DNA from: Candidatus Magasanikbacteria bacterium CG_4_10_14_0_2_um_filter_41_10 | Lineage (GTDB): Bacteria > Patescibacteriota > Patescibacteriia > Magasanikbacterales > UBA922 | DNA: 64,000 nucleotides | Assembly: GCA_002792995.1 (NCBI GenBank) | Contig: PFPJ01000055.1 | Span: 293 to 64,292 of the forward strand | Direction of reading: 5' to 3' | Shown here: in pieces, positions 1 through 64,000 of the stretch | Numbering within the stretch: position 1 is the first letter of the stretch | Layout: every line of letters starts with the position of its first letter | Position numbers and translations under genes: made by a program | The notes under the pieces: model-generated | Told to the model about the DNA's origin: nothing | Database searches by the model: none | Seen by the model: the letters and a program-made list of their open reading frames with translations, nothing else

Positions 1-629
1 AATTCTTTTGCTTTTCCAGATTTTACTGAACTGACAAATTCATTTGTAAATTTTTCAGAGCTGACGTACAGAATACGTGTGGAAGAATTTCTTGCAATCA
101 TTTCATTGCCAATTGCTTGGAGCAAATGAGTTTTTCCAAGTCCTACTCCTCCATAGATAAAGAGCGGGTTGTAGGCTTCTCCAGGCCTATCTGCAACTGC
201 GCGTGCGGCAGCGTGTGCAAGTTCGTTTCCTTTTCCTACTATAAAAGTATCGAAAGAGTATTTTATATTGAGACCAAACTGAGCCCCAAGACTCATCTTT
301 GGATTTGAGTGAATTGGTGTTTCGGGGGTAGACACTGTTGGCACAGCCGAGAGTGTACATTCTTGTTCAGTGATGTTCTTTAGGTTTTCCACTCGGTATT
401 CTATTTTTTTGATTGGTTTCCCTGTAACTTTTTCTATGGTACTGATGATATCTTTGTGATATTTGTTTTCCAACCAACTTTTTGTGAAAGCATTTGGAAC
501 ACAAATAACCACATGACCAGTGTCATATTTTGCGATACCTGTATGTTTGAACCATGTTGTGAAGTTTGGTTTGGATACTTTAAGTTCAAAATCTGCAAGA
601 ACGGTCTGCCAAATTTCGTAATTTGTCAT
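1..629 (-). CDS. dnaA: Chromosomal replication initiator DnaA, N-terminal ~209 aa; the gene continues beyond the window edge
   Basis: Minus-strand translation from the ATG (complement of 627-629) reads [29 protein letters not shown]... and reaches the AAA+ Walker A motif [13 protein letters not shown]. No stop codon occurs before position 1. The ORF is absent from the ORF track because it is open-ended. Confidence 0.85.
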
Positions 630-730
630 AAAAAGTCGCTAAGAGTATGGTTGTTTGTCCAGTTTAGCACAGATACGTATTTGAAAAAATGGCTTAATAT
701 AAACAAAAAGTGCGTAACATGGGGAAAAGG

Positions 731-748
731 TGTGGATAGTGTGGATAT
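731..748. promoter_or_regulatory. Tandem DnaA-box-like 9-mers TGTGGATAG and TGTGGATAT (consensus TGTGGATAA) in the dnaA-rpmH intergenic region; candidate oriC element
   Basis: Read directly from the sequence at 731-748. The location between dnaA and rpmH is the classic origin position. A weaker box, TTATCAATA, lies near 888. Confidence 0.5.
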
Positions 749-820
749 GTACACAAGGAAATGTCTTATGTAATTGTATATATAGATACATAAAAAAAGC
801 TCAAAAGAAGTGTTTCCCTA

Positions 821-849
821 TTGACAGAACAAAGAAAATATCGTATTAT
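821..849 (+). promoter_or_regulatory. Sigma70-like promoter TTGACA-17-TATTAT upstream of rpmH
   Basis: TTGACA at 821-826 and TATTAT at 844-849, with a 17-nt spacer, about 50 nt before the rpmH ATG. Confidence 0.45.
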
Positions 850-901
850 TGTGAACATCTAATACAACATCCGAAAATCTGGATGATCCGTTATCAATAC
901 T

Positions 902-1078
902 ATGCCAAAACGAACATATCAACCAAAAAAACGTAAACGTGCGAAGACCCATGGGTTTCGATCACGTATGGAGGACAAAAATGGGCAAGATGTGCTCAGA
1001 CGCCGACGTGTGAAAGGAAGAAAAAAGCTCACGGTGAGCGATGAACGCACAGGAAAGCGTACAAAAAAGACACGATAA
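902..1078 (+). CDS. rpmH: 50S ribosomal protein L34 with a short basic C-terminal extension
   Basis: [45 protein letters not shown]... matches the L34 signature. It is shorter than the ORF-track cutoff, so it was found by eye. Confidence 0.85.
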
Positions 1079-1132
1079 TCCAACAAAAGACCCCAGAAAT
1101 GGGGTTTTCTGTTATACTATGGGTATCTCGCT

Positions 1133-1510
1133 ATGCTAAAGTCACAACATCGCCTTAGAAAAATGAAAGATATTGAGATTCTCTTCAAAGAGGGGCGTTT
1201 TGTTGGTGGGGATCTGGTTACTCTGAAGCTCTGGTGGGTCGATCCAGACAAGTACCCTCGCCGGAAATATACTAAAAATGACCTCAAAATTGGCTTTGTT
1301 GTGGGGAAAAAGGTAAGTAAGAGTGCGGTAAAACGTAATAAAATCAAACGCCAGATGCGAGAAGTGGTCCGATTGCTTCTAAAAGACGAAAAGTTGAAGG
1401 ATGGCGCCATGGTATCGGTGATTGCAAAGCCCTCTGCGCTCGGAGCCTCCTACGTAGACATTGAAACATCACTGCTAGATGTGTTTCGACGGGGCAAGCT
1501 ACTTGGGTAG
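1133..1510 (+). CDS. rnpA: Ribonuclease P protein component
   Basis: 125 aa, basic, with the RNR-type motif AVKRNKIKRQMRE. Its position directly after rpmH fits the conserved gene order. Confidence 0.85.
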   Translation: MLKSQHRLRKMKDIEILFKEGRFVGGDLVTLKLWWVDPDKYPRRKYTKNDLKIGFVVGKKVSKSAVKRNKIKRQMREVVRLLLKDEKLKDGAMVSVIAKPSALGASYVDIETSLLDVFRRGKLLG

Positions 1511-1528
1511 CGCACAGACAACAAAAAT

Positions 1529-1783
1529 ATGAATATACTTCGTTGGTCAAGAAAACCTGTGCTCTGGCTGATTCGCTTTTATCAGAAATTTCTTTCACCA
1601 GATCACAGTTTTTGGGCAAAAAAAAAGAATCCATACGGCTACTGTCAGTATTATCCGACATGTAGTGTGTATGGATACCAAGCGATAGAAAAATATGGGG
1701 TGATTCGTGGTGGGTTTAAAGCTGTGTGGCGAGTGCTCAGATGTAATCCGTGGAGTACAGGGGGCGTGGATGAAGTAGATTGA
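1529..1783 (+). CDS. yidD: Membrane protein insertion efficiency factor YidD
   Basis: CQYYPTCSVYGYQAI and RCNPWSTGGVD motifs. It sits in the rnpA-yidD position. Confidence 0.85.
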   Translation: MNILRWSRKPVLWLIRFYQKFLSPDHSFWAKKKNPYGYCQYYPTCSVYGYQAIEKYGVIRGGFKAVWRVLRCNPWSTGGVDEVD

Positions 1784-1807
1784 CAAATTTTATATTTTCT
1801 GTAAAGT

Positions 1808-1837
1808 GACCGTACCATTTGACGGTCTCTTTTTTTG
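1808..1837 (+). terminator. Rho-independent terminator after yidD
   Basis: Stem GACCGT...ACGGTC followed by TCTTTTTTTG. Confidence 0.5.
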
Positions 1838-1877
1838 TGCAGGTGCACGAGAGAGAAGCCCACACGGAGGAAGACTC

Positions 1878-2420
1878 ATGCTGAATCGCATTTCGTTTGC
1901 GCTGGTTCTGGTGCTCCTTGCTTCCTGCGGTTCTGCAGAACAGCAGGACACAGCTCACCCGATCCCTTCGGAGGACATGATGATCCTCGTCGGGCACGTG
2001 TACTGCCATCCCGTCCTTCGTCAGTGGTGCGAGACCACCCGTCCGTGTGAAGTGTCGTCATTCCCGGGCAACCTCGCGACCATTCTCGGTAGTGACGGCT
2101 CTGTCATGCTCGTCACGCCGGGGGGGAATCCGTTTCACTTTCAGCGGGGGGCGTTCAAGCTGCTGGATGGAACTTTCCAGGATGGCAACACTGAACGGGG
2201 GGTGTACCAGTGGATTCTTGCGGAGCAAGGAGAGTACCTCCTCGCAGCTGATCCCTGTGCTGCAAGGGTGTACATCGTGCATTTTCCTCTCCCCCCAGAG
2301 AAGACGTCTCAGGAAGGTGCCGCCTCACCTCTTGGTGGTTCCGAAGACTCGTCTGACGTTCCACTTCCTGCTGAGTGGGTGCCTGGCACGCTCGAGTGCT
2401 TCGACCCTGCGCGCGAATAG
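1878..2420 (+). CDS. GC-rich hypothetical lipoprotein; probable horizontally acquired insertion where yidC would be expected
   Basis: ATG at 1878 with a GGAGG RBS. The signal peptide MLNRISFALVLVLLASCG contains a lipobox. The ORF is about 60% GC against AT-rich flanks, and a GC-rich hairpin (CTCGCCCACTG...CAGTGGGCGAG) directly follows the stop codon. Confidence 0.55.
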   Translation: MLNRISFALVLVLLASCGSAEQQDTAHPIPSEDMMILVGHVYCHPVLRQWCETTRPCEVSSFPGNLATILGSDGSVMLVTPGGNPFHFQRGAFKLLDGTFQDGNTERGVYQWILAEQGEYLLAADPCAARVYIVHFPLPPEKTSQEGAASPLGGSEDSSDVPLPAEWVPGTLECFDPARE

Positions 2421-2562
2421 TCGCGTTCGTTCTCGCCCACTGCTAGCCTCGGCTGACAGTGGGCGAGGGCATGAATTCACATACACTCGAAAGAGTGTTT
2501 TTTTGTATAATTTGTGGAGTAAAAAATATGTGAGGCGTGGATGATGTAAAATAGACTCAACG

Positions 2563-3108
2563 TTAAAGTACGAAAACTGTTTTATTTTGAGGATCTGTCC
2601 ATTCTTCAAATACGGCGTTATCAACAATTGTCAGTACTATTTTTTGTATTGTTGCTGTTGCCAGTGAATCATCGTGTATCATGTTTTGTGCTTCACGAAA
2701 ATTTTCATCGGAAAGTCTTCTTCCTATTGTAATATGTGGAATGAAAGAAAGCTCAAATTCAGCATATTGTTTTGCGATGTGATCTCCATAGGTTGAAAAC
2801 GTTTTTGAAATTTCTTTTTGGAGTTTGAGAAGTTGTGTATTTTCTTCTGCACGAATCATAATAGACCACCCATTGTCTGTTTTTTTGGTAAAAATACCAT
2901 GAAACTGTAGGTGCATAGTCGTATAATTTTTACAGAGTTCTTTCAATTCTTTTTTTATGTGTGTTGTTGCTTCTTCTTGGCAGTATGTGTTTGTTTTCAA
3001 GCTGATATGCATAGGATATGGTTTGTCATACGTTTCTCGAAATATATCAATCCATCTTGGATAGAGATTTAAATCTACTTGGGCTGTAATATGAAATATT
3101 TTTTGCAT
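2563..3108 (-). CDS. 2H phosphoesterase superfamily protein (LigT / 2'-5' RNA ligase-like)
   Basis: Two H-x-T/S motifs (MHISLK, PHITIG) with the spacing typical of the 2H fold. The start was chosen at MQKIF (3108) to avoid overlap with the upstream yggU. Confidence 0.5.
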   Translation of the reverse strand: MQKIFHITAQVDLNLYPRWIDIFRETYDKPYPMHISLKTNTYCQEEATTHIKKELKELCKNYTTMHLQFHGIFTKKTDNGWSIMIRAEENTQLLKLQKEISKTFSTYGDHIAKQYAEFELSFIPHITIGRRLSDENFREAQNMIHDDSLATATIQKIVLTIVDNAVFEEWTDPQNKTVFVL

Positions 3109-3112
3109 ACTA

Positions 3113-3340
3113 TCACAGGTTAATTTCCACAAGTTTTATTTTATTTGTTTCCCCTTTTACAATTTTTATGTTACTTTTTGACACACCAAATTCCTTGCTG
3201 AGCAATTCAATAAGTTTTTTGTTTGCTTCGCCATCAACTGGCGGTGCTGTGAGTTTTACTTTGAGTGTCCCGTCTGGAAGTGTTCCGACGATTTCATTTC
3301 GTGAGGAACGTGGGAGGACTTTTATTGTGAGTGTTTTCAT
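3113..3340 (-). CDS. yggU: DUF167/YggU family protein
   Basis: 75 aa; ...KVKLTAPPVDGEANKKLIELLSKEFGVSKSNIKIVKGETNKIKLVEI matches the YggU pattern. Confidence 0.7.
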   Translation of the reverse strand: MKTLTIKVLPRSSRNEIVGTLPDGTLKVKLTAPPVDGEANKKLIELLSKEFGVSKSNIKIVKGETNKIKLVEINL

Positions 3341-3491
3341 AAGTACTTACGGATAACGGATAATTTTGATGTACGGATTCATGTAAATCAGTTGGAAGTG
3401 TGTTCCATTCTACAGTACCAATAAAAAAGAAAAAACGCTAGATATACAAAAAACACCGCCGTGTAGAAGGCAGTGTTTTCTTGATGTGCGT

Positions 3492-4784
3492 TTATTTTTT
3501 CTTCTCTTCCAGTACTTGCTCTTTCAACCACTCCATCACTTTTCTATTTTGCATACTTGTCGCAATTGTGTCACGCACTTCTGGTTTCTTCAGATTATCG
3601 AGGTATTCTTTTTTTGTTTTGTACATCTCTTCGAGCATCTTGATCTCTGCATCGATCTCTTCATCAGAAATGACAATGTTTTGTTCTACGGCTACTTGGC
3701 GAGATACCAGGGCTGCCTTCGCGCGCTTTTCTGCCTGTATTTTGAAATCATTGAAAAGTTCTTCTTCTGTTTTTTTGATATCAGAGAGATATTGTGAGAT
3801 TTCAATATGATTTTTTTCCAGATCTCGTTGCAATTCGTAGAACATCTTTTGTCGCTCAGCATCTATCAGTACTTCTGGAATTGGTGCAAAGGTCGTTTTT
3901 TCAATAATAGCATCCAACATTTCTATTTCTGCTTTTTGTGTCGTTTTTTGTGCTGCTTCATCCAGCATGTTTGTGTGAATGAGCGTTTTGAGTGCGTTGA
4001 TGCTATCTTGTCCGAGAGTTTTTGCAAGATCGTCAGAAAGTTCTGGCAATTGTCGTTCATATACATCTTTGACAGAAATTTTGAAATCAACTTTTTTGCC
4101 TGCAAGATGTTTTTGGTAGTGTGTTTTTGGAAAATCGAGAGAAAATTCTTTTGTATCTCCTTTTTTCAATCCGGCTACTTCTTTGTTGAATCCTGGAATG
4201 TAATGATCTTCTGAAAGATAGACTTGGTAGTCTTTTGATTGTCCGCCTTCGACAGGAACGTTGTCGATAAGCATATCCATATCGAGGACCAGTTTATCTG
4301 TCCCTGTTGCTTCTCCAGCCTTCACAATTTCTGTTGCGTGCATGCCTCGGAGTGCCTCGAGTGTTTCGTCAATCTTTTTTTCGTCGACAGTAGGTTCTTC
4401 TTTTTTTATGGTAATTTTTTTGATATCAGCGAGCTTTACACTTGGCATGAGTGCTACCACTGCCTTGTACTCGATATCGTTTCCTGGTGCGACTTTTTCG
4501 ACAGTAATTTTTGGCATGCCAATCGTTTCCAGTTTTTCTTCACGGATAGCTTCAAAAAACGTTTTTTTGACAATATCCTCCAACGCTTCTTGCATGATAG
4601 CCATTTCACCGAGTTCTTTTTTGACAATATCAAAAGGGGCTTTGCCTTTTCGGAAGCCTTTGATACTTGCTCGTTGTGAAAGACGGACCGCTGCTTTTTG
4701 GAGTGGTTCGCTATATGTGTTTGGTGTTACCGTGATTGTGAGTTCTACTTGTGAGTCTTTGAGGTCTTTTTTGGTATATGACAT
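3492..4784 (-). CDS. tig: Trigger factor
   Basis: 430 aa, with the trigger-factor N-terminal ribosome-binding region GFRKGKAP and overall architecture. Confidence 0.9.
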   Translation of the reverse strand: MSYTKKDLKDSQVELTITVTPNTYSEPLQKAAVRLSQRASIKGFRKGKAPFDIVKKELGEMAIMQEALEDIVKKTFFEAIREEKLETIGMPKITVEKVAPGNDIEYKAVVALMPSVKLADIKKITIKKEEPTVDEKKIDETLEALRGMHATEIVKAGEATGTDKLVLDMDMLIDNVPVEGGQSKDYQVYLSEDHYIPGFNKEVAGLKKGDTKEFSLDFPKTHYQKHLAGKKVDFKISVKDVYERQLPELSDDLAKTLGQDSINALKTLIHTNMLDEAAQKTTQKAEIEMLDAIIEKTTFAPIPEVLIDAERQKMFYELQRDLEKNHIEISQYLSDIKKTEEELFNDFKIQAEKRAKAALVSRQVAVEQNIVISDEEIDAEIKMLEEMYKTKKEYLDNLKKPEVRDTIATSMQNRKVMEWLKEQVLEEKKK

Positions 4785-4897
4785 AAGTGGATAGAAATAT
4801 GCGAAAACGGCTTATAATATAGCGAAAAAAAAGATATTCGTCAAGTCATCGGCATTGACTTTTTGGTCATTTTCGACCATACTCATAAGGCTATTTT

Positions 4898-6292
4898 ATG
4901 GACAAACATGTAAAAAAAGTCATTCTTTCTCTCCTCAGCATCGTTATGTTTTTGAAACGTATGCTTGTGGGATTTTTTCAATTGGTTGCAAAAGGATTTT
5001 CAAAAATTAATGAAAAGTATGAGCAGACCATAGGTCCTACGTTGTATCAGTGGGCCTATACCCTGCAAAAAAAATTGCGGTGGGTGTCCTTGTTAAAAAC
5101 AAGTGGACCTCTCGGTTTTTTTGGAAGACGGTCTGTGCTACAGATCGTCTTGTTTTTGATGCTTTTTGTTATCATGATACCGCAAACAAGGCTCTATAGT
5201 GCAGAAAAGATTTCAAATATGCCAGGACGAGCAACGCTTCTTTATACACTTGTTGGGTCTGGAGATCAGGATTTTAGTCCAGAAGATCTTATTGTAGAAC
5301 AAGCCCTTCCTCCGACCAGTGTTGCAGATCAAAATTGGCGTGATGGGTCAATAAGTGCAGATCAAACAGCATCTACAGGGAAAATACCTGTTCAACCTGA
5401 GGAAATTTCTTCAATTTCAGTAGGGGGTACGGCTGTGACCAAACCAAGTATTTTGCCAGGAAATCAACTTCCCGTACAGATTGATACCAATAAAACACAG
5501 ACGACTGGACGAAAGGATATTATTGAATATACCGTAGATTCTGGGGATACCATTGGTGCCATTGCAGAGGCGTTCCATATCAATGTGGAAACAATACTCT
5601 GGGCAAATAATCTTACAGCGCGTTCGTATATACGTCCAGGAGATACGTTGAAAATTATGCCAATCAATGGACTTGTGCATACCGTTTCTCGTGGAGATAC
5701 CGTATCTTCGTTGGCAAATACGTATGATACCGAAGCCAGCGAAATTATAGCTTTCAACGATCTCAAAAAAGATGGTTCAGATATTATTATAGGAGAAACA
5801 CTCATCATTCCAAATGGCACCAAGCCTGCTCCAAAGAGTACCTATACCGTGCCAGAGAGTCGTCCATATACACCACTCACCAATGTTGCTGCACCTCCTC
5901 CATCTGTTGCTGCACCCGCAGGATCTGGATACCTCTGGCCACTCGGCGCACATATCATCACACAATATTATGGTTTGCAACATACAGGAATTGATATTTC
6001 TGGTGGTGGAGTTGGTACACCTATCTATGCAGCAAAAGGAGGTACCGTAAAAGTATCACAGTGCGGATATAATGGTGGATATGGATGTTATATAATTCTC
6101 GATCACGGCGATGGTGTAAACACTCTCTATGGGCATGCTTCGAAGCTGTACGTGAGTGCGGGCGAAACAGTCACACAGGGGCAGACGATAGCTACGATGG
6201 GATCAACAGGACGTTCTACAGGACCTCATCTTCACTTTGAAGTGCGTATCAACGGTGTAAGAAGTAATCCATTGAAGTATATTCGATATTAA
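4898..6292 (+). CDS. Membrane-anchored M23 family metallopeptidase with two LysM domains
   Basis: N-terminal TM segment, two LysM repeats (TVDSGDTIGAIAEAF..., HTVSRGDTVSSLANTY...), and a C-terminal M23 core (HTGIDISGG...LYGHASKL...GPHLHFEV). Confidence 0.8.
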   Translation: MDKHVKKVILSLLSIVMFLKRMLVGFFQLVAKGFSKINEKYEQTIGPTLYQWAYTLQKKLRWVSLLKTSGPLGFFGRRSVLQIVLFLMLFVIMIPQTRLYSAEKISNMPGRATLLYTLVGSGDQDFSPEDLIVEQALPPTSVADQNWRDGSISADQTASTGKIPVQPEEISSISVGGTAVTKPSILPGNQLPVQIDTNKTQTTGRKDIIEYTVDSGDTIGAIAEAFHINVETILWANNLTARSYIRPGDTLKIMPINGLVHTVSRGDTVSSLANTYDTEASEIIAFNDLKKDGSDIIIGETLIIPNGTKPAPKSTYTVPESRPYTPLTNVAAPPPSVAAPAGSGYLWPLGAHIITQYYGLQHTGIDISGGGVGTPIYAAKGGTVKVSQCGYNGGYGCYIILDHGDGVNTLYGHASKLYVSAGETVTQGQTIATMGSTGRSTGPHLHFEVRINGVRSNPLKYIRY

Positions 6293-6309
6293 TAGAGATA
6301 ATTGAAGAA

Positions 6310-6340
6310 CAAAAAATCACCAATTATGGTGATTTTTTGT
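6310..6340. terminator. Bidirectional terminator hairpin between the convergent M23 peptidase and comM genes
   Basis: AAAAAATCACCAATTATGGTGATTTTTT. Confidence 0.5.
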
Positions 6341-6393
6341 TCTACCATTTTGACATCATGACTACTTACAAAGCTCTGACTCTCTGTCATCTT

Positions 6394-7917
6394 CTACGCA
6401 ACTTTACTCCGATACTGCAACGCTTCGGCCACATGTGGTGTTTCAATATGTTCATTGCCATCCAGATCTGCAATCGTTCTCGCCAATTTTAAAATGCGAT
6501 GATAACTTCTCGCTGATAAATGCAATTGTGTCACAGCTTGTTTCATCAGTTCAATAGATTGATCCTGCAACGTACAGTGTTCACGTATTTCTTTATTTTT
6601 CATATCCGTATTTGTCATGCAGTGTGTTCCGGCAAATCGTTTGTTTTGAATTTCTCTGGCTTTTTCAACGCGTGCGCGAATTGCATCAGATGACTCTGCC
6701 AGCGTATCATCCCGAAGTTTTTCAAATTCTACCCGTGGCACCTCTACATGAAGATCAATTCTGTCGAGCAGTGGGCCACTTATTTTTTTCTGATAATTTG
6801 CAATTTGCATAGGCGAGCATGAACAATTTTTATCAGGATCGGTGGCAAATCCGCACGGACATGGATTTTGACTCGCAACGAGGGTGAATCGTGCAGGGAA
6901 TGTAATCGTCCCTTGCGCACGGGAAATGGTGACAACACCATCTTCGAGTGGTTGGCGGAGATTTTCGAGTACTTGCCGAGGGAATTCTGGAAATTCGTCG
7001 AGAAAAAGCACACCACGATGTGCCAGAGATATTTCTCCTGGCCGAGGGAATTTTCCTCCGCCGACGAGTGCTACTCCAGATGCACTGTGATGTGGCGCGC
7101 GAAATGGGCGCTCTGTGACGAGTGGACGATCAATGGGAAGCAATCCTGCAACCGAGTAGATCTTTGTTGCATCGATTGCTTCTTCTACCGTCAATCTTGG
7201 TAAAATTGAAGGCATGGTTCGAGCGAGCAGTGTTTTGCCAGATCCCGGTGGGCCAGAGAGTAGAATGTTGTGTCCACCGGCAGCTGCAATTTCCATGGCG
7301 CGTTTTACGAAGTCTTGTCCTTTTACATACGCCATGTCCATTTCATAATCAGTTTCTTGAATCCATTCATGAACTGGTGATCCTCGAAAAGGAGGAATTT
7401 TTTGTTTGTCTGTAATATGTGCAAGCACCTGTCTAAATGTATCTGCCGGCAAGATTTGGATATCCTGAATCAGACTTGCTTCATGTGCATTCACGGCAGG
7501 AACAAACAAGTCAGTATAGCCATGATCCCGTGCAAAAATAGCGAGTGGCAAAATGCCATTTGTATGGCGGAGACCGCCATCGAGTGCAAGTTCACCGACA
7601 AACAGTGCTTTTGACAGATCTATGTCTTCTCGCTTTTCTGTGGCAACATACATTCCCACTGCCATCGGCAAGTCATACATGCTTCCTTCTTTGCGAACAT
7701 CTGCTGGTGCAAGATTGATGACAATACGACCGTTGTTTGGAAATTGTAAATTTGTATTTTTCCATGCGGTTCGGATGCGTTCTTTTGCTTCTTGAATGGC
7801 TGTATCTGGGAGACCAACAATATTGTATCCAGGCCATGATCCTGCGATGTCCACTTCGACAGTCACAGGCGTGCAGTCGAGTCCTAGGACTGCTGCAGAA
7901 TGAATTTTTGTAAACAT
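6394..7917 (-). CDS. comM: YifB/ComM family Mg-chelatase-like AAA+ ATPase
   Basis: 507 aa; N-terminal Lon-protease-like domain, Walker A GPPGSGKT, and a C-terminal ComM region. Confidence 0.85.
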   Translation of the reverse strand: MFTKIHSAAVLGLDCTPVTVEVDIAGSWPGYNIVGLPDTAIQEAKERIRTAWKNTNLQFPNNGRIVINLAPADVRKEGSMYDLPMAVGMYVATEKREDIDLSKALFVGELALDGGLRHTNGILPLAIFARDHGYTDLFVPAVNAHEASLIQDIQILPADTFRQVLAHITDKQKIPPFRGSPVHEWIQETDYEMDMAYVKGQDFVKRAMEIAAAGGHNILLSGPPGSGKTLLARTMPSILPRLTVEEAIDATKIYSVAGLLPIDRPLVTERPFRAPHHSASGVALVGGGKFPRPGEISLAHRGVLFLDEFPEFPRQVLENLRQPLEDGVVTISRAQGTITFPARFTLVASQNPCPCGFATDPDKNCSCSPMQIANYQKKISGPLLDRIDLHVEVPRVEFEKLRDDTLAESSDAIRARVEKAREIQNKRFAGTHCMTNTDMKNKEIREHCTLQDQSIELMKQAVTQLHLSARSYHRILKLARTIADLDGNEHIETPHVAEALQYRSKVA

Positions 7918-7956
7918 ACCCTCCTTATCTTAAAAAATGATACAAAAAGTATAGCA

Positions 7957-8044
7957 CAAAAAAATATCACTAGTGTGATATGTATGTTGAAGAGTGATGT
8001 CGAGGACCCCACATGTCACCGAGGTGGTGGACATGCGGGGTACC
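7957..8044 (-). repeat. 3' boundary module of the GC-rich gene 8058-8669: GC-rich hairpin, CTCTTCAAC, then AT-hairpin terminator (minus-strand sense)
   Basis: GC hairpin CCCCACATGTC...GACATGCGGGG at 8005-8044, forward GTTGAAG at 7986-7992, and AT hairpin ATATCAC-TAGT-GTGATAT at 7964-7981 with an A-run (T-run on the minus strand). The element order is the same as in the modules at 43421-43528 and 44511-44626. Confidence 0.45.
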
Positions 8045-8057
8045 TCTGTCATGGTGA

Positions 8058-8669
8058 TCAGATCTTGGCGGCTCGTCGCGCACGTTCGATGGACGTGCTG
8101 TACGAGGCGTTCTCGATCAGATCAGCAAGAAGACGCGTGTACCTGTCGACCAGCCCTGGTCGTTTCCGCGAATCTGCATCCGCGATCCAGGTGAGGACCT
8201 TCAGGACGGCTCGCTCTGCGTTGACGAAGTGCACGATGCACTTCAAGATGGCGGACGCAATGGCCCGCGTGCTTGACGCGTCACTTGCGCTGAAGACGAA
8301 CCTACGCCCCAAGTTGTTTTCGAAGACGAACGTCGCGGGCAATGGCTCCGCGAGGTTGCTTTGCCTCCGCTTTTCGGGCATCTGGACATCTCCCGTGAAG
8401 GAGATCGGGTAGATGTAGTTGAGTGAAGGATGTTCCTCCCCGAACTTGCTCTTGAGGGCTTCGAAGATCGTGAGCGCCGCGCCTTCTCCACTTCCCGTCA
8501 CTGTCACTGAGGTCAAGGTGCGGACTTCCTTGATCTCGCACGTGATGTTGGTGACCTTTCCCTCTTCCGTCGTCAAGTCTTCCGTGAGAAGACGCATGAC
8601 GCCGTACTCGACGTAGTCATCTCCCATCGTGTCAACGACGAGGCGTTCCAGCTCGTCTTGTGTCAACAT
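8058..8669 (-). CDS. GC-rich hypothetical protein (~203 aa); probable horizontally acquired singleton
   Basis: Start chosen at MLTQDELERL (8669), downstream of the rmuC terminator. About 57% GC; the product has no family I recognise. All other ORFs called across 7900-8790 are shadow ORFs of this gene. Confidence 0.5.
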   Translation of the reverse strand: MLTQDELERLVVDTMGDDYVEYGVMRLLTEDLTTEEGKVTNITCEIKEVRTLTSVTVTGSGEGAALTIFEALKSKFGEEHPSLNYIYPISFTGDVQMPEKRRQSNLAEPLPATFVFENNLGRRFVFSASDASSTRAIASAILKCIVHFVNAERAVLKVLTWIADADSRKRPGLVDRYTRLLADLIENASYSTSIERARRAAKI

Positions 8670-8769
8670 GACTGCCCCTTTTGGTGTGTGGGTTGTGGTT
8701 TGAGCATAGGCAGAATATTTTTTGTGTAAAAATACTTTGTCCACACCCAAACACACTTTTTTTCTCAAT

Positions 8770-8800
8770 AAGAAAGAAAAAACCACCGTTCTGGTGGTTT
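8770..8800 (-). terminator. Rho-independent terminator of rmuC
   Basis: Minus strand reads AAACCACCAGAACGGTGGTTT followed by TTTTCTTTCT. Confidence 0.5.
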
Positions 8801-8868
8801 ACCTTTACCCACTGCAGAATACAGTAAGTGAAAAAAGGATTTTTGTCAATATGTGAGGGAAAATTTGA

Positions 8869-9993
8869 TTATTCTTCCATCTTTGGTTTTTCGAGGAGCA
8901 GTGGTTCCATTTCCACTTCCCCTTCTGTAATTTTTACCACATCTTTTTCTACTTTTCCGAGTTCTTTATATGCAGTATTGTAATGGTTTACGGTCGTTGT
9001 CATACTGTTCCCCAATTTTTTCATGTAATCTTCATATGCAAGAATATGTTTGCCAAGTTTTTCTACATTCTTTCGTATTTCTTTTGCTCCTTCCTCGATA
9101 TTCAGTGCACGCAATCCTTGCAACACTGTTTGGAGATATGCGGCAAATGTTGTTGGAGAAACAATGATAACTTTTTTTTCTCGAAATGCATAATCGATCA
9201 AGTTTCGTGTGTTTACTTTCACTGCCCCCACTTCATTCACGAGCAAATCATAATAAATTGCTTCTGATGGAATAAACATGAATGCAAAGTCGAGGGTATT
9301 TTCTTTTGGTTTGATATATTTACTTGTTTCGTCTATTCGTTTTTTCAAATCATTTTTAAATTCTTTTTCCAGTTGTTCTTTTTGTTTGTCATCAATGCAG
9401 TCAAGAATGCGTTGGTAATTATCCAAAGAAAACTTTGCATCGATAGAGATGTTTCCTTCTTTGGTAAAAATAATTGCATCGACAATATCGCCATCGGGAA
9501 AACTATATTGAAGTTGAAATGATGTTGGCGGAAGTATATTTTCCAGCACAAGTTGCAATCCCGCCTCCCCAAGATTTCCTCGTTTTTTTTGATTGGTTAA
9601 TACTTTTTCTAGATTTCCAAGTTGTTCAGAAAATCCAATCACCTGCTGATTTGTTTTGTCGAGTGTCGTCAATTTTTCTGTAATATCGGCAATCATTTTT
9701 GTACTTTGTCCTGTAATTCCTTGCATTATTTTTGTGTTCTGTCCAAATTGATCTTGAATCGTTTTATTCAAATTCAGTTGTGAGTCATTCATGACTTTGT
9801 GTGTTTCAGATAATTTCTGATCTACTGTTTTATTGAGTTCCTGAATTTGTTGTTGGAGCATCATGAATAGTTGTTTGTCTTCATCACGATTTTGAGGTTG
9901 TGTAGCATTCTGCAGTTTTTTGTACAGAAAAAACATCGCAGCGAGTGTTGCGACGAGAACAATACTGAGAATGATAATAAGCATTTGTTCCAT
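8869..9993 (-). CDS. rmuC: DNA recombination protein RmuC
   Basis: 374 aa; N-terminal TM segment, long coiled coil, and a conserved RmuC core (RGNLGEAGLQLVLENIL...). Confidence 0.8.
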   Translation of the reverse strand: MEQMLIIILSIVLVATLAAMFFLYKKLQNATQPQNRDEDKQLFMMLQQQIQELNKTVDQKLSETHKVMNDSQLNLNKTIQDQFGQNTKIMQGITGQSTKMIADITEKLTTLDKTNQQVIGFSEQLGNLEKVLTNQKKRGNLGEAGLQLVLENILPPTSFQLQYSFPDGDIVDAIIFTKEGNISIDAKFSLDNYQRILDCIDDKQKEQLEKEFKNDLKKRIDETSKYIKPKENTLDFAFMFIPSEAIYYDLLVNEVGAVKVNTRNLIDYAFREKKVIIVSPTTFAAYLQTVLQGLRALNIEEGAKEIRKNVEKLGKHILAYEDYMKKLGNSMTTTVNHYNTAYKELGKVEKDVVKITEGEVEMEPLLLEKPKMEE

Positions 9994-10236
9994 AGAAAAA
10001 GAATCCGTTGTTTATTTTTTAAATTTTGAGAAAAGAAATCCTACAATGCCAATGGCAAGGAAACTGGTGATCGCAATAATGAGAGCCAGGACTGTTTGCA
10101 TAGACTACCAGTATAGCAGGACTCAGGGTGAGAAACAAAATGAGTATACTCTATCTCCAAATAGTTGGAAGCAGAGTGTAATGCTGGAGGGTAACGTGTC
10201 CAGCGGCACGGTCGGTTCTGCACCGACAAGCGTCTG

Positions 10237-10846
10237 TCAAAGGAAGATATGAACGCGTACGAACGTGTCCAGGGACCATCCTCTGTTTTCGATAGGAGCT
10301 GCGTGCCTGATCGAGAATGCGATGTCCACAGCGACATGTTTGTTAAAGTGGAGCAACATGTTTGACCCGACGCCATGTGACCATGTGTCGGCATGACCGA
10401 TTTTGCCCCATCCTTCGCCCTCAATGCCGAGTTCAATGAAATCGGACAGGGTGTACTGAGCTTGGAGGAACCAGTACCCAGACATACTCGGAATCTGGAT
10501 CTCCACGTCAGACCAGCTCCAGAAGTCTCCGAACTTCACAGATGGACGAAACGCGAGTACCGGTTCTGCGTTGTGGAAGTCCCACGCCATGTCTGACTCG
10601 ATGTCCAGCCACTGAAGAGGCTTCCATGCTGCACCGAGATAGAGATAGGGGGTAAGCCCACTGGCGAGGTTTGTCGATGGTACGATGTGTACTCGACTGT
10701 CGACGTTCGGGGTCAGCTCACTTCCTCCGTGGATTACCATCCTCAGTCGAGGATGGTTGACGAGCTGCTTCGCTTGCACCGGCGTGTTGGTCAGTCCGAT
10801 GAAAGCGATGATGATCATGACGAGAAAACGGATCATGTATGTATCC
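10237..10846 (-). CDS. GC-rich secreted hypothetical protein with a beta-rich, Trp/Gly-rich mature region; probable horizontally acquired
   Basis: Start at MIRFLVMIIIAFIGLTNTPVQA (signal peptide), about 58% GC. The upstream part of the track ORF is untranslated leader. Confidence 0.5.
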
Positions 10847-10996
10847 CTCTCCACAAGAGAACATGTCCTCCGCCAAGCCCTGTGCTTGACTTCGAACGGA
10901 CAACTATATATAATATGTGAAGAGTGGTAAATAGCACCACGTGGTGTAGTTTTACACCATAGACGTATATATTTGCTAAAATAAGCAAAAAATGTT

Positions 10997-11746
10997 ATGC
11001 ACATAGATATTTTAGAAGAACTTGGACTGTCACAAAACGAAGCAAAAATTTATGAATCTCTGATTGAAATTGGTGAAAGTACGATTAGTGAATTATCAAA
11101 TAGAAGTAAGATTCATCGCCGTAATATCTACGATTCGATGAGTCGTCTTATTGAAAAAGGACTGGTATTTCAGGTCATTGGGCGTGGAGATAATCTGTAT
11201 AAGCCTGTAGACCCACACAAGCTCATGGAACTCGTTGACGAAAAGCGCACTCGTCTTGAAAAAATCATGCCAGCGCTTATTACCAGCTATGAGCAAAAAC
11301 CTCATCTTGAGGCAGCGTATATCTATAAAGGTATCGAGGGTTTTAAGAATTACCTTCGTGATATGCTGAGTACAAATGAAGATGCTTATTTTATTGGGGC
11401 AAAAGGCGCTTGGTTTGATCCTCGTTTGAAGACGTTTATTGAAGGATTTCTTACTGAAGCAAAGAAACGTGGCATCAAATATCACACGCTATTTGATTAC
11501 GAAGTTCGTGAAGGTGCAGTGGAAGTGCCCATGGCAGTAAAAAAGCCATTTAAGTACCTCCCAAAAAAGTACTCAACACCGAGTATGGTAGATATTTTTG
11601 GGGATCATGTTGTGTCATTTACTGGGGCGGGACTCATGAAGATATCTGATGATATTACGATTTTTGTAAATATTAGTAGACCATTGGCAACAAGTTACAA
11701 AACGTGGTTTCAGTTTATGTTTGACATGTGCCCTGAGATTGAGTAA
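10997..11746 (+). CDS. TrmB family transcriptional regulator
   Basis: N-terminal winged HTH LGLSQNEAKIYESLIEIGESTISELSNRSKIHRRNIYDSMSRLIEKGLV followed by a TrmB-type C-terminal domain. Confidence 0.65.
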   Translation: MHIDILEELGLSQNEAKIYESLIEIGESTISELSNRSKIHRRNIYDSMSRLIEKGLVFQVIGRGDNLYKPVDPHKLMELVDEKRTRLEKIMPALITSYEQKPHLEAAYIYKGIEGFKNYLRDMLSTNEDAYFIGAKGAWFDPRLKTFIEGFLTEAKKRGIKYHTLFDYEVREGAVEVPMAVKKPFKYLPKKYSTPSMVDIFGDHVVSFTGAGLMKISDDITIFVNISRPLATSYKTWFQFMFDMCPEIE

Positions 11747-11773
11747 AGTGCCGGTGTTTCATATGAAACAAAT

Positions 11774-11847
11774 GGTCCTGTAGTTCAATGGATAGAACAA
11801 GACACTCCTAACGTCTAAATCCAGGTTCGATTCTTGGCGGGGCCACA
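11774..11847 (+). tRNA. tRNA-Arg (anticodon CCT)
   Basis: Cloverleaf GGTCCTG / GTTC-AATGGATA-GAAC / AGACA-CTCCTAA-CGTCT / T-arm CCAGG-TTCGATT-CTTGG / acceptor CGGGGCC. The anticodon loop is CT-CCT-AA. Confidence 0.85.
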
Positions 11848-11894
11848 GTAGAAGTACACTTTTGTTGGAGAAAGTACACAATAATCTATACAAA

Positions 11895-11923
11895 TACACT
11901 GTTTAGGACAGTGTATTTTGTTT
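11895..11923 (+). terminator. Rho-independent terminator after tRNA-Arg
   Basis: TACACTG-TTTAGG-CAGTGTA followed by TTTTGTTT. Confidence 0.5.
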
Positions 11924-12347
11924 CACGTAGAACAAACGAGTGTTTCATATGAAACAATTGTAACAAGAAAAGAAAAGTTTTTAAAAAATAAATGTTGTGG
12001 CAAATTTTACTACATGCATGCATGTTTCACGTAGAACATTTTTGTAATTTTATGATAGGGGATATTGATAGATTGAAATATAAAATTTTTTATAAACCCT
12101 AAAGTAAACAACAGATACATAAAATATTGTACGACACATAAAAAGAGCTATAATAAAGCAAGAAAACAACATTTTACAAAATAAAGTGAATAATAAATGT
12201 AAATTTTCTACCATTTGTCCTGTAAGAAAAATGAATGCTACCTAGGTGTCTTTACAAAAAGGCATAAAACAAGTAGGATATCGGTGCCCATGTTGTACAT
12301 GCGGAAGATGTTTCGTGGGCCTTATTTGATTATATTATTATGTTTTT

Positions 12348-13427
12348 ATGCTTGCTATCGGTATCGTAGGGCTTCCCAATGTTGGAAAATCAACGCTTTT
12401 CAACGCATTGACCAAAAGTAAACAAGCAGATGCGCAAAATTATCCGTTTTGTACCATTGAGCCAAATATTGGTATTGTTGAAGTACCTGATGATCGTATT
12501 TCTCAACTGACGTCTACGTCTTCTTCACTCAAAGCCGTCCCTACTGCCATTGAATTTGTAGATATCGCCGGACTTGTGAAAGGTGCTTCAGAGGGTGAGG
12601 GTCTCGGAAACAAATTTCTTTCGCATATTCGTGATGTCGATGCCATTGTACACGTTGTTCGTGCGTTTCAAGATAGCAATGTGGTGCATGTTCATAACAA
12701 CGTCGATCCAAAAGATGACGCTGATGTGATCAACCTAGAACTTGTGCTCGCAGATATGCAGGCCGTCTCTTCGAGACATGCAAAAGTGACAAAGGAAGCA
12801 AAAGGGGTAAAGGCAAAGGAAAAAGCTGTCGAAATGGACGTACTTCAAAAGTTACTTGACCATTTTGAACAAGGGAAACCAGCTCGCACGCTTGATTTTA
12901 CTGAAGAGGAGATGGTCATCATGAAAGAATTGCATCTTATTACAATGAAACCAATGATGTACGTTATCAATATCGATGACAGCCAACATATCGATGGAAA
13001 TGCAAACATTATTGTCGAAGAAGGCGCTACGCATGTATATGTGTCTGCACGAACTGAGGCCGAAATTGCAGAATTGCCTACAGAGGAAGCACGTGAGTTT
13101 ATGAAAGAACTCTGTATGGATCGATCTGGACTGGATACGATTATTACAGCGGGCTATCAAATTCTTGATCTGGTCACGTATTTTACATCTGGCGTGCAGG
13201 AAACGCGCGCGTGGACTATTCACCGAGGGACACCAGCGCAACTCGCTGCCGGTGTTATTCACACCGACTTTATCAAAAAATTTATTAAAGCCGATATCGC
13301 CAACTGGCAAGATTTTGTGAATGCAAAAGGATGGAATGGTGTGAAAGAACAAGGCCATATGCAACTTGTTGGCAAAGAATATATTGTTCAAGATGGAGAT
13401 GTATGTTATTTCCATATTGGAGCATAA
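12348..13427 (+). CDS. ychF: Ribosome-binding ATPase YchF (Ola1)
   Basis: G1 motif [18 protein letters not shown], a TGS domain, and a conserved C-terminus. Confidence 0.9.
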
Positions 13428-13459
13428 AAGTTCTTTCTCTTCGTTCTTAAGTATTGTGT

Positions 13460-14692
13460 ATGAAGATTGCCGTGATTGGTGGTGGCGCAGCTGGGATGAT
13501 GTGTGCAGCAACAATTCTTGAAGAACATTCCGATATGGAGGTTTTTTTGATTGAAAAAAATAGTTCTCTTGGAAGAAAGGTGATCATTTCAGGTGGAGGA
13601 CGATGTAATGTAACGACAGGAATTGATGATGTAAAATTGGTGTTGAGTAAATATCCGCGAGGGAACAAATTTTTGCAGTCAGCCATGCATCGTTTTTCAC
13701 CAAGCAACGTGTATGATTGGTTTGAACAACATGGTGTCCCACTAAAGTGTGAAAAAGATTTGCGTGTGTTTCCTGTTTCGAATAATGGACATGATATCGT
13801 TGCTGTATTTGAACGGATTTTTCAACAAGGCAATATACAGATACTTTTTAAACATACATTCAAAGGATTGCGAAAAGAAAAAAAACAATTTGTGGTATCA
13901 TTTGCAGAACAAGAAGATATTGTTGTTGATACCGTTGTTATGACGCTTGGCGGACAAGCCTATCGGCATACCGGTTCGACAGGAGATGGATATGATGTCC
14001 TCGAAACGTTGGGGCATACGATTACTGCCTTGGCGCCAAGTCTCAATTCTTTTCTCACTGCAGAAGCATGGCCAAAAACATTGTCTGGACTTTCTTTTGA
14101 ACATGCGACGATACACGTAAAAGGTCAGAAAAAATATACATGCACAGGACCTTTTTTGTTTACGCATACGGGGGTGAGTGGTCCTGCTGTGTTTGCACTG
14201 TCATCATTGATTGCATTTGAAACATACGATAGACACACACCTCTTGAAATTGAAATCGATGTGTTGGTGGAGATGTCTATGGAAGATATTTTTATTCAGT
14301 TGCAATCGTTGCGAGAAGAACATTTACAAAAAACATTTAAAAATACATTGCATCATTTTTTCCCCATGTCCTTGACTGAAAAAGTGTGTAAGAATTTGAA
14401 CATCTCTTTTGACAAAAAAAATGTGGAAATGAGTAAAAAAGAATTACGCGTGGTCGCAGAATATATAAAACATATTCCACTCAGCATTATTGGTCGAGGA
14501 GCAGGCGATGAATTTGTGACCGCAGGCGGAGTCGAAACAACAGAAGTGGATCCAAAAACAATGGAATCGAATGTGTGTGATGGATTATTTTTTGCTGGAG
14601 AAATTTTGAATATTGATGGGTTTACCGGAGGATTCAATTTGCAAGCATCGTGGGCGACTGGAAGAGCTGCAGGGTTGGGTGTCGCTTCATAA
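13460..14692 (+). CDS. HI0933/YhiN-like FAD-dependent oxidoreductase (aminoacetone oxidase family)
   Basis: FAD-binding motif MKIAVIGGGAAGMMCA and the conserved ISGGGRCNVT. The ATG is at 13460; the track start at 13454 is a TTG. Confidence 0.75.
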   Translation: MKIAVIGGGAAGMMCAATILEEHSDMEVFLIEKNSSLGRKVIISGGGRCNVTTGIDDVKLVLSKYPRGNKFLQSAMHRFSPSNVYDWFEQHGVPLKCEKDLRVFPVSNNGHDIVAVFERIFQQGNIQILFKHTFKGLRKEKKQFVVSFAEQEDIVVDTVVMTLGGQAYRHTGSTGDGYDVLETLGHTITALAPSLNSFLTAEAWPKTLSGLSFEHATIHVKGQKKYTCTGPFLFTHTGVSGPAVFALSSLIAFETYDRHTPLEIEIDVLVEMSMEDIFIQLQSLREEHLQKTFKNTLHHFFPMSLTEKVCKNLNISFDKKNVEMSKKELRVVAEYIKHIPLSIIGRGAGDEFVTAGGVETTEVDPKTMESNVCDGLFFAGEILNIDGFTGGFNLQASWATGRAAGLGVAS

Positions 14693-14730
14693 CGTTGTTC
14701 CGAGTATTTTTAGAGTAAACACGTACAAAC

Positions 14731-14760
14731 AAAAAAGAGTGGACATGCCACTCTTTTTTG
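14731..14760. terminator. Bidirectional terminator between the oxidoreductase and the methyltransferase genes
   Basis: AAAAAAGAGTGG-ACAT-GCCACTCTTTTTT. Confidence 0.5.
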
Positions 14761-14767
14761 TTTTATT

Positions 14768-15901
14768 TTATTTTTTTACCCAACGCCATATTTCTCTTGC
14801 TACAAATTGTTGTTCTCTGGCGTAGACGAGTGGCATCTCTTTTTCTTGGTAGGGAAGCATCTCAAAACCGAGTTTTTTAATATTGTTTTGACATTCAACA
14901 CGAACCCAGTCATCTTTGTATCGGAACTGTGGCACAACGAATATCACACGTCCACCAGGTTTGAGTATTTGTGCAAAGACGCGAAATGCATCGATATACA
15001 AGGCTTGAAGTTCTTGCACTTGTTTTTCAAGAAATGTCCGTTGTTCTCGTCCTGTTCTCGGTACTCCCATGTATGGTTCCGTTGCGATGATGTCAATAGA
15101 TTCTTTTTCAATATGTTCTGTGAGAACACGAACATCACTTTGGAAAATCTGTATATCAGTGACAGGTGATTCAAGATTTGTTTGCAACCATGCTACATTT
15201 TTTTCACTGTCACTGGTCGCTTTTTCGGAAATGTCACTTCCAATGATATGTGGTATTGCAAGTGACAATGCTTCTCCAAGAAGAGTGCCAGATCCACAAA
15301 ACGGATCGAGCAGTGTATCATTCTTTTCTGGCATGGCGAGATTGATCATCATGCGTGATAATTTTGGGGGGAGCATACCACTTTTTCCATCAACGCTGGG
15401 TCTTCCATAATCGCGTTCGCTCATGTCTTCGATAGGTTGAATTGCGCGAGTAACATAGACAACATTATCGATGATGGTGAGATGGGTTCCTCTCTCTACC
15501 AAACCATTATGCAAAATGGTTGCAGTGTTTTTTGTTTCTACATACCTCACAGATCTGCCAATTGTTTTGAGTTTTTTCTTTACTGCGATGGCGAGGCGTG
15601 ATGCCTGTGTACCCCCACTGACAGAAAAATGAAGTTTGGTTGTAGAAGGAAGTGATGAAAGATATGAAAAAAGAGTTTCTTCCGCGTTTCCTTTTGGATC
15701 AAGTTTTTCTCCAATCAATCGTGTCCCTCCGAGGATAATCATATCTGCTTCTGGATCGAGCGGTGTATCCGTAGAAACCAAAAAATATTCACCTACCAAG
15801 CGAGTATACGTAGGAAGAATCCGTTTTTGGGACAATACAGAAAAGATTTCTTCTTGTGAGAGGTCACGTTGGTGGCCGAGTTGGAATGCGTATGTATGCA
15901 T
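14768..15901 (-). CDS. Class I SAM-dependent methyltransferase, RlmL/Trm11-like (probable RNA N2-guanine methyltransferase); last gene of the pilus operon
   Basis: Motif I LLDPFCGSGTLLGEA and motif IV-like IIATEPYMG. A methyltransferase core is preceded by an N-terminal domain of about 150 aa. Confidence 0.55.
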   Translation of the reverse strand: MHTYAFQLGHQRDLSQEEIFSVLSQKRILPTYTRLVGEYFLVSTDTPLDPEADMIILGGTRLIGEKLDPKGNAEETLFSYLSSLPSTTKLHFSVSGGTQASRLAIAVKKKLKTIGRSVRYVETKNTATILHNGLVERGTHLTIIDNVVYVTRAIQPIEDMSERDYGRPSVDGKSGMLPPKLSRMMINLAMPEKNDTLLDPFCGSGTLLGEALSLAIPHIIGSDISEKATSDSEKNVAWLQTNLESPVTDIQIFQSDVRVLTEHIEKESIDIIATEPYMGVPRTGREQRTFLEKQVQELQALYIDAFRVFAQILKPGGRVIFVVPQFRYKDDWVRVECQNNIKKLGFEMLPYQEKEMPLVYAREQQFVAREIWRWVKK

Positions 15902-15921
15902 AGTGGGCTATTCTGTCACTC

Positions 15922-16350
15922 CTAGGGTGTTTGTGTCAAGAGGGTACTACTTGTGGTTGGTGCTATACCAAAGAGAGGAAAAGGGGTAGATGTTGGTATA
16001 TCAGTATTTTTTTTGCTCCACGCGTCACGTACTGTTTCGAGTGTACCAAAATCAATAACATCTGTCCGTTTTGTTTCTTGGATAAAAAAGAGATTTTCAG
16101 TTGCGGCGATGGTGTCAAACACTGTTGCATAGAGACGCCAGAGACCAAATCCTAATAATGATACAACACTTATGCCGACGATCCACGATGAAAGGCGTAA
16201 TATACGGAAATGCGTAAATCTATTTGTATAGACTGCCTGCGAGTAGGCTTTACGTTGTTTTTCTGCTTCGCGCGTATTCATTTGTGTATTTTTTGTTGGT
16301 GGATTTTGTTTTGGCTCTGGTTGAGTTGTTGTCTTTTTTTTGTTTGCCAT
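15922..16350 (-). CDS. Hypothetical membrane protein inside the pilus operon
   Basis: Start chosen at MANKKK (16350). Basic N-terminus, one TM segment, and a Thr/Pro-rich C-terminus. Confidence 0.4.
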   Translation of the reverse strand: MANKKKTTTQPEPKQNPPTKNTQMNTREAEKQRKAYSQAVYTNRFTHFRILRLSSWIVGISVVSLLGFGLWRLYATVFDTIAATENLFFIQETKRTDVIDFGTLETVRDAWSKKNTDIPTSTPFPLFGIAPTTSSTLLTQTP

Positions 16351-16360
16351 AAAAATAACT

Positions 16361-16912
16361 TTATTCTGGTGTGCTTCTCGTGTAGATACGAGCATCAAAT
16401 CGGAGTGTTGCTTGGCCAGCATCCGTTGCTTTTTGAATTTTTATGCCATCGATGAGTACGTAATATGATTGTGCTTCCAGTGTCTGTATGTAAGAAAAAA
16501 GATCTTCAAATGAACCGTTCAGAACAAAAGAAAATGTGTAGTAGGGGAGTCCTACTGTCGGGTCAGGGATATTGGAACGTGTTGCCCCAAGTGTTTGACG
16601 AAGGTTGTGATTGGTTGCCAGGGCTTCTAGTTTTTCGATGATTGTGAGTTCATCCCCATATGGCATAGCAATGTCTTTGTAGGATTCTACTTCCTGACTT
16701 ATGCTATCGAGTTCTCGGAGTGTTCGACGCATGGCCTGTGTACTGTTGTATTCTTGTTCGAGTTCTTGTTGAATTCCTTTTATGTCATCACTAACCATGA
16801 ACATTCTTTTGAGTGTCGGATAAATAATAAATACACCAAGAAGAAGAGAACCTAAAAAAAGTGTACTTGATATAATATAAAATTGTTTTTTGAGACTAAG
16901 TCGGTGCAACAT
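16361..16912 (-). CDS. pilO: PilO-like type IV pilus assembly protein
   Basis: N-terminal TM, coiled coil, and a C-terminal alpha/beta domain. The gene sits in the pilO position downstream of pilM and pilN. Confidence 0.5.
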   Translation of the reverse strand: MLHRLSLKKQFYIISSTLFLGSLLLGVFIIYPTLKRMFMVSDDIKGIQQELEQEYNSTQAMRRTLRELDSISQEVESYKDIAMPYGDELTIIEKLEALATNHNLRQTLGATRSNIPDPTVGLPYYTFSFVLNGSFEDLFSYIQTLEAQSYYVLIDGIKIQKATDAGQATLRFDARIYTRSTPE

Positions 16913-16915
16913 ATA

Positions 16916-17446
16916 TTAGAAAGAGAATGGGATGGAAAGTGAAAAATCTATTTTATTCTGTTTGGTAAGATCGCTGAGTGGAATGGTAACAGTTTCAATT
17001 TGTGGAAGGGATTCGAGCGTATCTTGCAGTTTGAGAAATGCCTCTCTCGACGGAGATGATCCAACAAGTTCAAGCATGTGATCTGACGTACGGAAAGAAA
17101 ATTGGGTGATGGTTGTATCTTCGGGGATAGTATTTGCTAATAAAAGAATATATGGTGACCATGACATGTAATTTTTTTGAATCGCAGTTGCTTGTTTTGT
17201 AATCACATTTATTTTTTGAACACGAACATTTATTTTTCCTGCTGATGTATGCGTCCGAAGACTTTGGAGAGCAATCTCTGCAAATTGTGACTGTAAAAAA
17301 ACTTGGGACATAATTGCAAAAATGGCAAAACAAGAAAGAATTATAAAAATAACAGCAAGCGTATTTTTAATAAAGCCCATCGTCATGATACGTTTGGCGT
17401 ACTGTTGCTTCTTTTTTGACATCAGGTTGAGTCGAATGGGATACAT
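16916..17446 (-). CDS. pilN: PilN-like fimbrial assembly protein
   Basis: Small bitopic protein immediately after pilM, with typical PilN size and topology. Confidence 0.5.
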   Translation of the reverse strand: MYPIRLNLMSKKKQQYAKRIMTMGFIKNTLAVIFIILSCFAIFAIMSQVFLQSQFAEIALQSLRTHTSAGKINVRVQKINVITKQATAIQKNYMSWSPYILLLANTIPEDTTITQFSFRTSDHMLELVGSSPSREAFLKLQDTLESLPQIETVTIPLSDLTKQNKIDFSLSIPFSF

Positions 17447-17454
17447 AGGAATAG

Positions 17455-18552
17455 TTATATCATGTCTTGTGCCTGAAATGGGTTTTCAGCTGCCCGAAGA
17501 GCAAGACCAATAGCTGTGGCGAAACCAAGAGAGGCTGCTTCATTGGGGAGACTTCCTGGATGAAGTCCAAGATTTTTCCACACTTTCCCTGGAGCACACG
17601 TAATGCCAAGACGCTCAGTAAGAAGTTCTGGAAGATGCGGGGTATTGGTAGCGCCACCGGACATAGTGACGTGTGTCACTGTATTGGTATGTGGGAAATG
17701 GCTATAATAAAATTGAAAAGATTGTTCAATCGTATCTATAAATGTATCAAGACTGTCCTTGATAACATTCAAAGCTTTTCCATATTTCTTTGTGTATTTT
17801 ACACCATACATACGTTTGATTTCTTCTGCTTTTTCTTGAGTTTCTTTGAGGCTTTGCATGATAGCGGTAGTAAGAAGTTCTCCTGAAAAAGGTAATGTTT
17901 TGCTAAATTGGATAGCCTCATAATCATAGACAATGAGCGCACTTTGGGTAGCCCCAACATCGAGAATCGCACGAGCTTCACCTGTGTACAGTTTGTTGGC
18001 GGTAATAAGTGATCTTGCAATGGCAAGTGCTTCTATCTCGAGAGACAAGATTCCAAGTCCAAGACTCTCAATAAGGTATGTGTACATATCTACAATGTAC
18101 TTCGGAGCGGCACCGATAAGAATCCGTGTCATGCCTTCTTCAAAATCTGGAAGAATTTGCCAATCAAGATAATAACTTTCTTCATCAAAAGGGATGTGTT
18201 GTTTGGCGATCATGAAGATGTCATCATCTATGACATCTTTGGCTTCTTTTGGAAGGTGAATAACTTTGATAAAACTGTGAATTTCTGGCAGTGTTGCAAC
18301 CACCCATTTGCCATCAACAGGTTTAGTCCCTTTTTTTCCTTCGAGCAAATGTTGAATATATTTCCGGACCTTTTCTGGTTCTTGTATCTCACCATTGACA
18401 ATAAGTCCTGGCGGAAGTGCTGTTTGTCTGACCGTATGCAATCGAAAAGAAGGAGTTTTTTTGTGTCCTGTTTTATTTTCAAGTTGCACAAGCTTAATCG
18501 ACAAATCGCCAATATCAAGACCAAATGCATTTGGATAGGGGTGAAATAACAT
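17455..18552 (-). CDS. pilM: Type IV pilus assembly protein PilM (actin-like ATPase fold)
   Basis: Start chosen at MLFHPY (18552). Motifs GLDIGDLSIKLVQL and ILDVGATQSALIVYD are consistent with PilM/FtsA-like folds. Confidence 0.8.
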   Translation of the reverse strand: MLFHPYPNAFGLDIGDLSIKLVQLENKTGHKKTPSFRLHTVRQTALPPGLIVNGEIQEPEKVRKYIQHLLEGKKGTKPVDGKWVVATLPEIHSFIKVIHLPKEAKDVIDDDIFMIAKQHIPFDEESYYLDWQILPDFEEGMTRILIGAAPKYIVDMYTYLIESLGLGILSLEIEALAIARSLITANKLYTGEARAILDVGATQSALIVYDYEAIQFSKTLPFSGELLTTAIMQSLKETQEKAEEIKRMYGVKYTKKYGKALNVIKDSLDTFIDTIEQSFQFYYSHFPHTNTVTHVTMSGGATNTPHLPELLTERLGITCAPGKVWKNLGLHPGSLPNEAASLGFATAIGLALRAAENPFQAQDMI

Positions 18553-18553
18553 A

Positions 18554-19678
18554 TTAGAAATTTTGTACCAAGGAATACATCGGCATAATAACTGCGACTG
18601 CGACTCCTCCGACAACTAATCCAAGGGTAACAATCAATACCGGCTCGATAATCGTTGCAAAGTTTTTCATTGTTTTATCAACATCATCATTATAAAATGT
18701 AGCGAGCTCAGTGAGAAGAGCATCAATTTCCCCAGTCCTTTCACCTACCATGATCATTTCTGTTACGAGAGGGCTATAGAGTTTTGGATAGTTGCGAAGA
18801 GATTCTGAAAGAGGAATTCCTTTTTCAAGCTCTTGCGAACTTTTCATGAGAGATACGCGATAGTTTATATTACTGCACGTTTCCGCGGTAATAGTGACTG
18901 CCTCAACAATTGGGATAGCACTTTTCATGAGAGATGAAAGCGTGAGAGAAAAACGGGCAAGATTTATTTTTTTGATAACTGTCCCTGCGATAGGGAGGTA
19001 CAAATTTATTGTATGTATATACGTACGAAATTTTAAAGATTTTTTTAGGAGCGTAATGAATGAAAACAGAAAAAGTATGATGAATATGGAAAGGAATATT
19101 AAATTTATTGGTTTACTCATGAAATTGGTTACTGCCATGAGAATTCTTGTTGGAAGTGGTAATTCGCTATCAAACTCATTAAAAATAGTGAGCAATTTTG
19201 GAAGAATAACCGTGGTCATGAGGACGCCAATACCAAGCATCGCTACGACGATGACCGCAGGATAAATCATCGCTCCGCGGATGGTGGAGGTCAGGTCATG
19301 CGTCTTTTTCATTTGTACTGCAATTTGTGTAAGGGCTTCTTCAAGTTTTCCACTGACTTCACCGGCTTCAATCATTTTGACATAAATAGGAGGAAAAACT
19401 TTTGGGTGTTTACGGAGGACATCGCTAAATTGTTTTCCGCCACTCACTTCTTTTGTTACATCGGCAATGACCATCTTGAGTGCTTTGTTCCCAGTTTCTT
19501 TTGCCAAAATTTCGAGTGCCTCGACGAGTGAGAGTCCGGCATGGATCATGATTTTGAGATGATCCACGAAAAACATTTTTTCGGTAAACGAAATTCTCGT
19601 AAGGTGTTTTGCCACCCAGTCGTTTAATTTTTTTTCGAATGGTGAAAGTTCTTTTACTTTTTTCTTTTTTTCAAACAT
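18554..19678 (-). CDS. pilC: Type IV pilus platform protein PilC (GspF family)
   Basis: Start chosen at MFEKKK (19678). Two GspF repeats and three TM segments. Confidence 0.85.
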   Translation of the reverse strand: MFEKKKKVKELSPFEKKLNDWVAKHLTRISFTEKMFFVDHLKIMIHAGLSLVEALEILAKETGNKALKMVIADVTKEVSGGKQFSDVLRKHPKVFPPIYVKMIEAGEVSGKLEEALTQIAVQMKKTHDLTSTIRGAMIYPAVIVVAMLGIGVLMTTVILPKLLTIFNEFDSELPLPTRILMAVTNFMSKPINLIFLSIFIILFLFSFITLLKKSLKFRTYIHTINLYLPIAGTVIKKINLARFSLTLSSLMKSAIPIVEAVTITAETCSNINYRVSLMKSSQELEKGIPLSESLRNYPKLYSPLVTEMIMVGERTGEIDALLTELATFYNDDVDKTMKNFATIIEPVLIVTLGLVVGGVAVAVIMPMYSLVQNF

Positions 19679-19746
19679 AAAACAGGCGTAGTAAACGCCT
19701 GTAGTATAACACACTTTATATATTGTTGTTACTATATTTTTGGGTG

Positions 19747-21480
19747 CTACTCTCTTGTGACGCGCAATACTTCTTCGATACTCGTCATTCCTTGTTTTGC
19801 TTTAATCAGACCATCTTCAAGCATGGTAATCATCCCATTTTTGATTGCATATTCTTTGATTTGTGTTGCCGTCCCTCGATTGTTGATCAATTCAGCAACC
19901 CCTGCATCTACTTCAAGGATTTCATAAATACCAATACGTCCTTTATATCCACTTTGATCACACTTTCGACAGCCTGGAGAGCGGAAAAATTCCATAGCAG
20001 ATAGTTTTTTCTCGGCAGTTTTGAGTTTGATATCGTGTTCAGTAAAGAGTTTGATGGCCGTACGGACATCAACCAATTTTTGCAATTCTTTTACTGCCGG
20101 TGCGTCGAGTTTGAAAGGGGTACGACAGTGATCACAGAGTCGTCGTACCAAACGCTGGGCAATGATGATATTTGCGGTAAAAGCGATCAAAAATGGAGGA
20201 ATGCCCATATCCATAAGACGTGGCAATGTGGTTGGGGCATCATTTGTATGGAGTGTCGAAAGCACGAGATGCCCTGTCATAGCTGCATGCATAGCAATCT
20301 CCGCAGTTTCTTGATCACGAATTTCTCCTACCATGATAATGTCTGGATCTTGGCGCAAAAATGCTCTGAGACCAGATGCAAAACTAAAACCAACACGTGG
20401 ATTGATCTGACTTTGATTGATGCCGCCGACATGGTATTCAATAGGATCTTCAATTGTTGAAATATTTACATTTGGTTGGTTCAAAATACCAAGCACAGAA
20501 TACAACGTTGTTGTTTTTCCACTTCCTGTTGGCCCTGTTACGAGTACCATACCGTGTGGTCTTTGGATAGCAGCATCCACCAATTTTCGGGGTCCTGGGA
20601 GAAAACCAAGTTGATCGAGTGTTAATGGTTTTTGTCCTTCGTGAAGAACACGCATAACTATTTTTTCTCCATCATACACAGGGATAATAGATACACGAAA
20701 TGCCAGTTCTTCTTCGTTCACTTCAATTTTGAATCGTCCATCCTGTGGAAGCATGTGTTCATCTATTTTGAGGTTGGCAAGAATTTTGATACGTGCGGTG
20801 ATGCCATTGCGTACTTGCGTAGGGAGGTGCATCACTGAATGAAGCATTCCGTCTACACGATATCTGACAGAAACATCTTTTTCTGTTGGTTCTATGTGAA
20901 TATCACTCGCATCTTGAAAAATAGCGTGTTCTAGAATACTTTTGACAATATTGATAATAGGAAGTTCCTCCGCTGCTTTTTTGAGTTCTTCTGGTTTATA
21001 GTTTTTTGTTTGCTTTGATGTCACCCCTGCGAGCTTCAATTCTTCTTCGAGACCCGCACGATAGAAACGAAGTGCACGTTTGATACTGCTTGGTGTGGCA
21101 AGAGAAACTGCTGGGATAAGGCCTGTTTTTCTCCTCATGAATTCAATCGTTTGGATATCAAGAGGATCAATCATTGCCAGGTAAATCGTATCTTTTGTTT
21201 TTTCAAATGCAATGATGTAGTGCGTTTCAGCGAGTGGCTGAGGGACAATAAGGAGTGTGTCTCTGGGAATTTCTTTTTCAGTCAAATCTACCAGTGGCAC
21301 GTCCATTTCCTTGCTCAAATATGCATAGAGTTCTTTTTCTTTTACAACCCCATCCTCAATGAGAGATAGTTCTAGTCTTTTTTCTGATGTTTCTGCGTTT
21401 GCTTTGAGTTCCTCAATTTTGGCAGGTTTCATCTTTTTTACCTCAGTCAGGTATGTGGTGATAATATCTTTTGGAAACAT
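19747..21480 (-). CDS. pilB: Type IV pilus assembly ATPase PilB (GspE family)
   Basis: Walker A VLVTGPTGSGKTTTLY, Asp and His boxes, tetracysteine CDHC...CRKC, and an N-terminal GspE-N domain. Confidence 0.9.
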   Translation of the reverse strand: MFPKDIITTYLTEVKKMKPAKIEELKANAETSEKRLELSLIEDGVVKEKELYAYLSKEMDVPLVDLTEKEIPRDTLLIVPQPLAETHYIIAFEKTKDTIYLAMIDPLDIQTIEFMRRKTGLIPAVSLATPSSIKRALRFYRAGLEEELKLAGVTSKQTKNYKPEELKKAAEELPIINIVKSILEHAIFQDASDIHIEPTEKDVSVRYRVDGMLHSVMHLPTQVRNGITARIKILANLKIDEHMLPQDGRFKIEVNEEELAFRVSIIPVYDGEKIVMRVLHEGQKPLTLDQLGFLPGPRKLVDAAIQRPHGMVLVTGPTGSGKTTTLYSVLGILNQPNVNISTIEDPIEYHVGGINQSQINPRVGFSFASGLRAFLRQDPDIIMVGEIRDQETAEIAMHAAMTGHLVLSTLHTNDAPTTLPRLMDMGIPPFLIAFTANIIIAQRLVRRLCDHCRTPFKLDAPAVKELQKLVDVRTAIKLFTEHDIKLKTAEKKLSAMEFFRSPGCRKCDQSGYKGRIGIYEILEVDAGVAELINNRGTATQIKEYAIKNGMITMLEDGLIKAKQGMTSIEEVLRVTRE

Positions 21481-21545
21481 AAAAGTATAGATTTATAGAC
21501 CTATCATAGCATAGATACCGAAGAGCGCTCAATAGAGGCAAAACC

Positions 21546-21574
21546 TTGACAATACCCGTATAGATTGCTATAGT
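21546..21574 (+). promoter_or_regulatory. Sigma70-like promoter TTGACA-17-TATAGT for the rpsF-ssb-rpsR operon
   Basis: TTGACA at 21546-21551 and TATAGT at 21569-21574, with a 17-nt spacer. Confidence 0.5.
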
Positions 21575-21580
21575 ACTGCC

Positions 21581-21664
21581 TACTACAAAAGACACAGCGC
21601 ACCTATCTGCTGGGAGGTCGACTCCGGCACTGGAGGAGATAGGCTAAATCTTATATAATATACT
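21581..21664 (+). promoter_or_regulatory. Structured 5' leader of rpsF; candidate S6:S18 autoregulatory RNA element
   Basis: Nested hairpin CCTATCT-[GCTGGGAGGTCGACTCCGGCACTGGAGG]-AGATAGG immediately upstream of the rpsF start. Confidence 0.35.
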
Positions 21665-22252
21665 ATGAAGCAGTACGAACTATTAGTCGTACTCCCTGGC
21701 ACGATGGAAGAAACTATGGTTTCTACTATCATTGCACAGGTGAAAAACATTGTCGAACAAAAAGGGGGATCTCAGATCACCATGCAGGATCGAGGAAAGA
21801 GCCGATTGGCATATCCAATGAAGCATATCCGATATGGATATTTTCATATCGTTCACTTTACTGCAGAAGAAGGGAGTGTTATCCCTGAAATTCAGAAAGA
21901 GCTTGCTTTGATTGGTGAGATTCTCCGTGCACTTATTACCACGTTTGATCCAACCATGCGTGCAGAAACACAAAAAAAACTTGGCCGCACAGAAGAAGGT
22001 CCAATGAAAACGCTTGCGAGCGTGTTCGAGCGGTTTGGTGGAGAAGCAAAAATTGGTGATGCACCTGTTGTTGAACCAAAAAAGAGGGAAGAAGCAAAAG
22101 AAGAAAAGCCTGTTGAAACAGAAGTTTCTCCTGTGGAAACACAAGAAGCAAACGCTGAAACGAAACCACAAGAAGAGACACAACCAATTGCAATGGAAGA
22201 TATCGACAAAAAGTTGGATCAGCTTCTGGAGGATGATCTCAAACAAGTCTAA
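21665..22252 (+). CDS. rpsF: 30S ribosomal protein S6 with a long acidic/Lys-rich C-terminal tail
   Basis: MKQYELLVVLPGT...RLAYPMKH matches S6. The rpsF-ssb-rpsR gene order supports the call. Confidence 0.85.
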   Translation: MKQYELLVVLPGTMEETMVSTIIAQVKNIVEQKGGSQITMQDRGKSRLAYPMKHIRYGYFHIVHFTAEEGSVIPEIQKELALIGEILRALITTFDPTMRAETQKKLGRTEEGPMKTLASVFERFGGEAKIGDAPVVEPKKREEAKEEKPVETEVSPVETQEANAETKPQEETQPIAMEDIDKKLDQLLEDDLKQV

Positions 22253-22295
22253 TTCTCCCGCTTGCAATGCAGGCAGGTTTTAATCACATGTCTCT

Positions 22296-22730
22296 ATGGA
22301 TCTCAATCGTGCAACCATCCTCGGGCGTTTGACTCGAGACCCGGAAATTCGTTCTACGACGAGTGGCAAAAGTGTTGCGACACTCAGTGTCGCTACCAAT
22401 CGTGTCTGGTCAGATCAGTCTGGACAAAAACAGGAACAGGCAGAATTTCATACCTGTGTCCTCTGGGGAAAACTCGCTGACATCGCAGGCCAATATCTGA
22501 GTAAGGGCCGACGTGTCTATGTAGAAGGACGTATCCAGACTCGTGATTGGGCTGGCAATGACGGTGTAAAACGATACCGTACGGAAATTGTTGCAGACAA
22601 TCTCATCATGCTCGATGGAGCACGTGGAACCGGTGCACCATCTATGGGTGGAAACGATGACGACAGTCAGCCACCTATTGATGACAATGATAGTGCCGAC
22701 GAAATCAAAGTAGAGGACATCCCATTTTAA
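22296..22730 (+). CDS. ssb: Single-stranded DNA-binding protein
   Basis: OB-fold signature, a Gly/Asp-rich linker, and the C-terminal acidic tip ...DIPF. Confidence 0.9.
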
Positions 22731-22737
22731 GATTTTT

Positions 22738-22986
22738 ATGGAACGACGACAACAACACAATAATAACAAACCAAAAAAGCAAGAAAAACGATACTGTTTT
22801 TTCAAGGCACACGATATCCAAGATGTAGATTACAAGGATATTGAGACGCTTCGACGGTTTCTTTCTTCAAATATGAAGATCAAACCTCGAAGAAAAACAG
22901 GTCTTTCTTCAAAATACCAACGCAAGGTTGCAAAAGCAATCAAGCAAGCACGTATTGCAGGACTTCTCGGATTTACTGCAAAGTAA
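22738..22986 (+). CDS. rpsR: 30S ribosomal protein S18
   Basis: [58 protein letters not shown] matches S18. Confidence 0.9.
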
Positions 22987-23003
22987 ATATTCAAACAGAA
23001 AAA

Positions 23004-23029
23004 ACATCCCTGAATGGGATGTTTTTTTG
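23004..23029 (+). terminator. Rho-independent terminator after rpsR
   Basis: ACATCCC-TGAAT-GGGATGT followed by TTTTTTT. Confidence 0.6.
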
Positions 23030-23039
23030 TATATATTTT

Positions 23040-23424
23040 TTTAGTATGCACCTCGGTCCGGACGGGTGACACAGTGCTCATGTTCAGTGAGCCGCTGTGT
23101 TCCCGTCCGGACCTTGGTTTCGTGACGCTTGTCATGGGTGAAGTCGCCTCAGCGACTCAACACCCGCGCATCACACGGCATCTCGCCGTTCATCTGAGTG
23201 CATTTCGCACCCAGGTGGGGTGCTACTCCTATCCGGCGCGATTGTTTGGTCGGGGGAGCCGACAGTTCTTCATGCGCCCGCCGGTGATGTACTGGAACTG
23301 GCGGCGGGGCTGGCTGTGCTTCGAGACGGGAAGCATGGCGGCTCTCCTCGGTTTGAGAAAAGAAAAAAGGCGGCACTGTACCCCCTCTTCATATCTATAG
23401 TATACACATGGTGTATGTTTTTTA
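23040..23424 (+). ncRNA. Unidentified GC-rich structured RNA candidate, or a decayed GC-rich insertion, with its own terminator
   Basis: About 60% GC over 360 nt in an AT-rich setting. It contains a perfect 12-bp inverted repeat GGTCCGGACGGG...CCCGTCCGGACC enclosing nested hairpins, plus further hairpins such as GGGTG-AAGTCGC-CTCA-GCGACT-CAA-CACCC. The only ORF is a 128-aa Arg/Trp-rich frame. A plus-oriented terminator (ATACAC-ATG-GTGTAT + TTTTTT) lies at 23402-23423. I could not find the RNase P CR-I motif, a tmRNA T-arm or tag ORF, or a convincing SRP domain IV. Confidence 0.3.
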
Positions 23425-23437
23425 GCAAATGGTATTG

Positions 23438-24805
23438 TTATACTTTTTCCAATACTACTAATCCTTCTATGTGTGGTGTACGTGGAAAAAAGTTGTAGAG
23501 TTTGAAAAAAATTGGCTTATAGTGTTCGCTCAGCATCTTCATATCGCGTGCTTGGGTAGACAGATTGCATGAAAGATAGATGATACGTTCTGGTTTCACA
23601 GCCAAAAGACGTTGGATTACAGAGACGTGGAGTCCTGCGCGTGGAGGATCAAGGATGATTTGGCGTTCTGCTGTGATTGCATCTACCATTTTTTCTGCAG
23701 GCATACAATGAACGACCGCATTTGGGATTTTGTTGAGATCAATATTTTTTTGTGCGTAGTATGTTGCCTCTTCATTACTTTCTACGAGAATAGTTTTTTC
23801 TCGATTCATGGCAAGAGGGAGAGATATCGCCCCAACACCAGCATAAAAATCAATAAGTGGTTTTTTGGGATCAAGAAATGCTGCCATATCCTTGAGTGCC
23901 ATTTCAAATAGTGGTGGATTGATTTGAAAAAAGCTCAGCGCACCAAAGGTAAGTGGTGTTCCCAATATATTTTGTTGAAGTTCATCCTGTCCTATCGTAT
24001 ATAGCAGTTCAGTCGGTACTGCAGCGGGACTTTTGTGCGTGGAATAGTAGAGTTGGAAACCCACCATGTTTTCGTGGAGTGTTGGATATGTATCAAATGT
24101 CAATTTATCTTTGATAAAAAGGGCGGCGATTGTTTTTCCATCGGACGTGCCTCGCACGATAAGACTTTTCAGACTACGAATCGGGATCTGTTGTTCGTTT
24201 ATCCATTTGAGAATATATTGTGATGTGTTCGTTATGTGTGGCATGGAGAGTGCCGATGATGTCACGGCAAAACGTGTCTTTCCCCCACGTTCAAAAAACG
24301 CAAGTGAGATAGGTTCTGTGTTTGGAGGAGGTGGAAGAGCAAGATGATCTTTTCCATGTGTGGTCGTCCGCAATGCTAAATACGGAGAGGTAAAAGTAAA
24401 TTCCATTTTGTTGCGATACCCATAGTCTACACCGTCAGATGCGATATCGAGTGAATTAGCACTCAAAATAAGATCCCCAATTTTACTATATGTTTCTGCT
24501 GCAATTGCTTTTTTCCAATAGTTCTCTCGTTCTGGTGAGAGAATTTGCCATGGACTTGTAGAAAGAAAATATGTTTCTTTTGGTGTCGTGCGTTCTGGTG
24601 AAGGTTTTATAATAGTGACTGCGACTGCTTCCAGATATGTTTTTTTATTTTTTATAATTTCTATCTCAAGCATTTCCTGAGGGAGGGCATTCCATACAAA
24701 GACTGTTTTGCCATTGAATCGTGGATTGCCAACATCGCCGAGTCGAGTTAATCCTTGACCACCGAAGACAAGTTTTTCAATTGTGACAGTATAGCGGTCT
24801 TTCAT
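23438..24805 (-). CDS. 23S rRNA/tRNA (uracil-5-)-methyltransferase, RumA/RlmD/TrmA family
   Basis: N-terminal TRAM-like domain, motif I DFYAGVGAISL, motif IV DPPRAGL, and the catalytic region YLSCN. Confidence 0.8.
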   Translation of the reverse strand: MKDRYTVTIEKLVFGGQGLTRLGDVGNPRFNGKTVFVWNALPQEMLEIEIIKNKKTYLEAVAVTIIKPSPERTTPKETYFLSTSPWQILSPERENYWKKAIAAETYSKIGDLILSANSLDIASDGVDYGYRNKMEFTFTSPYLALRTTTHGKDHLALPPPPNTEPISLAFFERGGKTRFAVTSSALSMPHITNTSQYILKWINEQQIPIRSLKSLIVRGTSDGKTIAALFIKDKLTFDTYPTLHENMVGFQLYYSTHKSPAAVPTELLYTIGQDELQQNILGTPLTFGALSFFQINPPLFEMALKDMAAFLDPKKPLIDFYAGVGAISLPLAMNREKTILVESNEEATYYAQKNIDLNKIPNAVVHCMPAEKMVDAITAERQIILDPPRAGLHVSVIQRLLAVKPERIIYLSCNLSTQARDMKMLSEHYKPIFFKLYNFFPRTPHIEGLVVLEKV

Positions 24806-24847
24806 ATAGGTATACTACAAAATGGCTATTATCATAGGCCGTATCAG

Positions 24848-25840
24848 CTATGAAGTCAATGGTGTTCCTTCTGGAATTGTTTTCATCATGGCATCACTGA
24901 TCCATTCAAGCAGAGACCCCTGCCATCCATGTGCAGTAAAGACTCCTTCGTTTGATACATGACGTTTTTGACCTTTGTGGATGACATATATGTTTGGGGA
25001 TCCTGTGGAAATGACGAGCACTCCTTCCTTTATAAGGGCAGGTTCATTTTTTGTTGGAAAATAGCCCGTGTTAACTTCTAGTCCATCGCCATATCCATCG
25101 CCATCTGAATCATAGAGGTAGGGGACTGTCCCATGTTGAAATTCTTCTGTTTTTGAGAGACCATCACGGTCACCATCGAGCAGTGCTGTCTCGCCCATGT
25201 CTGGATTGGTGAAGATGGCTCGCTTTGGACCATTGGCAACATCACCAGAAAGAAAATCGTGCATAGCATCCAGAATGGTAGCATAGGTATATCGATAGCT
25301 ATGTCCATACTGTGTGCCTGGATCTTCTGTAATAAATACGCCGTCTGTATCATCATAGCCAGAGAGCACGATCATGTGATATGGAAATGGGCCACCAAAG
25401 TTTTCATTGTGCAATGCTGGCGCGTAGGCAGGGACAATAATAGGTCTTCCATCTGCCAATTCAGCTTTCATATCAGCAAGCGTTGGGTCATCTACCACAT
25501 GGGCACTCCAGGGCAAAAATGTATTGATCGTATTCACGATTGTCCTAGCATTTTCATCAAGACTCGTGCCATGGATAGTTTTTTTCATATTAAAAATTTC
25601 AAAGATGCCCCTTTTTGCATCCTCTGCCGTTTCAATATTTTTTTGCAAATAAAATCGATGAACCATAAATACACTTGTTTCTTCACAAGCATCTTTCCAA
25701 GGTTGTATCCATATACCATCAGGTGCTTGGGATGTGAAAGGCACATTGAGTTGTGTTGCCGCCTGCACGGGTGACCCCAAAAAAAAGAGCACGAAGAGCA
25801 TGAGAGAAAAAGCAATGGACGTTGTGGTAGTATGATTCAT
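24848..25840 (-). CDS. Secreted C39-like cysteine peptidase domain protein with Asp-rich calcium-binding (TSP3/dockerin-like) repeats
   Basis: Signal peptide, then VPFTSQAPDGIWIQPWKDACEETSVFMV (peptidase_C39_2-like Q/C/TS/M pattern), then repeats DGDRDGLSKTEE and DSDGDGYGDGLE. Confidence 0.5.
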   Translation of the reverse strand: MNHTTTTSIAFSLMLFVLFFLGSPVQAATQLNVPFTSQAPDGIWIQPWKDACEETSVFMVHRFYLQKNIETAEDAKRGIFEIFNMKKTIHGTSLDENARTIVNTINTFLPWSAHVVDDPTLADMKAELADGRPIIVPAYAPALHNENFGGPFPYHMIVLSGYDDTDGVFITEDPGTQYGHSYRYTYATILDAMHDFLSGDVANGPKRAIFTNPDMGETALLDGDRDGLSKTEEFQHGTVPYLYDSDGDGYGDGLEVNTGYFPTKNEPALIKEGVLVISTGSPNIYVIHKGQKRHVSNEGVFTAHGWQGSLLEWISDAMMKTIPEGTPLTS

Positions 25841-26544
25841 ACGTGTTTCATATTCATATATTTTTTTCTTTGTAATTTTGGAAATTTTTCAATGGCGTAT
25901 CTGAGCATTGTTCGTGGCATTTCTTTGGTATGCGCATCTAAAAATTGTGTTAAGACATGGACATCTTTTTTTCCAACTTCTCTGAGTGCCCATCCGACTG
26001 CTTTGTGTATAAGATCATGTGTATCTTGAAGCAAGATGGTACTGAGTGCAATGGTATCTTCAAATTGTCTTTCGGCAATGAAGGCAAATGTGGAAACAAT
26101 CGCAATACGTCGCTCCCACAAACTTTTTGATGTTGCCAAACGAGCTAGTATTTTCCTATTTCGTGTTCGGAGCCACGCGCCAAGGATTTTGTGAGCGCTG
26201 AGATCCACAAGATCCCAGTTGTTGATGTGTGCCGTATTTGAAAGATAGATGTCGACGACCTGTTTTTTTGTTTGTTCGTCGCCCCGTTCAAATTGTGATA
26301 CGAGGATAAGGAGCGCGATGAGGCGGTATTCATGTTTTTTGCTTTTGAGAAGTCTCAAGAGCGTTGTTGTTGATTCATTGCGAAATGTTTTGGCAATGGC
26401 GCGTTGCATAGGGACGGTCAGACCGAGGAAAACGTCTCCTTCGCCATATTCACCTTTGCCAGTTTTAAAAAAACGCATCGACTGTATCGCTCTTTCTGTA
26501 TCTGCTTGTGCATTGATTGCTTGTGTTATGGCAGAGAAACTCAT
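25837..26544 (-). CDS. DNA alkylation repair enzyme (AlkD-like HEAT-repeat glycosylase family)
   Basis: 235 aa all-alpha protein with the PF08713-like pattern (...LGLTVPMQRAIAKTF..., WDLVDLSAHKILGAWL). A 4-bp ATGA overlap with the upstream gene implies operon coupling. Confidence 0.55.
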   Translation of the reverse strand: MSFSAITQAINAQADTERAIQSMRFFKTGKGEYGEGDVFLGLTVPMQRAIAKTFRNESTTTLLRLLKSKKHEYRLIALLILVSQFERGDEQTKKQVVDIYLSNTAHINNWDLVDLSAHKILGAWLRTRNRKILARLATSKSLWERRIAIVSTFAFIAERQFEDTIALSTILLQDTHDLIHKAVGWALREVGKKDVHVLTQFLDAHTKEMPRTMLRYAIEKFPKLQRKKYMNMKHV

Positions 26545-26589
26545 ATATGGTATAGTATACCATGTTGTAGGGTATTAATATTGTTTCAT

Positions 26590-26796
26590 ATGTACAAGTA
26601 TCGATATATCTTGTTTGGACTTGTGTTGCTTCTGATTCCTGGAGTTGCATTTGCACATACGGACAGTGATCTCCACAATGCACTTGGTATATTTGGTCAT
26701 CCTCTTGCTGTAGGTATTTTGGCGGTTGTACTTGTTGGTGTTATTTTTGCAATGAGATATCATTCAAAAAATAAAAATAGTGATGATATCGTGTAA
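26590..26796 (+). CDS. Small hypothetical secreted or membrane protein (68 aa)
   Basis: MYKYRYILFGLVLLLIPGVAFA signal peptide and a second hydrophobic segment. Codon usage matches the AT-rich host. Confidence 0.3.
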   Translation: MYKYRYILFGLVLLLIPGVAFAHTDSDLHNALGIFGHPLAVGILAVVLVGVIFAMRYHSKNKNSDDIV

Positions 26797-26864
26797 GTGT
26801 GCGACTATATCATGATAAAAATCGCCAGGTGGGCGATTTTTATTTGTTATTTGGATTTTTTATG

Positions 26865-27551
26865 TTATTCGCACCCGAGTGCTGTACGACATTGCGCCTG
26901 TGCATCTGCGCCAGGTGCTTGATCACACACACTACAGTCTACTGCTGTGTTTGATGCGCCAGTGGTGGGTTGGAACATTTGGCTTCCAAGAGAAAATTCT
27001 TTGAATGTAATATCTTTTGGTGTTTCAAATACGCTATTGTCTGCATGCCATAGTGTACAGTGATAGTCAATGTGTTGATCTGGGTCCACAAAGTTATTGC
27101 TGTCTGCTGTCGAGGTTGCAGTTATGACTGTTTTCATTTTTAGTCCCTTTTTTGCATCAAATGCTGCTCCCCAGGTGTATGCCCATCCATCGTTGAGGAT
27201 GACATGTGAATCCTTGATTGTGTCATCTTGTTTCCTGACCGTAATGTCAGCACGAACTCGTCCAGTATCAATATAGGTTGTGCCTTGTTGTATCCCATAT
27301 CCATCATCTTGAGAAAAGGTACAGGTGAGACTTTTACCAGATGCCAGAATATCACGGAGAGTGTTTTGTGTTATGGGAGTTTCTGCCGTATTGTCTGCTA
27401 CAGTGGGCGTATCAGTCGCTGATGTATCTAGAGCAGTAGTTGTGTTGAGTGGCGTTGTATCTTTTTGTTGTTGAGTGAGTATATAGACTCCTCCGCCGAG
27501 AATAATGAGGACGAGCACTATGATAATAGCGATAAGTGATTGTTTTTTCAT
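26865..27551 (-). CDS. Hypothetical membrane-anchored extracellular protein with a Cys-rich C-terminus
   Basis: N-terminal TM MKKQSLIAIIIVLVLIILGGGVYIL, a Thr-rich linker, and ...DCSVCDQAPGADAQAQCRTALGCE at the C-terminus. Confidence 0.45.
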   Translation of the reverse strand: MKKQSLIAIIIVLVLIILGGGVYILTQQQKDTTPLNTTTALDTSATDTPTVADNTAETPITQNTLRDILASGKSLTCTFSQDDGYGIQQGTTYIDTGRVRADITVRKQDDTIKDSHVILNDGWAYTWGAAFDAKKGLKMKTVITATSTADSNNFVDPDQHIDYHCTLWHADNSVFETPKDITFKEFSLGSQMFQPTTGASNTAVDCSVCDQAPGADAQAQCRTALGCE

Positions 27552-27668
27552 ACGATAAAAAAAGATATGAGGTATGTCTATAGTATGGTAGGGAATGGGG
27601 AACTTTGCAAGTAGGAAGAAAGAAAAACACCCGCCAATGGCGAGTGTTTTTTGTGTTTGTGAGTTGTA

Positions 27669-30083
27669 TTAGAGCGTTCGTCGTGCTCGGTTGACTGCGA
27701 TACCAGCTCCGGCTACTGTCACAACAGCGCCACTTCCAAAAAGAATTTTGATCCACGTCGGAAGTCCTTGGTTTTCCTCAGTTGGTTGTACCTGGGTTGG
27801 TGCTTCTCCTTGGTTGTTAGTTCCACTGTTTTGTTGTTCATTGGTCGTTGTTTGTTCTTCAGGAACAGTGTTGTTTTCTGTAGGAAGTGTTGTTGGCTCA
27901 GGAGTATTGGTTTGTGTTGGAGGTGTTGTAGCTCCTGTTGTTTCTTCTGGCGTACTGCCTGTTTGTGTGTTGTCCGTTGTTGGTGTGGTAGTCCCTGTGT
28001 TTGTTGTCGAAGAGTTATTTGTATTTTCTGTTTCTGCAGGAGTGTCATTGCCAGCAACGACATGTACGAGGATGGTGGCCGTGTTTTCTGCACCAAAGGT
28101 GTCCTTTACTTTTGCTGTCAGTGAGTAGGTGCCTACTTGTGTGTATGTATGTGTGACTGTTGGTGACGTGTAGTAGACCTCGTCGCTTCCATCTCCGAAG
28201 GTCCAGAAGTAAAATTGAATATTTCCTTCTGAGTCGCTACTTGCGCTCGCGTCAAATGTTACTTCTGTGTTTACTGCGATCGTTACTTCTTGCCCAGTCG
28301 TAAATGCTGCGGTAGGGTGTGTGTTTGAGATGTATGTGCCACCGCTACTTCCTGATCCATTGCTTCCACTATTTTCAGTAGGTGATATTGTATCATTGTC
28401 ATTGACTATAAGTAAAAATGTATCAGCAGATTCATCAACTACAGTTGTATCTATAGGACCCACACCAGTGATAATCAATGAAAGATTTTCAGTAGATTCA
28501 ACATCAGAGTCATTGACGATATTAACATGTATATTAGTACTGGTACTCCCAACTGGTATGACGGCATAGTACCCATTGGTTGTCGTAGCAGCATCAATAG
28601 TATAATCAACGTCAGCAGATAATGTACTAGAAGGATCTACTTGGAAATATACTAATATGCCATCCGTACCTTCTGGACCACCTGCCCCACTATTTTTTGC
28701 TTTTGTGATACTGTGTACCTTTATAGAATATGTTCCGTAGCCTTCATCTATACTTTCACTTGAAGAATCAAAACTGACTTTATTTTTAATAACTGTTTCA
28801 CCACTTTCATCTACATCATCATTTTGAATAGTCAAAACATGTGTGTTACTCGTTGTATCCATTTTAAAATCATCGTAATTAGCCGAACCAGCACTTAACA
28901 CAATAGTTTCGTTTGTTTCAAAAGTTGTGTCACCCTCAATAGTAATTTCTAATTCAGCATAATCAGTACCTGATGCCATTGTTAAGGAAGCTTGATTAGA
29001 GGTGTTTACAGATCTGATAAAATCTCCACCTACAGAAGTAGGATAATCATTTTTGGCAGTACTAGAATCTTCAATGTTAATATTCAAAATACGATCTTGT
29101 GTTTGTATTTGATCAGCTACTAAACGAATGACAACTGTTTTATTTCCTTCATCACCTTCTACAACAGTACTACTAGAGGTTTCAAATCCAAAATTGCTAA
29201 TTGAAGTTACAGTATCATTATCTAAAATAATAGTAGTATAAGAGATATCTGCGAAGTCATAAACTTTTCCTGCGCTATCAGTAGCGTATGTCAATGTAAT
29301 AATGACTTCTTCATCTCCTTCCACCTCTGTATCATCGACAGGTTGGAATTCAAAACGTCTTTTTTCTCCACCTACAACATCATGGATTATTCCATTTGTT
29401 AAGTCAACGCTGTTTTCTATAAATGTAGCTTCACCCACTGCTGGGATGCTATGACTAGTTGTACCAATTACATAATCAGACGCAGACGCTGTTCCACTAA
29501 TTACAAAATGAAAATCTAGAGTTGTATTAGAATTGTTTATAAAAGCAGCCGTACCACCTAAACTAGCATTTTCAGCTCTTTTAAATGGACTAGGATTAAA
29601 AGTTTCGTCAAAAGTAGGAGGATCAGCAATATCGTCGTCTTGAATAGTCAACGTAAAAGTAGATGAAGAAAGATTGTTTTTTAGAACAATTGTTCTATCA
29701 CTCTCTACCAGGTTATTACTAATAATAGTAATGGGTAACTCTATTTTTGATATAGATGATGTAAAACTGCTAGTTACCTCAGTAAATTTGAAATCCTTAT
29801 CTTGTATTGCTGTACTATTTGTAGTATCAACAGAAATAGTAATACTTACAGTCTCTCCTTCAGCAAGAGCAGGACCTGTATATCGAATAGCCGCAATACC
29901 TGTTGACCATTCACCCCCGTCTGGAAGTGTAAGCTCTGGCACCGGATAGTTTGCATGCACAAAAGAAACCGTTGTTGGGTCAACAACAACGTCAGCATGT
30001 ACAAAAGCCACACCAAACGAGTTGAATAACAGGGTTGCAACGAGGGTAAAATGCCCAATTTTAGCGAAAAAGTTCTTTTTCAT
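27669..30083 (-). CDS. Large cell-surface protein (804 aa) with a PKD domain, a Thr/Pro-rich stalk and a C-terminal membrane anchor
   Basis: Signal peptide, beta-rich repeats, and a PKD-like segment IQFYFWTFGDGSDEVYYTSPTVTHTYTQVGTYSLTAKVKD. The C-terminus is a T/P/E-rich linker followed by LPTWIKILFGSGAVVTVAGAGIAVNRARRTL (hydrophobic segment plus basic tail). Confidence 0.6.
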   Translation of the reverse strand: MKKNFFAKIGHFTLVATLLFNSFGVAFVHADVVVDPTTVSFVHANYPVPELTLPDGGEWSTGIAAIRYTGPALAEGETVSITISVDTTNSTAIQDKDFKFTEVTSSFTSSISKIELPITIISNNLVESDRTIVLKNNLSSSTFTLTIQDDDIADPPTFDETFNPSPFKRAENASLGGTAAFINNSNTTLDFHFVISGTASASDYVIGTTSHSIPAVGEATFIENSVDLTNGIIHDVVGGEKRRFEFQPVDDTEVEGDEEVIITLTYATDSAGKVYDFADISYTTIILDNDTVTSISNFGFETSSSTVVEGDEGNKTVVIRLVADQIQTQDRILNINIEDSSTAKNDYPTSVGGDFIRSVNTSNQASLTMASGTDYAELEITIEGDTTFETNETIVLSAGSANYDDFKMDTTSNTHVLTIQNDDVDESGETVIKNKVSFDSSSESIDEGYGTYSIKVHSITKAKNSGAGGPEGTDGILVYFQVDPSSTLSADVDYTIDAATTTNGYYAVIPVGSTSTNIHVNIVNDSDVESTENLSLIITGVGPIDTTVVDESADTFLLIVNDNDTISPTENSGSNGSGSSGGTYISNTHPTAAFTTGQEVTIAVNTEVTFDASASSDSEGNIQFYFWTFGDGSDEVYYTSPTVTHTYTQVGTYSLTAKVKDTFGAENTATILVHVVAGNDTPAETENTNNSSTTNTGTTTPTTDNTQTGSTPEETTGATTPPTQTNTPEPTTLPTENNTVPEEQTTTNEQQNSGTNNQGEAPTQVQPTEENQGLPTWIKILFGSGAVVTVAGAGIAVNRARRTL

Positions 30084-30212
30084 AGATATGAGTTATATTA
30101 CTGTATATATATTACTAATTAACGTATGATCATACCAGAATTGTATGCTTTTGTCAAGTCAAGAGCTGTGGTAAAATAGCATAGTATTGTTTCTTTGACA
30201 AGATTCTCACCT

Positions 30213-30773
30213 ATGGAAAAAATCTTTTATCCTACACAAAAAACGTACAATAGAGGCATTCTTTGGATTCAGCGGATTGCGAGTATGGTTTTTCTCTATG
30301 CCACCCTTACCTTACCTGCCAATATTTCCCTTATGAATACTCCGCTTGTAACGACACTGCGTGGAGAATACCCCACATGGTGGCATGTGATGTGGGATAT
30401 GTGTCTCACCGTGATGATACTGGCGGTATTGTTTTTTGTAGGAAAACTGCTCGTCTTGTATACACGCTCACATCCTGTCTCTCGGAAATATATCGAGTGG
30501 ATCAGAAAAATAGATAGCAAATTTATTCAGAATTTTTTGAACTTTGATTTTTTCTTGGTGAAGTTTTTGGTTGCTGGGGTGTTTGGATGGTTCCTTTGGT
30601 TTTTGTTGAAAGGAGTGTCACCTTCATTGCCAGCGAGTATTCATGTGCCGTTGTATCACACACAACCAGTTGTGACGGTGATGGTGATACTCGGATTCAT
30701 TGTGCTCGTAGAAAGTTTTCAATCGTGGAAGTGGCATATGCGAAAACATTTGCATATGCATGAAAAGTTTTAG
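30213..30773 (+). CDS. Hypothetical polytopic membrane protein
   Basis: Four or five predicted TM segments. The ATG at 30213 was preferred over the TTG at 30195. Confidence 0.4.
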   Translation: MEKIFYPTQKTYNRGILWIQRIASMVFLYATLTLPANISLMNTPLVTTLRGEYPTWWHVMWDMCLTVMILAVLFFVGKLLVLYTRSHPVSRKYIEWIRKIDSKFIQNFLNFDFFLVKFLVAGVFGWFLWFLLKGVSPSLPASIHVPLYHTQPVVTVMVILGFIVLVESFQSWKWHMRKHLHMHEKF

Positions 30774-30781
30774 TCTTCAAT

Positions 30782-30815
30782 AAAAAAACTCCACTAATGC
30801 GGTGGAGTTTTTTTA
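30782..30815. terminator. Bidirectional terminator hairpin
   Basis: AAAAAAACTCCAC-TAATGCG-GTGGAGTTTTTTT. Confidence 0.55.
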
Positions 30816-30826
30816 TGTATAACATA

Positions 30827-31216
30827 TTAGAGACAAGAACGAGCTGCAAAATAATCACCTGCAGTGGGCGACGCACCATTTTTAATTTCATTTGCACGGG
30901 TGGTGCCGAGTTTTGAATAGAGACACTGTTCCATAGCAGGAGTAATGGTTGTCGGAAGTGTAGCCGGGTCGATTCCCAATTTTTCAAGTGTTTTTTCTTG
31001 TGTTGGAGAAAGGAGAGGGTTTTTATTGGTTGTTGTTTGATCTGGTGCGGAGGTCACTGTGGAAGGAGTAGAAGTCGCATCTTTCTTTATTTCATAGTCA
31101 ATAAATGGTTGTTTCAAGCCAAACGGATCGGCGATGTAAAAATATACACCCGCCAGAATCAGGAGGAAGAAGATAACACCAAGTGTAACAAAGAATATGT
31201 TGAAAAATCTTTTCAT
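30827..31216 (-). CDS. Hypothetical membrane-anchored protein
   Basis: N-terminal TM and a Thr/Pro-rich region; a Cys residue near the C-terminus. Confidence 0.4.
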   Translation of the reverse strand: MKRFFNIFFVTLGVIFFLLILAGVYFYIADPFGLKQPFIDYEIKKDATSTPSTVTSAPDQTTTNKNPLLSPTQEKTLEKLGIDPATLPTTITPAMEQCLYSKLGTTRANEIKNGASPTAGDYFAARSCL

Positions 31217-31227
31217 AGAGTATGTGG

Positions 31228-31848
31228 TTAGGACGACATTTTCAGATATGGTTTGATAGGCCAGAGGAGGAGTGCGCCTATGACTGATACGACGACAACA
31301 GAAACAATAAGAATGGGGAATCCACTATATGCAGCGATGAATCCACCAAGTGCTGCGAGTGCTGCTCCCGTTAAATCGGTAAGGGTAAAATATACGCCCC
31401 ACTCAGTTCCTTCTTTTTCTTTATCTATATGTCTTGTGAAAATGGCCATGTATGTCGGGAATGTGAATGCCGTAAAAAATCCTAATAAAAACTGAACCAT
31501 GTACAGTTGTATGGGTGTATGGATGATGAGATACAAGAGAGGAACAAATGACATGAGGAGGGTAAAGATAAACATGAGCCAAAAATCATCTTTTTCTCCA
31601 CGTATTTTGTCTATCATATGTGCAATAGGAATTTGGAGCACACTCTTTGTAAAGAGATAGATTCCTGCTGCTAGCCCTGCCACGGCTTCATTTCCACCAG
31701 TGATAAAATCGGTAATAAAAAGTGCAAAGATTGGTCCCAAGAGTCCTAATGACCCCATGACAATGGTGTCTGAAAGAATAAGAAAACGAACAACAGGATT
31801 GATATCTTGAAGAAAATAGTGATGAATATTGATTGCACGATTTTTCAT
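31228..31848 (-). CDS. Six-TM membrane protein resembling half of an MFS transporter
   Basis: 206 aa with six hydrophobic helices and an MFS-like loop IDKIRGEKDD. Confidence 0.4.
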   Translation of the reverse strand: MKNRAINIHHYFLQDINPVVRFLILSDTIVMGSLGLLGPIFALFITDFITGGNEAVAGLAAGIYLFTKSVLQIPIAHMIDKIRGEKDDFWLMFIFTLLMSFVPLLYLIIHTPIQLYMVQFLLGFFTAFTFPTYMAIFTRHIDKEKEGTEWGVYFTLTDLTGAALAALGGFIAAYSGFPILIVSVVVVSVIGALLLWPIKPYLKMSS

Positions 31849-31958
31849 AGAAAATATATAATACAGTATTCATATCATACCGCAATTTTGTATCATTGTA
31901 TATCTAAAAAACACAAGGGAGCTGCTGGTGCAACTCCCGTTTTCAAGCGCGTAGTGCG

Positions 31959-32447
31959 CTACTCCTTGTGTTCGTCGTCGAAGGTGATGTTGATGGATTT
32001 TATGCCGCGGTAGCTGCGGCTGATCTCCACGCCATCACGGTACGTGACCGTGAACTTCGTCTGGTACCAGAGCTGGCCCACCTGTTGACGGTGGTCCTTG
32101 CACTTGTCGTACCAAACCTTGCCTCTGAGCTTGTCAGAGACCCTGTATCCGAGCGTGGAGTCGTACCACGAGATCGTGACCTCGTAGGATTCGTCCACCA
32201 TCACGGGGTCAGCCTGCAGGCCCCCGCCCATCTTGGCGCCGGCGTTGCCGTTGCCTGGCAGCTCGATCAAAAGATCTGGCTTGCTCGGCGTGTAGACCGC
32301 GCTCTCCACTCGGACGGTGAGTGGGGTGTCGGCGTCGACGAGTACGTTCTCTACTGTTCTGCCACCCCACATGACAGACATCAGAACGATGAATGCGGCA
32401 GCGAGTGCCACCGCAGAAATCGTCAAGAGAAGAATCATCTTGTTCAT
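31959..32447 (-). CDS. GC-rich hypothetical membrane-anchored protein; probable horizontally acquired singleton
   Basis: Start at MNKMILLLTISAVALAAAFIVLM with a GAGGGGG RBS, about 60% GC. Two hairpins (AGCGC...GCGCT and GGGAG...CTCCC + T-run) follow the stop codon. Confidence 0.5.
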   Translation of the reverse strand: MNKMILLLTISAVALAAAFIVLMSVMWGGRTVENVLVDADTPLTVRVESAVYTPSKPDLLIELPGNGNAGAKMGGGLQADPVMVDESYEVTISWYDSTLGYRVSDKLRGKVWYDKCKDHRQQVGQLWYQTKFTVTYRDGVEISRSYRGIKSINITFDDEHKE

Positions 32448-32622
32448 GGAGCCCCCTCGGATAGGCATTTTTGTGTATCTTCGAGCGGCATGACGATAGC
32501 ACAAAACATCCCTTTGGTAAAGGGATGTTGGTGTTTGTTGGACAAAGTTCGAATGTATTTAGTATAAAAGAGTTGTGACGTCTTCTCTGCTTTCCATTCA
32601 TGAAACTCATGTTTAAATACTT

Positions 32623-33342
32623 TTATTCTTTTGAAGAGCCCGCAGCTTTAACCATTTCTCGCAGGTTCCCATGATAGATGGTTGTTACAGAAATATTTTT
32701 ATACTTAATAGAACTATCTATAAAATCCTCTATCACTTTTTTCGTTTCCTCTTCATCAATAATTCCCGGATATAAACCAGTATTTTCTCGGATAAAATTA
32801 TCATAATCAAAAACGAGATAGACTCTGCCGTTATTATTTAGTTGTTTGACAGCGCACTCAAGGTGGTATTTAGTTTTGTTTTTTAAAATTTGAAAAATTC
32901 TATATTTTAAATCTGCTTTTTCTTCATCTTGTAAAGCTTTGTTTTGTATCAATAATTTTCCTCCTTTTGCATGCCTCTCTTGTTCATCTTCTCCTTCGTT
33001 TAGAGATTTAATTTCAATATTAATGCCAGTGGACGGATCAAATAAATCAGGCTCTTTTTTTTCGTTATTTTCTTGGACAAAGTCTGCCTTAGGATGAAAT
33101 ACTAATGCAATTTCAATTTCATGCAGTAAATCATTTTTTTGATTATCTGTAAGTCCGGGTCTTATTTTTTGCTTTATCGAAATTAAGTTTTGCGATGATA
33201 ATGTTGAAACATAAGAATCAAGGCTTCGAAGCCACGGATCTTCGTGAATAGTTCCACCGCAACACTTAACAAGAAAGTCCTTCAAGCCAATATTATTGAG
33301 ATTTTCATACATACTTAAAAAGTTCAAAAAAATTGAATCCAT
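32623..33342 (-). CDS. Hypothetical protein with a possible PD-(D/E)xK nuclease-like motif, adjacent to tRNA-Ser
   Basis: 239 aa at host-like AT composition. The segment ...HPKADFVQE...PDLFDPSTGINIEIKSL gives the D...(D/E)xK spacing. Confidence 0.4.
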   Translation of the reverse strand: MDSIFLNFLSMYENLNNIGLKDFLVKCCGGTIHEDPWLRSLDSYVSTLSSQNLISIKQKIRPGLTDNQKNDLLHEIEIALVFHPKADFVQENNEKKEPDLFDPSTGINIEIKSLNEGEDEQERHAKGGKLLIQNKALQDEEKADLKYRIFQILKNKTKYHLECAVKQLNNNGRVYLVFDYDNFIRENTGLYPGIIDEEETKKVIEDFIDSSIKYKNISVTTIYHGNLREMVKAAGSSKE

Positions 33343-33365
33343 ATACGCTTATACCAAGTATTTAC

Positions 33366-33454
33366 TGCGGAGAGGGCGGGATTTGAACCCGCGGTTCGGT
33401 TTCCCGAACACCGCTTTTCGAAAGCGGCACATTCGACCACTCTGACACCTCTCC
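33366..33454 (-). tRNA. tRNA-Ser (anticodon CGA), class II with a long variable arm
   Basis: Minus strand GGAGAGG...CCGCT-TTCGAAA-AGCGG, variable arm GTTCGG-GAAA-CCGAAC, T-arm GCGGG-TTCAAAT-CCCGC, and acceptor CCTCTCC-G. Confidence 0.85.
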
Positions 33455-33480
33455 ATTGCATGGGATTGTACTGAAGGAAT

Positions 33481-34758
33481 CTATTCTTGTCTAGTCACGA
33501 GCATGAGTGGCAACACCCAAAATAATACTGACAAATCGTTCTTTATATACGGAGAATCCACGAGACCTGTGACGATAAACGTCACAAGAGCAACACACAC
33601 CAGCAACCAGTAGCCATATCGTTTTCCGATAGAAAAAAACATACCAATAATCATCAACACAAATCCAATCAATCCGAGCAATCCCGTATTCACATACATC
33701 GTCAGAAAAATATTGTGCGGATGATGAAAAATTTCAACACCTTCTCCATTGACTGTCGTGTGATAGGGGACAATGCGTTCATCATACGACGCCAATCCTG
33801 CACCGAGAAGCGGACGGTCTTGCAATAAGTGCAGTGTATCTTGCCACATCGAGAGACGAATTTGTCCAGAACGATCTTGAAAAAACACTTCTTCTCGAAT
33901 GATATGAAGGCTTGGTATGCTGAGAAGGCCTAGAAGGCTTATGACACCAATGGCTATACTTATCCATCGAGTTTTTTTGTTGAGGATGAGAAGCATACCA
34001 ACGCCCGCCACAATCCCTATCAGTCCACCTGTACTTTTTGCATATACAATGGCAAGTGGTCCTAAAAGGAGGAGTACTCCTGAAGATACAAATACAATCA
34101 TCTGTTCAACGTGCCCAACGCCCCAGTCTTCTTTTTCTTCTCGAGAAAATCGTTGCCACACAAGAGCCATGGCTATGACAATGAGTGGTGCGAGGAAGAG
34201 CGCTGTAGCATTGGGATATCCGTACCACGTGGTCACACGATAACTCGCACCATTTCCCCAAAATGCCCACGGTACCATCCATCCTGTGAAGTGCTGATAT
34301 ATCGCCAAAAGTGATGTCGCTATTCCAGACAACATCAGTGGAAGGAGAATATCTGCTTTTATCTTGAGCGTATCTTTTGCAAACAATAAAATCAAGAAAA
34401 GAAGAAATGGTTCAATATAAAATGCTTTCCATTCACCAGCAGCAGCTCTGAGATCTGTGGCAGTAAACACCGATATGGTTGTAGCAATGAGAAAGAGAAG
34501 TGTTCCCACGGTAAACAGTGTATGTTTTCGAAATAAGGTAATAACCGATTCTTCAATATGTCGTGCGTGCTTGATGAGTCCGACGATACACACAATCCAG
34601 ATCATACCTTCAAGCACTGTGGTAGGAAGTGGACCGATAGAAAAACGAAGAAGGTAGGTTGGAAGAAGGAGAAATAGCAAAAAGACACCGTATGAAAAGC
34701 GTTGCCACGTGATGAGAGTGAAGAATATGAAATAAATAAGGTACGGAAAAATCATCAT
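33481..34758 (-). CDS. O-antigen ligase (Wzy_C/RfaL) family polytopic membrane protein
   Basis: 425 aa with at least 10 TM segments and a periplasmic loop carrying ...YDERIVPYHTTVNGEGVEIFHHPHNIFLTMYVNTG. Confidence 0.55.
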   Translation of the reverse strand: MMIFPYLIYFIFFTLITWQRFSYGVFLLFLLLPTYLLRFSIGPLPTTVLEGMIWIVCIVGLIKHARHIEESVITLFRKHTLFTVGTLLFLIATTISVFTATDLRAAAGEWKAFYIEPFLLFLILLFAKDTLKIKADILLPLMLSGIATSLLAIYQHFTGWMVPWAFWGNGASYRVTTWYGYPNATALFLAPLIVIAMALVWQRFSREEKEDWGVGHVEQMIVFVSSGVLLLLGPLAIVYAKSTGGLIGIVAGVGMLLILNKKTRWISIAIGVISLLGLLSIPSLHIIREEVFFQDRSGQIRLSMWQDTLHLLQDRPLLGAGLASYDERIVPYHTTVNGEGVEIFHHPHNIFLTMYVNTGLLGLIGFVLMIIGMFFSIGKRYGYWLLVCVALVTFIVTGLVDSPYIKNDLSVLFWVLPLMLVTRQE

Positions 34759-34767
34759 AAAAAAAAA

Positions 34768-35463
34768 TTATTTGACGTGCGTTTTTGCAAATGTTCTTAT
34801 TTGCATCAGGTATTCTCGAATGCCAGCATATCGTATCATGTCTACCACCATAGATATATCTCGTCCAATCCCACGTGCAAATCCCCATTTTTTATATTTA
34901 TACGTATTCCGTATGGAAGATGCCATCCACGCGACATGTTTTTTTTGGTGACGCATGTAGGTATTGATCGCAATTTCTAGTTGGTATTGTGTTGGGCTTG
35001 TGGAACAAATAGTGTCAAGATCTTTTTTTGCGAGAATGCGTTGTCCTGTCAATAAAATATCTCCGCGACTCCATTTTACAATCCACGGACTTTGTTCTCT
35101 TCCAAGAATAAGCATGTCGAGATGATGAGTTTCAAATGTCTGCATGGCATGAGATAGCTCTGTCGCATCGAGACCCAGCAAATCTGCATCCAGAAGAAAT
35201 ACCATGTCTGTCGTCACCGCAGAAAGTCCTGCCATGATTGCTCCACTTTTGCCTCCATTTTTTGAAAGTGTTATCAATTGTACGTTTGGAAATTGTTGTG
35301 CAATTTGTGATGACATCAGATCTGTAGAACCATCATCCACACAAATAACAGAAGAAAAAAAAGACACGTTTGATACAAGAGCAAGTGTATCGAGAATACG
35401 TGTTCCTTCATTAAAAAATGGAATGATACAGGAATATCTATGTGTCAGATTCTTTTGTCCCAT
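34768..35463 (-). CDS. Glycosyltransferase family 2
   Basis: SCIIPFFNEG, VICVDDGSTD and FLLDADL (DxD) motifs. Confidence 0.75.
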   Translation of the reverse strand: MGQKNLTHRYSCIIPFFNEGTRILDTLALVSNVSFFSSVICVDDGSTDLMSSQIAQQFPNVQLITLSKNGGKSGAIMAGLSAVTTDMVFLLDADLLGLDATELSHAMQTFETHHLDMLILGREQSPWIVKWSRGDILLTGQRILAKKDLDTICSTSPTQYQLEIAINTYMRHQKKHVAWMASSIRNTYKYKKWGFARGIGRDISMVVDMIRYAGIREYLMQIRTFAKTHVK

Positions 35464-35464
35464 A

Positions 35465-36886
35465 TCATTTTTTTATACGCAATATTTCTGTCAGTGTTTC
35501 CTTTGATATTGCACCCATACCAAACAAAAAAAGCATATAGACTGTTCCTCCGAGTGGAATGAGTAGAAGCACAGGCAGATTTTTGAACATATATAATACT
35601 GCTGCCATGACTAATGCAGAAAAAAGAATCTTTCCAAATGTTTGTACATTGAGTGTGAGTTTCAAATAATGTTTTACAGTCAAAAACAACATAATCCCTG
35701 CATACGTTTCACTAAACAATGTCATGCCTGCTGCGCCCCACATCCCATAGCGTGGAATAAAGTAAAAATAGCCAGCAACCGTCAACACAGCATTACTTAT
35801 GTAAATCCACATGGTTTGTTTTTGTTTGTCGAGGGCAACAGCGAGGTGTCCATATATTGCACCAATGTAGAGTGAAAACGTACTTACCAAAAGAACTGAC
35901 AAAATAGGACCAGCATTTTGAAATTTGTCTCCAGCGACGAGTGTTATGAGTGGTGTCGCGAGCATCACACCCCCGACGACCATCGGCACAGCGAAGAGCA
36001 TCATCATATCAAAACTTTGTTGATAAAGATGATGCATATGTTCACGTCGTTTTTCTGCCCATGCGCCAGCCAGGAGCGGAAGCATGAGTCCCATCATCAT
36101 CATGGCCATCTGCGCGAGGATATCAATCACTCGGTAGGCTGCACCATAGAGCGCGACAGTATTTTGATCTTGAAAAAGGGTGAGGATAACAATATCTCCC
36201 TTGAGATACATAACATTAAAAATAATAGAAATTGCGATGGGCCACATTTTATGTGTAATGATTTTCCATATTGCCATGTCAAAACGAAATACAGGACGAG
36301 CATGTTTCGTAGCTGCCCACCACATATAAATGGTATAGGCAACACTGGCTCCTGTCAGCACGATCATCACAGGCATAAATCCGCTATCTGTATATATAAT
36401 GAATGCCAATCCTCCAACGAGGACCACGCGACCAATCACTTCGCCAATCGCTTGGATGTACATGCGGAATTTACTTTGATAGTAGCCCGTAAAAATTTGA
36501 TTCATGGCTACAGCAAGCATGTTTATCGTCGTAAAAGAAATAGCAATTTTTACTTCATGTGGATAGGGAAAAAAGAGCGCAATAAACGGCGCAAGTGCGA
36601 GAAAAAGAAATGCAGTAACAAACCGATAGCCAAGCAAATTTTGTAAAAGCTTCTGTTCTTCTATTTTCGCTTCTCCCATCATTTGTGCGGTGACGGGGAT
36701 AAGACCAAAATCAATAAGAATCGCAAGAAATTGCAAAAATGCAATAGTCGTGACATACCACCCAAATCGTTCTGTCCCGAGATACCGTGTCATCATGCCA
36801 ATCGCAACAAGACCGAGCATGGTAGAAACAATTTTTCCACCAAATTGAATGGCTGTATTGTGCGCAATTTTTCGTGTTGTGCTCAT
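35465..36886 (-). CDS. Polysaccharide flippase (Wzx/MOP superfamily)
   Basis: 473 aa with about 14 TM segments and a conserved N-terminal region NTAIQFGGKIVSTMLGLV. Confidence 0.6.
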   Translation of the reverse strand: MSTTRKIAHNTAIQFGGKIVSTMLGLVAIGMMTRYLGTERFGWYVTTIAFLQFLAILIDFGLIPVTAQMMGEAKIEEQKLLQNLLGYRFVTAFLFLALAPFIALFFPYPHEVKIAISFTTINMLAVAMNQIFTGYYQSKFRMYIQAIGEVIGRVVLVGGLAFIIYTDSGFMPVMIVLTGASVAYTIYMWWAATKHARPVFRFDMAIWKIITHKMWPIAISIIFNVMYLKGDIVILTLFQDQNTVALYGAAYRVIDILAQMAMMMMGLMLPLLAGAWAEKRREHMHHLYQQSFDMMMLFAVPMVVGGVMLATPLITLVAGDKFQNAGPILSVLLVSTFSLYIGAIYGHLAVALDKQKQTMWIYISNAVLTVAGYFYFIPRYGMWGAAGMTLFSETYAGIMLFLTVKHYLKLTLNVQTFGKILFSALVMAAVLYMFKNLPVLLLIPLGGTVYMLFLFGMGAISKETLTEILRIKK

Positions 36887-37009
36887 AAAAAAATGAGAAG
36901 CCCTGTATGAAGGGAAGAATCATATACACTCTACCTTTTTTTGGACTTTTTCGCAATTGGAATTTCCTATCATTTTTGATATACTATCAGACCTAAGATA
37001 ACACTCACT

Positions 37010-38878
37010 ATGAACAAAAATTTTGCTATTTTTCTCTCTCTTTTTCTTACCACATCCCTTTTTGGGATGTCGGCTTCTCGAGTAGATGCTGCAGACCCTG
37101 TTCTTACTATACGAGACAGTGGTTTTTCCACCAAATACGTTTCACAGTCTGAACATGACCCGATTACCATCGAAGCTGGTACCACAAAGGTGGTAACTGT
37201 TCAATTCAAAAATACGGGCACCAAATCTTGGATCAACGAAGGAAAAAATTTTATTTCTGCATATACGATGGGGCCACGTGAAAGAGAATCTGTTTTTTTT
37301 GAATCAGGGTGGATCAGCAAACAACAGATAGGACGTATGACTGGGACAGTGAAGCCTGGTGCTGTTGGTGAACTGGGTGTGCCACTTCATGCTCCAATGA
37401 AAACGGGTACCTATCGAGAAGAATTTCATCTCGCTGCAGAAAATTGGTCGTGGGTCGACAATGGATATTTTTATCTCGATATCAACGTTGTTCCAAAGGT
37501 AGTCTCAGAAGCAAAGGAAACAACGGCAACAAATGACACTCCCTCACAAGCAACTGATGCGACTACCATAGCCAGCACCTACGAAGCGAAACGTATAGGG
37601 TTGAGTAAAAAATCAGTAGAAGTGGTGGGTGGAACTCAAGTGAGCGTTGTAGCTATTTATCAAAATATTGGAAAGACAAATTGGAATGGATATAGTCTTA
37701 CCTCTGGATCACCAACATCACTCGCATCGGTAGGGGCATCGTTTGCAGATCACAGCTGGCTCAATGGCAATGTGATCCTTGCTGCGAATGACACTGTGGA
37801 ACAGAGCGGTCTTGTCCGAGAAACATTTACCTTTCGAGCACCATCAACACAAGGAGACTATACCTTTACCGCTGGTTTGCAAGTAGACGAACAGCGACTC
37901 GACAATTTTGATATCAATGTCCACGTTACCCAAAATGCTCCCTTGAACTATGTTGCACCTTCGTTTGGTGATAGTGCGATAGAAGCCGTGGATACCGAAG
38001 TTCCACGATTGGCAGAAGAACCTCGGATTCGTGTTGGTATCGCGACCGAGGGAGATACGTTACAGTTTGTATCATATGAAGATGACTACAGGATTTTTAA
38101 CGGAGATCTTGATGTGGGTATATTGCCACAAAAGAAAATTGCTATATTGACATACGCGGGTGGTGTATATTCCTTTAGTGGGGATGATGTCGATTTTCGG
38201 ACCAATAATCGTATTCGACTCGAACCAGTCAATGACCAACATGCTATTTTTACCATTATGAATATTTCTCGTCCCATGCGTTGGGTGGGGCCCGGCGATT
38301 TCAACAAATATCGGGGTGCTCTCGAATATAGAAAAGGAGAAAATGATGATACGCTCTATGCAGTCAATGATCTCTTTTTCGAAGACTATGTCAAAGGAAT
38401 GTCAGAGACAGGGAGAGGTGATCAGTTTGAATTTGTAAAAGCAAACGTAACTGCCGCACGAACGTATGCATACCTGAGCAAAGGAAAATATCCATTTTTT
38501 GATGTATTGGGAAGCACATATGATCAGCTGTATCTCGGATACAATGTCGAAGTGTACAATCCTCAAGTTGCAGAAGCCGCTATTGCTACTCGTGGGCGAA
38601 TGGTCATGTATGATGGACAAGTTGTCACGACACCATACTTTGGCAATAGTAGTGGGTACACCAAGAGTTGGAAAAGTGTCTGGGGTGGAAGTGAAAAGCC
38701 ATGGCTCGTGCCAGTCAAAGCAACGTATGACCTGCGTGATGGAAAATTGCAGTACGGTCATGGGGTAGGGATGAGTCAGCGCGATGCAAATATCCGTGCA
38801 AAAGAAGAAGGATTGGATTACAAAGCATTGCTTCAATATTACTATACAGGGGTGGAAGTTGCGTTGATGTATTTGTAA
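37010..38878 (+). CDS. Secreted SpoIID/LytB domain protein
   Basis: Signal peptide and N-terminal beta-rich domains. The C-terminal SpoIID/LytB core includes ...TAARTYAYLSKGKYPFFDVLGSTYDQLYLGYNVE...PYFGNSSGYTKSW. Confidence 0.7.
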   Translation: MNKNFAIFLSLFLTTSLFGMSASRVDAADPVLTIRDSGFSTKYVSQSEHDPITIEAGTTKVVTVQFKNTGTKSWINEGKNFISAYTMGPRERESVFFESGWISKQQIGRMTGTVKPGAVGELGVPLHAPMKTGTYREEFHLAAENWSWVDNGYFYLDINVVPKVVSEAKETTATNDTPSQATDATTIASTYEAKRIGLSKKSVEVVGGTQVSVVAIYQNIGKTNWNGYSLTSGSPTSLASVGASFADHSWLNGNVILAANDTVEQSGLVRETFTFRAPSTQGDYTFTAGLQVDEQRLDNFDINVHVTQNAPLNYVAPSFGDSAIEAVDTEVPRLAEEPRIRVGIATEGDTLQFVSYEDDYRIFNGDLDVGILPQKKIAILTYAGGVYSFSGDDVDFRTNNRIRLEPVNDQHAIFTIMNISRPMRWVGPGDFNKYRGALEYRKGENDDTLYAVNDLFFEDYVKGMSETGRGDQFEFVKANVTAARTYAYLSKGKYPFFDVLGSTYDQLYLGYNVEVYNPQVAEAAIATRGRMVMYDGQVVTTPYFGNSSGYTKSWKSVWGGSEKPWLVPVKATYDLRDGKLQYGHGVGMSQRDANIRAKEEGLDYKALLQYYYTGVEVALMYL

Positions 38879-38939
38879 ATAAAAACCGATATAAAAAAAC
38901 TCGCCTGTGTGGCGAGTTTTTTGTTCGTTGTATTTTTCG

Positions 38940-40004
38940 TTATTCTTCATTCACATCCATTTTCACACCCGGTTTCTTTTCTTCTTCATCTGGCGCTGCA
39001 CCGCGCTTTACTGCTGCCCAGATATCTTTTTCAATCGTTTTCATGAGTTTTGGATTTTCACGGAGATACGTTTTTGCTTTTTCACGTCCAACTCCAAGCT
39101 TTTCTTCTTTATAACTGTAGCTATTGCCAGATTTGTTGACTACTTTGTATTGAATACCGGTATCTATCAGATCTCCTGAGACAGAAATACCTTCGTTATA
39201 CATGATATCAAATACCGTTGTTCGAAATGGTGCAGCTACTTTATTTTTTACAATTTTTGCTTTCACACGATTTCCAATAACCGTATCACCTTGTTTGATT
39301 TGTGCACTTCTGCGAACTTCTATACGAACTGAACTATAAAATTTCAATGCATTTCCTCCAGTCGTTGTTTCTGGATTGCCAAAAAACACACCAATCTTCA
39401 TACGTGTCTGATTGATGAAAACAACTACGGTTTTGCTTTTACTTACGATACCTGTGAGTTTTCGGAGGGCCTGGCTCATAAGGCGAGCTTGGAGTCCCAT
39501 GTGGGAATCTCCCATTTCTCCTTCAATTTCTGCCTTTGGTACAAGCGCCGCCACAGAATCAATCACGACGACGTCCACGGCATTGGATCGGACGAGTGTC
39601 TCCAAAATTTCCAAGGCTTGTTCTCCTGTATCTGGCTGAGAAATAAGCATGTCTTTTATCTGGACACCAATTTTTTTCGCATATTCAGGATCGAGTGCAT
39701 GTTCTGCATCAATGAATGCTGCAATACCACCTTCTTTTTGTACTTCTGCAATGATGTGCTGTGCAAGGGTGGTTTTTCCACTTGATTCTGGTCCAAAAAT
39801 TTCAATAACGCGCCCACGGGGGACGCCTCCAATACCAAGGGCAATATCGAGTGAAATAGATCCTGTAGAGACAGCATCGACATCAGAATTTGGTGTTTCA
39901 CCAAATTTCATGATGGCATTATCGCCATACTTTTGCTTGATTTGCTCGATGGCACTTTCGGCTGCCTTCAGTTTTCCTGCTCGTTCATCTGTAGATGTTG
40001 ACAT
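38940..40004 (-). CDS. recA: Recombinase RecA
   Basis: Walker [11 protein letters not shown] plus L1/L2 loops and overall identity to RecA. Confidence 0.95.
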
Positions 40005-40093
40005 AAAAAGTGATTAAGGGGCTAAACATGACAGGCAGAACACAAACGGAGCCGTTTGCTCCGTTTGTAGAATACTGTTTTTTTTTCTCCTGG

Positions 40094-40810
40094 TCAACTG
40101 TTGGTTCCAGGCATGTCTTTTGCGGAAATATGTTGGATAGGACGTTGGGTCACATAGCGCGTTTCGGTAGATGTTTTTCCATGTTTTTTGGTGGCTGATA
40201 CCACAATAGTATTCACTCCTTCTACCAGATCCAGTTGTTGTTCAAAGTGTCCTTCTTCTGTATATGAAACATCTTTGCCATTGATAGAAATATGTGTCTC
40301 TGGGTCAGAAATGCCTCTTACCAGGATCTGTTCTTCTGTGGTGATATGTCCGTCATCTGGTTCTATCAGTGTCAGTGTAGGAGGTTCAAGAATTCTGTAT
40401 ACTTGCCACCCAAGATATCCGAGAACACTGATGAAAACCACTGCCACACCTATATATTTCATCATTGCTGGGAGTGCATGAAATGATGAAAATGGTTTTG
40501 GTGTATGCGGATGTGTTTGTTCTTTTTTTTCCTCTTGATCATATCCTTCCTCGATGAGAAATTGTTGTATATATGTTGCAGATGGTATACCCAACACAGA
40601 GAGGTACCGTTTGATAAAGTTTTTTTGGTACACGGTTCCTTGTGGAAGTTGTGCAAAGTTACAATTTTCTAATGCATGAATATAGGTCTTACTGAGTCGC
40701 GTTTTTTCAGCCATCTGAGCAATCGAAAAACCTGCTGCTTCTCTTGCCTCTTTGAGGCGAAAGCATACACGGTTTGTCTGCTCAATTTTTTTTCGCTGAA
40801 ATGATGTCAT
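40094..40810 (-). CDS. RodZ-like HTH (XRE) membrane protein
   Basis: N-terminal HTH FRLKEAREAAGFSIAQMAEKTRLSKTYIHALEN, a central TM segment, and an extracytoplasmic C-terminal domain. Confidence 0.5.
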   Translation of the reverse strand: MTSFQRKKIEQTNRVCFRLKEAREAAGFSIAQMAEKTRLSKTYIHALENCNFAQLPQGTVYQKNFIKRYLSVLGIPSATYIQQFLIEEGYDQEEKKEQTHPHTPKPFSSFHALPAMMKYIGVAVVFISVLGYLGWQVYRILEPPTLTLIEPDDGHITTEEQILVRGISDPETHISINGKDVSYTEEGHFEQQLDLVEGVNTIVVSATKKHGKTSTETRYVTQRPIQHISAKDMPGTNS

Positions 40811-40852
40811 ACAGTGCCTAACGGTAATTCAAACATCGGTGAATTTTTGGTG

Positions 40853-43273
40853 TTAATAAAACATTTTATTTCCACCACGTGCAGGTTTTTCTTCCTCTTC
40901 CTCTTCCTTCTGTTCTTCAAGGTCATCTTCTTTTACGTTTTCTTCACTTTCATCTAACGTTTCATCTCCATATTCTTCATACGTATCCTCTGCTTCTTCC
41001 TCTACTGTATCACTTTCTTCACCATCAAACACATTATACTCTTGTCCCATGCCCATTGTACTCGGTACTTGTTTTTCTGTCACTAATATTTCTCGAGGTT
41101 TTGCACCATCTGCTGGACCAATGATGCCAGCTTCTTCAAGTTCATCAAGAATGCGTGCCGCACGAGCATATCCTACACGAAGACGACGTTGGAGAAAAGA
41201 TGCACTTGCTTTACTCGCTTCAAGGATAGCTTCTTGTGCATCATTATAGAGAGGATCTTGATCATCTGCTGGACCACCAAACATACTTGCTGTTCCATTT
41301 TTTTGTTTTTGTATGATGGATTCATCATATGTTGGTTTTTCCCCACCTTTGAGGTAGGCAACCACATTTTTCATTTCTTCTTCTGTAATAAAGGCTCCTT
41401 GAATACGAACAGGTTTGCTCAGTGCTGCTGTAGAAAAAAGCATATCTCCGCGTCCAAGAAGTTTGTCTGCACCAGCACAATCGAGAATTGTTCGTGAATC
41501 AGTCACCGATGCTACCGAAAAAGCAATACGGCCAGGAATATTTGCTTTCATAAGACCGGTAATGACATCAACACTCGGACGTTGTGTCGCGAGAATAAGA
41601 TGGATGCCTACGGCGCGAGCCATCTGTGCAAGACGGATAATACCAGCTTCCACTTCATTGCTTGCGGTTGCCATGAGATCCGCAAGCTCATCGATAACAA
41701 AGACAAGATATGGAATTTTTGTTTGAGGATGCATGTCATTGTACGTATTGATATCTCTATTTCCTGCTTTTGAAAGCAATTCAAATCGTCGATCCATTTC
41801 TCCGATGGTCCACTTGAGTGCATTCACTGTATCTTGTGAATTGGTAATGACTGGTGTGAGAAGATGGGGAATACCATTGTACAGTGTAAGTTCGACTCGC
41901 TTTGGGTCGATCATGATGAAGCGAAGTGTCTCTGCTGTATTTTGAAAGAGCAGTGACATGATAATGGTGTTTACACATACAGTTTTTCCAGATCCTGTCG
42001 CTCCTGCTACCAAAAGATGTGGCATTTTTGGTAGATCGGCCACCCAAATTTTTCCACCGACATCTTTTCCCAGCGCAAACATCATGTCGTGGGGACGTGC
42101 GGCATATTCTTTTGATTCGAGGAGTTCTTTGAAAGAAACCATCGCTGTTTTTTCATTTGGAACTTCAATACCGACCAGCGATTTCCCTGGAATTGGTGCC
42201 TCGATGCGGATAGGATGAGCAGCGAGCGCAAGTGCGAGGTCATTGGACAGCGCAGTAATTTTTGAAATTTTTACTCCTTTTGCTGGTTTGAGAGAATACT
42301 GGGTTACCGTTGGTCCTACCCGTACTTCCCCCATGTCTACATCAATATTAAATTCAGCCAATGTATTTCTAATAACAGCTTCATTGGATTTGATATCACC
42401 ACTTGTCGGTTTTGACTTGCTCGTTCGGAGTAGTGAAATTTTTGGTGGCGTTTTGATAACCACATGTTTCGCCCAGTCTGGTATTTCATCTTGTGCATGC
42501 ACAACGTGCGTTTTTGGTGTACGGTGTGCTGGTGTTTCTGTCTCGTCTTCTTCCTCTTCGTCATCATCATACATTTCTTCCTCTTCTTCTGAATCTTCAT
42601 CCTCTACATCAATATTTCGTGCTGCAAAACGTCTGTCATGTGGTGATGATTCTGTGTCTTCTTCATCCTCATAGGGATCTTCTTCCTCTTCTTCATCGCT
42701 CCCTTGAGCATTGACTTGTTGTCTGACAAAATCTCCCACGAACCCGAGACCTGCGAGTATTTTTTTGTGGAGAGAAAAGAAATGCAAAATTGCCGTATTG
42801 AATAAGAGAATAAGAGAAACAAGAGCAAGGCCAATCAATAAGATAATACTTCCTATTGCACCAAGATATGTTTTGAGTGGCCACGCAAGCATGCCAAAAA
42901 TACCACCACCATGACCTGCCAGCGCTTGTCGCCACATATCATCAGCACCAAATTGCATATGCATCAGACTGGACAATGTCAGAAAGAAGAGGACTGCACC
43001 GATACCATGTGTGGGGCGATAGTCGTAGCGATTATCTTTGAGGACAAACCATGTAAATATGAGGAGAATGAGTGGGGTCGCAAATCGCATGGAGCCAAAC
43101 AAAAAAGCAAGGATCCATTCGTTCAATATCACGCCCACAGTACTTGCGGCATCAAAAAAACTCAGTGTAATAATGAGAGCAAACATAACAAGAAGGATGG
43201 CAATAATCCCTCGTGAAAGTGTTGGGTCAAAGTTTGATTCGATGTGCTGTTTTTTGCGTGCCATAGCGTTCAT
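40853..43273 (-). CDS. ftsK: DNA translocase FtsK/SpoIIIE with an acidic low-complexity C-terminal tail
   Basis: N-terminal TM domain, an acidic linker, a motor domain with Walker A VAGATGSGKTVCVN, and a gamma domain. Confidence 0.9.
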   Translation of the reverse strand: MNAMARKKQHIESNFDPTLSRGIIAILLVMFALIITLSFFDAASTVGVILNEWILAFLFGSMRFATPLILLIFTWFVLKDNRYDYRPTHGIGAVLFFLTLSSLMHMQFGADDMWRQALAGHGGGIFGMLAWPLKTYLGAIGSIILLIGLALVSLILLFNTAILHFFSLHKKILAGLGFVGDFVRQQVNAQGSDEEEEEDPYEDEEDTESSPHDRRFAARNIDVEDEDSEEEEEMYDDDEEEEDETETPAHRTPKTHVVHAQDEIPDWAKHVVIKTPPKISLLRTSKSKPTSGDIKSNEAVIRNTLAEFNIDVDMGEVRVGPTVTQYSLKPAKGVKISKITALSNDLALALAAHPIRIEAPIPGKSLVGIEVPNEKTAMVSFKELLESKEYAARPHDMMFALGKDVGGKIWVADLPKMPHLLVAGATGSGKTVCVNTIIMSLLFQNTAETLRFIMIDPKRVELTLYNGIPHLLTPVITNSQDTVNALKWTIGEMDRRFELLSKAGNRDINTYNDMHPQTKIPYLVFVIDELADLMATASNEVEAGIIRLAQMARAVGIHLILATQRPSVDVITGLMKANIPGRIAFSVASVTDSRTILDCAGADKLLGRGDMLFSTAALSKPVRIQGAFITEEEMKNVVAYLKGGEKPTYDESIIQKQKNGTASMFGGPADDQDPLYNDAQEAILEASKASASFLQRRLRVGYARAARILDELEEAGIIGPADGAKPREILVTEKQVPSTMGMGQEYNVFDGEESDTVEEEAEDTYEEYGDETLDESEENVKEDDLEEQKEEEEEEKPARGGNKMFY

Positions 43274-43420
43274 GCTCTATTGTATCATATTTTGGTAATT
43301 AGTAACTAGTGATTTGTAATACGCAAATGCATATACTTCTTAACATGTAGCATAATTTTTCAATCTTTTTTTGCGAAAGCAAAAAATAGTCTTAGCGAAG
43401 CAAAATCTTTCGTTGTATAT

Positions 43421-43528
43421 AAAAAAGCACGTTGGTATATAACGTGCTTTTTTCAAAGTTTCTTCTCAGCAATCTTGATGTTCAAGATCGTAGTTGAAGG
43501 GTCGACGCATGAGCAGGTTGCGTCGACC
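43421..43528 (-). repeat. 3' boundary module A of the GC-rich gene 43574-44362: GC hairpin, CCTTCAACT, conserved 26-mer, AT-hairpin terminator (minus-strand sense)
   Basis: Forward AAGCACGTT-GGTATAT-AACGTGCTT, then TTTTTTCAAAGTTTCTTCTCAGCAAT (43448-43473), AGTTGAAGG (43492-43500), and GGTCGACGCA-TGAGCAGGT-TGCGTCGACC (43500-43528). Confidence 0.5.
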
Positions 43529-43573
43529 AGGTTGTTGGTTGTGTGGGGATGACCTCCTGTCAGGTCGGGATGG

Positions 43574-44362
43574 CTACGGCGCGCAGAGCGCCGAGGAGTA
43601 CTCGTGCTCGCAGACCTCCATGTCCGCGTTGCACGTGTCGATGGTGCACGGGTCACCGTCGTTGCAGTTCGAGAGATCGGGGCGGCAGGTGGCGCCCAGC
43701 CCGCCCGGGTCCTCGACGCACCCTTCGACCGTGCAGCCTGCCTCGCAGTCCTGCGTGATGGGGACTTCGCCGCAGACCACCTCCGTGCAGGTGGGGCTGA
43801 AGGCGACGAAGTCACCAGCTTCGTCGCAGTACGGCTTCGAGGTCGCCGTGCAGTCCGTGTAGGTCTCGCACTGCGGTGACTCGGGGCAGACAGCGTCGGC
43901 CGCGAGGAACATACACACGCCGTAGGTGCTGTTGCCCGGCAGAGGGACGCACCTGGGCGAGAAGCTCACGAGAGCTTCGCCCACCTGTTGCCCGATGCTG
44001 TCGTTCGAGCAGTCCATGTCGGACGCGCAGAGGCCCGTGGTGGGCAGGAAGGTGAACCTCGGCGACGCCAGATCGAGGGCGCAGCCCCCGGTCTCGCCGT
44101 TGCAGGTGAAGCCGTCGCCGCAGTCGACCACTGCGTACTCGCAGTGGCCGGACCTCGACCACCAGTTCCACCAACTGAGGTCGGCGCTGCAGCGCGACTG
44201 GTGGATGCACTTCGACCCCGTCGTGGGGTCAATGGTGCACTGACCGTCGTTCCGGCAGGTCGTCGACGACTGCTGCCAGACCAGGATTCCACCACCCCCG
44301 GCCAGCGCAGGGCTCGGGATGAAGAAGATGAGGGCCAACAAGAAGGCCAAACGGATCAGCAT
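43574..44362 (-). CDS. GC-rich (~65% GC) cysteine-rich secreted protein (262 aa, about 34 Cys)
   Basis: AGGAGAG RBS and signal peptide MLIRLAFLLALIFFIPSPALA. The mature region is full of Cys/Asp/Gly repeats (DPCTIDTCN, CGDGFTCNGETGGC) and has a WWNWW patch. Confidence 0.6.
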   Translation of the reverse strand: MLIRLAFLLALIFFIPSPALAGGGGILVWQQSSTTCRNDGQCTIDPTTGSKCIHQSRCSADLSWWNWWSRSGHCEYAVVDCGDGFTCNGETGGCALDLASPRFTFLPTTGLCASDMDCSNDSIGQQVGEALVSFSPRCVPLPGNSTYGVCMFLAADAVCPESPQCETYTDCTATSKPYCDEAGDFVAFSPTCTEVVCGEVPITQDCEAGCTVEGCVEDPGGLGATCRPDLSNCNDGDPCTIDTCNADMEVCEHEYSSALCAP

Positions 44363-44474
44363 GGGTCACTCTCCTGACGCATGCAACTTCTCTACCTAGA
44401 ACATCCAGGTATAAGAAGTTGCTCGGGAACGTGTAAAAAAACTGGACGAATCCAGCTCTTTACTTCTGCCCAAG

Positions 44475-44503
44475 GTTTAGCACAACATAGCATTTTTGTC
44501 AAT
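44475..44503 (-). promoter_or_regulatory. Promoter-like element for gene 43574-44362; near-duplicate of the element at 45975-46004
   Basis: Minus strand TTGACAAAAATGCTATGTTGTGCTAAACC, 24/29 identical to the copy upstream of gene 44661-45833. Confidence 0.4.
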
Positions 44504-44510
44504 TTGTTGT

Positions 44511-44626
44511 TGTGAAAAAAACACCTTGCTAGGTGTTTTTTCAAAGTTTCTTCTCAGCAATTTCAAACAATCTTGAAATAACAGTTGAAGGGGCGACGCA
44601 GCAGTGAAGTTCACTGCTGCGTCGCC
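44511..44626 (-). repeat. 3' boundary module B of the GC-rich gene 44661-45833; same architecture as module A
   Basis: AACACCT-TGCTAGG-AGGTGTT hairpin, identical 26-mer TTTTTTCAAAGTTTCTTCTCAGCAAT (44536-44561), AGTTGAAGGGG (44583-44593), and GGCGACGCAGCAG-TGAAGTTCA-CTGCTGCGTCGCC (44592-44626). Confidence 0.5.
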
Positions 44627-44660
44627 TGGGTTGAGCCCCCACGTAGGGGCGGTTGAGAGG

Positions 44661-45833
44661 TCAGGGTTGGGACTGACACGACGCGATGTCCCACTGACAG
44701 CTCGCGTCGATCGTGCCCTGGACGCTCACGTCGCCGTAGATCGAGACGTGCCCCGCGGTGCCGTTTGGACCGGCGATGAAGACGTCGCCGTTTACGGTCA
44801 GGGCGTTTTCGTCCTGGTTGACGTTTGCCGCGGAGAAGCCGCCGTAGGTGGCGAACTTGGCGCCCTCGACCTTGGCGAACCACTTGTTGTCGTCTGGGCT
44901 CTGGACGAAGCTGATGAATTGCGACGCGTGGTCGAGCCAGGTCAGCTTAACCTGGTTGAGGTAGCCAGGCATCGAGACGATGCCGTTGACATGCATGCCC
45001 ATGTTGCCGATGAGAGCTTGGGCCGTCTCAGCCGTGCTACCCCCGAACCGTGAATCGTGCTTCACCAGTAGGTCATGGTTCACGGTGACGTCCTGAGCGA
45101 AATCGGCGCTGTTTGCTGTGATGCTTCCGCCGACGGTGAGATCGCCAACCAGGTAGCTTCCCTCCGAAGCTTGGAGGTAGCTAGTCACCAGCTGGTCGCT
45201 TGCATACACGTTCGACGTGTGAATACCGTCGTCCGTCAGGACGGAGAACCAGGAGCTCCCGTCGAAGTTGTAACTGAGATGAAGCTTCGGACTGACCTGC
45301 TGGATCCATTCGACGTCGGTCGCGTTGAGGTAGTACTCGTGGACGTCGCCGTTCTTGAGGCCGAGCATCCCCACATGCGCGACGCCCTGCACCCAGGAGT
45401 CGATGAACGACCCCATGTCTGCGGAGACGTACTGTGCCATGACGCGGCCCGCCTGGAGCTGGTTCGGGCCCATGTCGACGTCCTTGTTGATGTACAAGTG
45501 ATCGTCGAACGGGTTGGGCGTATCAGCACCGACGATCGTGAACGTCTCCGTCAGCAGTGCGAGCTTCTGCTTCAGCTCTGCCACCTTCGTGTTGAGCTCG
45601 CTGTTCATGGTCGTGTAGAACAGCCGCTCACCCTCCATGGCCTGGACACGGCCCTCGAGCTGGTCGAGGCGCTGAGTGAACTGGTCGATCTCTGTCGAAT
45701 CGTCGACCACGGGCTGCTGGTCGCCGGCGCAGCTCAGGTTCAGGCTGAGCAGCACGAGGAAGGGGAGGACGATGAGGAAGCGGACGAGGAAGGAACGCTC
45801 ACGAGGAGCGTCGGGGTCATTGAGGCGGTTCAT
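44661..45833 (-). CDS. GC-rich lipoprotein with an N-terminal coiled coil and a beta-rich C-terminal domain (about 390 aa)
   Basis: Start chosen at MNRLN (45833), which has a GAGAGGG RBS; the alternative MFRSRGN start is at 45854. Lipobox LSLNLSCAG, then a coiled coil (IDQFTQRLDQLEGRVQAMEG...KVAELKQKLALL), then a Gly/Ser/Val-rich domain with a C-terminal CQWDIASC. About 62% GC. Confidence 0.6.
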   Translation of the reverse strand: MNRLNDPDAPRERSFLVRFLIVLPFLVLLSLNLSCAGDQQPVVDDSTEIDQFTQRLDQLEGRVQAMEGERLFYTTMNSELNTKVAELKQKLALLTETFTIVGADTPNPFDDHLYINKDVDMGPNQLQAGRVMAQYVSADMGSFIDSWVQGVAHVGMLGLKNGDVHEYYLNATDVEWIQQVSPKLHLSYNFDGSSWFSVLTDDGIHTSNVYASDQLVTSYLQASEGSYLVGDLTVGGSITANSADFAQDVTVNHDLLVKHDSRFGGSTAETAQALIGNMGMHVNGIVSMPGYLNQVKLTWLDHASQFISFVQSPDDNKWFAKVEGAKFATYGGFSAANVNQDENALTVNGDVFIAGPNGTAGHVSIYGDVSVQGTIDASCQWDIASCQSQP

Positions 45834-45974
45834 GTTCCCTCTCGATCTAAACATGCATTCATCACCCCCAGACCATCTGGAAGTAATTTCAACATGTTTT
45901 GTGGCTTGAACTTGGAAAAGAGCAGAAAGCAGGACGAATGTCCTACCCTCAATTTCTCAGCCAAAAAGACGTCC

Positions 45975-46004
45975 GTATATAGCACAAATGAGCCTTTTTG
46001 TCAA
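45975..46004 (-). promoter_or_regulatory. Extended -10 promoter for gene 44661-45833
   Basis: Minus strand TTGACA-AAAAGGCTCATTTGTGC-TATATA (TG at -14). Confidence 0.45.
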
Positions 46005-46178
46005 GCTACCCTGTTCAAAAATAGCCTGCAGGGCGCAACCCGCCGGATAGGCGGGTGAAGCCCTGGGGATAACCCTAGGGATAACCTATGGAGCTGCCCC
46101 TAGTGAAGAAAATAGAATTTTGCTAAAATAAGCAAAAAAACGTCAGTTCTTGACAAATAGTTATACACGTGATTCAAC

Positions 46179-46207
46179 TTGACTTTTCTCTCTATACACT
46201 ATATAGT
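46179..46207 (+). promoter_or_regulatory. Sigma70-like promoter TTGACT-17-TATAGT for rpoBC, followed by a 14-bp palindrome and a ~330-nt leader
   Basis: TTGACT at 46179-46184 and TATAGT at 46202-46207. The palindrome ACACTATATAGTGT overlaps the -10 element. Confidence 0.45.
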
Positions 46208-46540
46208 GTAGCAGTTCTCATAAGCCAAAGTGATTGATTTTTTCCCTAAGGGAAGAGAAAAATAACGTTGGTTTATAATAAATACCACGGAGCGAATCTA
46301 CCTTCTTCTTCGATGACGTGTCTGATACGGACTTGACCTTAGGGTCAGGGTGCATTCTCTGGATTATTCGTTACCTGTGCACGCGCAAAACATGCACATC
46401 GAAACGAACAAACAATAAAAATTAGAAAGCAAATCGACCACGGTTTGCCGTTTTTTGTACTCAAAACATTCGGATTAGATGCGTTCATTGCTCTGCAGTG
46501 AATACATATAATTCGAATGTACGTTTAATAGCTTGCACTT

Positions 46541-49500
46541 ATGCCAATCTACAAGCGACAGAAGACCACGGTGGCAGAACGAAAGTTCTTCACCCCGCTC
46601 AAGAGCGCGATCGAAGCGCCCGATCTCATTGAGACGCAAAAAGCGTCGTACAATTGGTTTTTTGATATTGGTATCAAAGAACTTTTTGAAGAAATTTCTC
46701 CAGTGAAAGATTTTACTGGTCGAGATCTGGAATTGTACTTCGAAGATTATACTATCGATGAGCCCAAGTTTGATGAAGTGGTCTGTCGTGAAAAAAATGT
46801 TACATTTGAAGCTCCGCTTCGTGTAAAAGTTCGTTTGATAAATAAGCGTACAAAAACAGAAGATGTCCAAGAGATTTATCTTGGTGACGTTCCCATCATG
46901 ACTGATCGTGGAACATTTATGGTCAACGGTATTGAGCGTGTGGTGGTATCACAGCTTATCCGAAGTGCAGGTGCCTTTTTTACAGAAAGTACGGTCCGTG
47001 GCCGAAAATATTATGGCGCAAAAATTATTCCAAACCGTGGTGCCTGGATAGAAATTGAAACAGACCAAAACAATGTTATTTGGGTAAAAGTGGATAGAAA
47101 ACGAAAAGTTGCAGCGACATCATTGTTGAGAGCATTTGGAATGAGTGCTGATGAAGATATTATCAAAGCATTCGAAGGTGTGAATACGCATCCAAATATT
47201 GATTACATAGAAGCAACCATTAAAAAAGATGCTGCAGAAAATGAAGATGACGGATTGATCGAAGTCTACAAACGTATTCGTCCAGGTGATCTCGCAACGT
47301 CTGACAATGCAAAGAGTCTCATCCACTCAATGTTTTTCAACTTTGACCGGTATGATTTTGGTCGAGTCGGTGTATACAAATTGGATAAAAAATTTGAACT
47401 TGGTCTTTCTGGTGGCGATTATGACCAAAAAGAACAGCGTGTGTTGTCCCTTGATAAACTTCTTTTGGTATTGAAGGAAGTAGTTCGTTTGAACGTGACA
47501 CAAGAAGATGCTGACGATATCGATCATCTTGGAAATCGTCGTATTCGAGCGGTAGGGGAACTCGTCCAAAACAGATTCCGTGTTGGGCTTGCTCGTATGG
47601 AACGTATCATTCGTGATCGTATGAGTACATACGAACTCGAAAGTCTCGCACCAAATAAACTTATCAACGCACGACCTGTGATCGGAGCAATTCGTGAATT
47701 CTTCATGAGTTCACAGCTGTCTCAGTTCATGGACCAAGTGAATCCACTCGCAGAACTCGAGCACAAACGTCGTGTTTCAGCTCTTGGACCTGGTGGTCTT
47801 TCTCGAGACCGTGCCGGATTTGAAGTTCGTGATGTTCATACAACCCATTACGGTCGTATCTGTCCGATTGCAACACCAGAAGGACCAAACATCGGTCTTG
47901 TTGGACATCTTGCAAGTTATGCAAAAATTAATAGCTTTGGATTTGTAGAAACACCATATAGAAAAGTAGCAAAGAATGTGCCAAACCAAGCGCGCTTTAC
48001 AGAAGGTGAATATTTGCAAGAGGACGTGTCTGGTATTGGAAAATCAGGTGAACAAATTTCAAAAGACATGGCAAAGAAGCTGGAGGGAAAGACAGATATG
48101 GAAACCGTATCAGTCATGCCACGTGTGACAGACGAAATTGTATACCTCAATTCATTTCAAGAAGAAAAAGTTACAACAGCGAGTGCGACAACGAGCATGA
48201 ATGAACATGGTATCCTCATAGGAGAACGTATTCCTGCCCGTGTGCATGGCGAACCAAGTACGGTGTCTGCAGGAGATATTGAATATATTGATGTTGCCTC
48301 AAATCAGATTTTGTCTGTTGCAACAAGCATGATTCCATTTCTCGAACATGACGATGCGACTCGTGCGCTCATGGGAACAAACATGCAACGTCAAGCCGTC
48401 CCATGTATTCAACCAGATTCTCCACTCGTAGGGACTGGCATGGAAAAAATTGCTGCAGAAAATAGCGGACATATTTTGTTTGCTGATGAAGATGGAGAGG
48501 TCACTGCAGTCGATAGTAGCATGGTACAGATTACGGATAAAAATAAAAAAATATACACGTATCCTCTCAACAAATTTGTTCGATCAAACGCATCGAGTTC
48601 TATCAATCAGCGTCCTGTTGTTACACTTGGAGAAAAAGTTAAGAAAGGACAGGCACTGTGTAACGGACCAAGTATCGATAATGGTGAGCTCGCTCTTGGA
48701 CAAAATGTCCTCGTCGCATACATGGTATGGGATGGATACAATTATGAAGATGCTATTATCATTTCAGAACGTATCGTACAGAAAGATAGATATACATCCA
48801 TTCATGTCGAAGACTACGCAACAGATGTTCGAGAAACAAAACTTGGCCCAGAACTTGTCACGAGCGATATTCCAAACGTGAGTGAAGAAAAATTGAAAAA
48901 TCTTGATACCGAAGGTGTTATTCGTGTTGGTGCGGAAGTTCATTCTGGTGACATCTTAGTTGGAAAAATTACTCCAAAAGGAGAAACAGAATTGACACCA
49001 GAAGAGCGATTGCTTCGTGCCATTTTTGGAGAAAAAGCTCGCGATGTTCGTGATTCATCACTCTACCTTGAGCATGGAGAACATGGAAAGGTAACAGATA
49101 TTCGTGTCTTTTCTGCAGACGAAGGAGACAAGTTGCAACCTGGTGTGATCAAGCAAGTCCAAGTCACTGTCGCAGACATGAGAAAACTTCAAGTCGGTGA
49201 TAAAATGGCAGGACGACATGGAAACAAAGGTGTTATTTCTCGCATTGTATCAGTAGAAGACATGCCGTTCCTTGAAGATGGAACACCTGTTGATATTATT
49301 CTTTCTCCACTCGGTGTTATTTCTCGTATGAACTTGGGGCAATTGCTCGAAAGTCATCTTGGTCTCGCAGCAAATGCGCTCGGGTATCGTGCAGCAACAC
49401 CAGTGTTGAATGGAATTACAGAAGCACAAATCAAAGAAGAATTGACAAAGGCTGGATTCCCAACAGATTCACAGTCGCAACTCTATGATGGACGTACTGG

Positions 49501-49951
49501 TGAACCGATGGATCACAAGACCACTGTTGGATACAATTACATGCTCAAGCTCAACCACATGATCGAAGACAAAATGCACCAACGTTCTATTGGTCCATAC
49601 AGTCTTATTACACAGCAACCACTCGGTGGAAAGGCGCAGTTTGGTGGACAACGTTTCGGAGAAATGGAAGTGTGGGCACTCGAAGCATACGGTGCCGCGC
49701 ATTCATTGCAAGAAATTTTGACGATCAAATCCGATGATGTGCCAGGACGAAGCAAAGCATACGAAGCAATTATCAAAGGAAACCCAATCACCCGTGTCAA
49801 CTTACCAGAATCATTCAATGTTTTGGTACGAGAGTTGAAGGGTCTTGCCCTCGATGTAAAACTTATGAAACAAGTCGGTGATGTATACATCCCAGCTGAC
49901 GAAATACCAAAAGTCGAGTCAGCTTCAGACTACATGGAGAATGAAGAGTAG
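46541..49951 (+). CDS. rpoB: DNA-directed RNA polymerase subunit beta
   Basis: 1136 aa; conserved RpoB regions throughout, for example GDKMAGRHGNKGVIS and the rifampicin-region motifs. Confidence 0.97.
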   Translation: MPIYKRQKTTVAERKFFTPLKSAIEAPDLIETQKASYNWFFDIGIKELFEEISPVKDFTGRDLELYFEDYTIDEPKFDEVVCREKNVTFEAPLRVKVRLINKRTKTEDVQEIYLGDVPIMTDRGTFMVNGIERVVVSQLIRSAGAFFTESTVRGRKYYGAKIIPNRGAWIEIETDQNNVIWVKVDRKRKVAATSLLRAFGMSADEDIIKAFEGVNTHPNIDYIEATIKKDAAENEDDGLIEVYKRIRPGDLATSDNAKSLIHSMFFNFDRYDFGRVGVYKLDKKFELGLSGGDYDQKEQRVLSLDKLLLVLKEVVRLNVTQEDADDIDHLGNRRIRAVGELVQNRFRVGLARMERIIRDRMSTYELESLAPNKLINARPVIGAIREFFMSSQLSQFMDQVNPLAELEHKRRVSALGPGGLSRDRAGFEVRDVHTTHYGRICPIATPEGPNIGLVGHLASYAKINSFGFVETPYRKVAKNVPNQARFTEGEYLQEDVSGIGKSGEQISKDMAKKLEGKTDMETVSVMPRVTDEIVYLNSFQEEKVTTASATTSMNEHGILIGERIPARVHGEPSTVSAGDIEYIDVASNQILSVATSMIPFLEHDDATRALMGTNMQRQAVPCIQPDSPLVGTGMEKIAAENSGHILFADEDGEVTAVDSSMVQITDKNKKIYTYPLNKFVRSNASSSINQRPVVTLGEKVKKGQALCNGPSIDNGELALGQNVLVAYMVWDGYNYEDAIIISERIVQKDRYTSIHVEDYATDVRETKLGPELVTSDIPNVSEEKLKNLDTEGVIRVGAEVHSGDILVGKITPKGETELTPEERLLRAIFGEKARDVRDSSLYLEHGEHGKVTDIRVFSADEGDKLQPGVIKQVQVTVADMRKLQVGDKMAGRHGNKGVISRIVSVEDMPFLEDGTPVDIILSPLGVISRMNLGQLLESHLGLAANALGYRAATPVLNGITEAQIKEELTKAGFPTDSQSQLYDGRTGEPMDHKTTVGYNYMLKLNHMIEDKMHQRSIGPYSLITQQPLGGKAQFGGQRFGEMEVWALEAYGAAHSLQEILTIKSDDVPGRSKAYEAIIKGNPITRVNLPESFNVLVRELKGLALDVKLMKQVGDVYIPADEIPKVESASDYMENEE

Positions 49952-49994
49952 TGATATTGTCTCATTTTTCCCTACTTATTAACTTCTAGTACGT

Positions 49995-52900
49995 ATGTCA
50001 CGAGATACTCTACATTCAATAGACTTCGATGCCATCGCCCTCTCGGTCGCATCTCCAGAAGTCATCAAAAATTGGTCTTTTGGTGAAGTGTCAAAACCTG
50101 AGACGATCAATTATCGTACCCAAAAACCAGAAAAAGCAGGGTTGTTCGCAGAAGAAATTTTTGGTCCAACAAAAGATTGGGAATGTTACTGTGGAAAGTA
50201 TAAAAAAATTCGATACAAAGGCATTGTCTGTGACAAGTGTGGTGTGGAAGTCACACACTCACTCGTTCGTCGTGAACGCATGGGACACATCGAGCTTACG
50301 AGTCCTGTGTCACATATCTGGTTTCTTCGTTCAATCCCTTCAAAGATTGGTTTGGTACTTGATATCTCCATCCAAAATCTTGAAAAAGTTATTTACTTTG
50401 CATCCTTTATTATTACGTCAGTGAATGAAGAAGAAAAGAAACAAGCGCTTGATGGATTGAAGGATGAATACAAAACAACACGAAAAGAATTGGAAAAACA
50501 ATTTGCAGAAGAACCAAAAGTGCTTGAAGAAAAGATTGCCGCGCTTGATGAAGACGTCGCTCTCGTGCAGGAAGAACTCAAAGATATCAAGATGATGGGC
50601 ATTGTGTCAGAACATCGATATCAAGAATTGTCATTCCGATATGGCCACATGTTTGAAGCAAGTATCGGTGCTGGTGCCATTCGTGATTTGTTGAAAAAAC
50701 TCAATCTTCCAAAGACGATTGAAAGTTTGGAAAAACAAATTGTAAAAAGTAAAGGAGCAAAACGCGATCGACTCGTACGCCGAGTGAAATTGCTTTCTAG
50801 TTTGAATCAAAATGGTATTAAACCAGAATGGATGGTCCTCACCTCCATTCCTGTTATTCCACCAGATCTCCGCCCAATGGTAGCGCTCGATGGAGGACGC
50901 TTTGCGACATCTGATCTCAATGATCTGTATCGTCGTGTTATCAATCGAAACAATCGGTTGGGTCGATTGCTCTCACTCAATGCACCAGAAGTCATCTGTC
51001 GCAACGAACGACGTATGTTGCAAGAAGCCGTTGATGCACTTATCGACAACAATGCACGTTCTGCAAAAACAGTTACTGCGTCTACAGGACAAAAACGAAA
51101 ATTGCGTTCTCTGGCAGATATTTTGAAAGGAAAGCAAGGACGATTCCGACAAAACTTGCTCGGAAAACGTGTCGACTATTCAGGACGTTCCGTTATTGTC
51201 GTAGGACCAAATCTTCAAATGCACGAATGTGGATTGCCAAAACGTATGGCACTTGAATTGTTCAAACCATTTGTCATGAGTGAGATCATCAAACGTGAGC
51301 TTGCACATAATGTTCGCAGTGCATCACGATATATCGAATCCAATGCCCCAGAAGTATGGGATATCTTGGAAGATCTTACCTCAAAGACTCGTGTACTCTT
51401 GAATCGTGCGCCTACCTTGCATCGTCTTGGTATTCAGGCATTTCGACCAAGACTTGTTGAAGGAAAAGCAATTCAACTTCATCCACTCGTGACACCAGCG
51501 TTCAATGCCGATTTCGACGGAGACCAAATGGCAGTTCATTTGCCGTTGACCGAAGAAGCAAAGTGGGAAGCTGAACATATCATGGCTGCAGAAAAAAACT
51601 TGTTGAAACCTGCGACAGGACAACCTATTATTACCCCTCAACAAGATATTACCCTCGGGTCATATTATTTGACTCGATATGCTGAAGCTGACACAGGAGA
51701 GATAACAAAATACTTCTCAAATATTACTGAAGCAAAATACGCATACAAAACACGCATGATCGGTGTACATGAACGTGTCAAAATTCGGTTCGATAATGTA
51801 GCAAAATTTCCAGAAGGACAAAGTACTCTTGTGGAAACATCTATTGGTCGAGTATTTTTCAATGAAATTTTCCCAGACAAAATTGAATACTACAACGAAC
51901 CAATTACCAAAAAACATTTGTCAAAGATTATTGCGTCAATGCTTGAATTTTATGGACAAGCAGAGACTGCTATTATTCTTGATAGAATTAAGGAAGTCGG
52001 GTTCAAGTATGTTACGAAGTCTGGATATTCTCTTGGGATGGATGACTTCGGACGAATCGAAGAAAAGAAAGGCATTCTCGAAGAAGGTGGCAATAGTGTC
52101 GCCTTGGTAGAAGAACAATTCAAAGAAGGGTTGCTCACTGGTTCTGAACGACATGCAAAAGTTCTGGAAATTTGGACTGATGTCAAAGACCGTGTTGTCT
52201 CATTCAATAAACAGGCACTTGATAAAGAAGGACCAGTCTTTGCAATGATTGATTCTGGTGCTCGTGGATCATGGGGACAGCTTGGACAGGTGATCGGTAT
52301 GAAAGGACTTGTGGCTTCTCCAAGTGGAGACATCATCGAACTTCCTGTTACAGGAAACTTCAAAGAAGGATTCGATGTTCTTGAGTTCTTTATCTCTTCT
52401 CACGGTACACGAAAAGGTCTTTCAGATACCGCTCTTCGTACTGCAAACGCAGGATATTTGACTCGTCGTCTTGTCGATGTTGCACAAGATGTAGTGGTCA
52501 CTCATGATGATTGTGGTGACGATATTGGAGAATTTTTTACAAAAGAAAATTCAGAACAAATTGGAGAAAAATTATCTGAACGTGTTGGCGGAAGATTTGT
52601 TCTTGTCGATGTCAAGGCCGGACGCAAGACCTTAATAAAAGCAGGAGAAATGATTACCGCTGAGATAGCTCGACAAGTGGAATCGGAGGGCGTAGAAGAA
52701 GTGCATGTACGCAGTGTACTGCAGTGTCGCTTGCCAAAGGGTGTTTGTGCAACCTGTTATGGTGTTGATCTTTCAAACAGTGCTGTTGTCAAAAAAGGAA
52801 CAGCTGTTGGAATCATCGCAGCACAATCCATTGGTGAACCTGGTACACAGTTGACTATGCGTACGTTCCATCTTGGAGGTGTCGCTGGAGGAGATATCAC

Positions 52901-53822
52901 CCAAGGGTTGCCACGTGTTGAAGAATTGTTTGAAGCGAGAAAACCAAAACGAAAAGCAGTTCTTTCCGAAGTTGCTGGTACTATTGAAATAGAAGATGCA
53001 GACGGAAAAGTAATTACCAGTCCAACAGGACGAAAAGTATTCGAAGGACGAAAAGGACAAAAAATTATCAAGGTTCACTTCGAAGGCATGGATGAATTGG
53101 AAATGAAGATCCGGAAATCTGACGATATCAAAGTCGTTGATGGACAAAAAGTAAAGCAAGATGATGTTCTCTACATTAGTGGAAGCACGGGAGAAGAAAT
53201 CAAAGCCGAATACGGTGGCGTTATTTCTCTTGGAAGCAAAGTGCTTGGTTTGAAATACCAAGGGAGTCATCGAAAAGAATACATTGTTCAGATTGGATTT
53301 AAGTTGTGGGTCAAGAATGGCGATGTCGTTGAAAAAGGTGACCAGCTTACCGAAGGAAGTGTTGACCTCCAAGAACTTTTTGAGCTCAAAGGGCGAGACG
53401 CCGTACAGAGATACATTCTTTCTGAGATTCAAAGTATTTACGCATCACAAGGACAACGTCTCAACGATAAACATGTAGAGCTCATTGTTCGACAGATGTT
53501 CTCTCGAGTCTATGTAGAAGATTCAGGAGATACTGATCTTCTTCCTGGAGAGACAGTTGAAAAGGCACAATTTCAAGGTGCCAATATGATCGCAGAAAAA
53601 AATAAAGGAAGAGAAGCCTCAGGACGAGAATTGTTCCTCGGTGTGTCAAAAATTTCTTTGTCTACACAGAGCTTCCTCTCTGCAGCATCTTTCCAAGAAA
53701 CCAGCAAAGTGCTTATCAATGCCGCTATTACCGGCAAGATGGATCCACTCGAAGGTCTCAAGGAAAACGTCATCATCGGACGACTTATTCCTGCAGGAAC
53801 GGGATTCAAAGATCATGAGTAA
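49995..53822 (+). CDS. rpoC: DNA-directed RNA polymerase subunit beta'
   Basis: 1275 aa; zinc-finger CYCGKYKKIRYKGIVCDKCGVEV and the catalytic NADFDGDQMAVH. Confidence 0.97.
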   Translation: MSRDTLHSIDFDAIALSVASPEVIKNWSFGEVSKPETINYRTQKPEKAGLFAEEIFGPTKDWECYCGKYKKIRYKGIVCDKCGVEVTHSLVRRERMGHIELTSPVSHIWFLRSIPSKIGLVLDISIQNLEKVIYFASFIITSVNEEEKKQALDGLKDEYKTTRKELEKQFAEEPKVLEEKIAALDEDVALVQEELKDIKMMGIVSEHRYQELSFRYGHMFEASIGAGAIRDLLKKLNLPKTIESLEKQIVKSKGAKRDRLVRRVKLLSSLNQNGIKPEWMVLTSIPVIPPDLRPMVALDGGRFATSDLNDLYRRVINRNNRLGRLLSLNAPEVICRNERRMLQEAVDALIDNNARSAKTVTASTGQKRKLRSLADILKGKQGRFRQNLLGKRVDYSGRSVIVVGPNLQMHECGLPKRMALELFKPFVMSEIIKRELAHNVRSASRYIESNAPEVWDILEDLTSKTRVLLNRAPTLHRLGIQAFRPRLVEGKAIQLHPLVTPAFNADFDGDQMAVHLPLTEEAKWEAEHIMAAEKNLLKPATGQPIITPQQDITLGSYYLTRYAEADTGEITKYFSNITEAKYAYKTRMIGVHERVKIRFDNVAKFPEGQSTLVETSIGRVFFNEIFPDKIEYYNEPITKKHLSKIIASMLEFYGQAETAIILDRIKEVGFKYVTKSGYSLGMDDFGRIEEKKGILEEGGNSVALVEEQFKEGLLTGSERHAKVLEIWTDVKDRVVSFNKQALDKEGPVFAMIDSGARGSWGQLGQVIGMKGLVASPSGDIIELPVTGNFKEGFDVLEFFISSHGTRKGLSDTALRTANAGYLTRRLVDVAQDVVVTHDDCGDDIGEFFTKENSEQIGEKLSERVGGRFVLVDVKAGRKTLIKAGEMITAEIARQVESEGVEEVHVRSVLQCRLPKGVCATCYGVDLSNSAVVKKGTAVGIIAAQSIGEPGTQLTMRTFHLGGVAGGDITQGLPRVEELFEARKPKRKAVLSEVAGTIEIEDADGKVITSPTGRKVFEGRKGQKIIKVHFEGMDELEMKIRKSDDIKVVDGQKVKQDDVLYISGSTGEEIKAEYGGVISLGSKVLGLKYQGSHRKEYIVQIGFKLWVKNGDVVEKGDQLTEGSVDLQELFELKGRDAVQRYILSEIQSIYASQGQRLNDKHVELIVRQMFSRVYVEDSGDTDLLPGETVEKAQFQGANMIAEKNKGREASGRELFLGVSKISLSTQSFLSAASFQETSKVLINAAITGKMDPLEGLKENVIIGRLIPAGTGFKDHE

Positions 53823-53854
53823 GGAACACGCCAGATAGAAAATGGAATGCAAAA

Positions 53855-53886
53855 ACAGTCCCGATTATATCGGGGCTGTTTTTTGT
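53855..53886 (+). terminator. Rho-independent terminator after rpoC
   Basis: ACAGTCCCGAT-TATA-TCGGGGCTGT followed by TTTTTTG. Confidence 0.5.
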
Positions 53887-53944
53887 TTTGAAAAACATTG
53901 AATATTCATTTCATTTTTGATAGGCTCTCTATGTACTATATAAA

Positions 53945-54683
53945 AATACTTTGTATGTCAGGACATTCACGATGGAGTAAAATTCAGCACAAAAAAGGGA
54001 AGGCTGACGCACAGCGGGGAAATTTGTTTACCAAATTGTGTAAGGCCATTACCATGGCAGCAAAAGATGGTGGAGGCGATGCAGAAATGAATTTTTCGCT
54101 TCGTCTTGCGATAGAAAAAGCAAAAGGTGGAAATGTCCCAAAAGACAATATTGAACGTGCCATCAAGCGTGGAACTGGGGAACTAAAAGATGGTGAAGAA
54201 ATTCAAGAAGTACTGTACGAAGGATATGGCCCAGGTGGCATTGCCGTACTTGTCGAAACATTGAGCGACAATAAAAATAGAACTGTCTCCGAAGTAAAAA
54301 ATGCATTTACCAAAAATGGTGGTTCTCTCGGGAGTCTTGGAAGTGTGCAGTGGCAGTTTGAACGACAGGGAGTAGTGATTTTGGGTCATGCCCAAGTATC
54401 CATATCAAAAGATGATCTCGAACTTGCCTTGATAGATGCCGGAGCGTCAGACATTCTTGAGTTTGATGAACATCTCGAAGTACGTTGTCCAATGGATAAG
54501 TTTCAATCTGTGGTGGAGGCATTGAAAACATGTGGTGTTGGTGAACCCGAAGATGCTGGACTCAAGTGGGTCGCAAAAGAAGAGGTCGGCGTGGACGATG
54601 GCATTGCAGAAAAAATGGAAAAATTATATGATGCGCTTGATGAGCTCGACGATGTAAACGAAATTTATACAAATGAAAAATAA
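53945..54683 (+). CDS. YebC/PmpR family transcriptional regulator
   Basis: MSGHSRWSKIQHKKGKADAQRGNLFTKL... matches the YebC N-terminus. The ATG is at 53945; the track ORF starts earlier in frame. Confidence 0.9.
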
Positions 54684-55155
54684 ATCACAACGCATTCTCG
54701 GTATCGACCCGGGCTATGGTCGCATTGGGTATGGTGTTATTGAAGGTGCACGTGGTGCGTGGGTACATGTGGCACATGGGTGTATCGAAACAAATACCAA
54801 AGCAGATTTTGCAGAGCGACTTGTGGAGCTGAAACAAGATCTCCTTTCAATATTAGAAAAATATCAGCCGGATAAAGCAGGCATCGAACAATTATTTTTT
54901 GCAAAAAATGTAACAACAGGAATGAAAGTAAGCGAAGCGCGTGGCGTTATTCTTCTTACCTTGCATGAAGCAGGTGTTCAGGTGCAGGAAGTCACGCCAC
55001 TACAGATGAAGCAAGCGATCGTTGGGTACGGTCGTGCAGAAAAAGGACAACTTCAGGAAATGATTCGTATTCAATTACTTTTGAAAAAACGCCCTACGCC
55101 AGACGATGCTGCCGATGCGTTGGGTGTTGCGTTGACGGCAGGACTGTTGTTTTAG
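54673..55155 (+). CDS. ruvC: Holliday junction resolvase RuvC
   Basis: ILGIDPGYGRIGYGVIE and the catalytic acidic residues. It overlaps the yebC stop codon, consistent with the yebC-ruvC operon. Confidence 0.9.
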   Translation: MKNKSQRILGIDPGYGRIGYGVIEGARGAWVHVAHGCIETNTKADFAERLVELKQDLLSILEKYQPDKAGIEQLFFAKNVTTGMKVSEARGVILLTLHEAGVQVQEVTPLQMKQAIVGYGRAEKGQLQEMIRIQLLLKKRPTPDDAADALGVALTAGLLF

Positions 55156-55355
55156 TAGGTCATCCCGAGCGAAGTTGAGGGATCTCGTTGATTCATCAGC
55201 ATACATTCATACATCGAGTTCTCTCGACTTCTCATTCGACTCACTTCGTTTGTTCAGAGTCGATTGAGATGACGGTTTTTGACACAAGTATAACTTGTTT
55301 TTTTTGGTTTGCTATGATACATACCATGTATCCCATTCATGCCTAGGAGGGCAAC

Positions 55356-56054
55356 ATGAACACGACGGCAACGAGTGCTACTGTCCAGAAGGACGATCTT
55401 CAGCTGCTTCGGGCAGCGTTTCATATCGCCTTCCACATCATCGCCATCAGCCTTGTTGCTTCACGCGAGGTGTCTGATGAGGTAATTGATCAGGTTTTGG
55501 ATATCGCGTGGAAGGCTGTGGTTGTGGCAGAAATCTTCATGATTTCTGGGTACCGGATGTCGCAGAAGTGTGACAACTGGTATACGAAGGCGTTTGCCTG
55601 GTTCCACAAGTACATTGCAAGGTACCTCATACGACCAAAAGAGTATGGAAAACCTACCGCTATGACTACGTATGTCCTCGGACTCGTAGTAATTCGCCTG
55701 GGGCTTGCTGTCCCGGTGATCGAGTGCCTGTACATAATGGCGATCCTGTCATGGGGAGATCCTTTTGCAAGGATTGGGGGGATCAAGATCAAGGGGCCTT
55801 ATCTGCCCTTCAGGAAGAAGGCCAAGAAGACCTGGGCTGGATTCTTGACATTCTTCTTTGTGTCGACGGTGGTGGTTGTGATTCAGGATGTCGTTCTGAT
55901 AGATGTTGGAATGCTGACTCTGACTACGGTGCCTGCCATTGCCCAAATCGTCGCGGTCTTTGCCGGTGCGTTCGCCGAGGCGTACGCCCCATTCGCTGAT
56001 AATTTCTTCATCACGCTGGTGGCATACGGAGGGTATGCCGTCGTCATGGGGTGA
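55356..56054 (+). CDS. GC-rich polytopic membrane protein with a CTP_transf_1-like (CdsA / dolichol-kinase family) KTWxG motif
   Basis: AGGAGGG RBS, about 58% GC, 6-7 TM segments. Motifs KKAKKTWAGF and a C-terminal ...FADNFFITL. The canonical CdsA HGG...DR motif is not seen. Confidence 0.45.
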   Translation: MNTTATSATVQKDDLQLLRAAFHIAFHIIAISLVASREVSDEVIDQVLDIAWKAVVVAEIFMISGYRMSQKCDNWYTKAFAWFHKYIARYLIRPKEYGKPTAMTTYVLGLVVIRLGLAVPVIECLYIMAILSWGDPFARIGGIKIKGPYLPFRKKAKKTWAGFLTFFFVSTVVVVIQDVVLIDVGMLTLTTVPAIAQIVAVFAGAFAEAYAPFADNFFITLVAYGGYAVVMG

Positions 56055-56124
56055 AGAGATTCAAGGAGAAACACGCCGCCCCGCACGGCGTAAAACGCGG
56101 GACGAGCGCCAAGGCGAGCAGGCC

Positions 56125-56313
56125 ATGCGGAGCATGGAGCCTGCGGTGAGGCAACGCCTGAAGCGTGAGATGGGGGAGATCTATGATTGCCCCCTGAACT
56201 GTCGTTGTAAGAACCCGCTCTGGGACTGCACAAGGCAGCCGAAGCCGTCGTTCTACGACGACTACGAGTTCGAGGACTTCGAGTTGGAGTTCCTCGACGG
56301 CCTCAACGGTTAA
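56125..56313 (+). CDS. Small GC-rich hypothetical protein (62 aa) with four Cys residues and an acidic C-terminus
   Basis: MRSMEPAVRQRLKREMGEIYDCPLNCRCKNPLWDCTRQPKPSFYDDYEFEDFELEFLDGLNG. Weak RBS. It is followed by a GC-rich terminator. Confidence 0.3.
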   Translation: MRSMEPAVRQRLKREMGEIYDCPLNCRCKNPLWDCTRQPKPSFYDDYEFEDFELEFLDGLNG

Positions 56314-56319
56314 GGAGAA

Positions 56320-56358
56320 ACGCCGCCCCTCTGGAAGAAGGGCGGCGTTCGTGTTTTT
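56320..56358 (+). terminator. Rho-independent terminator
   Basis: ACGCCGCCC-CTCTGGAAGAA-GGGCGGCGT followed by TCGTGTTTTT. Confidence 0.5.
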
Positions 56359-56390
56359 GGCTACTATTAGCCAAACTATGTTCTCTCCCA

Positions 56391-56419
56391 TTGACAAGAA
56401 GGCAGAAATATGCTATAGT
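56391..56419 (+). promoter_or_regulatory. Sigma70-like promoter TTGACA-17-TATAGT for rpsO
   Basis: TTGACA at 56391-56396 and TATAGT at 56414-56419. Confidence 0.5.
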
Positions 56420-56507
56420 AATCTTGTTTTTAATATACATCTTGGCATAGCCAAGCTGGACCCTCTTCGGACATGCCCCAGAGCGGCCTAGTAACCATAA
56501 TGCATGT

Positions 56508-56858
56508 ATGCTCACAAAGCGAAAAAAGCAGAACGTGATCAAGAAGTATCAAACCCACGAAGGTGATACGGGATCAAGTCAAGTGCAAATTGCTATCTTG
56601 ACGACAGAGATCGATGAATTAGTAGGTCATTTGAAAAAACATCATAAGGATCATTCTTCACGACGAGGACTCCTTCGAAAGGTAGGAGAACGACGACGAC
56701 TCCTCCGTTATTTGAAAAAGGAAGACGTAAAAGGATACGAAGCATTGGTCATTGATTTGAAACTCAAGCAAGCCAAGAAACTTGGCAAACCAATAAAGGA
56801 AGAAGACGTGTTAGAAGATTTAGAAGACGAGAATGTCACAGAAACATCAACAAAATAA
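56508..56858 (+). CDS. rpsO: 30S ribosomal protein S15 with a ~25-aa acidic C-terminal extension
   Basis: GDTGSSQVQIAILTTEIDELVGHLKKHHKDHSSRRGLLRKVGERRRLLRYLKK matches S15. Confidence 0.9.
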   Translation: MLTKRKKQNVIKKYQTHEGDTGSSQVQIAILTTEIDELVGHLKKHHKDHSSRRGLLRKVGERRRLLRYLKKEDVKGYEALVIDLKLKQAKKLGKPIKEEDVLEDLEDENVTETSTK

Positions 56859-57414
56859 GAATCCTTTGAAACACCCCGAGCAACGTGTCGGGGTGTTTAT
56901 TGATGTCCAAAATATGTATTATTCTGCCAAAAATTTGTTTGGCAAGAAAGTCAATTTTGGGAACATCGTCCAAGAAGCTGTCGCAGGCAGAAAGCTTATT
57001 CGTGCGATTGCGTATGTGGTGAGAACGGAAAGTCAAGATGAACAACCATTTTTTGAAGCACTGTACAATCTTGGGATCGAAACGCGAGAAAAAGATTTAC
57101 AAATCTTTAGTTCTGGAAATAAAAAAGCAGATTGGGATGTTGGGCTTACTGTGGATGCGATTCGACTTGCTCCAAGCCTCGACGCTGTCGTGATTGTCTC
57201 GGGTGATGGTGATTATGTCCCTTTGGTGGAATATTTGCAAAAAAGTTCAGGCAAACAAGTAGAGGTGGTTGCGTTTGGAGAAACGACCTCAGGGTGGCTT
57301 ATCGAAAGTGCAGATGATTTTGTTGATTTGTCATTGGATCAAGCGAAGTTTACGATCCCAGATCGTACGGCAGCAAAACGACGACTCAATGGAGAAATAA
57401 AAAATTTAAAATAA
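56833..57414 (+). CDS. NYN domain (LabA-like PIN-fold) protein inserted between rpsO and pnp
   Basis: VGVFIDVQNMYYSAKNLFGKKVNFGNI...AIAYVV...VIVSGDGDYVPLVEYL matches the PF01936 pattern. The ATG at 56833 overlaps the rpsO 3' end by 26 nt. Confidence 0.7.
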   Translation: MSQKHQQNKNPLKHPEQRVGVFIDVQNMYYSAKNLFGKKVNFGNIVQEAVAGRKLIRAIAYVVRTESQDEQPFFEALYNLGIETREKDLQIFSSGNKKADWDVGLTVDAIRLAPSLDAVVIVSGDGDYVPLVEYLQKSSGKQVEVVAFGETTSGWLIESADDFVDLSLDQAKFTIPDRTAAKRRLNGEIKNLK

Positions 57415-57605
57415 TTCAATTCATCTAATAAAATTTCCAATAAGGGAAAAGAACTATTTGGCATTTTACTAGGTGAATTGAGAATTAAAAATTTGTTAAT
57501 TAAAACATGTTGATCTTGAGAAATCTAGGTCCGAGACCTGTGTATCACAAAGGTACGCGGTAACGATCTATCTTTTCCAGATCAGCACCTAAATCAAGCT
57601 GATCT

Positions 57606-59822
57606 ATGCTCGATGTAAAACAATGGTCTACCGAGTGGGGTGGACGCACGCTGACGATTGAAGTTGGCAAACTTGCACTCCAAGCGAATGCAAGCTGTAC
57701 TGTCCGATATGGCGACACGATGATATTGGCTACGGCCATCATGTCGAGTCGAAAAAGCGACATGGATTTTTTTCCGCTCTCTGTAGAGTTTCAAGAGAAA
57801 CTTTCTGCAGCAGGAAAAATCAAAGGATCTCGTTTTATGAAACGTGAAGGTCGCCCAAGTGATTGGGTTGTTTTGACTGGACGTGTGATTGATCGATCGA
57901 TTCGACCACTTTTTGATGATACGATGCGAAATGAGATTCAGGTGATTTTGACACCTCTTTCTATTGATGGCACTGCAGAAACACAAGCGGTGAGTTTGAT
58001 TGCTGCATCTACAGCACTCTCCATGTCAAATATTCCTTGGAATGGCCCTATTGGTGGTGCCGTGATTGGAAGAAAAGATGGAAATTTGATTCTCAATCCA
58101 ACTGATGAAATGCTCAAAGAAGGAGATCTCGACCTTGTTGTCGCAGGATCACCAGAAAAACTGGTGATGGTAGAAGCTGGGTCAACAGAAATTGTTGATA
58201 CCGAATTTGTCGATGCAATGAAATGGGGATGTGCAGAATTGCAACCAGTAATTGACCTGATAAAAAAGGTACAATCAGAAATCGGACAAGAAAAAGTATA
58301 TCCATCTGCAGATGCAGACGAAGCAACGGATGTTGCAGATGCAAAAAAGAAAGCAGAAGCATTCCTCGCATCGGTTGCTGATACCATGATCTTTGATTCT
58401 GTAAAAACAGGACGAAAAGAACGAGTCGCAATGGTAAGTGCTATCGAAGAAGCAACCAGTGCACACCTGCTCGAACAAGGGGTAGAAGAAGATATCGTAA
58501 AACTTGCATTGAAAAAAGTAAGTTATCTTGTTGGAGCTGAAATTACCAAACGAATTTTAGAAAAAGACCAACGACTTGATGGACGAACACTTACTGAAGT
58601 TCGCCCACTCAATATCGAAGTAGATCTCATTCCTCGTGTTCATGGCTCTGCTATGTTTATGCGCGGTGATACACAAGTCCTGACGACAGTCACCCTTGGG
58701 GCTCCTGGAGATATTCAGCTACTCGACGATATGATGGAAGACGGTCTGAAACGATACATGCACCATTATTCTGATGCGCCATTTACGTATGGTGAAACAG
58801 GATGGATGCGTGGACCAAGTCGACGAGCTATCGGGCACGGTGCACTCGCAGAGCGCGCTGTTGAACCAATGCTTCCACTCGAAGCATCTTTTCCATACGC
58901 TATTCGTACGACCAGTGAAGTGCTCGGATCCAATGGATCGAGTTCTATGGCATCGACGTGTGCATCGACACTGTCACTCATGGCAGCGGGTGTTCCACTC
59001 ATCAAACCTGTTGCAGGTATTGCGATGGGGCTTGCGTCTGACCTCGAAGGAACAGGCAAATGGAAAGTATTGACTGACCTCCAAGATGTAGAAGATGGCA
59101 AAGGTGGTATGGACTTCAAGATCGCAGGAACCGTAGACGGTATTACTGCTGTTCAGATGGATACGAAAACACAAGGATTGACATGGGATATTGTGGAACA
59201 AGCATTTGCTCAGTCTGTTGTTGCTCGCCGAGATATTTTGGCACAAATGAAGGCTGTGATCGCAGAACCACGAGCAGAACTTTCTGAATATGCACCACGT
59301 ATTGTCACCATTCAAATTGATCCAGAAAAAATTGGAGATATTATTGGACCTGGTGGAAAGACAATCAAGAAGCTTACGGCAGATACCGGAGTCACAATCG
59401 ACATCGAACAAGATGGTCGTGTGCTTCTTACGTCAAACGACGCTGATGCTATGGCAGAAGCAGTGCGCCAGATTGAGATGATTACAAAGACGGTCGAAGC
59501 TGGAGAAATCTATGATGGAGAAGTCGTTCGTATTGAAGACTTCGGAGCTTTCGTATCACTTACCCCAAATAAAGACGGTCTGGTTCACGTGAGTGAAATC
59601 TCATGGGAGCGCACTGATAAACCAAGCGATGTTCTCAAACTTGGGCAGAAAGTAAAAGTAAAAGTAAAAGAAATTGATAATCTTGGTCGTGTGAATCTGA
59701 CCATGAAGGAACTCACCGAAAAGCCAGAAGGTTACGTCCCTCCACCACCGCGACCACCACGGACTGGTGGCGACCGCAACGGTGGATCTCGTGGACCACG
59801 AAAATCATTTGGAGGACGGTAG
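57606..59822 (+). CDS. pnp: Polynucleotide phosphorylase with a C-terminal Pro/Arg/Gly-rich tail
   Basis: Two RNase PH domains, KH and S1 domains, and the tail PPPPRPPRTGGDRNGGSRGPRKSFGGR. Confidence 0.95.
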   Translation: MLDVKQWSTEWGGRTLTIEVGKLALQANASCTVRYGDTMILATAIMSSRKSDMDFFPLSVEFQEKLSAAGKIKGSRFMKREGRPSDWVVLTGRVIDRSIRPLFDDTMRNEIQVILTPLSIDGTAETQAVSLIAASTALSMSNIPWNGPIGGAVIGRKDGNLILNPTDEMLKEGDLDLVVAGSPEKLVMVEAGSTEIVDTEFVDAMKWGCAELQPVIDLIKKVQSEIGQEKVYPSADADEATDVADAKKKAEAFLASVADTMIFDSVKTGRKERVAMVSAIEEATSAHLLEQGVEEDIVKLALKKVSYLVGAEITKRILEKDQRLDGRTLTEVRPLNIEVDLIPRVHGSAMFMRGDTQVLTTVTLGAPGDIQLLDDMMEDGLKRYMHHYSDAPFTYGETGWMRGPSRRAIGHGALAERAVEPMLPLEASFPYAIRTTSEVLGSNGSSSMASTCASTLSLMAAGVPLIKPVAGIAMGLASDLEGTGKWKVLTDLQDVEDGKGGMDFKIAGTVDGITAVQMDTKTQGLTWDIVEQAFAQSVVARRDILAQMKAVIAEPRAELSEYAPRIVTIQIDPEKIGDIIGPGGKTIKKLTADTGVTIDIEQDGRVLLTSNDADAMAEAVRQIEMITKTVEAGEIYDGEVVRIEDFGAFVSLTPNKDGLVHVSEISWERTDKPSDVLKLGQKVKVKVKEIDNLGRVNLTMKELTEKPEGYVPPPPRPPRTGGDRNGGSRGPRKSFGGR

Positions 59823-59931
59823 CATTATAGACAATAATTATATATAAGAAAGTTCTCCTTAGGAGAGCTTTCTTATTTGACGAATAATAACTTCGGAAGT
59901 AGTATGATATTAGAAATTGAGAATGAGTAGT

Positions 59932-60534
59932 ATGTTCTCAGGTATTATACAATCAATTGCACCCATTTCGTCTCTCAAAAAAAATGAGCATGGTGCAACA
60001 CTCGCACTTCATTTCAACGAAGCGTTGCTTCGTGATCTCAACATTGGTGCGAGTGTGTCTGTAGCAGGAGTGTGTCTGACGGTGATAAACATTGAAAATA
60101 ATACTGTATCATTTGACCTTACCGAAGAAACACTCACTGTAACTACACTTGCAAATTTGAAAGAATTAGACGTTCTAAACATAGAACGATCAATAAAAGT
60201 CGGAGATGAAATCGGTGGACATCTTCTCTCCGGTCATGCACATAGCATTGCAACTCTTCTTGAAAAGAATGATAATGGTATATTGAAATTTCAACTGCCG
60301 GAAGAACTCAAAAAATTTGTGATAGAAAAGGGATTCATCGCACTCAATGGAGCAAGTCTTACTGTCATTGATTATGATATTGCATCTGGAACGTTTTCAG
60401 TCGCATTTATTCCTGAGACACTTCGGGCGACAACGTTTGGAACCTTGCATGTTGGAGATTACGTGAATGTGGAGGTAGATCAGCAGACACGAGCAGTCGT
60501 CGAGACCGTAGAACGAGTTTTGGCCCAGAGATAA
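59932..60534 (+). CDS. ribE: Riboflavin synthase alpha subunit
   Basis: MFSGIIQSIA...GASVSVAGVCLTV...GHLLSGHAHS...GASLTVID spans two lumazine-binding repeats. The ATG at 59932 was preferred over the TTG at 59917. Confidence 0.85.
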   Translation: MFSGIIQSIAPISSLKKNEHGATLALHFNEALLRDLNIGASVSVAGVCLTVINIENNTVSFDLTEETLTVTTLANLKELDVLNIERSIKVGDEIGGHLLSGHAHSIATLLEKNDNGILKFQLPEELKKFVIEKGFIALNGASLTVIDYDIASGTFSVAFIPETLRATTFGTLHVGDYVNVEVDQQTRAVVETVERVLAQR

Positions 60535-60575
60535 GCCTTGATTTTTCTTGCAATGTGTGGTTTACTGTGCCCCAT

Positions 60576-60660
60576 GCCGACGTGGTGAAATTGGTATACA
60601 CGCCTGCCTTAGGAGCAGGTACCGAAAGGTGTGAGAGTTCGAGTCTCTCCGTCGGCACCA
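60576..60660 (+). tRNA. tRNA-Leu (anticodon TAG), class II, with encoded CCA
   Basis: GCCGACG / GTG-AAATTGGTATA-CAC / CCTGC-CTTAGGA-GCAGG / variable arm / GAGAG-TTCGAGT-CTCTC / CGTCGGC-A-CCA. Confidence 0.9.
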
Positions 60661-60702
60661 ATAGCATAAGTTGAAAAAAGAGATAACTTTTATTCCAATC
60701 CA

Positions 60703-62142
60703 ATGAAACAGCACGTTGTGGAAAAAGGAATATCCATCTCATTGATTATCCCGGCTAAAAATGAAGAAGCCTATCTTCGTGCATGTTTAGATTCAGTAGC
60801 ACAACAGACGCTTCATCCGATAGAGATCATTGTGGTAGATAATGGAAGTACGGACAACACAGCAGACATCGTGAAATCGTATGACGGTGTTGTATATATT
60901 CATGAACCCAGACCAGGACTGCCACAGGCTCGGCAAGCTGGACTTGACGCCTCAACTGGTTCTTGGCTTGTGTATATTGATGCAGATTCTCGATTGCCAA
61001 AGGATTACCTTGAACAAATTGTGAATGCACTAGATGGGCAAGCTGATGTTGTCGCCGTGAGCAATCCATCACGATTTTATGATGGCACACGAGTACTCGA
61101 TGTATTTATCCGTTTGTTCTTTTTTAACTTTTCAGTATTAGCACGATTGGGATTGGTTCGATTTATTTTTGGAGGAAGTTTTGCTATTCGAAGAACAGCA
61201 CTTGTTGATTTGGGAGGGTTTAATACTGATATTCATTTTTATGGTGAAGACACTGATCTAACGAGACGGATGCAAGATGTAGGTCGTATTGTCTATGTAC
61301 CTGATGCGTGGAATAGTACTTCGGCAAGGCGATATAAAGAATTGGGATTTTGGAAAACCATCTGGTATTATGCATCCGTCTATATGCGTATGTCGGTATT
61401 TGATATGGTTCATTCATTTTTTTTTGCGGATCGTTCATTTGTTATACGACGTGTGTTTGCAGCGTTTGCTATCGTCGTAAGCACCATTACGTTTTATGGT
61501 TTTTTTAGCCCAGCATCTCAAGTGTTTGGAAAAACAGAACGAACGTTGCCATTGCAAGAAATTTCAGAAAAAACAGTTGCCTTAACGTTTGATGATGGCC
61601 CGAATGGTACGTATACTGAACAAGTGTTGGATATATTGGAACGAGAACAAATTCACGCTACATTTTTTCTTATTGGAAAAAATGCTGAAGCCTATCCAGA
61701 CATTGTAAAAAGAATAGCGTCAGACGGAGATGTGATTGGAAATCATAGTTATTCACATTCATTTTTTCTCCCATTTTATCAAGAGAAAAAGGCTGAACAA
61801 GAACTTGCTCTTACCAACACGATCATTACCGATGAGACAGGCGTCACGCCGACATTATTTCGTCCTCCACATGGGTGGAAAACACCACACCTATTACATG
61901 CCGCCAGAAAAGAAGGATTGACCGTTGTGACATGGAATGACATGACTATTGATTATGTTGCATATGTAAAATCAGGAAAGATTGCAAAGGAAATATTGGA
62001 AGGGGTAAAACCTGGTTCGATAATTGTATTGCATGATGGATTGAATCTGCTCAGTGATATTGATCGACGGCAAACGATTGATGCCTTGGAAGTTATTATA
62101 AAAACATTGAAAGAAGAAGGATATTCGTTTGTGACCCTATAG
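60703..62142 (+). CDS. Fusion protein: N-terminal family 2 glycosyltransferase, TM segments, C-terminal polysaccharide deacetylase (NodB homology, CE4)
   Basis: ISLIIPAKNEE, IVVDNGSTDNT and VYIDADS (GT2); hydrophobic middle region; TFDDGPNGTYT...IGNHSYSH...LFRPPHG (CE4 motifs). Confidence 0.75.
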   Translation: MKQHVVEKGISISLIIPAKNEEAYLRACLDSVAQQTLHPIEIIVVDNGSTDNTADIVKSYDGVVYIHEPRPGLPQARQAGLDASTGSWLVYIDADSRLPKDYLEQIVNALDGQADVVAVSNPSRFYDGTRVLDVFIRLFFFNFSVLARLGLVRFIFGGSFAIRRTALVDLGGFNTDIHFYGEDTDLTRRMQDVGRIVYVPDAWNSTSARRYKELGFWKTIWYYASVYMRMSVFDMVHSFFFADRSFVIRRVFAAFAIVVSTITFYGFFSPASQVFGKTERTLPLQEISEKTVALTFDDGPNGTYTEQVLDILEREQIHATFFLIGKNAEAYPDIVKRIASDGDVIGNHSYSHSFFLPFYQEKKAEQELALTNTIITDETGVTPTLFRPPHGWKTPHLLHAARKEGLTVVTWNDMTIDYVAYVKSGKIAKEILEGVKPGSIIVLHDGLNLLSDIDRRQTIDALEVIIKTLKEEGYSFVTL

Positions 62143-62147
62143 ACACT

Positions 62148-62438
62148 ATGAATACGCAAGACGCACGATATCTTTCTGCATCTCTGCGAGGAGATAGTAT
62201 GCCTACAGTAGATTTGCATACAGCGTCATCTCCTGGTGATGCTGATATGCAACTTGAAAAGGCTTTATTTTTTTTTGTTTCTCACCATGAGCAGGCATGT
62301 CGTGTGGTGCATGGAATAGGGGAAGGAGTCCTTACCAAGATGGTACATCGTGTATTAACAAAAAATCCTCTGGTGGAGGATTTTCAATTATCTGCTGATG
62401 GGGGCAGTACCATTGTGTTGCTTGGTTCTATTCGATAG
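62148..62438 (+). CDS. Smr domain protein
   Basis: TVDLH...ALEKAL...CRVVHGIGEGVLTKMVHRVL matches the Smr core. Confidence 0.65.
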   Translation: MNTQDARYLSASLRGDSMPTVDLHTASSPGDADMQLEKALFFFVSHHEQACRVVHGIGEGVLTKMVHRVLTKNPLVEDFQLSADGGSTIVLLGSIR

Positions 62439-63072
62439 GCAATACGCGTATTGCTTCTATCGTACCCTCGAGATCATACGGGGCTTTGTCCCATGTTGTG
62501 TAGGTAAGTTCACGATCGCCAGAGAATTGGACATCATCTGTAAAGGCAGTACAGACACTTCCACAGGAAAAGTTCACTTTTGCATCATACAATAGTGTAT
62601 CACCGGTTTTCATATTCAGGACGCCTATTTTTGTGAGCAGGGGATATTCTTGTTGTGAAATTTCAACAAAGGCAAGTCTGTCTCCTGTATCGTTCCATAC
62701 GAGCGGACCTACACCGTCGATGATACTTCCATATATATATTCTGCGCTGCTAAATGACTCCGCTCCTATTTCGTATACATGAACGCCGGCTTCATTTGTA
62801 AATGCAAGCATTTTTTTATCTTTTGACAGAACAGGTGGAATGGCAGAACACGTTGATGCCATTGTTACACCGAGAGGAACTTCAACAGGAATGCCATTTT
62901 CAACGAGTTCATACGAAAAACAAGATCCTTCATCAGCATGTTGCACAATTTCTCTTGACGATGGATCGGATGGAAGGACTTTTTCTGGTGTGTTATTGGT
63001 TTGTTGTGGCAAAGAAGATCCACAACCACTCAGCGTAAGGAGAGCCACAAAAACGAAAAAGAGGTGTTTCAT
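62428..63072 (-). CDS. Hypothetical lipoprotein
   Basis: MKHLFFVFVALLTLSGCGSS lipobox; soluble mature domain with 4 Cys. Confidence 0.5.
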   Translation of the reverse strand: MKHLFFVFVALLTLSGCGSSLPQQTNNTPEKVLPSDPSSREIVQHADEGSCFSYELVENGIPVEVPLGVTMASTCSAIPPVLSKDKKMLAFTNEAGVHVYEIGAESFSSAEYIYGSIIDGVGPLVWNDTGDRLAFVEISQQEYPLLTKIGVLNMKTGDTLLYDAKVNFSCGSVCTAFTDDVQFSGDRELTYTTWDKAPYDLEGTIEAIRVLPIE

Positions 63073-63078
63073 ATAGTA

Positions 63079-63546
63079 TTAGTAATGATATTTCCCTTTG
63101 CCTATCATGACACTTCTATACACCTGTTCCAACAAAATCGTTCGCACCATGTTGTGAGGAAACGTGAGTTGTGAAAGCGAAAGTTGCAAGTGTGCTTTTT
63201 CAAGAATGCTTTTGTGGAGCCCAAGTGGACCCCCAATAACAAACGTCACAGGCAAGCCTTGCTCTGTTTTTTTCTCGAGCAGCGTCGCAAGTTCTGGAGA
63301 TGTCATCTCTTTTCCACGCTCGTGAAGTGCAATGATCACTGGATGGTCGCCTGCTGTTTTTAAGATTTTTTCAGCCTCCTTTTTCTGAATGTTTTCTCGT
63401 TCATTGACAGAAGAAAATGCTTCTTCCTTCAATTCTGTGAGAGTTATTTTTGCATAGGGTGTTAGACGCTTGAGATATTCTGCCTCAGCATCTTTCCAGT
63501 ACGTTTCTTTCAATTTTCCGAGAGTGATTATTTGTATGTTGAACAT
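63079..63546 (-). CDS. rlmH: 23S rRNA (pseudouridine1915-N3)-methyltransferase RlmH (SPOUT)
   Basis: MFNIQIITLGKLKETYWKDAEAEYLKRL...VIGGPLGL matches RlmH. Confidence 0.85.
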   Translation of the reverse strand: MFNIQIITLGKLKETYWKDAEAEYLKRLTPYAKITLTELKEEAFSSVNERENIQKKEAEKILKTAGDHPVIIALHERGKEMTSPELATLLEKKTEQGLPVTFVIGGPLGLHKSILEKAHLQLSLSQLTFPHNMVRTILLEQVYRSVMIGKGKYHY

Positions 63547-63560
63547 AGTGTGAATAAATT

Positions 63561-63711
63561 CCTCCCCTACCAGGGGAGGTTAGGAGGGGTCTTCGAAGTG
63601 TGTATACATATATATAAAGTATATCGTATCTCGAAGAAAAATAATGTTCATATAGTTTGTACATTGTGTTTCTTGCAAAAGACCCCCTCTAGCTCCCCCT
63701 GATAGGGGGAG
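63561..63711. mobile_element. MITE-like 151-bp element: 34-bp GC-rich terminal inverted repeats, each with an internal hairpin, flanking a ~85-bp AT-rich core
   Basis: Left CCTCCCCT-ACC-AGGGGAGG-TTA-GGAGGGGTCTTC (63561-63594). The right end's reverse complement is CTCCCCC-TATC-AGGGGGAG-CTA-GAGGGGGTCTTC (63678-63711). The element fills the rlmH-GNAT intergenic space exactly. Confidence 0.35.
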
Positions 63712-63714
63712 AGT

Positions 63715-64000
63715 CTACACATGTATCCACCAGCGCATAAGGGGACCGCCATGCATCTCTGAATCAATAGTATCTTGGTGTACCCCACCAAATTTTTGAA
63801 TAACTTTTTGTGATACGATATTGTGTGTATCACACGTGACCAGCAGTTTTTTTAAGCCAAGCTTTTTTGCTTCTTCGAGTACTTGCTGCACCGCCCATGT
63901 CCCAACACCTTTTCCCCTTGCCTCTGGTATCAAATAGTACCCGAGATGGCCTCCATAATGCATCAGATGTTCGTTTAGCTCATGTCTCAAGGATACACGT
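63715..64000 (-). CDS. GNAT family N-acetyltransferase, C-terminal part; the N-terminus lies beyond the window end
   Basis: Motif A ...IPEARGKGVGTWAVQQVLEEAKKLGLKKL... Confidence 0.6.
   Translation of the reverse strand, partial: RVSLRHELNEHLMHYGGHLGYYLIPEARGKGVGTWAVQQVLEEAKKLGLKKLLVTCDTHNIVSQKVIQKFGGVHQDTIDSEMHGGPLMRWWIHV

Follow-up and report, generated by a model that had tools for sequence, protein, structure and literature searches.

Which protein reads the four 16-bp palindromic repeats that lie around a tRNA-Arg gene, between the gene of a TrmB-family regulator and ychF, in a ~68-kb contig of the Magasanikbacteria lineage? We analysed 64 kb of this contig, hereafter the window, together with the 4 kb adjoining it on the left side and a set of related loci. 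A sequence-only reading of the window had described the repeats as sites of the form TGTTTCA-N2-TGAAACA for a dimeric transcription factor, with the adjacent TrmB-like regulator as the candidate binder. The layout given by this reading was found again in full: TGTTTCATATGAAACA and TGTTTCACGTAGAACA each occur twice within 285 bp, at the positions listed in Table 1, one copy ending 3 nt before the tRNA-Arg gene and two copies, 6 bp apart (AACGAG), following the hairpin and T-run taken as the tRNA terminator. The interpretation changed. The palindromes are almost certainly a known textbook feature, rather than operators for the TrmB-like regulator beside them; what stands is the general form of the reading, in which a dimeric helix-turn-helix protein would bind them, and the idea of a regulon-defining operator gives way to parS.

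The palindromes, the parS consensus and the surrounding spacer

parS is the near-universal centromere of bacteria and the loading site of the partition protein ParB (Spo0J). Its consensus has been reported as TGTTNCACGTGAAACA, present in 2-22 copies per chromosome that are mostly origin-proximal (PMC7022226), and is alternatively given as TGTTTCAC-GTGAAACA (PMC7022226, PMC7383237). Each of the four window sites is identical to the canonical parS TGTTTCACGTGAAACA at 14 of 16 positions. None of them is a perfect copy of the consensus, and in two of the four the usually well-conserved central CG is replaced by TA. The chance expectation was obtained from 100 dinucleotide shuffles of the 64-kb window: with up to two mismatches allowed, TGTTTCACGTGAAACA gave four matches, all of them within the 285 bp, compared to 0.05 expected in 64 kb. 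No match beyond these four was found in the window at up to three mismatches, and a search with the two central bases of the palindrome left free, at up to two mismatches, returned no additional copy in 64 kb. The cluster is the only parS-like one in the ~68-kb contig, and no copy of the motif stands before any other gene within the 64 kb.

Two bases per half-site, G and A in parS, separate parS from the Noc site NBS, TATTTCCCGGGAAATA (PMC7383237), which has the same 16-bp palindromic architecture and is bound by a ParB paralogue. In the window, 8/8 half-sites have the G and A that mark parS; NBS, which would need A2 and C7 in each half-site, was rejected for this reason. LexA, CRP/FNR and Rex-type sites, considered in view of the TGT-N10-ACA geometry, were dropped once the exact parS consensus had been recognised and confirmed in the literature.

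The analysis establishes the sequence identity of the palindromes to parS, their non-random clustering, their conservation in relatives and their origin-near position. Because the motif, the conservation pattern and the position are all parS-specific, the four palindromes very probably form a parS cluster, that is, the chromosomal centromere of a ParABS/SMC system. Such a cluster is what a bacterium with a ParABS system would be expected to have, and the surprises are mild: how densely the four sites are packed about a tRNA gene, and how relaxed their central dinucleotide is. parS in the Magasanikbacteria lineage seems to be undescribed so far; our search for papers on CPR parS or ParB found none of relevance other than a Tn-seq supplement on Southlakia, to which we return below.

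Table 1 Features of the window, in order of position; the parS assignments are putative.
Feature	Position	Strand	Sequence	Remarks
dnaA (5' part)	start at 629, runs off window	minus		origin marker
DnaA boxes, two in tandem	731-748		TGTGGATAGTGTGGATAT	adjoin dnaA
rpmH	902-1078			origin marker
rnpA	1133-1510			origin marker
yidD	1529-1783			origin marker
Regulator's own promoter	10886-10914	+	TTGACT-17-TATAAT	
Conserved ~40-bp element	10922-10960	+	CACCACGTGGTG and GGTG-N8-CACC	
TrmB-family (TrmBL2-like) regulator	10997-11746	+		TrmB wHTH PF01978, E 5.6e-17
Promoter-like sequence	11721-11749	+	TTGACA-17-TAAAGT	within 3' end of regulator gene
parS-1	11755-11770		TGTTTCATATGAAACA	perfect palindrome; 2 mismatches to consensus (central CG>TA)
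tRNA-Arg(CCT)	11774-11846	+		ARAGORN; Rfam RF00005, 56.7 bits; flanked by parS sites on both sides
Terminator-like hairpin, then T-run	11892-11918	+	AAATACACTGT / ACAGTGTATTT	fold, inverted repeat
parS-2	11919-11934		TGTTTCACGTAGAACA	2 mismatches, both in right half-site
parS-3	11941-11956		TGTTTCATATGAAACA	centre 22 bp from parS-2 centre
parS-4	12023-12038		TGTTTCACGTAGAACA	82 bp from parS-3
Promoter-like sequence	12127-12154	+	TTGTAC-16-TATAAT	in AT-rich spacer; conserved in L001 and L002
ychF (GTPase gene)	12348-13427	+		downstream of spacer
rpsF-ssb	21.6-22.7 kb			

The sites lie close to several expression signals. parS-1 is placed 9 nt past the stop codon of the regulator gene, and parS-2 overlaps the T-run of the post-tRNA hairpin, whose stem shows compensatory changes in the related loci L001 and L002. 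Judged by its sequence, the promoter-like TTGACA-17-TAAAGT would start transcription inside parS-1; it is identical in L001 and L002, a conservation that may be mere coding constraint. The second promoter-like sequence, TTGTAC-16-TATAAT, is likely the promoter of ychF. The spacer before ychF had been noted as long and AT-rich, and it measures 501 bp from the tRNA to ychF, with a GC content of 0.24-0.29 versus ~0.41 for the window. Its length and composition would be explained by what it houses, namely the putative centromere, the tRNA terminator and the likely ychF promoter. The idea of a non-coding RNA in the spacer was dropped, the tRNA being the sole match of an Rfam search at E ≤ 1. The region is rearranged in L002, which represents another strain of this species: the tRNA 3' end is present there three times, 71 nt are inserted together with a duplication of 11-14 nt, and a double-hairpin element is repeated.

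Conservation of the motif in related loci

The comparison set consisted of 80 loci encoding homologues of the TrmB-like regulator (labels L001 onward). The sequence-only reading had proposed a check of conservation in relatives and had held confinement of the motif to this locus, with no conservation, to count against it. The motif is conserved in relatives, and confinement to one locus is normal behaviour for parS. Every locus with the regulator/tRNA-Arg arrangement carries two to four parS-like palindromes in the downstream spacer. Two perfect (16/16) TGTTTCACGTGAAACA sites are present at the orthologous place in L005/L090. The sites of L002 are TGTTTCATATGAAACA, TGTTTCACGTAGAACA, AGTTTCATGTGAAACA and AGTTTCACGTGAAACT, the last of which is the S. 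pneumoniae parS consensus (PMC7022226), and L012 has TGTTTCACATGAAACA together with two variants, one of them abutting tRNA-Arg in the manner of parS-1. Forms leaning towards TGTTCC...GGAACA were found in L001, L006, L007 and L010, and the Pseudomonas/Myxococcus-type TGTTCCAyrTGGAACA is present in L006, L007, L010, L027 and L066. In L027 and L066, which belong to more distant lineages, it forms pairs of perfect palindromes upstream of the regulator homologue. The TAGAACA half-site variant of parS-2 was found again in L006 and L010.

When L001 and L002 were aligned to the window, parS-1 and parS-2 were seen to keep their positions in both, while the nearby DNA gains and loses inserts. parS-3 occurs in the window strain only, the corresponding position of L002 being degenerate. 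A half-site matrix was built from 26 sites, or 52 half-sites, of ten genomes: T47 G52 T52 T52 Y(27C/25T) C45 A48 Y(25C/27T), with the pattern tGTTYCAY. As in ParB sites, G2, T3, T4, C6 and A7 are fixed and position 5 is free. The variation is confined to the 'N' of the published consensus and to the central step, with a centre (C/T) that is freer than published. This conservation extends over genomes whose regulators are only 40-78% identical and whose flanks are unalignable.

Since the region is rearranged between strains (the tRNA 3'-end copies, 71-nt insert and double-hairpin repeats of L002), the repeats could be seen as mobile-element remnants, as att-like ends targeting tRNA-Arg or as MITE copies. 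The probability of such an origin is next to nil: the palindromes have no sequence in common with the tRNA or the inserts, parS-1 and parS-2 stay fixed while the inserts come and go, and the motif is conserved among regulators and flanks as divergent as those just described.

Origin neighbourhood, ParB and the putative partition complex

The left end of the window holds a group of origin-region markers, which together span positions 3..1783. Further to the left, the contig carries the rest of dnaA, dnaN and a 279-aa ORF, and its end lies 4 kb left of rpmH. With dnaA, the DnaA boxes, rpmH, rnpA and yidD at the window start, the parS cluster is origin-proximal, as expected, at a distance of ~11 kb (10-11 kb) from the dnaA/rpmH region. 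The GC skew is positive across the whole window, which fits an origin at or past its left end. The neighbourhood recalls the origin region of B. subtilis (rnpA-rpmH, ychF/yyaF, rpsF-ssb). In the three relatives L090-L092, no dnaA was found within 10 kb of the cluster, and origin proximity is seen directly for the window genome only.

DnaA-box clusters adjoin the orthologous parS in L092, L075, L066, L027 and L002, over a background of 0.38 boxes per kb: L092 has three DnaA boxes within 52 bp directly ahead of a parS site, and L075 has three tandem boxes beside parS. These clusters independently support the placing of parS near the origin. Together with the AT-richness of the spacer (GC 0.24-0.29), they would also agree with a spacer that is itself a present or recent replication origin or DnaA-box cluster, the palindromes being origin-associated. 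We consider this exceedingly unlikely. No DnaA box (TTATCCACA, ≤1 mismatch) occurs at 11747-12347, and the two found in the spacer at ≤2 mismatches compare with ~1.8 expected. The GC skew keeps its sign at 12 kb, and the tandem boxes lie by dnaA at the left end of the window. An oriC at the spacer was rejected on these grounds, and even if it were present the palindromes would remain parS.

We searched for the genes of the partition system in the 64-kb window, in the 4 kb adjoining it on the left and in related loci totalling 654 kb, and detected no ParB, ParA or SMC gene. In the window and related loci, regular expressions for GERRxRA, ENxQRxxL and the Walker A motif gave no match, and neither did tblastn with B. 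subtilis Spo0J and Soj sequences, the central segment of the Spo0J query being 100% identical to the database entry. A ParB profile HMM had no match among all ORFs ≥60 aa in the 654 kb of loci, Pfam scans of all major window ORFs returned no ParB, ParA or SMC, and the 10-kb flanks in L090-L092 contained no ParB. The 279-aa ORF by dnaN was rejected as a hidden ParB, with no Pfam match, no ParB motifs in its translation and no match to the ParB HMM. A four-sequence ParB profile run against a 5.8-billion-protein database gave ordinary non-CPR ParBs as its best 120 matches, which are uninformative for this lineage. The cognate ParB in this lineage (ParBc PF02195 with HTH PF17762) is putative and unproven, with none encoded in the ~68-kb contig. 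In favour of the parS reading, both ParA and ParB do occur in Patescibacteria: in the cultivated Patescibacterium Southlakia epibionticum, the Tn-seq supplement gives adjacent ParA/ParB genes, SEML1_0183/0184, as growth-defect/essential (PMC10633639).

The lack of a ParB gene in the window and the related loci searched, the placing of the sites at promoter-like and terminator-like positions and a central CG that is not conserved in the lineage would also suit operators of another dimeric transcription factor that resemble parS, for example those of a local tRNA/ychF repressor. Against such a factor, conservation coincides exactly with the positions fixed in parS, relatives carry perfect parS, the cluster is origin-proximal and no second copy lies ahead of another gene in 64 kb. 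We regard it as highly improbable.

If the palindromes are parS, each would, by analogy with known systems, be read by a ParB dimer via its helix-turn-helix domains. ParB on parS would bind CTP and close into a clamp, and the clamps would slide to the flanking DNA, so that four close loading sites might give a single large ParB-DNA complex ~11 kb from dnaA/oriC. The partition complex would be moved by ParA and/or would load the SMC condensin, whereby the new origin regions would separate. This scheme follows the CTP-clamp/segregation model of ParB as outlined in PMC7022226, PMC8494293 and PMC7053999, from which we infer ParB binding, spreading and any transcriptional effect on the tRNA or ychF.

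Three known systems offer points of comparison. The parS1-4 sites of P. aeruginosa (TGTTCCACGtGGAACa; also M. xanthus and P. putida) similarly form a tight group of four near oriC, and they give one large ParB domain, seen as a 50-kb ChIP peak, with silencing of the neighbouring genes (PMC7022226). By this analogy the four loading sites in 285 bp should act as one strong centromere. Speculatively, ParB occupancy might also dampen the tRNA and ychF, as near P. aeruginosa parS, because parS-1 is at the promoter-like start of the tRNA and parS-2 to parS-4 lie between the hairpin and TTGTAC-16-TATAAT. The TGTTCC...GGAACA half-site of P. aeruginosa is shared by the relatives L027, L066 and L006, whereas the window genome has TGTTTC and a tighter spacing, in what are putative ParB sites. 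With the parS/Spo0J system of B. subtilis (TGTTNCACGTGAAACA), the window has in common the same 16-bp palindrome, the tolerance of imperfect copies and the origin-proximal position. B. subtilis has ten sites, eight of them in the origin domain, distributed over hundreds of kb and often in genes, whereas the window has four in 285 bp, in one intergenic spacer; the centre is relaxed to YR in the window lineage, and no parB gene is nearby. S. pneumoniae parS (four sites, AGTTTCACGTGAAACT, no ParA; PMC7022226) likewise consists of four origin-proximal sites in a small genome, and this variant occurs exactly in L002.

The parS cluster would give a fixed reference point for both centromere and origin region in a CPR bacterium that is ultra-small and uncultivated. 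This could help to orient MAG assemblies and to predict oriC, and could serve ParB ChIP or plasmid-stabilisation studies of Patescibacteria.

The TrmB-like regulator and its own upstream element

The assignment of the gene next to the cluster to the TrmB family was borne out by the Pfam match (Table 1). The AlphaFold model of the protein (pLDDT 90) exhibits a winged helix, a long helix and a PLD-like C-terminal domain, and its best PDB match was the archaeal chromatin protein TrmBL2 (5bpd, E 1e-13), with TrmB next. The operators of TrmB/TrmBL1 in Thermococcales carry the glycolytic motif TATCAC-N5-GTGATA. The window protein shares the TrmB-family wHTH and the TrmBL2-like fold with these proteins, whereas TGTTTCA-N2-TGAAACA is unlike the TrmB/TrmBL1 operators.

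Upstream of the regulator gene, the sequence-only reading had pointed out a separate palindrome, CACCACGTGGTG, at 10935-10946. It was recovered there and is the core of the conserved element. The consensus of the element is GAGTGGYMAATANCACCAYRTGGTGNTANTTNACACCAC (GAGTGG…CACCACGTGGTG…CACCAC), situated at +1 of a near-consensus TTGACA-17-TATAAT promoter and starting ~7 nt downstream of the -10 box. It is present in ~50 of the 80 homologous loci, from many CPR phyla, and the DPANN archaeal homologues retain its second half. In the window, the element occurs a single time, and it has no similarity to TGTTTCA-N2-TGAAACA. The sequence at 10922-10960 is a candidate autoregulatory operator of the regulator, unrelated to parS.

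These data bear on the proposal that the TrmB-like regulator next to the palindromes uses them as operators and so controls tRNA-Arg, ychF or a larger regulon. Regulator and sites stand side by side in the window, as they do in seven Magasanikbacteria-type loci, parS-like pairs precede the homologous gene by <1 kb in L027, L066 and L075, and parS-1 would overlap the start point of the promoter-like sequence. Against the proposal, the motif is canonical parS, with perfect copies in L005. No parS-like site occurs within 3 kb of six close homologues (L003, L004, L008, L009, L011 and L013; regulators 70-82% identical), which lack tRNA-Arg beside them. Over the whole set, a parS-like site is near ~13 of the 80 homologous loci only and the other ~67 are without, so that the motif does not follow the regulator gene across genomes. 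Because the regulator has its own distinct element, with GGTG/CACC half-sites at +1, and close homologues are found without parS nearby, the proposed binder is unsupported, and we hold operators of this regulator in the tRNA-Arg region to be highly unlikely. The supposed TrmB regulon is thus removed as a false lead, and the analysis points instead to the candidate operator of a regulator conserved in CPR and DPANN.

The more interesting by-products are this CPR-wide TrmBL2-like regulator with its +1 element and the recurrent nearness of its gene to clusters of parS and DnaA boxes. At least four CPR lineages that differ in arrangement (Magasanikbacteria type, L027, L066 and L075) have parS pairs or clusters less than ~1 kb from this highly conserved gene, and in some of these lineages DnaA boxes are adjacent too. 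The association could go beyond a common nearness to the origin: the TrmBL2-like, chromatin-type protein might be a functional partner of the CPR centromere/origin, perhaps even a reader of the sites where ParB is absent, although we think this very unlikely. In L018 and L026, the upstream element of the regulator gene includes palindromes of the GGTGAT-N4-ATCACC type.

The TrmBL2-like protein and the element at its promoter

The TrmB-like protein encoded in the window shares 50-84% identity among Magasanik-, Peregrini-, Kerfeld-, Campbell- and other CPR groups, and its conservation over these groups is very high. The predicted structure comprises a winged helix, a coiled helix and a PLD-like domain, and the closest match of the model is the archaeal chromatin protein TrmBL2; in contrast to TrmB, the protein lacks the sugar-binding domain. 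Its role in CPR bacteria may be that of a global regulator or of a nucleoid-associated one.

A ~40-bp element, starting about 7 nt 3' of the -10 box of the TrmB-like gene promoter, was found to be common to about 50 of the 80 loci fetched for homologues of the regulator (L001-L080), spanning many CPR phyla. The DPANN archaeal homologues (L071-L079) retain its ATGGTAGT-N4-5-CACCACCA part. This element is probably an autoregulatory operator of the TrmB-like regulator. It could also be a structured 5' leader, because its GUGG/CCAC blocks could form alternative pairings.

Coordinates of features in the window and of parS pairs at other loci
Sequence	Position	Strand	Feature	Details
Window	3-1783		Classical origin neighbourhood	dnaA, DnaA boxes, rpmH, rnpA, yidD, in that order
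Window	left end	minus	dnaA	extends past the window edge
Window	731-748		Tandem DnaA boxes	TGTGGATAGTGTGGATAT
Window	10886-10914		Promoter of TrmB-like gene
Window	10922-10960		~40-bp element	GAGTGGYMAATANCACCAYRTGGTGNTANTTNACACCAC
Window	10997-11746	plus	TrmB-like gene
Window	14768-21480		Type IV pilus block	PilM, PilN-like, T2SS-F, T2SS-E ATPase; 3' of the parS region
Window	14768-21480		N6/N4-type methyltransferase-like gene
L027	2104-2207		parS pair
L066	477-713		parS pair
L075	1588-2031		parS pair
L092	11043-11277		parS pair

parS sites and DnaA boxes near the TrmBL2-like gene

The window begins in a classical origin neighbourhood; to its left the public contig extends for about 3 kb more, taking in dnaN and then a 279-aa ORF without Pfam match, before it ends. 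parS pairs, often adjoined by DnaA-box clusters, also occur at the homologue loci L027, L066 and L075 and at a relative locus (L092). In several CPR lineages of differing arrangement, the distance from such a pair to the TrmBL2-like gene is thus no more than ~1 kb. Either this gene is habitually origin-adjacent in CPR genomes, or its recurrent proximity to parS reflects a functional link.

In the second strain of the window's species (L002), a perfect DnaA box TGTGGATAA with a weaker box on each side (4600-4660) lies in AT-rich DNA 3' of the parS sites, close to the contig end; this segment is absent from the window strain, which runs on into ychF. At L027, AATGTCTAGGC-N5-TGTGGACAA occurs three times between tRNA-Arg and tRNA-Ala (1380-1520) and once adjoining a parS site (2125-2150), and a distinct triple repeat GTTTCCAGAAAAAGTGACTTTTTTTG is present at 1730-1910. 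Both repeat sets look iteron-like or origin-like.

Other regions of the window and rearrangements in relatives

RecA, FtsK, RuvC and rpoBC lie beyond the pilus block and, like this block and the methyltransferase-like gene, bear no relation to the parS finding. A GC-rich island (43500-46100; GC 0.58 versus 0.41) carries long, overlapping ORFs on both strands, for which Pfam gave no match. The island may be of foreign origin, or it may represent a non-coding feature.

The tRNA-Arg region of L002 is rearranged (3776-4150): a 71-nt insert carrying an 11-14 nt duplication is present at the tRNA 5' end, the tRNA 3' end occurs three times and the anticodon arm twice, one copy being apparently interrupted. 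A double-hairpin element is also found twice, with a related hairpin element in the relative aligned with the window (L001). These rearrangements look like scars that integration and excision left at the tRNA, or else like a mobile repeat of small size. In L001, the DNA 3' of the parS-bearing spacer after tRNA-Arg changes abruptly to GC-rich (4400-4930), with a minus-strand SAM riboswitch (RF00162, 51.9 bits) in this part. There the spacer is not followed by ychF, and it is therefore a rearrangement hot spot.

Follow-up and report, generated by a model that had tools for sequence, protein, structure and literature searches.

A putative recombination hotspot with a conserved structured expression frame and GC-rich cargo genes in the rpoB-ftsK spacer of Candidatus Magasanikbacteria

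Minimal mobile elements of Neisseria were reportedly set out by Saunders & Snyder in 2002 and by Snyder et al. in 2007. Horizontally acquired genomic islands and islets are reported in Patescibacteria (PMC12455944), and the definition of minimal mobile elements, as far as it is quoted in PMC3082526, matches the rpoB-ftsK locus described here. We analyzed a window (the whole 64-kb stretch of DNA under study) from a Candidatus Magasanikbacteria bacterium, in which two GC-rich genes, C1 and C2, lie in the spacer between ftsK and rpoB (Table 1). Candidatus Magasanikbacteria are tiny CPR bacteria of groundwater, rpoB and ftsK are essential genes, and their divergent neighborhood is kept in most of the Magasanikbacteria loci compared. 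We favor, at slightly better than even confidence, the reading that this clade has, in its rpoB-ftsK spacer, a hotspot of recombination like a minimal mobile element, with a conserved structured expression frame that exchanges GC-rich cargo.

An earlier, sequence-only reading described C1 and C2 as two unrelated GC-rich genes in a low-GC genome, which their composition bears out, although its host GC of about 38% is corrected to 41.7% outside the island; the host GC3 is 0.31 to 0.33. Its assignment of C1 to a Cys-rich secreted type and of C2 to a lipoprotein type with a coiled coil also holds: C1 has an N-terminal signal-like helix ending in ALA followed by GGGG, and in C2 a lipobox-like LNLSC precedes the coiled coil and a beta-rich C-terminal domain. 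The two proteins have no detectable similarity to each other. C1 belongs to no Pfam or NCBIfam family and has self-matches only among 5.8 billion proteins, and the C2 family is restricted to the rpoB-ftsK locus, with four matches only among 1.84 billion representatives. Both are ORFan-like and locus confined; the AF2 models of both were unusable. No donor is seen for either, with no relatives beyond the locus in 1.84 to 5.8 billion proteins and no silent donor copies within the window. The cargo looks compositionally foreign. Elsewhere in the window there are at least six further single-gene GC islands, each with a GC hairpin and an AT terminator.

Table 1. Coordinates of features in and around the rpoB-ftsK spacer
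Feature	Position	Strand	Description
ftsK	40853..43273	-	Pfam FtsK_4TM/alpha/SpoIIIE/gamma; downstream flank of cassettes
Palindrome TTTTTGC-GAA-AGCAAAAA	43366..43389	.	ftsK leader; kept in ftsK leaders of L008, L009, L010
SL3b	43421..43453	-	Intrinsic terminator after C1; 13-bp stem, 100% complementary, A-run and T-run flanks
26-mer ATTGCTGAGAAGAAACTTTGAAAAAA, copy b	43448..43473	-	Exact duplicate
SL2b	43472..43488	-	Short palindromic hairpin ATCTTGA-ACA-TCAAGAT
18-nt core, copy b TGCGTCGACCCTTCAACT	43492..43509	-	Junction repeat of extra unit
SL1(C1)	43501..43527	-	Perfect GC-rich hairpin GTCGACGCA...TGCGTCGAC; -17.5 kcal/mol
SL0(C1)	43551..43566	-	Small GC hairpin directly 3' of stop codon; -7.6 kcal/mol
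C1	43574..44362	-	262 aa, 27 Cys, predicted secreted ORFan; GC 0.667, GC3 0.90
Leader 1	44363..44473	-	5'UTR; stem-loop around CTGGA-UUCG-UCCAG, AGGAG ribosome-binding site
P1	44474..44502	-	Promoter-like TTGACA-N17-(TGc)TAAACC; weak -10
SL3a	44515..44541	-	Intrinsic terminator after C2; type unlike SL3b
26-mer, copy a	44536..44561	-	Exact duplicate
SL2a	44561..44578	-	Short palindromic hairpin TTTCAA-N6-TTGAAA
18-nt core, copy a TGCGTCGCCCCTTCAACT	44583..44600	-	Other junction repeat of extra unit
SL1(C2)	44592..44626	-	Perfect 17-bp GC hairpin, 100% complementary; -33.1 kcal/mol; orthologous in L008/L009/L010
SL0(C2)	44635..44650	-	Small GC hairpin 3' of stop codon; -11.5 kcal/mol
C2	44661..45833	-	390 aa, putative lipoprotein; GC 0.609, GC3 0.85
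Leader 2	45834..45975	-	5'UTR; long conserved stem-loop ~45900-45962, hairpin 45858-45870, GAGAGG ribosome-binding site
P2	45976..46004	-	Promoter-like TTGACA-N17-(TGc)TATATA
GC-rich patch	46005..46100	.	Compound hairpin 46029-46055 within CAGGGC/GCCCTG, and tandem GGATAACC x2
Palindromic 21-mer TTTGCTAAAATAAGCAAAAAA	46119..46139	.	Adjoins rpoB promoter; kept in L008, L009, L117
rpoB	46541..49951	+	Upstream flank of cassettes; promoter-like site 46179-46207

Between the two 3' modules, identity is 65% and an exact word of 26 nt is common to both, compared with a mean of 45%, a maximum of 58%, and common words of at most 10 nt for random host intergenic regions. This word is the 26-mer, which was correctly reported as an identical pair with a 1088-bp period and occurs exactly twice (0 expected). 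Inside the 18-nt core, whose copies are 94% identical, CCTTCAACT stands 3' of each GC hairpin, and in the consensus fold the core CUUC pairs with GAAG of the 26-mer around SL2, the stem of which covaries across copies and orthologues (helix 3, with five pairs changed on both sides). The claim of a GC hairpin plus CTTCAAC module is sustained in its perfect hairpins and core; taken alone, the 9-mer AGTTGAAGG shows no enrichment (13 matches versus 16.5 expected). The SL1(C1) stem recurs nearly identically behind unrelated cargo in L117 and L054, and SL0(C1) has positional counterparts with other stem sequences in C2, L009, and L010. Both AT-hairpin terminators were rightly recognized (SL3b, -14.7 kcal/mol; SL3a, -12.6 kcal/mol); SL3b is orthologous to the terminator of L008, L009, and L010, whereas SL3a has no counterpart there, and its stem matches the L016 type.

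The promoter-like box before each gene, described earlier as near-identical, does occur twice at three or fewer mismatches (0 expected). Neither P1 nor P2 is called by a strict sigma-70 scan because their -10 hexamers, TAAACC and TATATA, fail the scan rule; the P2 orthologue in L008 reads TTGACA-17-TATATT, and another host promoter reads TGTGCTATACT. Leader 1 aligns and covaries with the C2-type leaders. In the comparison for leader 2, 87.6% of cells are paired versus 41 to 57% when slid, with 12 pairs changed on both sides versus 4.6 in shuffles; leader 2 folds at -22.5 kcal/mol and was flagged as terminator-like. The homology claimed for the flanks is clear at the 3' side; at the 5' side, the scaffolds have the covarying leader stem-loop in common but stand only modestly above baseline in identity, at 55% against a random host intergenic mean of 45% and maximum of 58%; this divergence between copies equals that of the distant L117 lineage from the others. 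The supposed third promoter upstream of ftsK falls away, as this region is 44 to 47% identical to P1 and P2 against a baseline of 48% and is not found at three or fewer mismatches.

Covariance models score the 3' module copies at 103 to 124 bits and the leaders at 71 to 114 bits, both copies being in the training sets (the C1 leader, itself a training sequence, has 70.9 bits with leader model R2), and all else in the window scores 24 bits or less. Both module copies lie at this locus, and beyond the spacer neither the window nor 648 kb of related loci has another match. A search of 241 M metagenome records matched eight stretches, seven of which are the rpoB-ftsK locus in sister lineages and one a chance match, such that no other genuine locus emerged; IMG/VR viral contigs gave no matches in context.

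Alignment of relatives confirms a variable, cassette-like site. Spacer length varies between about 430 bp (empty and AT-rich) and about 3.7 kb; the spacer is empty in L011, L013, L017, L020, and L025, and carries different GC-rich ORFs in L008, L012, L016, L054, L072, and L117. Three sister lineages (L008, L009, and L010) have the whole frame with one cargo unit, and the window has one promoter-cargo-terminator unit more, as had been proposed. By tblastn, C2 is 35% identical to the L008 allele and 27% identical to the L010 allele, and the L009 cargo is a 47-aa remnant. The more distant L117 has three GC-rich genes at the locus, the second of which is unrelated to the window cargo and is followed by a 3' module like the window's; diverged versions are present in the L016 and L054 spacers. 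Coding regions at the locus diverge much faster than their flanks, and the C2-family alleles are mosaic in comparison with L008 and L010, with the nearest relative changing by segment and breakpoints differing between pairs; the cargo products are probably surface proteins under diversifying pressure. The frame is 76 to 84% identical at the nucleotide level among relatives, in which FtsK 4-fold sites differ by 47 to 60%, and it is under constraint. On this comparative evidence, the scaffold is best described as a long-standing, structured expression frame confined to the rpoB-ftsK locus. It is not a duplicated ftsK leader, as had been suggested, since it goes with the cassette and is kept in L008, L009, L010, and L117.

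The features thought to bound the region do exist, but not as boundaries, since they are kept as host spacer features in sister genomes. The ftsK-proximal palindrome is a host spacer feature and the rpoB-proximal one a host feature, with neither a cassette end; the latter has an exact second copy at 10972-10992 (0 expected). The tandem GGATAACC repeat (46067-46086) is kept in L008, L009, and L117, and the GC-rich patch may bind a factor or may be what is left of the 3' end of a lost cassette.

We interpret these observations (frame anatomy, conservation and covariation, presence/absence and mosaic patterns, and junction position) as follows. The frame runs from a TGn-bearing sigma-70-like promoter, through a 5' leader that folds into a long stem-loop and a ribosome-binding site, to a 3'UTR that has a GC hairpin, a small hairpin closed by CUUC/GAAG pairing, and an intrinsic terminator. 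It hosts varied GC-rich ORFans whose predicted products are secreted or lipid-anchored. In six related sequences, structure and covariation suggest that the frame acts at the RNA level, in expression, stability, and insulation from ftsK. Most likely after DNA uptake from other lineages, recombination within the conserved frame would exchange, mosaicize, remove, or add cargo, and we infer that it is homologous rather than site specific. Host genes include those for PilM/PilC/PilB-like proteins, a ComM-like protein, SSB, RecA, RmuC, and RuvC. In the window lineage, a diverged incoming frame with C1 may have undergone a Campbell-type or unequal crossover with the C2 unit already in place, at the 18-nt core (TGCGTCGnCCCTTCAACT), adding a unit of ~1,091 bp (43492-44582). 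The single L008 module lines up first with the C2 GC hairpin and from there on with the distal half of the C1 module; the switch lies at this core.

Several points weigh against this hotspot model. An 18-nt core beside hairpins offers little length for a RecA-dependent crossover, and a crossover there would be the expected outcome of a site-specific system; P1 has a poor -10 hexamer; and the model gives no account of the first entry of C1 into the frame. Cargo with a GC3 of 0.84 to 0.90 cannot be old in a host with a GC3 of 0.3, and no donor is found. Deletion between direct repeats could alternatively account for the one-unit state in the three sisters; the FtsK data place L008 and L010 closest and do not reach to the nesting of the window lineage.

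The strongest alternative, which we nonetheless consider unlikely, is site-specific capture, with the GC hairpin, core, and small hairpin forming an attachment site, possibly read as folded single-stranded DNA like an integron attC, at which circular cassettes of one gene each are integrated and cut out by a recombinase encoded elsewhere in the genome. The core beside the hairpins bounds the extra unit, GC-rich DNA stops exactly at the core, and in both independent arrays, that of the window and that of L117 (genes 1 and 2), each cargo gene has a module copy of its own. The SL1 stem GTCGACGC also reappears behind unrelated cargo in distant lineages, and in L117 inverted CCTCAACT / AGTTGAG sequences stand on either side of the small hairpin, like attC R''/R' boxes. 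However, the corresponding window boxes are imperfect (CTTCAAC versus GCTGAGAAG), L016 lacks CTTCAAC, the cassettes have their own promoters and terminators, the C2-family breakpoints are scattered as under homologous recombination, and the metagenome, IMG/VR, and related-loci searches place the module at one locus only. As noted previously, no integrase or transposase is nearby, with none in the 30 host ORFs scanned by Pfam (four ORFs at 59.9 to 63.5 kb lie outside the scan) or among the genes called on either side of the locus.

That an ancestral C2-type unit was duplicated in tandem in situ within the window lineage, with one coding region later replaced or diverged beyond recognition and the flanks partly diverged, is in our judgment distinctly improbable. 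It would fit the head-to-tail units with a period of 1088 to 1091 bp, the rapid divergence of the coding regions relative to the flanks, and the 26-mer, which is 100% identical in both copies with few differences in orthologues, suggesting local gene conversion. The modules, however, are only 65% identical to each other but 83% and 81% identical to their single L008 orthologue, which excludes a recent local duplication, contradicts the scaffold duplication at each insertion envisaged earlier, and indicates an imported, diverged copy. The divergence of half-module a (SL2a/SL3a) and of P1/leader 1 is on the level of a distant lineage, C1 and C2 lack detectable similarity, and the GC3 of C1 argues for its recent arrival.

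Two independent, ordinary horizontal acquisitions side by side, with flanks alike through a generic host promoter and terminator consensus, are very improbable: the promoter likeness is partly consensus (TTGACA and TGn, as in the other host promoter), the 5' scaffold identity falls inside the spread of random upstream host regions, and the other GC islands have similar hairpins and terminators, but the excess of the 3' modules over baseline (identity, exact word, and 18-nt core) and the covariance scores, even with the copies in training, contradict this, and the frames are orthologous to those of L008, L009, L010, and L117. The abrupt GC jumps might suggest an assembly or binning artefact joining a GC-rich contaminant to an AT-rich contig, but this is refuted by like architecture in sister species and by seven contigs from different samples and sources (JGI, ENA, Logan, and NCBI, with names pointing to different assemblers) that are 100% identical across all junctions and thus no chimera.

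Among known systems, the locus resembles Neisseria minimal mobile elements in that no mobility genes were found, the cargo is compositionally atypical, and exchange is attributed to homologous recombination in an uptake-equipped host. It differs in that the homology used comprises, besides the flanking genes, an internal, conserved, structured promoter/leader/3'UTR frame for each cargo gene, giving tandem arrays, in its strongly GC-rich ORFan secreted-protein genes, and in its CPR host; post-transformation recombination is here inferred from sequence. As in integron cassettes and CALINs, head-to-tail single-gene units have an ORF and, behind it, a folded module, an imperfect palindrome bearing short conserved boxes; the extra-unit junction is at a conserved core, as in integron cassettes, and no integrase is adjacent, as in CALINs. 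In contrast to integron cassettes, there is no IntI, the window boxes do not match RYYYAAC/GTTRRRY, the units carry their own promoters, leaders, and terminators, and the module is at one chromosomal locus in one clade rather than dispersed with many cargos. Hypervariable surface loci such as Neisseria pilE/pilS and Borrelia vlsE likewise have conserved ends (promoter, leader, signal peptide, C-terminus, and 3'UTR), a variable mosaic middle, and a predicted surface product, but no silent donor copies were found in the window, the variation is known between lineages, and unrelated genes (C1 and L117 gene 2) share the frame. Classical genomic islands and islets share the deviant base composition, patchy distribution, and ORFan content, but here each island is a single gene with no tRNA target, integrase, or direct-repeat att site, and the foreign composition is limited to the ORF and its 3' hairpin, inside a host-like frame.

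The GC-rich genes between rpoB and ftsK belong to the genome in which they were found. Look-ups with the exact protein sequences of both cargo ORFs, C1 (a 262-aa Cys-rich secreted-type protein) and C2 (a 390-aa putative lipoprotein), recovered seven contigs (JGI, ENA, Logan, and NCBI) that are 100% identical to the window over every junction between GC-rich and AT-rich DNA. The joins are thus real, and a chimeric assembly, which the sequence-only reading had raised as a concern, is ruled out by these seven independent contigs. Contig PFBY01000036.1 of GCA_002773145.1 is a match to the window, and the nearest relatives are MAGs named Candidatus Magasanikbacteria (CPR/Patescibacteria). The host DNA beyond the island has a GC content of 41.7%, with GC3 values of 0.31-0.33 in ftsK, recA, and rpoB, and the codon-position GC of C1 and C2 identifies the annotated frames as the coding ones. 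C1 has 27 cysteines and a signal sequence that looks cleavable, a lipobox-like LNLSC precedes a coiled coil in C2, and the two proteins are unrelated to each other. Public gene calls at this locus are wrong-strand ORFs, and there is a practical lesson here: gene callers mis-annotate such GC islands in AT-rich MAGs, the genes are consequently under-represented in protein databases, and a protein search on its own is a weaker basis for calling a gene an "ORFan".

A scan with FtsK yielded 67 related loci. The divergent rpoB/ftsK pair is present in the window and in most of the Magasanikbacteria loci recovered, and is conserved across the phylum, while the spacer between the two genes varies from ~430 to ~3,700 bp. 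It is short, AT-rich, and empty in five lineages, has GC-rich patches in many others, and is occupied by other GC-rich ORFs in L012, L016, L054, and L072; a 284-aa ORF of L016 was considered as a C2-family member and rejected (20% identity, poor alignment). In the window, each cargo gene lies in a frame made up of a promoter box (P1 for C1, P2 for C2), a 5' leader, and a 3' module. The same non-coding frame is present in three sister lineages (L008, L009, and L010) with FtsK proteins 85-87% identical to that of the window, and each has a single cargo. In L009 this cargo has collapsed in frame, possibly through deletion at a GTCG microhomology, leaving in effect an "empty" frame. The IS30-like transposase of L010 stands where other lineages have rpoB-side spacer sequence. 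L117, a more distant relative, has GGTTATCC repeats, a promoter, and a leader followed by three GC-rich genes. The first codes for a member of the C2 family, the second for an unrelated lipoprotein of 229 aa, and the third for a PNP_UDP_1 enzyme; a 3' module copy follows each of the first two genes, and the GC hairpin behind the second is nearly the same as that behind C1. Diverged versions of the 3' module are detected in the same spacer of L016 and L054. The PNP_UDP_1 gene is the sole cargo here with a recognizable enzyme family, and is therefore the best handle for tracing a donor lineage. A second variable spacer lies nearby, between recA and a SpoIID-like gene, with just ~60 bp in the window and a normal-GC insert in L008.

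Aligning the rpoB-ftsK spacer among relatives thus reveals empty, single-cargo, and multi-cargo states, and the sequence-only reading was right to see a cassette-like site that is serially variable and carries cargo of foreign appearance; content at the site differs among relatives. Its account of how the scaffold arose, by serial insertion of cargo into the ftsK leader, is contradicted by the sisters, in which the frame is conserved together with the cassette.

Coordinates and properties of features at the locus, elsewhere in the window, and in related loci
Feature	Sequence	Coordinates	Strand	Description
C1	window	43574-44362	-	GC 66.7%; GC1/2/3 = 0.54/0.56/0.90
C2	window	44661-45833	-	GC 60.9%; GC1/2/3 = 0.61/0.38/0.85
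26-mer UUGCUGAGAAGAAAC	window	43448-43473 and 44536-44561		two exact copies
Leader stem-loop (GGCUGAGAAAUUGAGGG)	window	~45940-45955		contains 8-mer GCUGAGAA
GC-rich compound hairpin	window	46005-46100		ACCCGCC/GGCGGGT within CAGGGC/GCCCTG; directly upstream of P2
Palindromic 21-mer TTTGCTAAAATAAGCAAAAAA	window	10972-10992 and 46119-46139		two exact copies; 0 expected
TrmB-family regulator gene	window	10997-11746		starts 5 nt past the end of the first TTTGCTAAAATAAGCAAAAAA copy
Further single-gene GC islands (at least six)	window	~1841-2500, 7981-8700, 10181-10860, 23041-23400, 31921-32460, 55356-56380		GC 0.54-0.59
Uptake/recombination genes	window	6394-7917, 8869-9993, 17455-21480, 22296-22730, 38940-40004, 54673-55155		
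Public gene calls over C1	L006	11457-12230		wrong-strand ORFs of 129 aa and 91 aa
Public gene calls over C2	L001	378-1832		wrong-strand ORFs of 327 aa and 149 aa
Cargo	L008			404-aa C2-like protein; 35% identity to C2 (tblastn)
Insert between recA and SpoIID-like gene	L008	14452-16712		2.6 kb, normal GC; ORFs of 209 aa and 531 aa
Cargo	L009			in-frame collapse of the ORF, leaving 47 aa (signal peptide and last residues); all non-coding elements kept
Cargo remnant and frame	L009	~9041-9185		remnant ends QCNAQP*; promoter, leader, and complete 3' module kept
Cargo	L010			378-aa allele; 27% identity to C2 (tblastn); IS30-like transposase abuts promoter
IS30-like transposase	L010	1-912	-	HTH_38 and rve; contig end falls within
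PNP_UDP_1 nucleoside phosphorylase gene	L117	3365-4207		third cargo; GC 0.65; own promoter

The description of the repeats themselves was largely correct. The two copies of the 26-mer are spaced 1088 bp apart (0 expected), the 18-nt core TGCGTCGnCCCTTCAACT, which contains the 3' arm of each GC hairpin, has 94% identity from one unit to the other, and the promoter-like box occurs just twice at three or fewer mismatches; the composition, the promoter pair, and the 3' modules all hold up. Flank similarity was judged against a baseline drawn from random intergenic regions of the host (54 comparisons). The 3' modules are 65% identical, far over the baseline (mean 45%, maximum 58%), and have a 26-nt exact word in common (baseline maximum, 10), whereas the 5' scaffolds exceed the baseline just modestly by identity. 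A proposed third promoter copy before ftsK has 44-47% identity, which is the baseline level (48%), and is not sustained; nor is the bare 9-mer, which has no enrichment.

The frame is conserved to a degree that stands out against neutral divergence. Among the four sister lineages, FtsK four-fold degenerate sites differ by 47-60%, corresponding to ~0.9 substitutions per site, and orthologous 3' modules are 76-84% identical and leaders 70-81%. The consensus fold of the 3' module has four elements: SL0, a small hairpin past the stop codon; SL1, a long GC hairpin; SL2, a small hairpin closed by CUUC/GAAG pairing of the two conserved blocks; and an intrinsic terminator. The leader forms a long stem-loop and a second hairpin ahead of the ribosome-binding site. 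With six related sequences, and structures derived from the same alignments as those tested, 92.5% of cells are paired in the 3' module (43-53% with partners slid), with a covariation score matched by 0 of 500 shuffles, and 87.6% are paired in the leader (41-57% slid), in which 12 pairs have both sides changed compared to 4.6 +/- 1.7 in shuffles. No Rfam 15 family reaches its gathering score in the region, where matches are sub-threshold and of generic hairpins; three tRNAs are the only features of the window to do so. Each unit of the window is equipped with a TTGACA/TGn promoter box and a terminator of its own. From these sequence patterns, we infer a role for the frame at the RNA level, in which the 5' and 3' stem-loops would contribute to stability or regulation and the strong terminators would insulate ftsK; the frame may also have a DNA-level role.

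Several additional sequence elements lie in or near the units. The 8-mer GCUGAGAA is present in both the leader stem-loop and the 26-mer, either by coincidence or as a common binding motif. The compound hairpin upstream of P2 is similar to the post-cargo GC hairpins and may be a remnant of a lost upstream unit. It is adjoined by a GGTTATCC-N4-GGTTATCC repeat that is kept in L008, L009, and L117, and that reads TTATCCACA, the DnaA-box consensus, in L008 and L117. A replication origin is rejected, as DnaA-box-like 9-mers are not in excess (21 versus 19.2 expected), and the GC skew is positive on both sides of the locus with no minimum there. One TTTGCTAAAATAAGCAAAAAA palindrome precedes the TrmB-family regulator gene, and the second is adjacent to both the rpoB promoter and the C2 unit. 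In each case, the palindrome marks the upstream edge of a GC island on the minus strand; TTTGCTAAAATAAGCAAAAAA could be an operator for the regulator.

How the window came to have two units is constrained by comparison with L008. In alignment A1, the single L008 module starts out collinear with the C2-proximal GC hairpin, switches at the core, and continues in line with the C1-distal half and the ftsK leader. An incoming, diverged frame carrying C1 would have met the resident unit and recombined with it by a single crossover at the core, or the step would have been an unequal exchange between arrays, in either case with a gain of ~1,091 bp; such an event fits the two-unit arrangement as aligned. 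The reverse direction, in which the sisters reached the single unit by deletion between repeats, may apply instead, as the FtsK data on branching order are compatible with both. Recent in-situ duplication is excluded, and with it the earlier proposal that the scaffold was duplicated locally at each insertion: the window modules are less alike than each is to that of L008 (83% and 81%), the 5' frames are 55% identical, a divergence equal to that between L117 and the sister clade, and the SL2 and SL3 half of the module after C2 has no orthologue in the sisters, with a terminator stem similar to the L016 type. The identity of the 26-mer in the two modules suggests local homogenization.

The cargo genes behave very differently from the frame. 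C2-family alleles are mosaic: the window allele is nearest to L008 at the N-terminus (72-79%) and to L010 at the C-terminus (46-52%), L008 and L010 are nearest to each other where the coiled coil starts (63-73%), and nucleotide identity in the middle is at a random level (45-53%). The blastn breakpoints vary from pair to pair, and mosaic alleles with differing breakpoints are the pattern given by homologous recombination among alleles. Cargo GC3 is 0.84-0.90 in all lineages, compared to 0.3 in the host. With ~0.45 neutral substitutions per site per lineage, as estimated from FtsK four-fold sites, such values cannot be old in this host, and the cargo must be either recently imported or shielded from host mutation bias. 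The GC1/GC2/GC3 and amino-acid profiles of the cargo are similar to those of high-GC Patescibacteria relatives and unlike those of the host. Genes of four such relatives (L043, L045, L048, and L050), from genomes of 57-62% GC, share these profiles with the window cargo; the four loci keep the rpoB/ftsK synteny and have neither scaffold nor cargo homologues. Phmmer, word-index, and profile searches of billions of proteins found no C1 or C2 family members beyond the locus; near-identical clusters hold only Magasanikbacteria contigs or are single-member Logan clusters. At the curated Pfam and NCBIfam cut-offs, no family is assigned to C1 or C2, to the C2-like alleles, or to six ORFs of other islands, and structure predictions are unusable (mean pLDDT of 36 for C2 and 43 for C1). 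It is possible that, instead of reflecting import, the extreme GC3 is maintained on site through a process such as biased gene conversion at this hotspot. The puzzle points to either an unsampled high-GC Patescibacteria gene pool or a local GC-favoring process.

The locus is not the only GC island in the window. The further islands occupy spacers between housekeeping genes, and most have raised GC3 (up to 0.80) and are ORFans with N-terminal hydrophobic or lipoprotein-like signals. No Pfam family is assigned to their ORFs, and the ones that were looked up occur just in Magasanikbacteria contigs; similar islands are present in other low-GC Magasanikbacteria loci. Covariance models did not find the specific frame of the C1 and C2 units in the six further islands.

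Attachment to host cells is the presumed lifestyle of CPR/Patescibacteria, and their surface proteins thus probably decide host choice and evasion of attack. The rpoB-ftsK spacer appears to be a slot between two essential operons in which genes for secreted or lipid-anchored proteins turn over much faster than the genome evolves, while a folded frame of promoter, leader, and 3' untranslated region stays conserved around them. If this is true, the locus provides a traceable marker with which to follow gene flow and strain-level variation of the cell surface among uncultured Magasanikbacteria, and a natural insulated expression frame whose conserved RNA hairpins lend themselves to tests of a stabilizing or regulatory role. 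It would also present cargo with GC3 of 0.85-0.90 in a 0.3 host, across lineages ~0.9 neutral substitutions per site apart, and donorless among billions of proteins.

A dispersed mobile cassette family is rejected, as the module is confined to this locus in viral, metagenome, and related-locus searches. The 26-mer has no matches in IMG/VR, and the 34 IMG/VR matches to the core pattern are all chance occurrences in coding sequence without a hairpin. A composite module pattern has eight matches in 241 M metagenome records, seven of which are this locus in three sisters and one of which is chance, and covariance models R1 and R2 (the leader model) find nothing comparable outside this spacer in the window or related loci. 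The window ORFs tested include no integrase, transposase, or tyrosine recombinase. The host codes for a ComM-like Mg-chelatase-family ATPase, RmuC, PilM/PilC/PilB-like type IV pilus proteins, SSB, RecA, and RuvC, a DNA-uptake and recombination toolkit consistent with transformation-driven exchange.

We infer a recombination step at this locus, and the best-supported interpretation is of an MME-like recombination hotspot with a conserved structured frame. As in MMEs, two conserved genes (here rpoB and ftsK) flank a site with different whole-gene cassettes in different strains or lineages (here nothing, a C2-like gene, C2 and C1, three genes, or others). MMEs are incorporated by homologous recombination and encode no mobility function; at this locus, homologous recombination may likewise operate, as no mobility gene was found among the window ORFs tested, the alleles are mosaic with scattered breakpoints, and the junction lies in shared sequence, but the shared core is just 18 nt. 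Unlike MMEs, this locus has an internal conserved structured expression frame, present once per gene. That Patescibacteria undergo horizontal transfer and carry genomic islands is documented in general (PMC12455944), and full-text literature searches found no description of this arrangement.

It is improbable, by comparison with the MME-like reading, that the locus belongs to an undescribed CPR gene-capture system in which the hairpin-core-hairpin is an attachment site and a recombinase coded elsewhere loads single surface-protein genes from a high-GC gene pool into a fixed slot between rpoB and ftsK; such a system would be integron-like, with no adjacent integrase and with cassettes bearing their own promoters and terminators. 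The layout does resemble an integron array, and CTTCAAC ... GCTGAGAAG in the window is, by eye, an imperfect match to the attC R'' (RYYYAAC) and R' (GTTRRRY) boxes; an attC-like pair (CCTCAACT/AGTTGAG) is seen by eye in L117 gene 1 alone, and L016 is without the box. IntI has no counterpart in the window ORFs tested, an absence that CALIN arrays tolerate. However, integron cassettes are promoterless under a common promoter, in contrast to the self-contained window units, and an integron site type is common to many unrelated cassettes, whereas the module here is present at one locus. Antigenic-variation expression sites provide a further comparison: such sites and this locus are alike in that the ends are conserved and the middle is mosaic, but tblastn and blastn searches of the 64-kb window for silent donor copies of C1 and C2 gave self-hits only.
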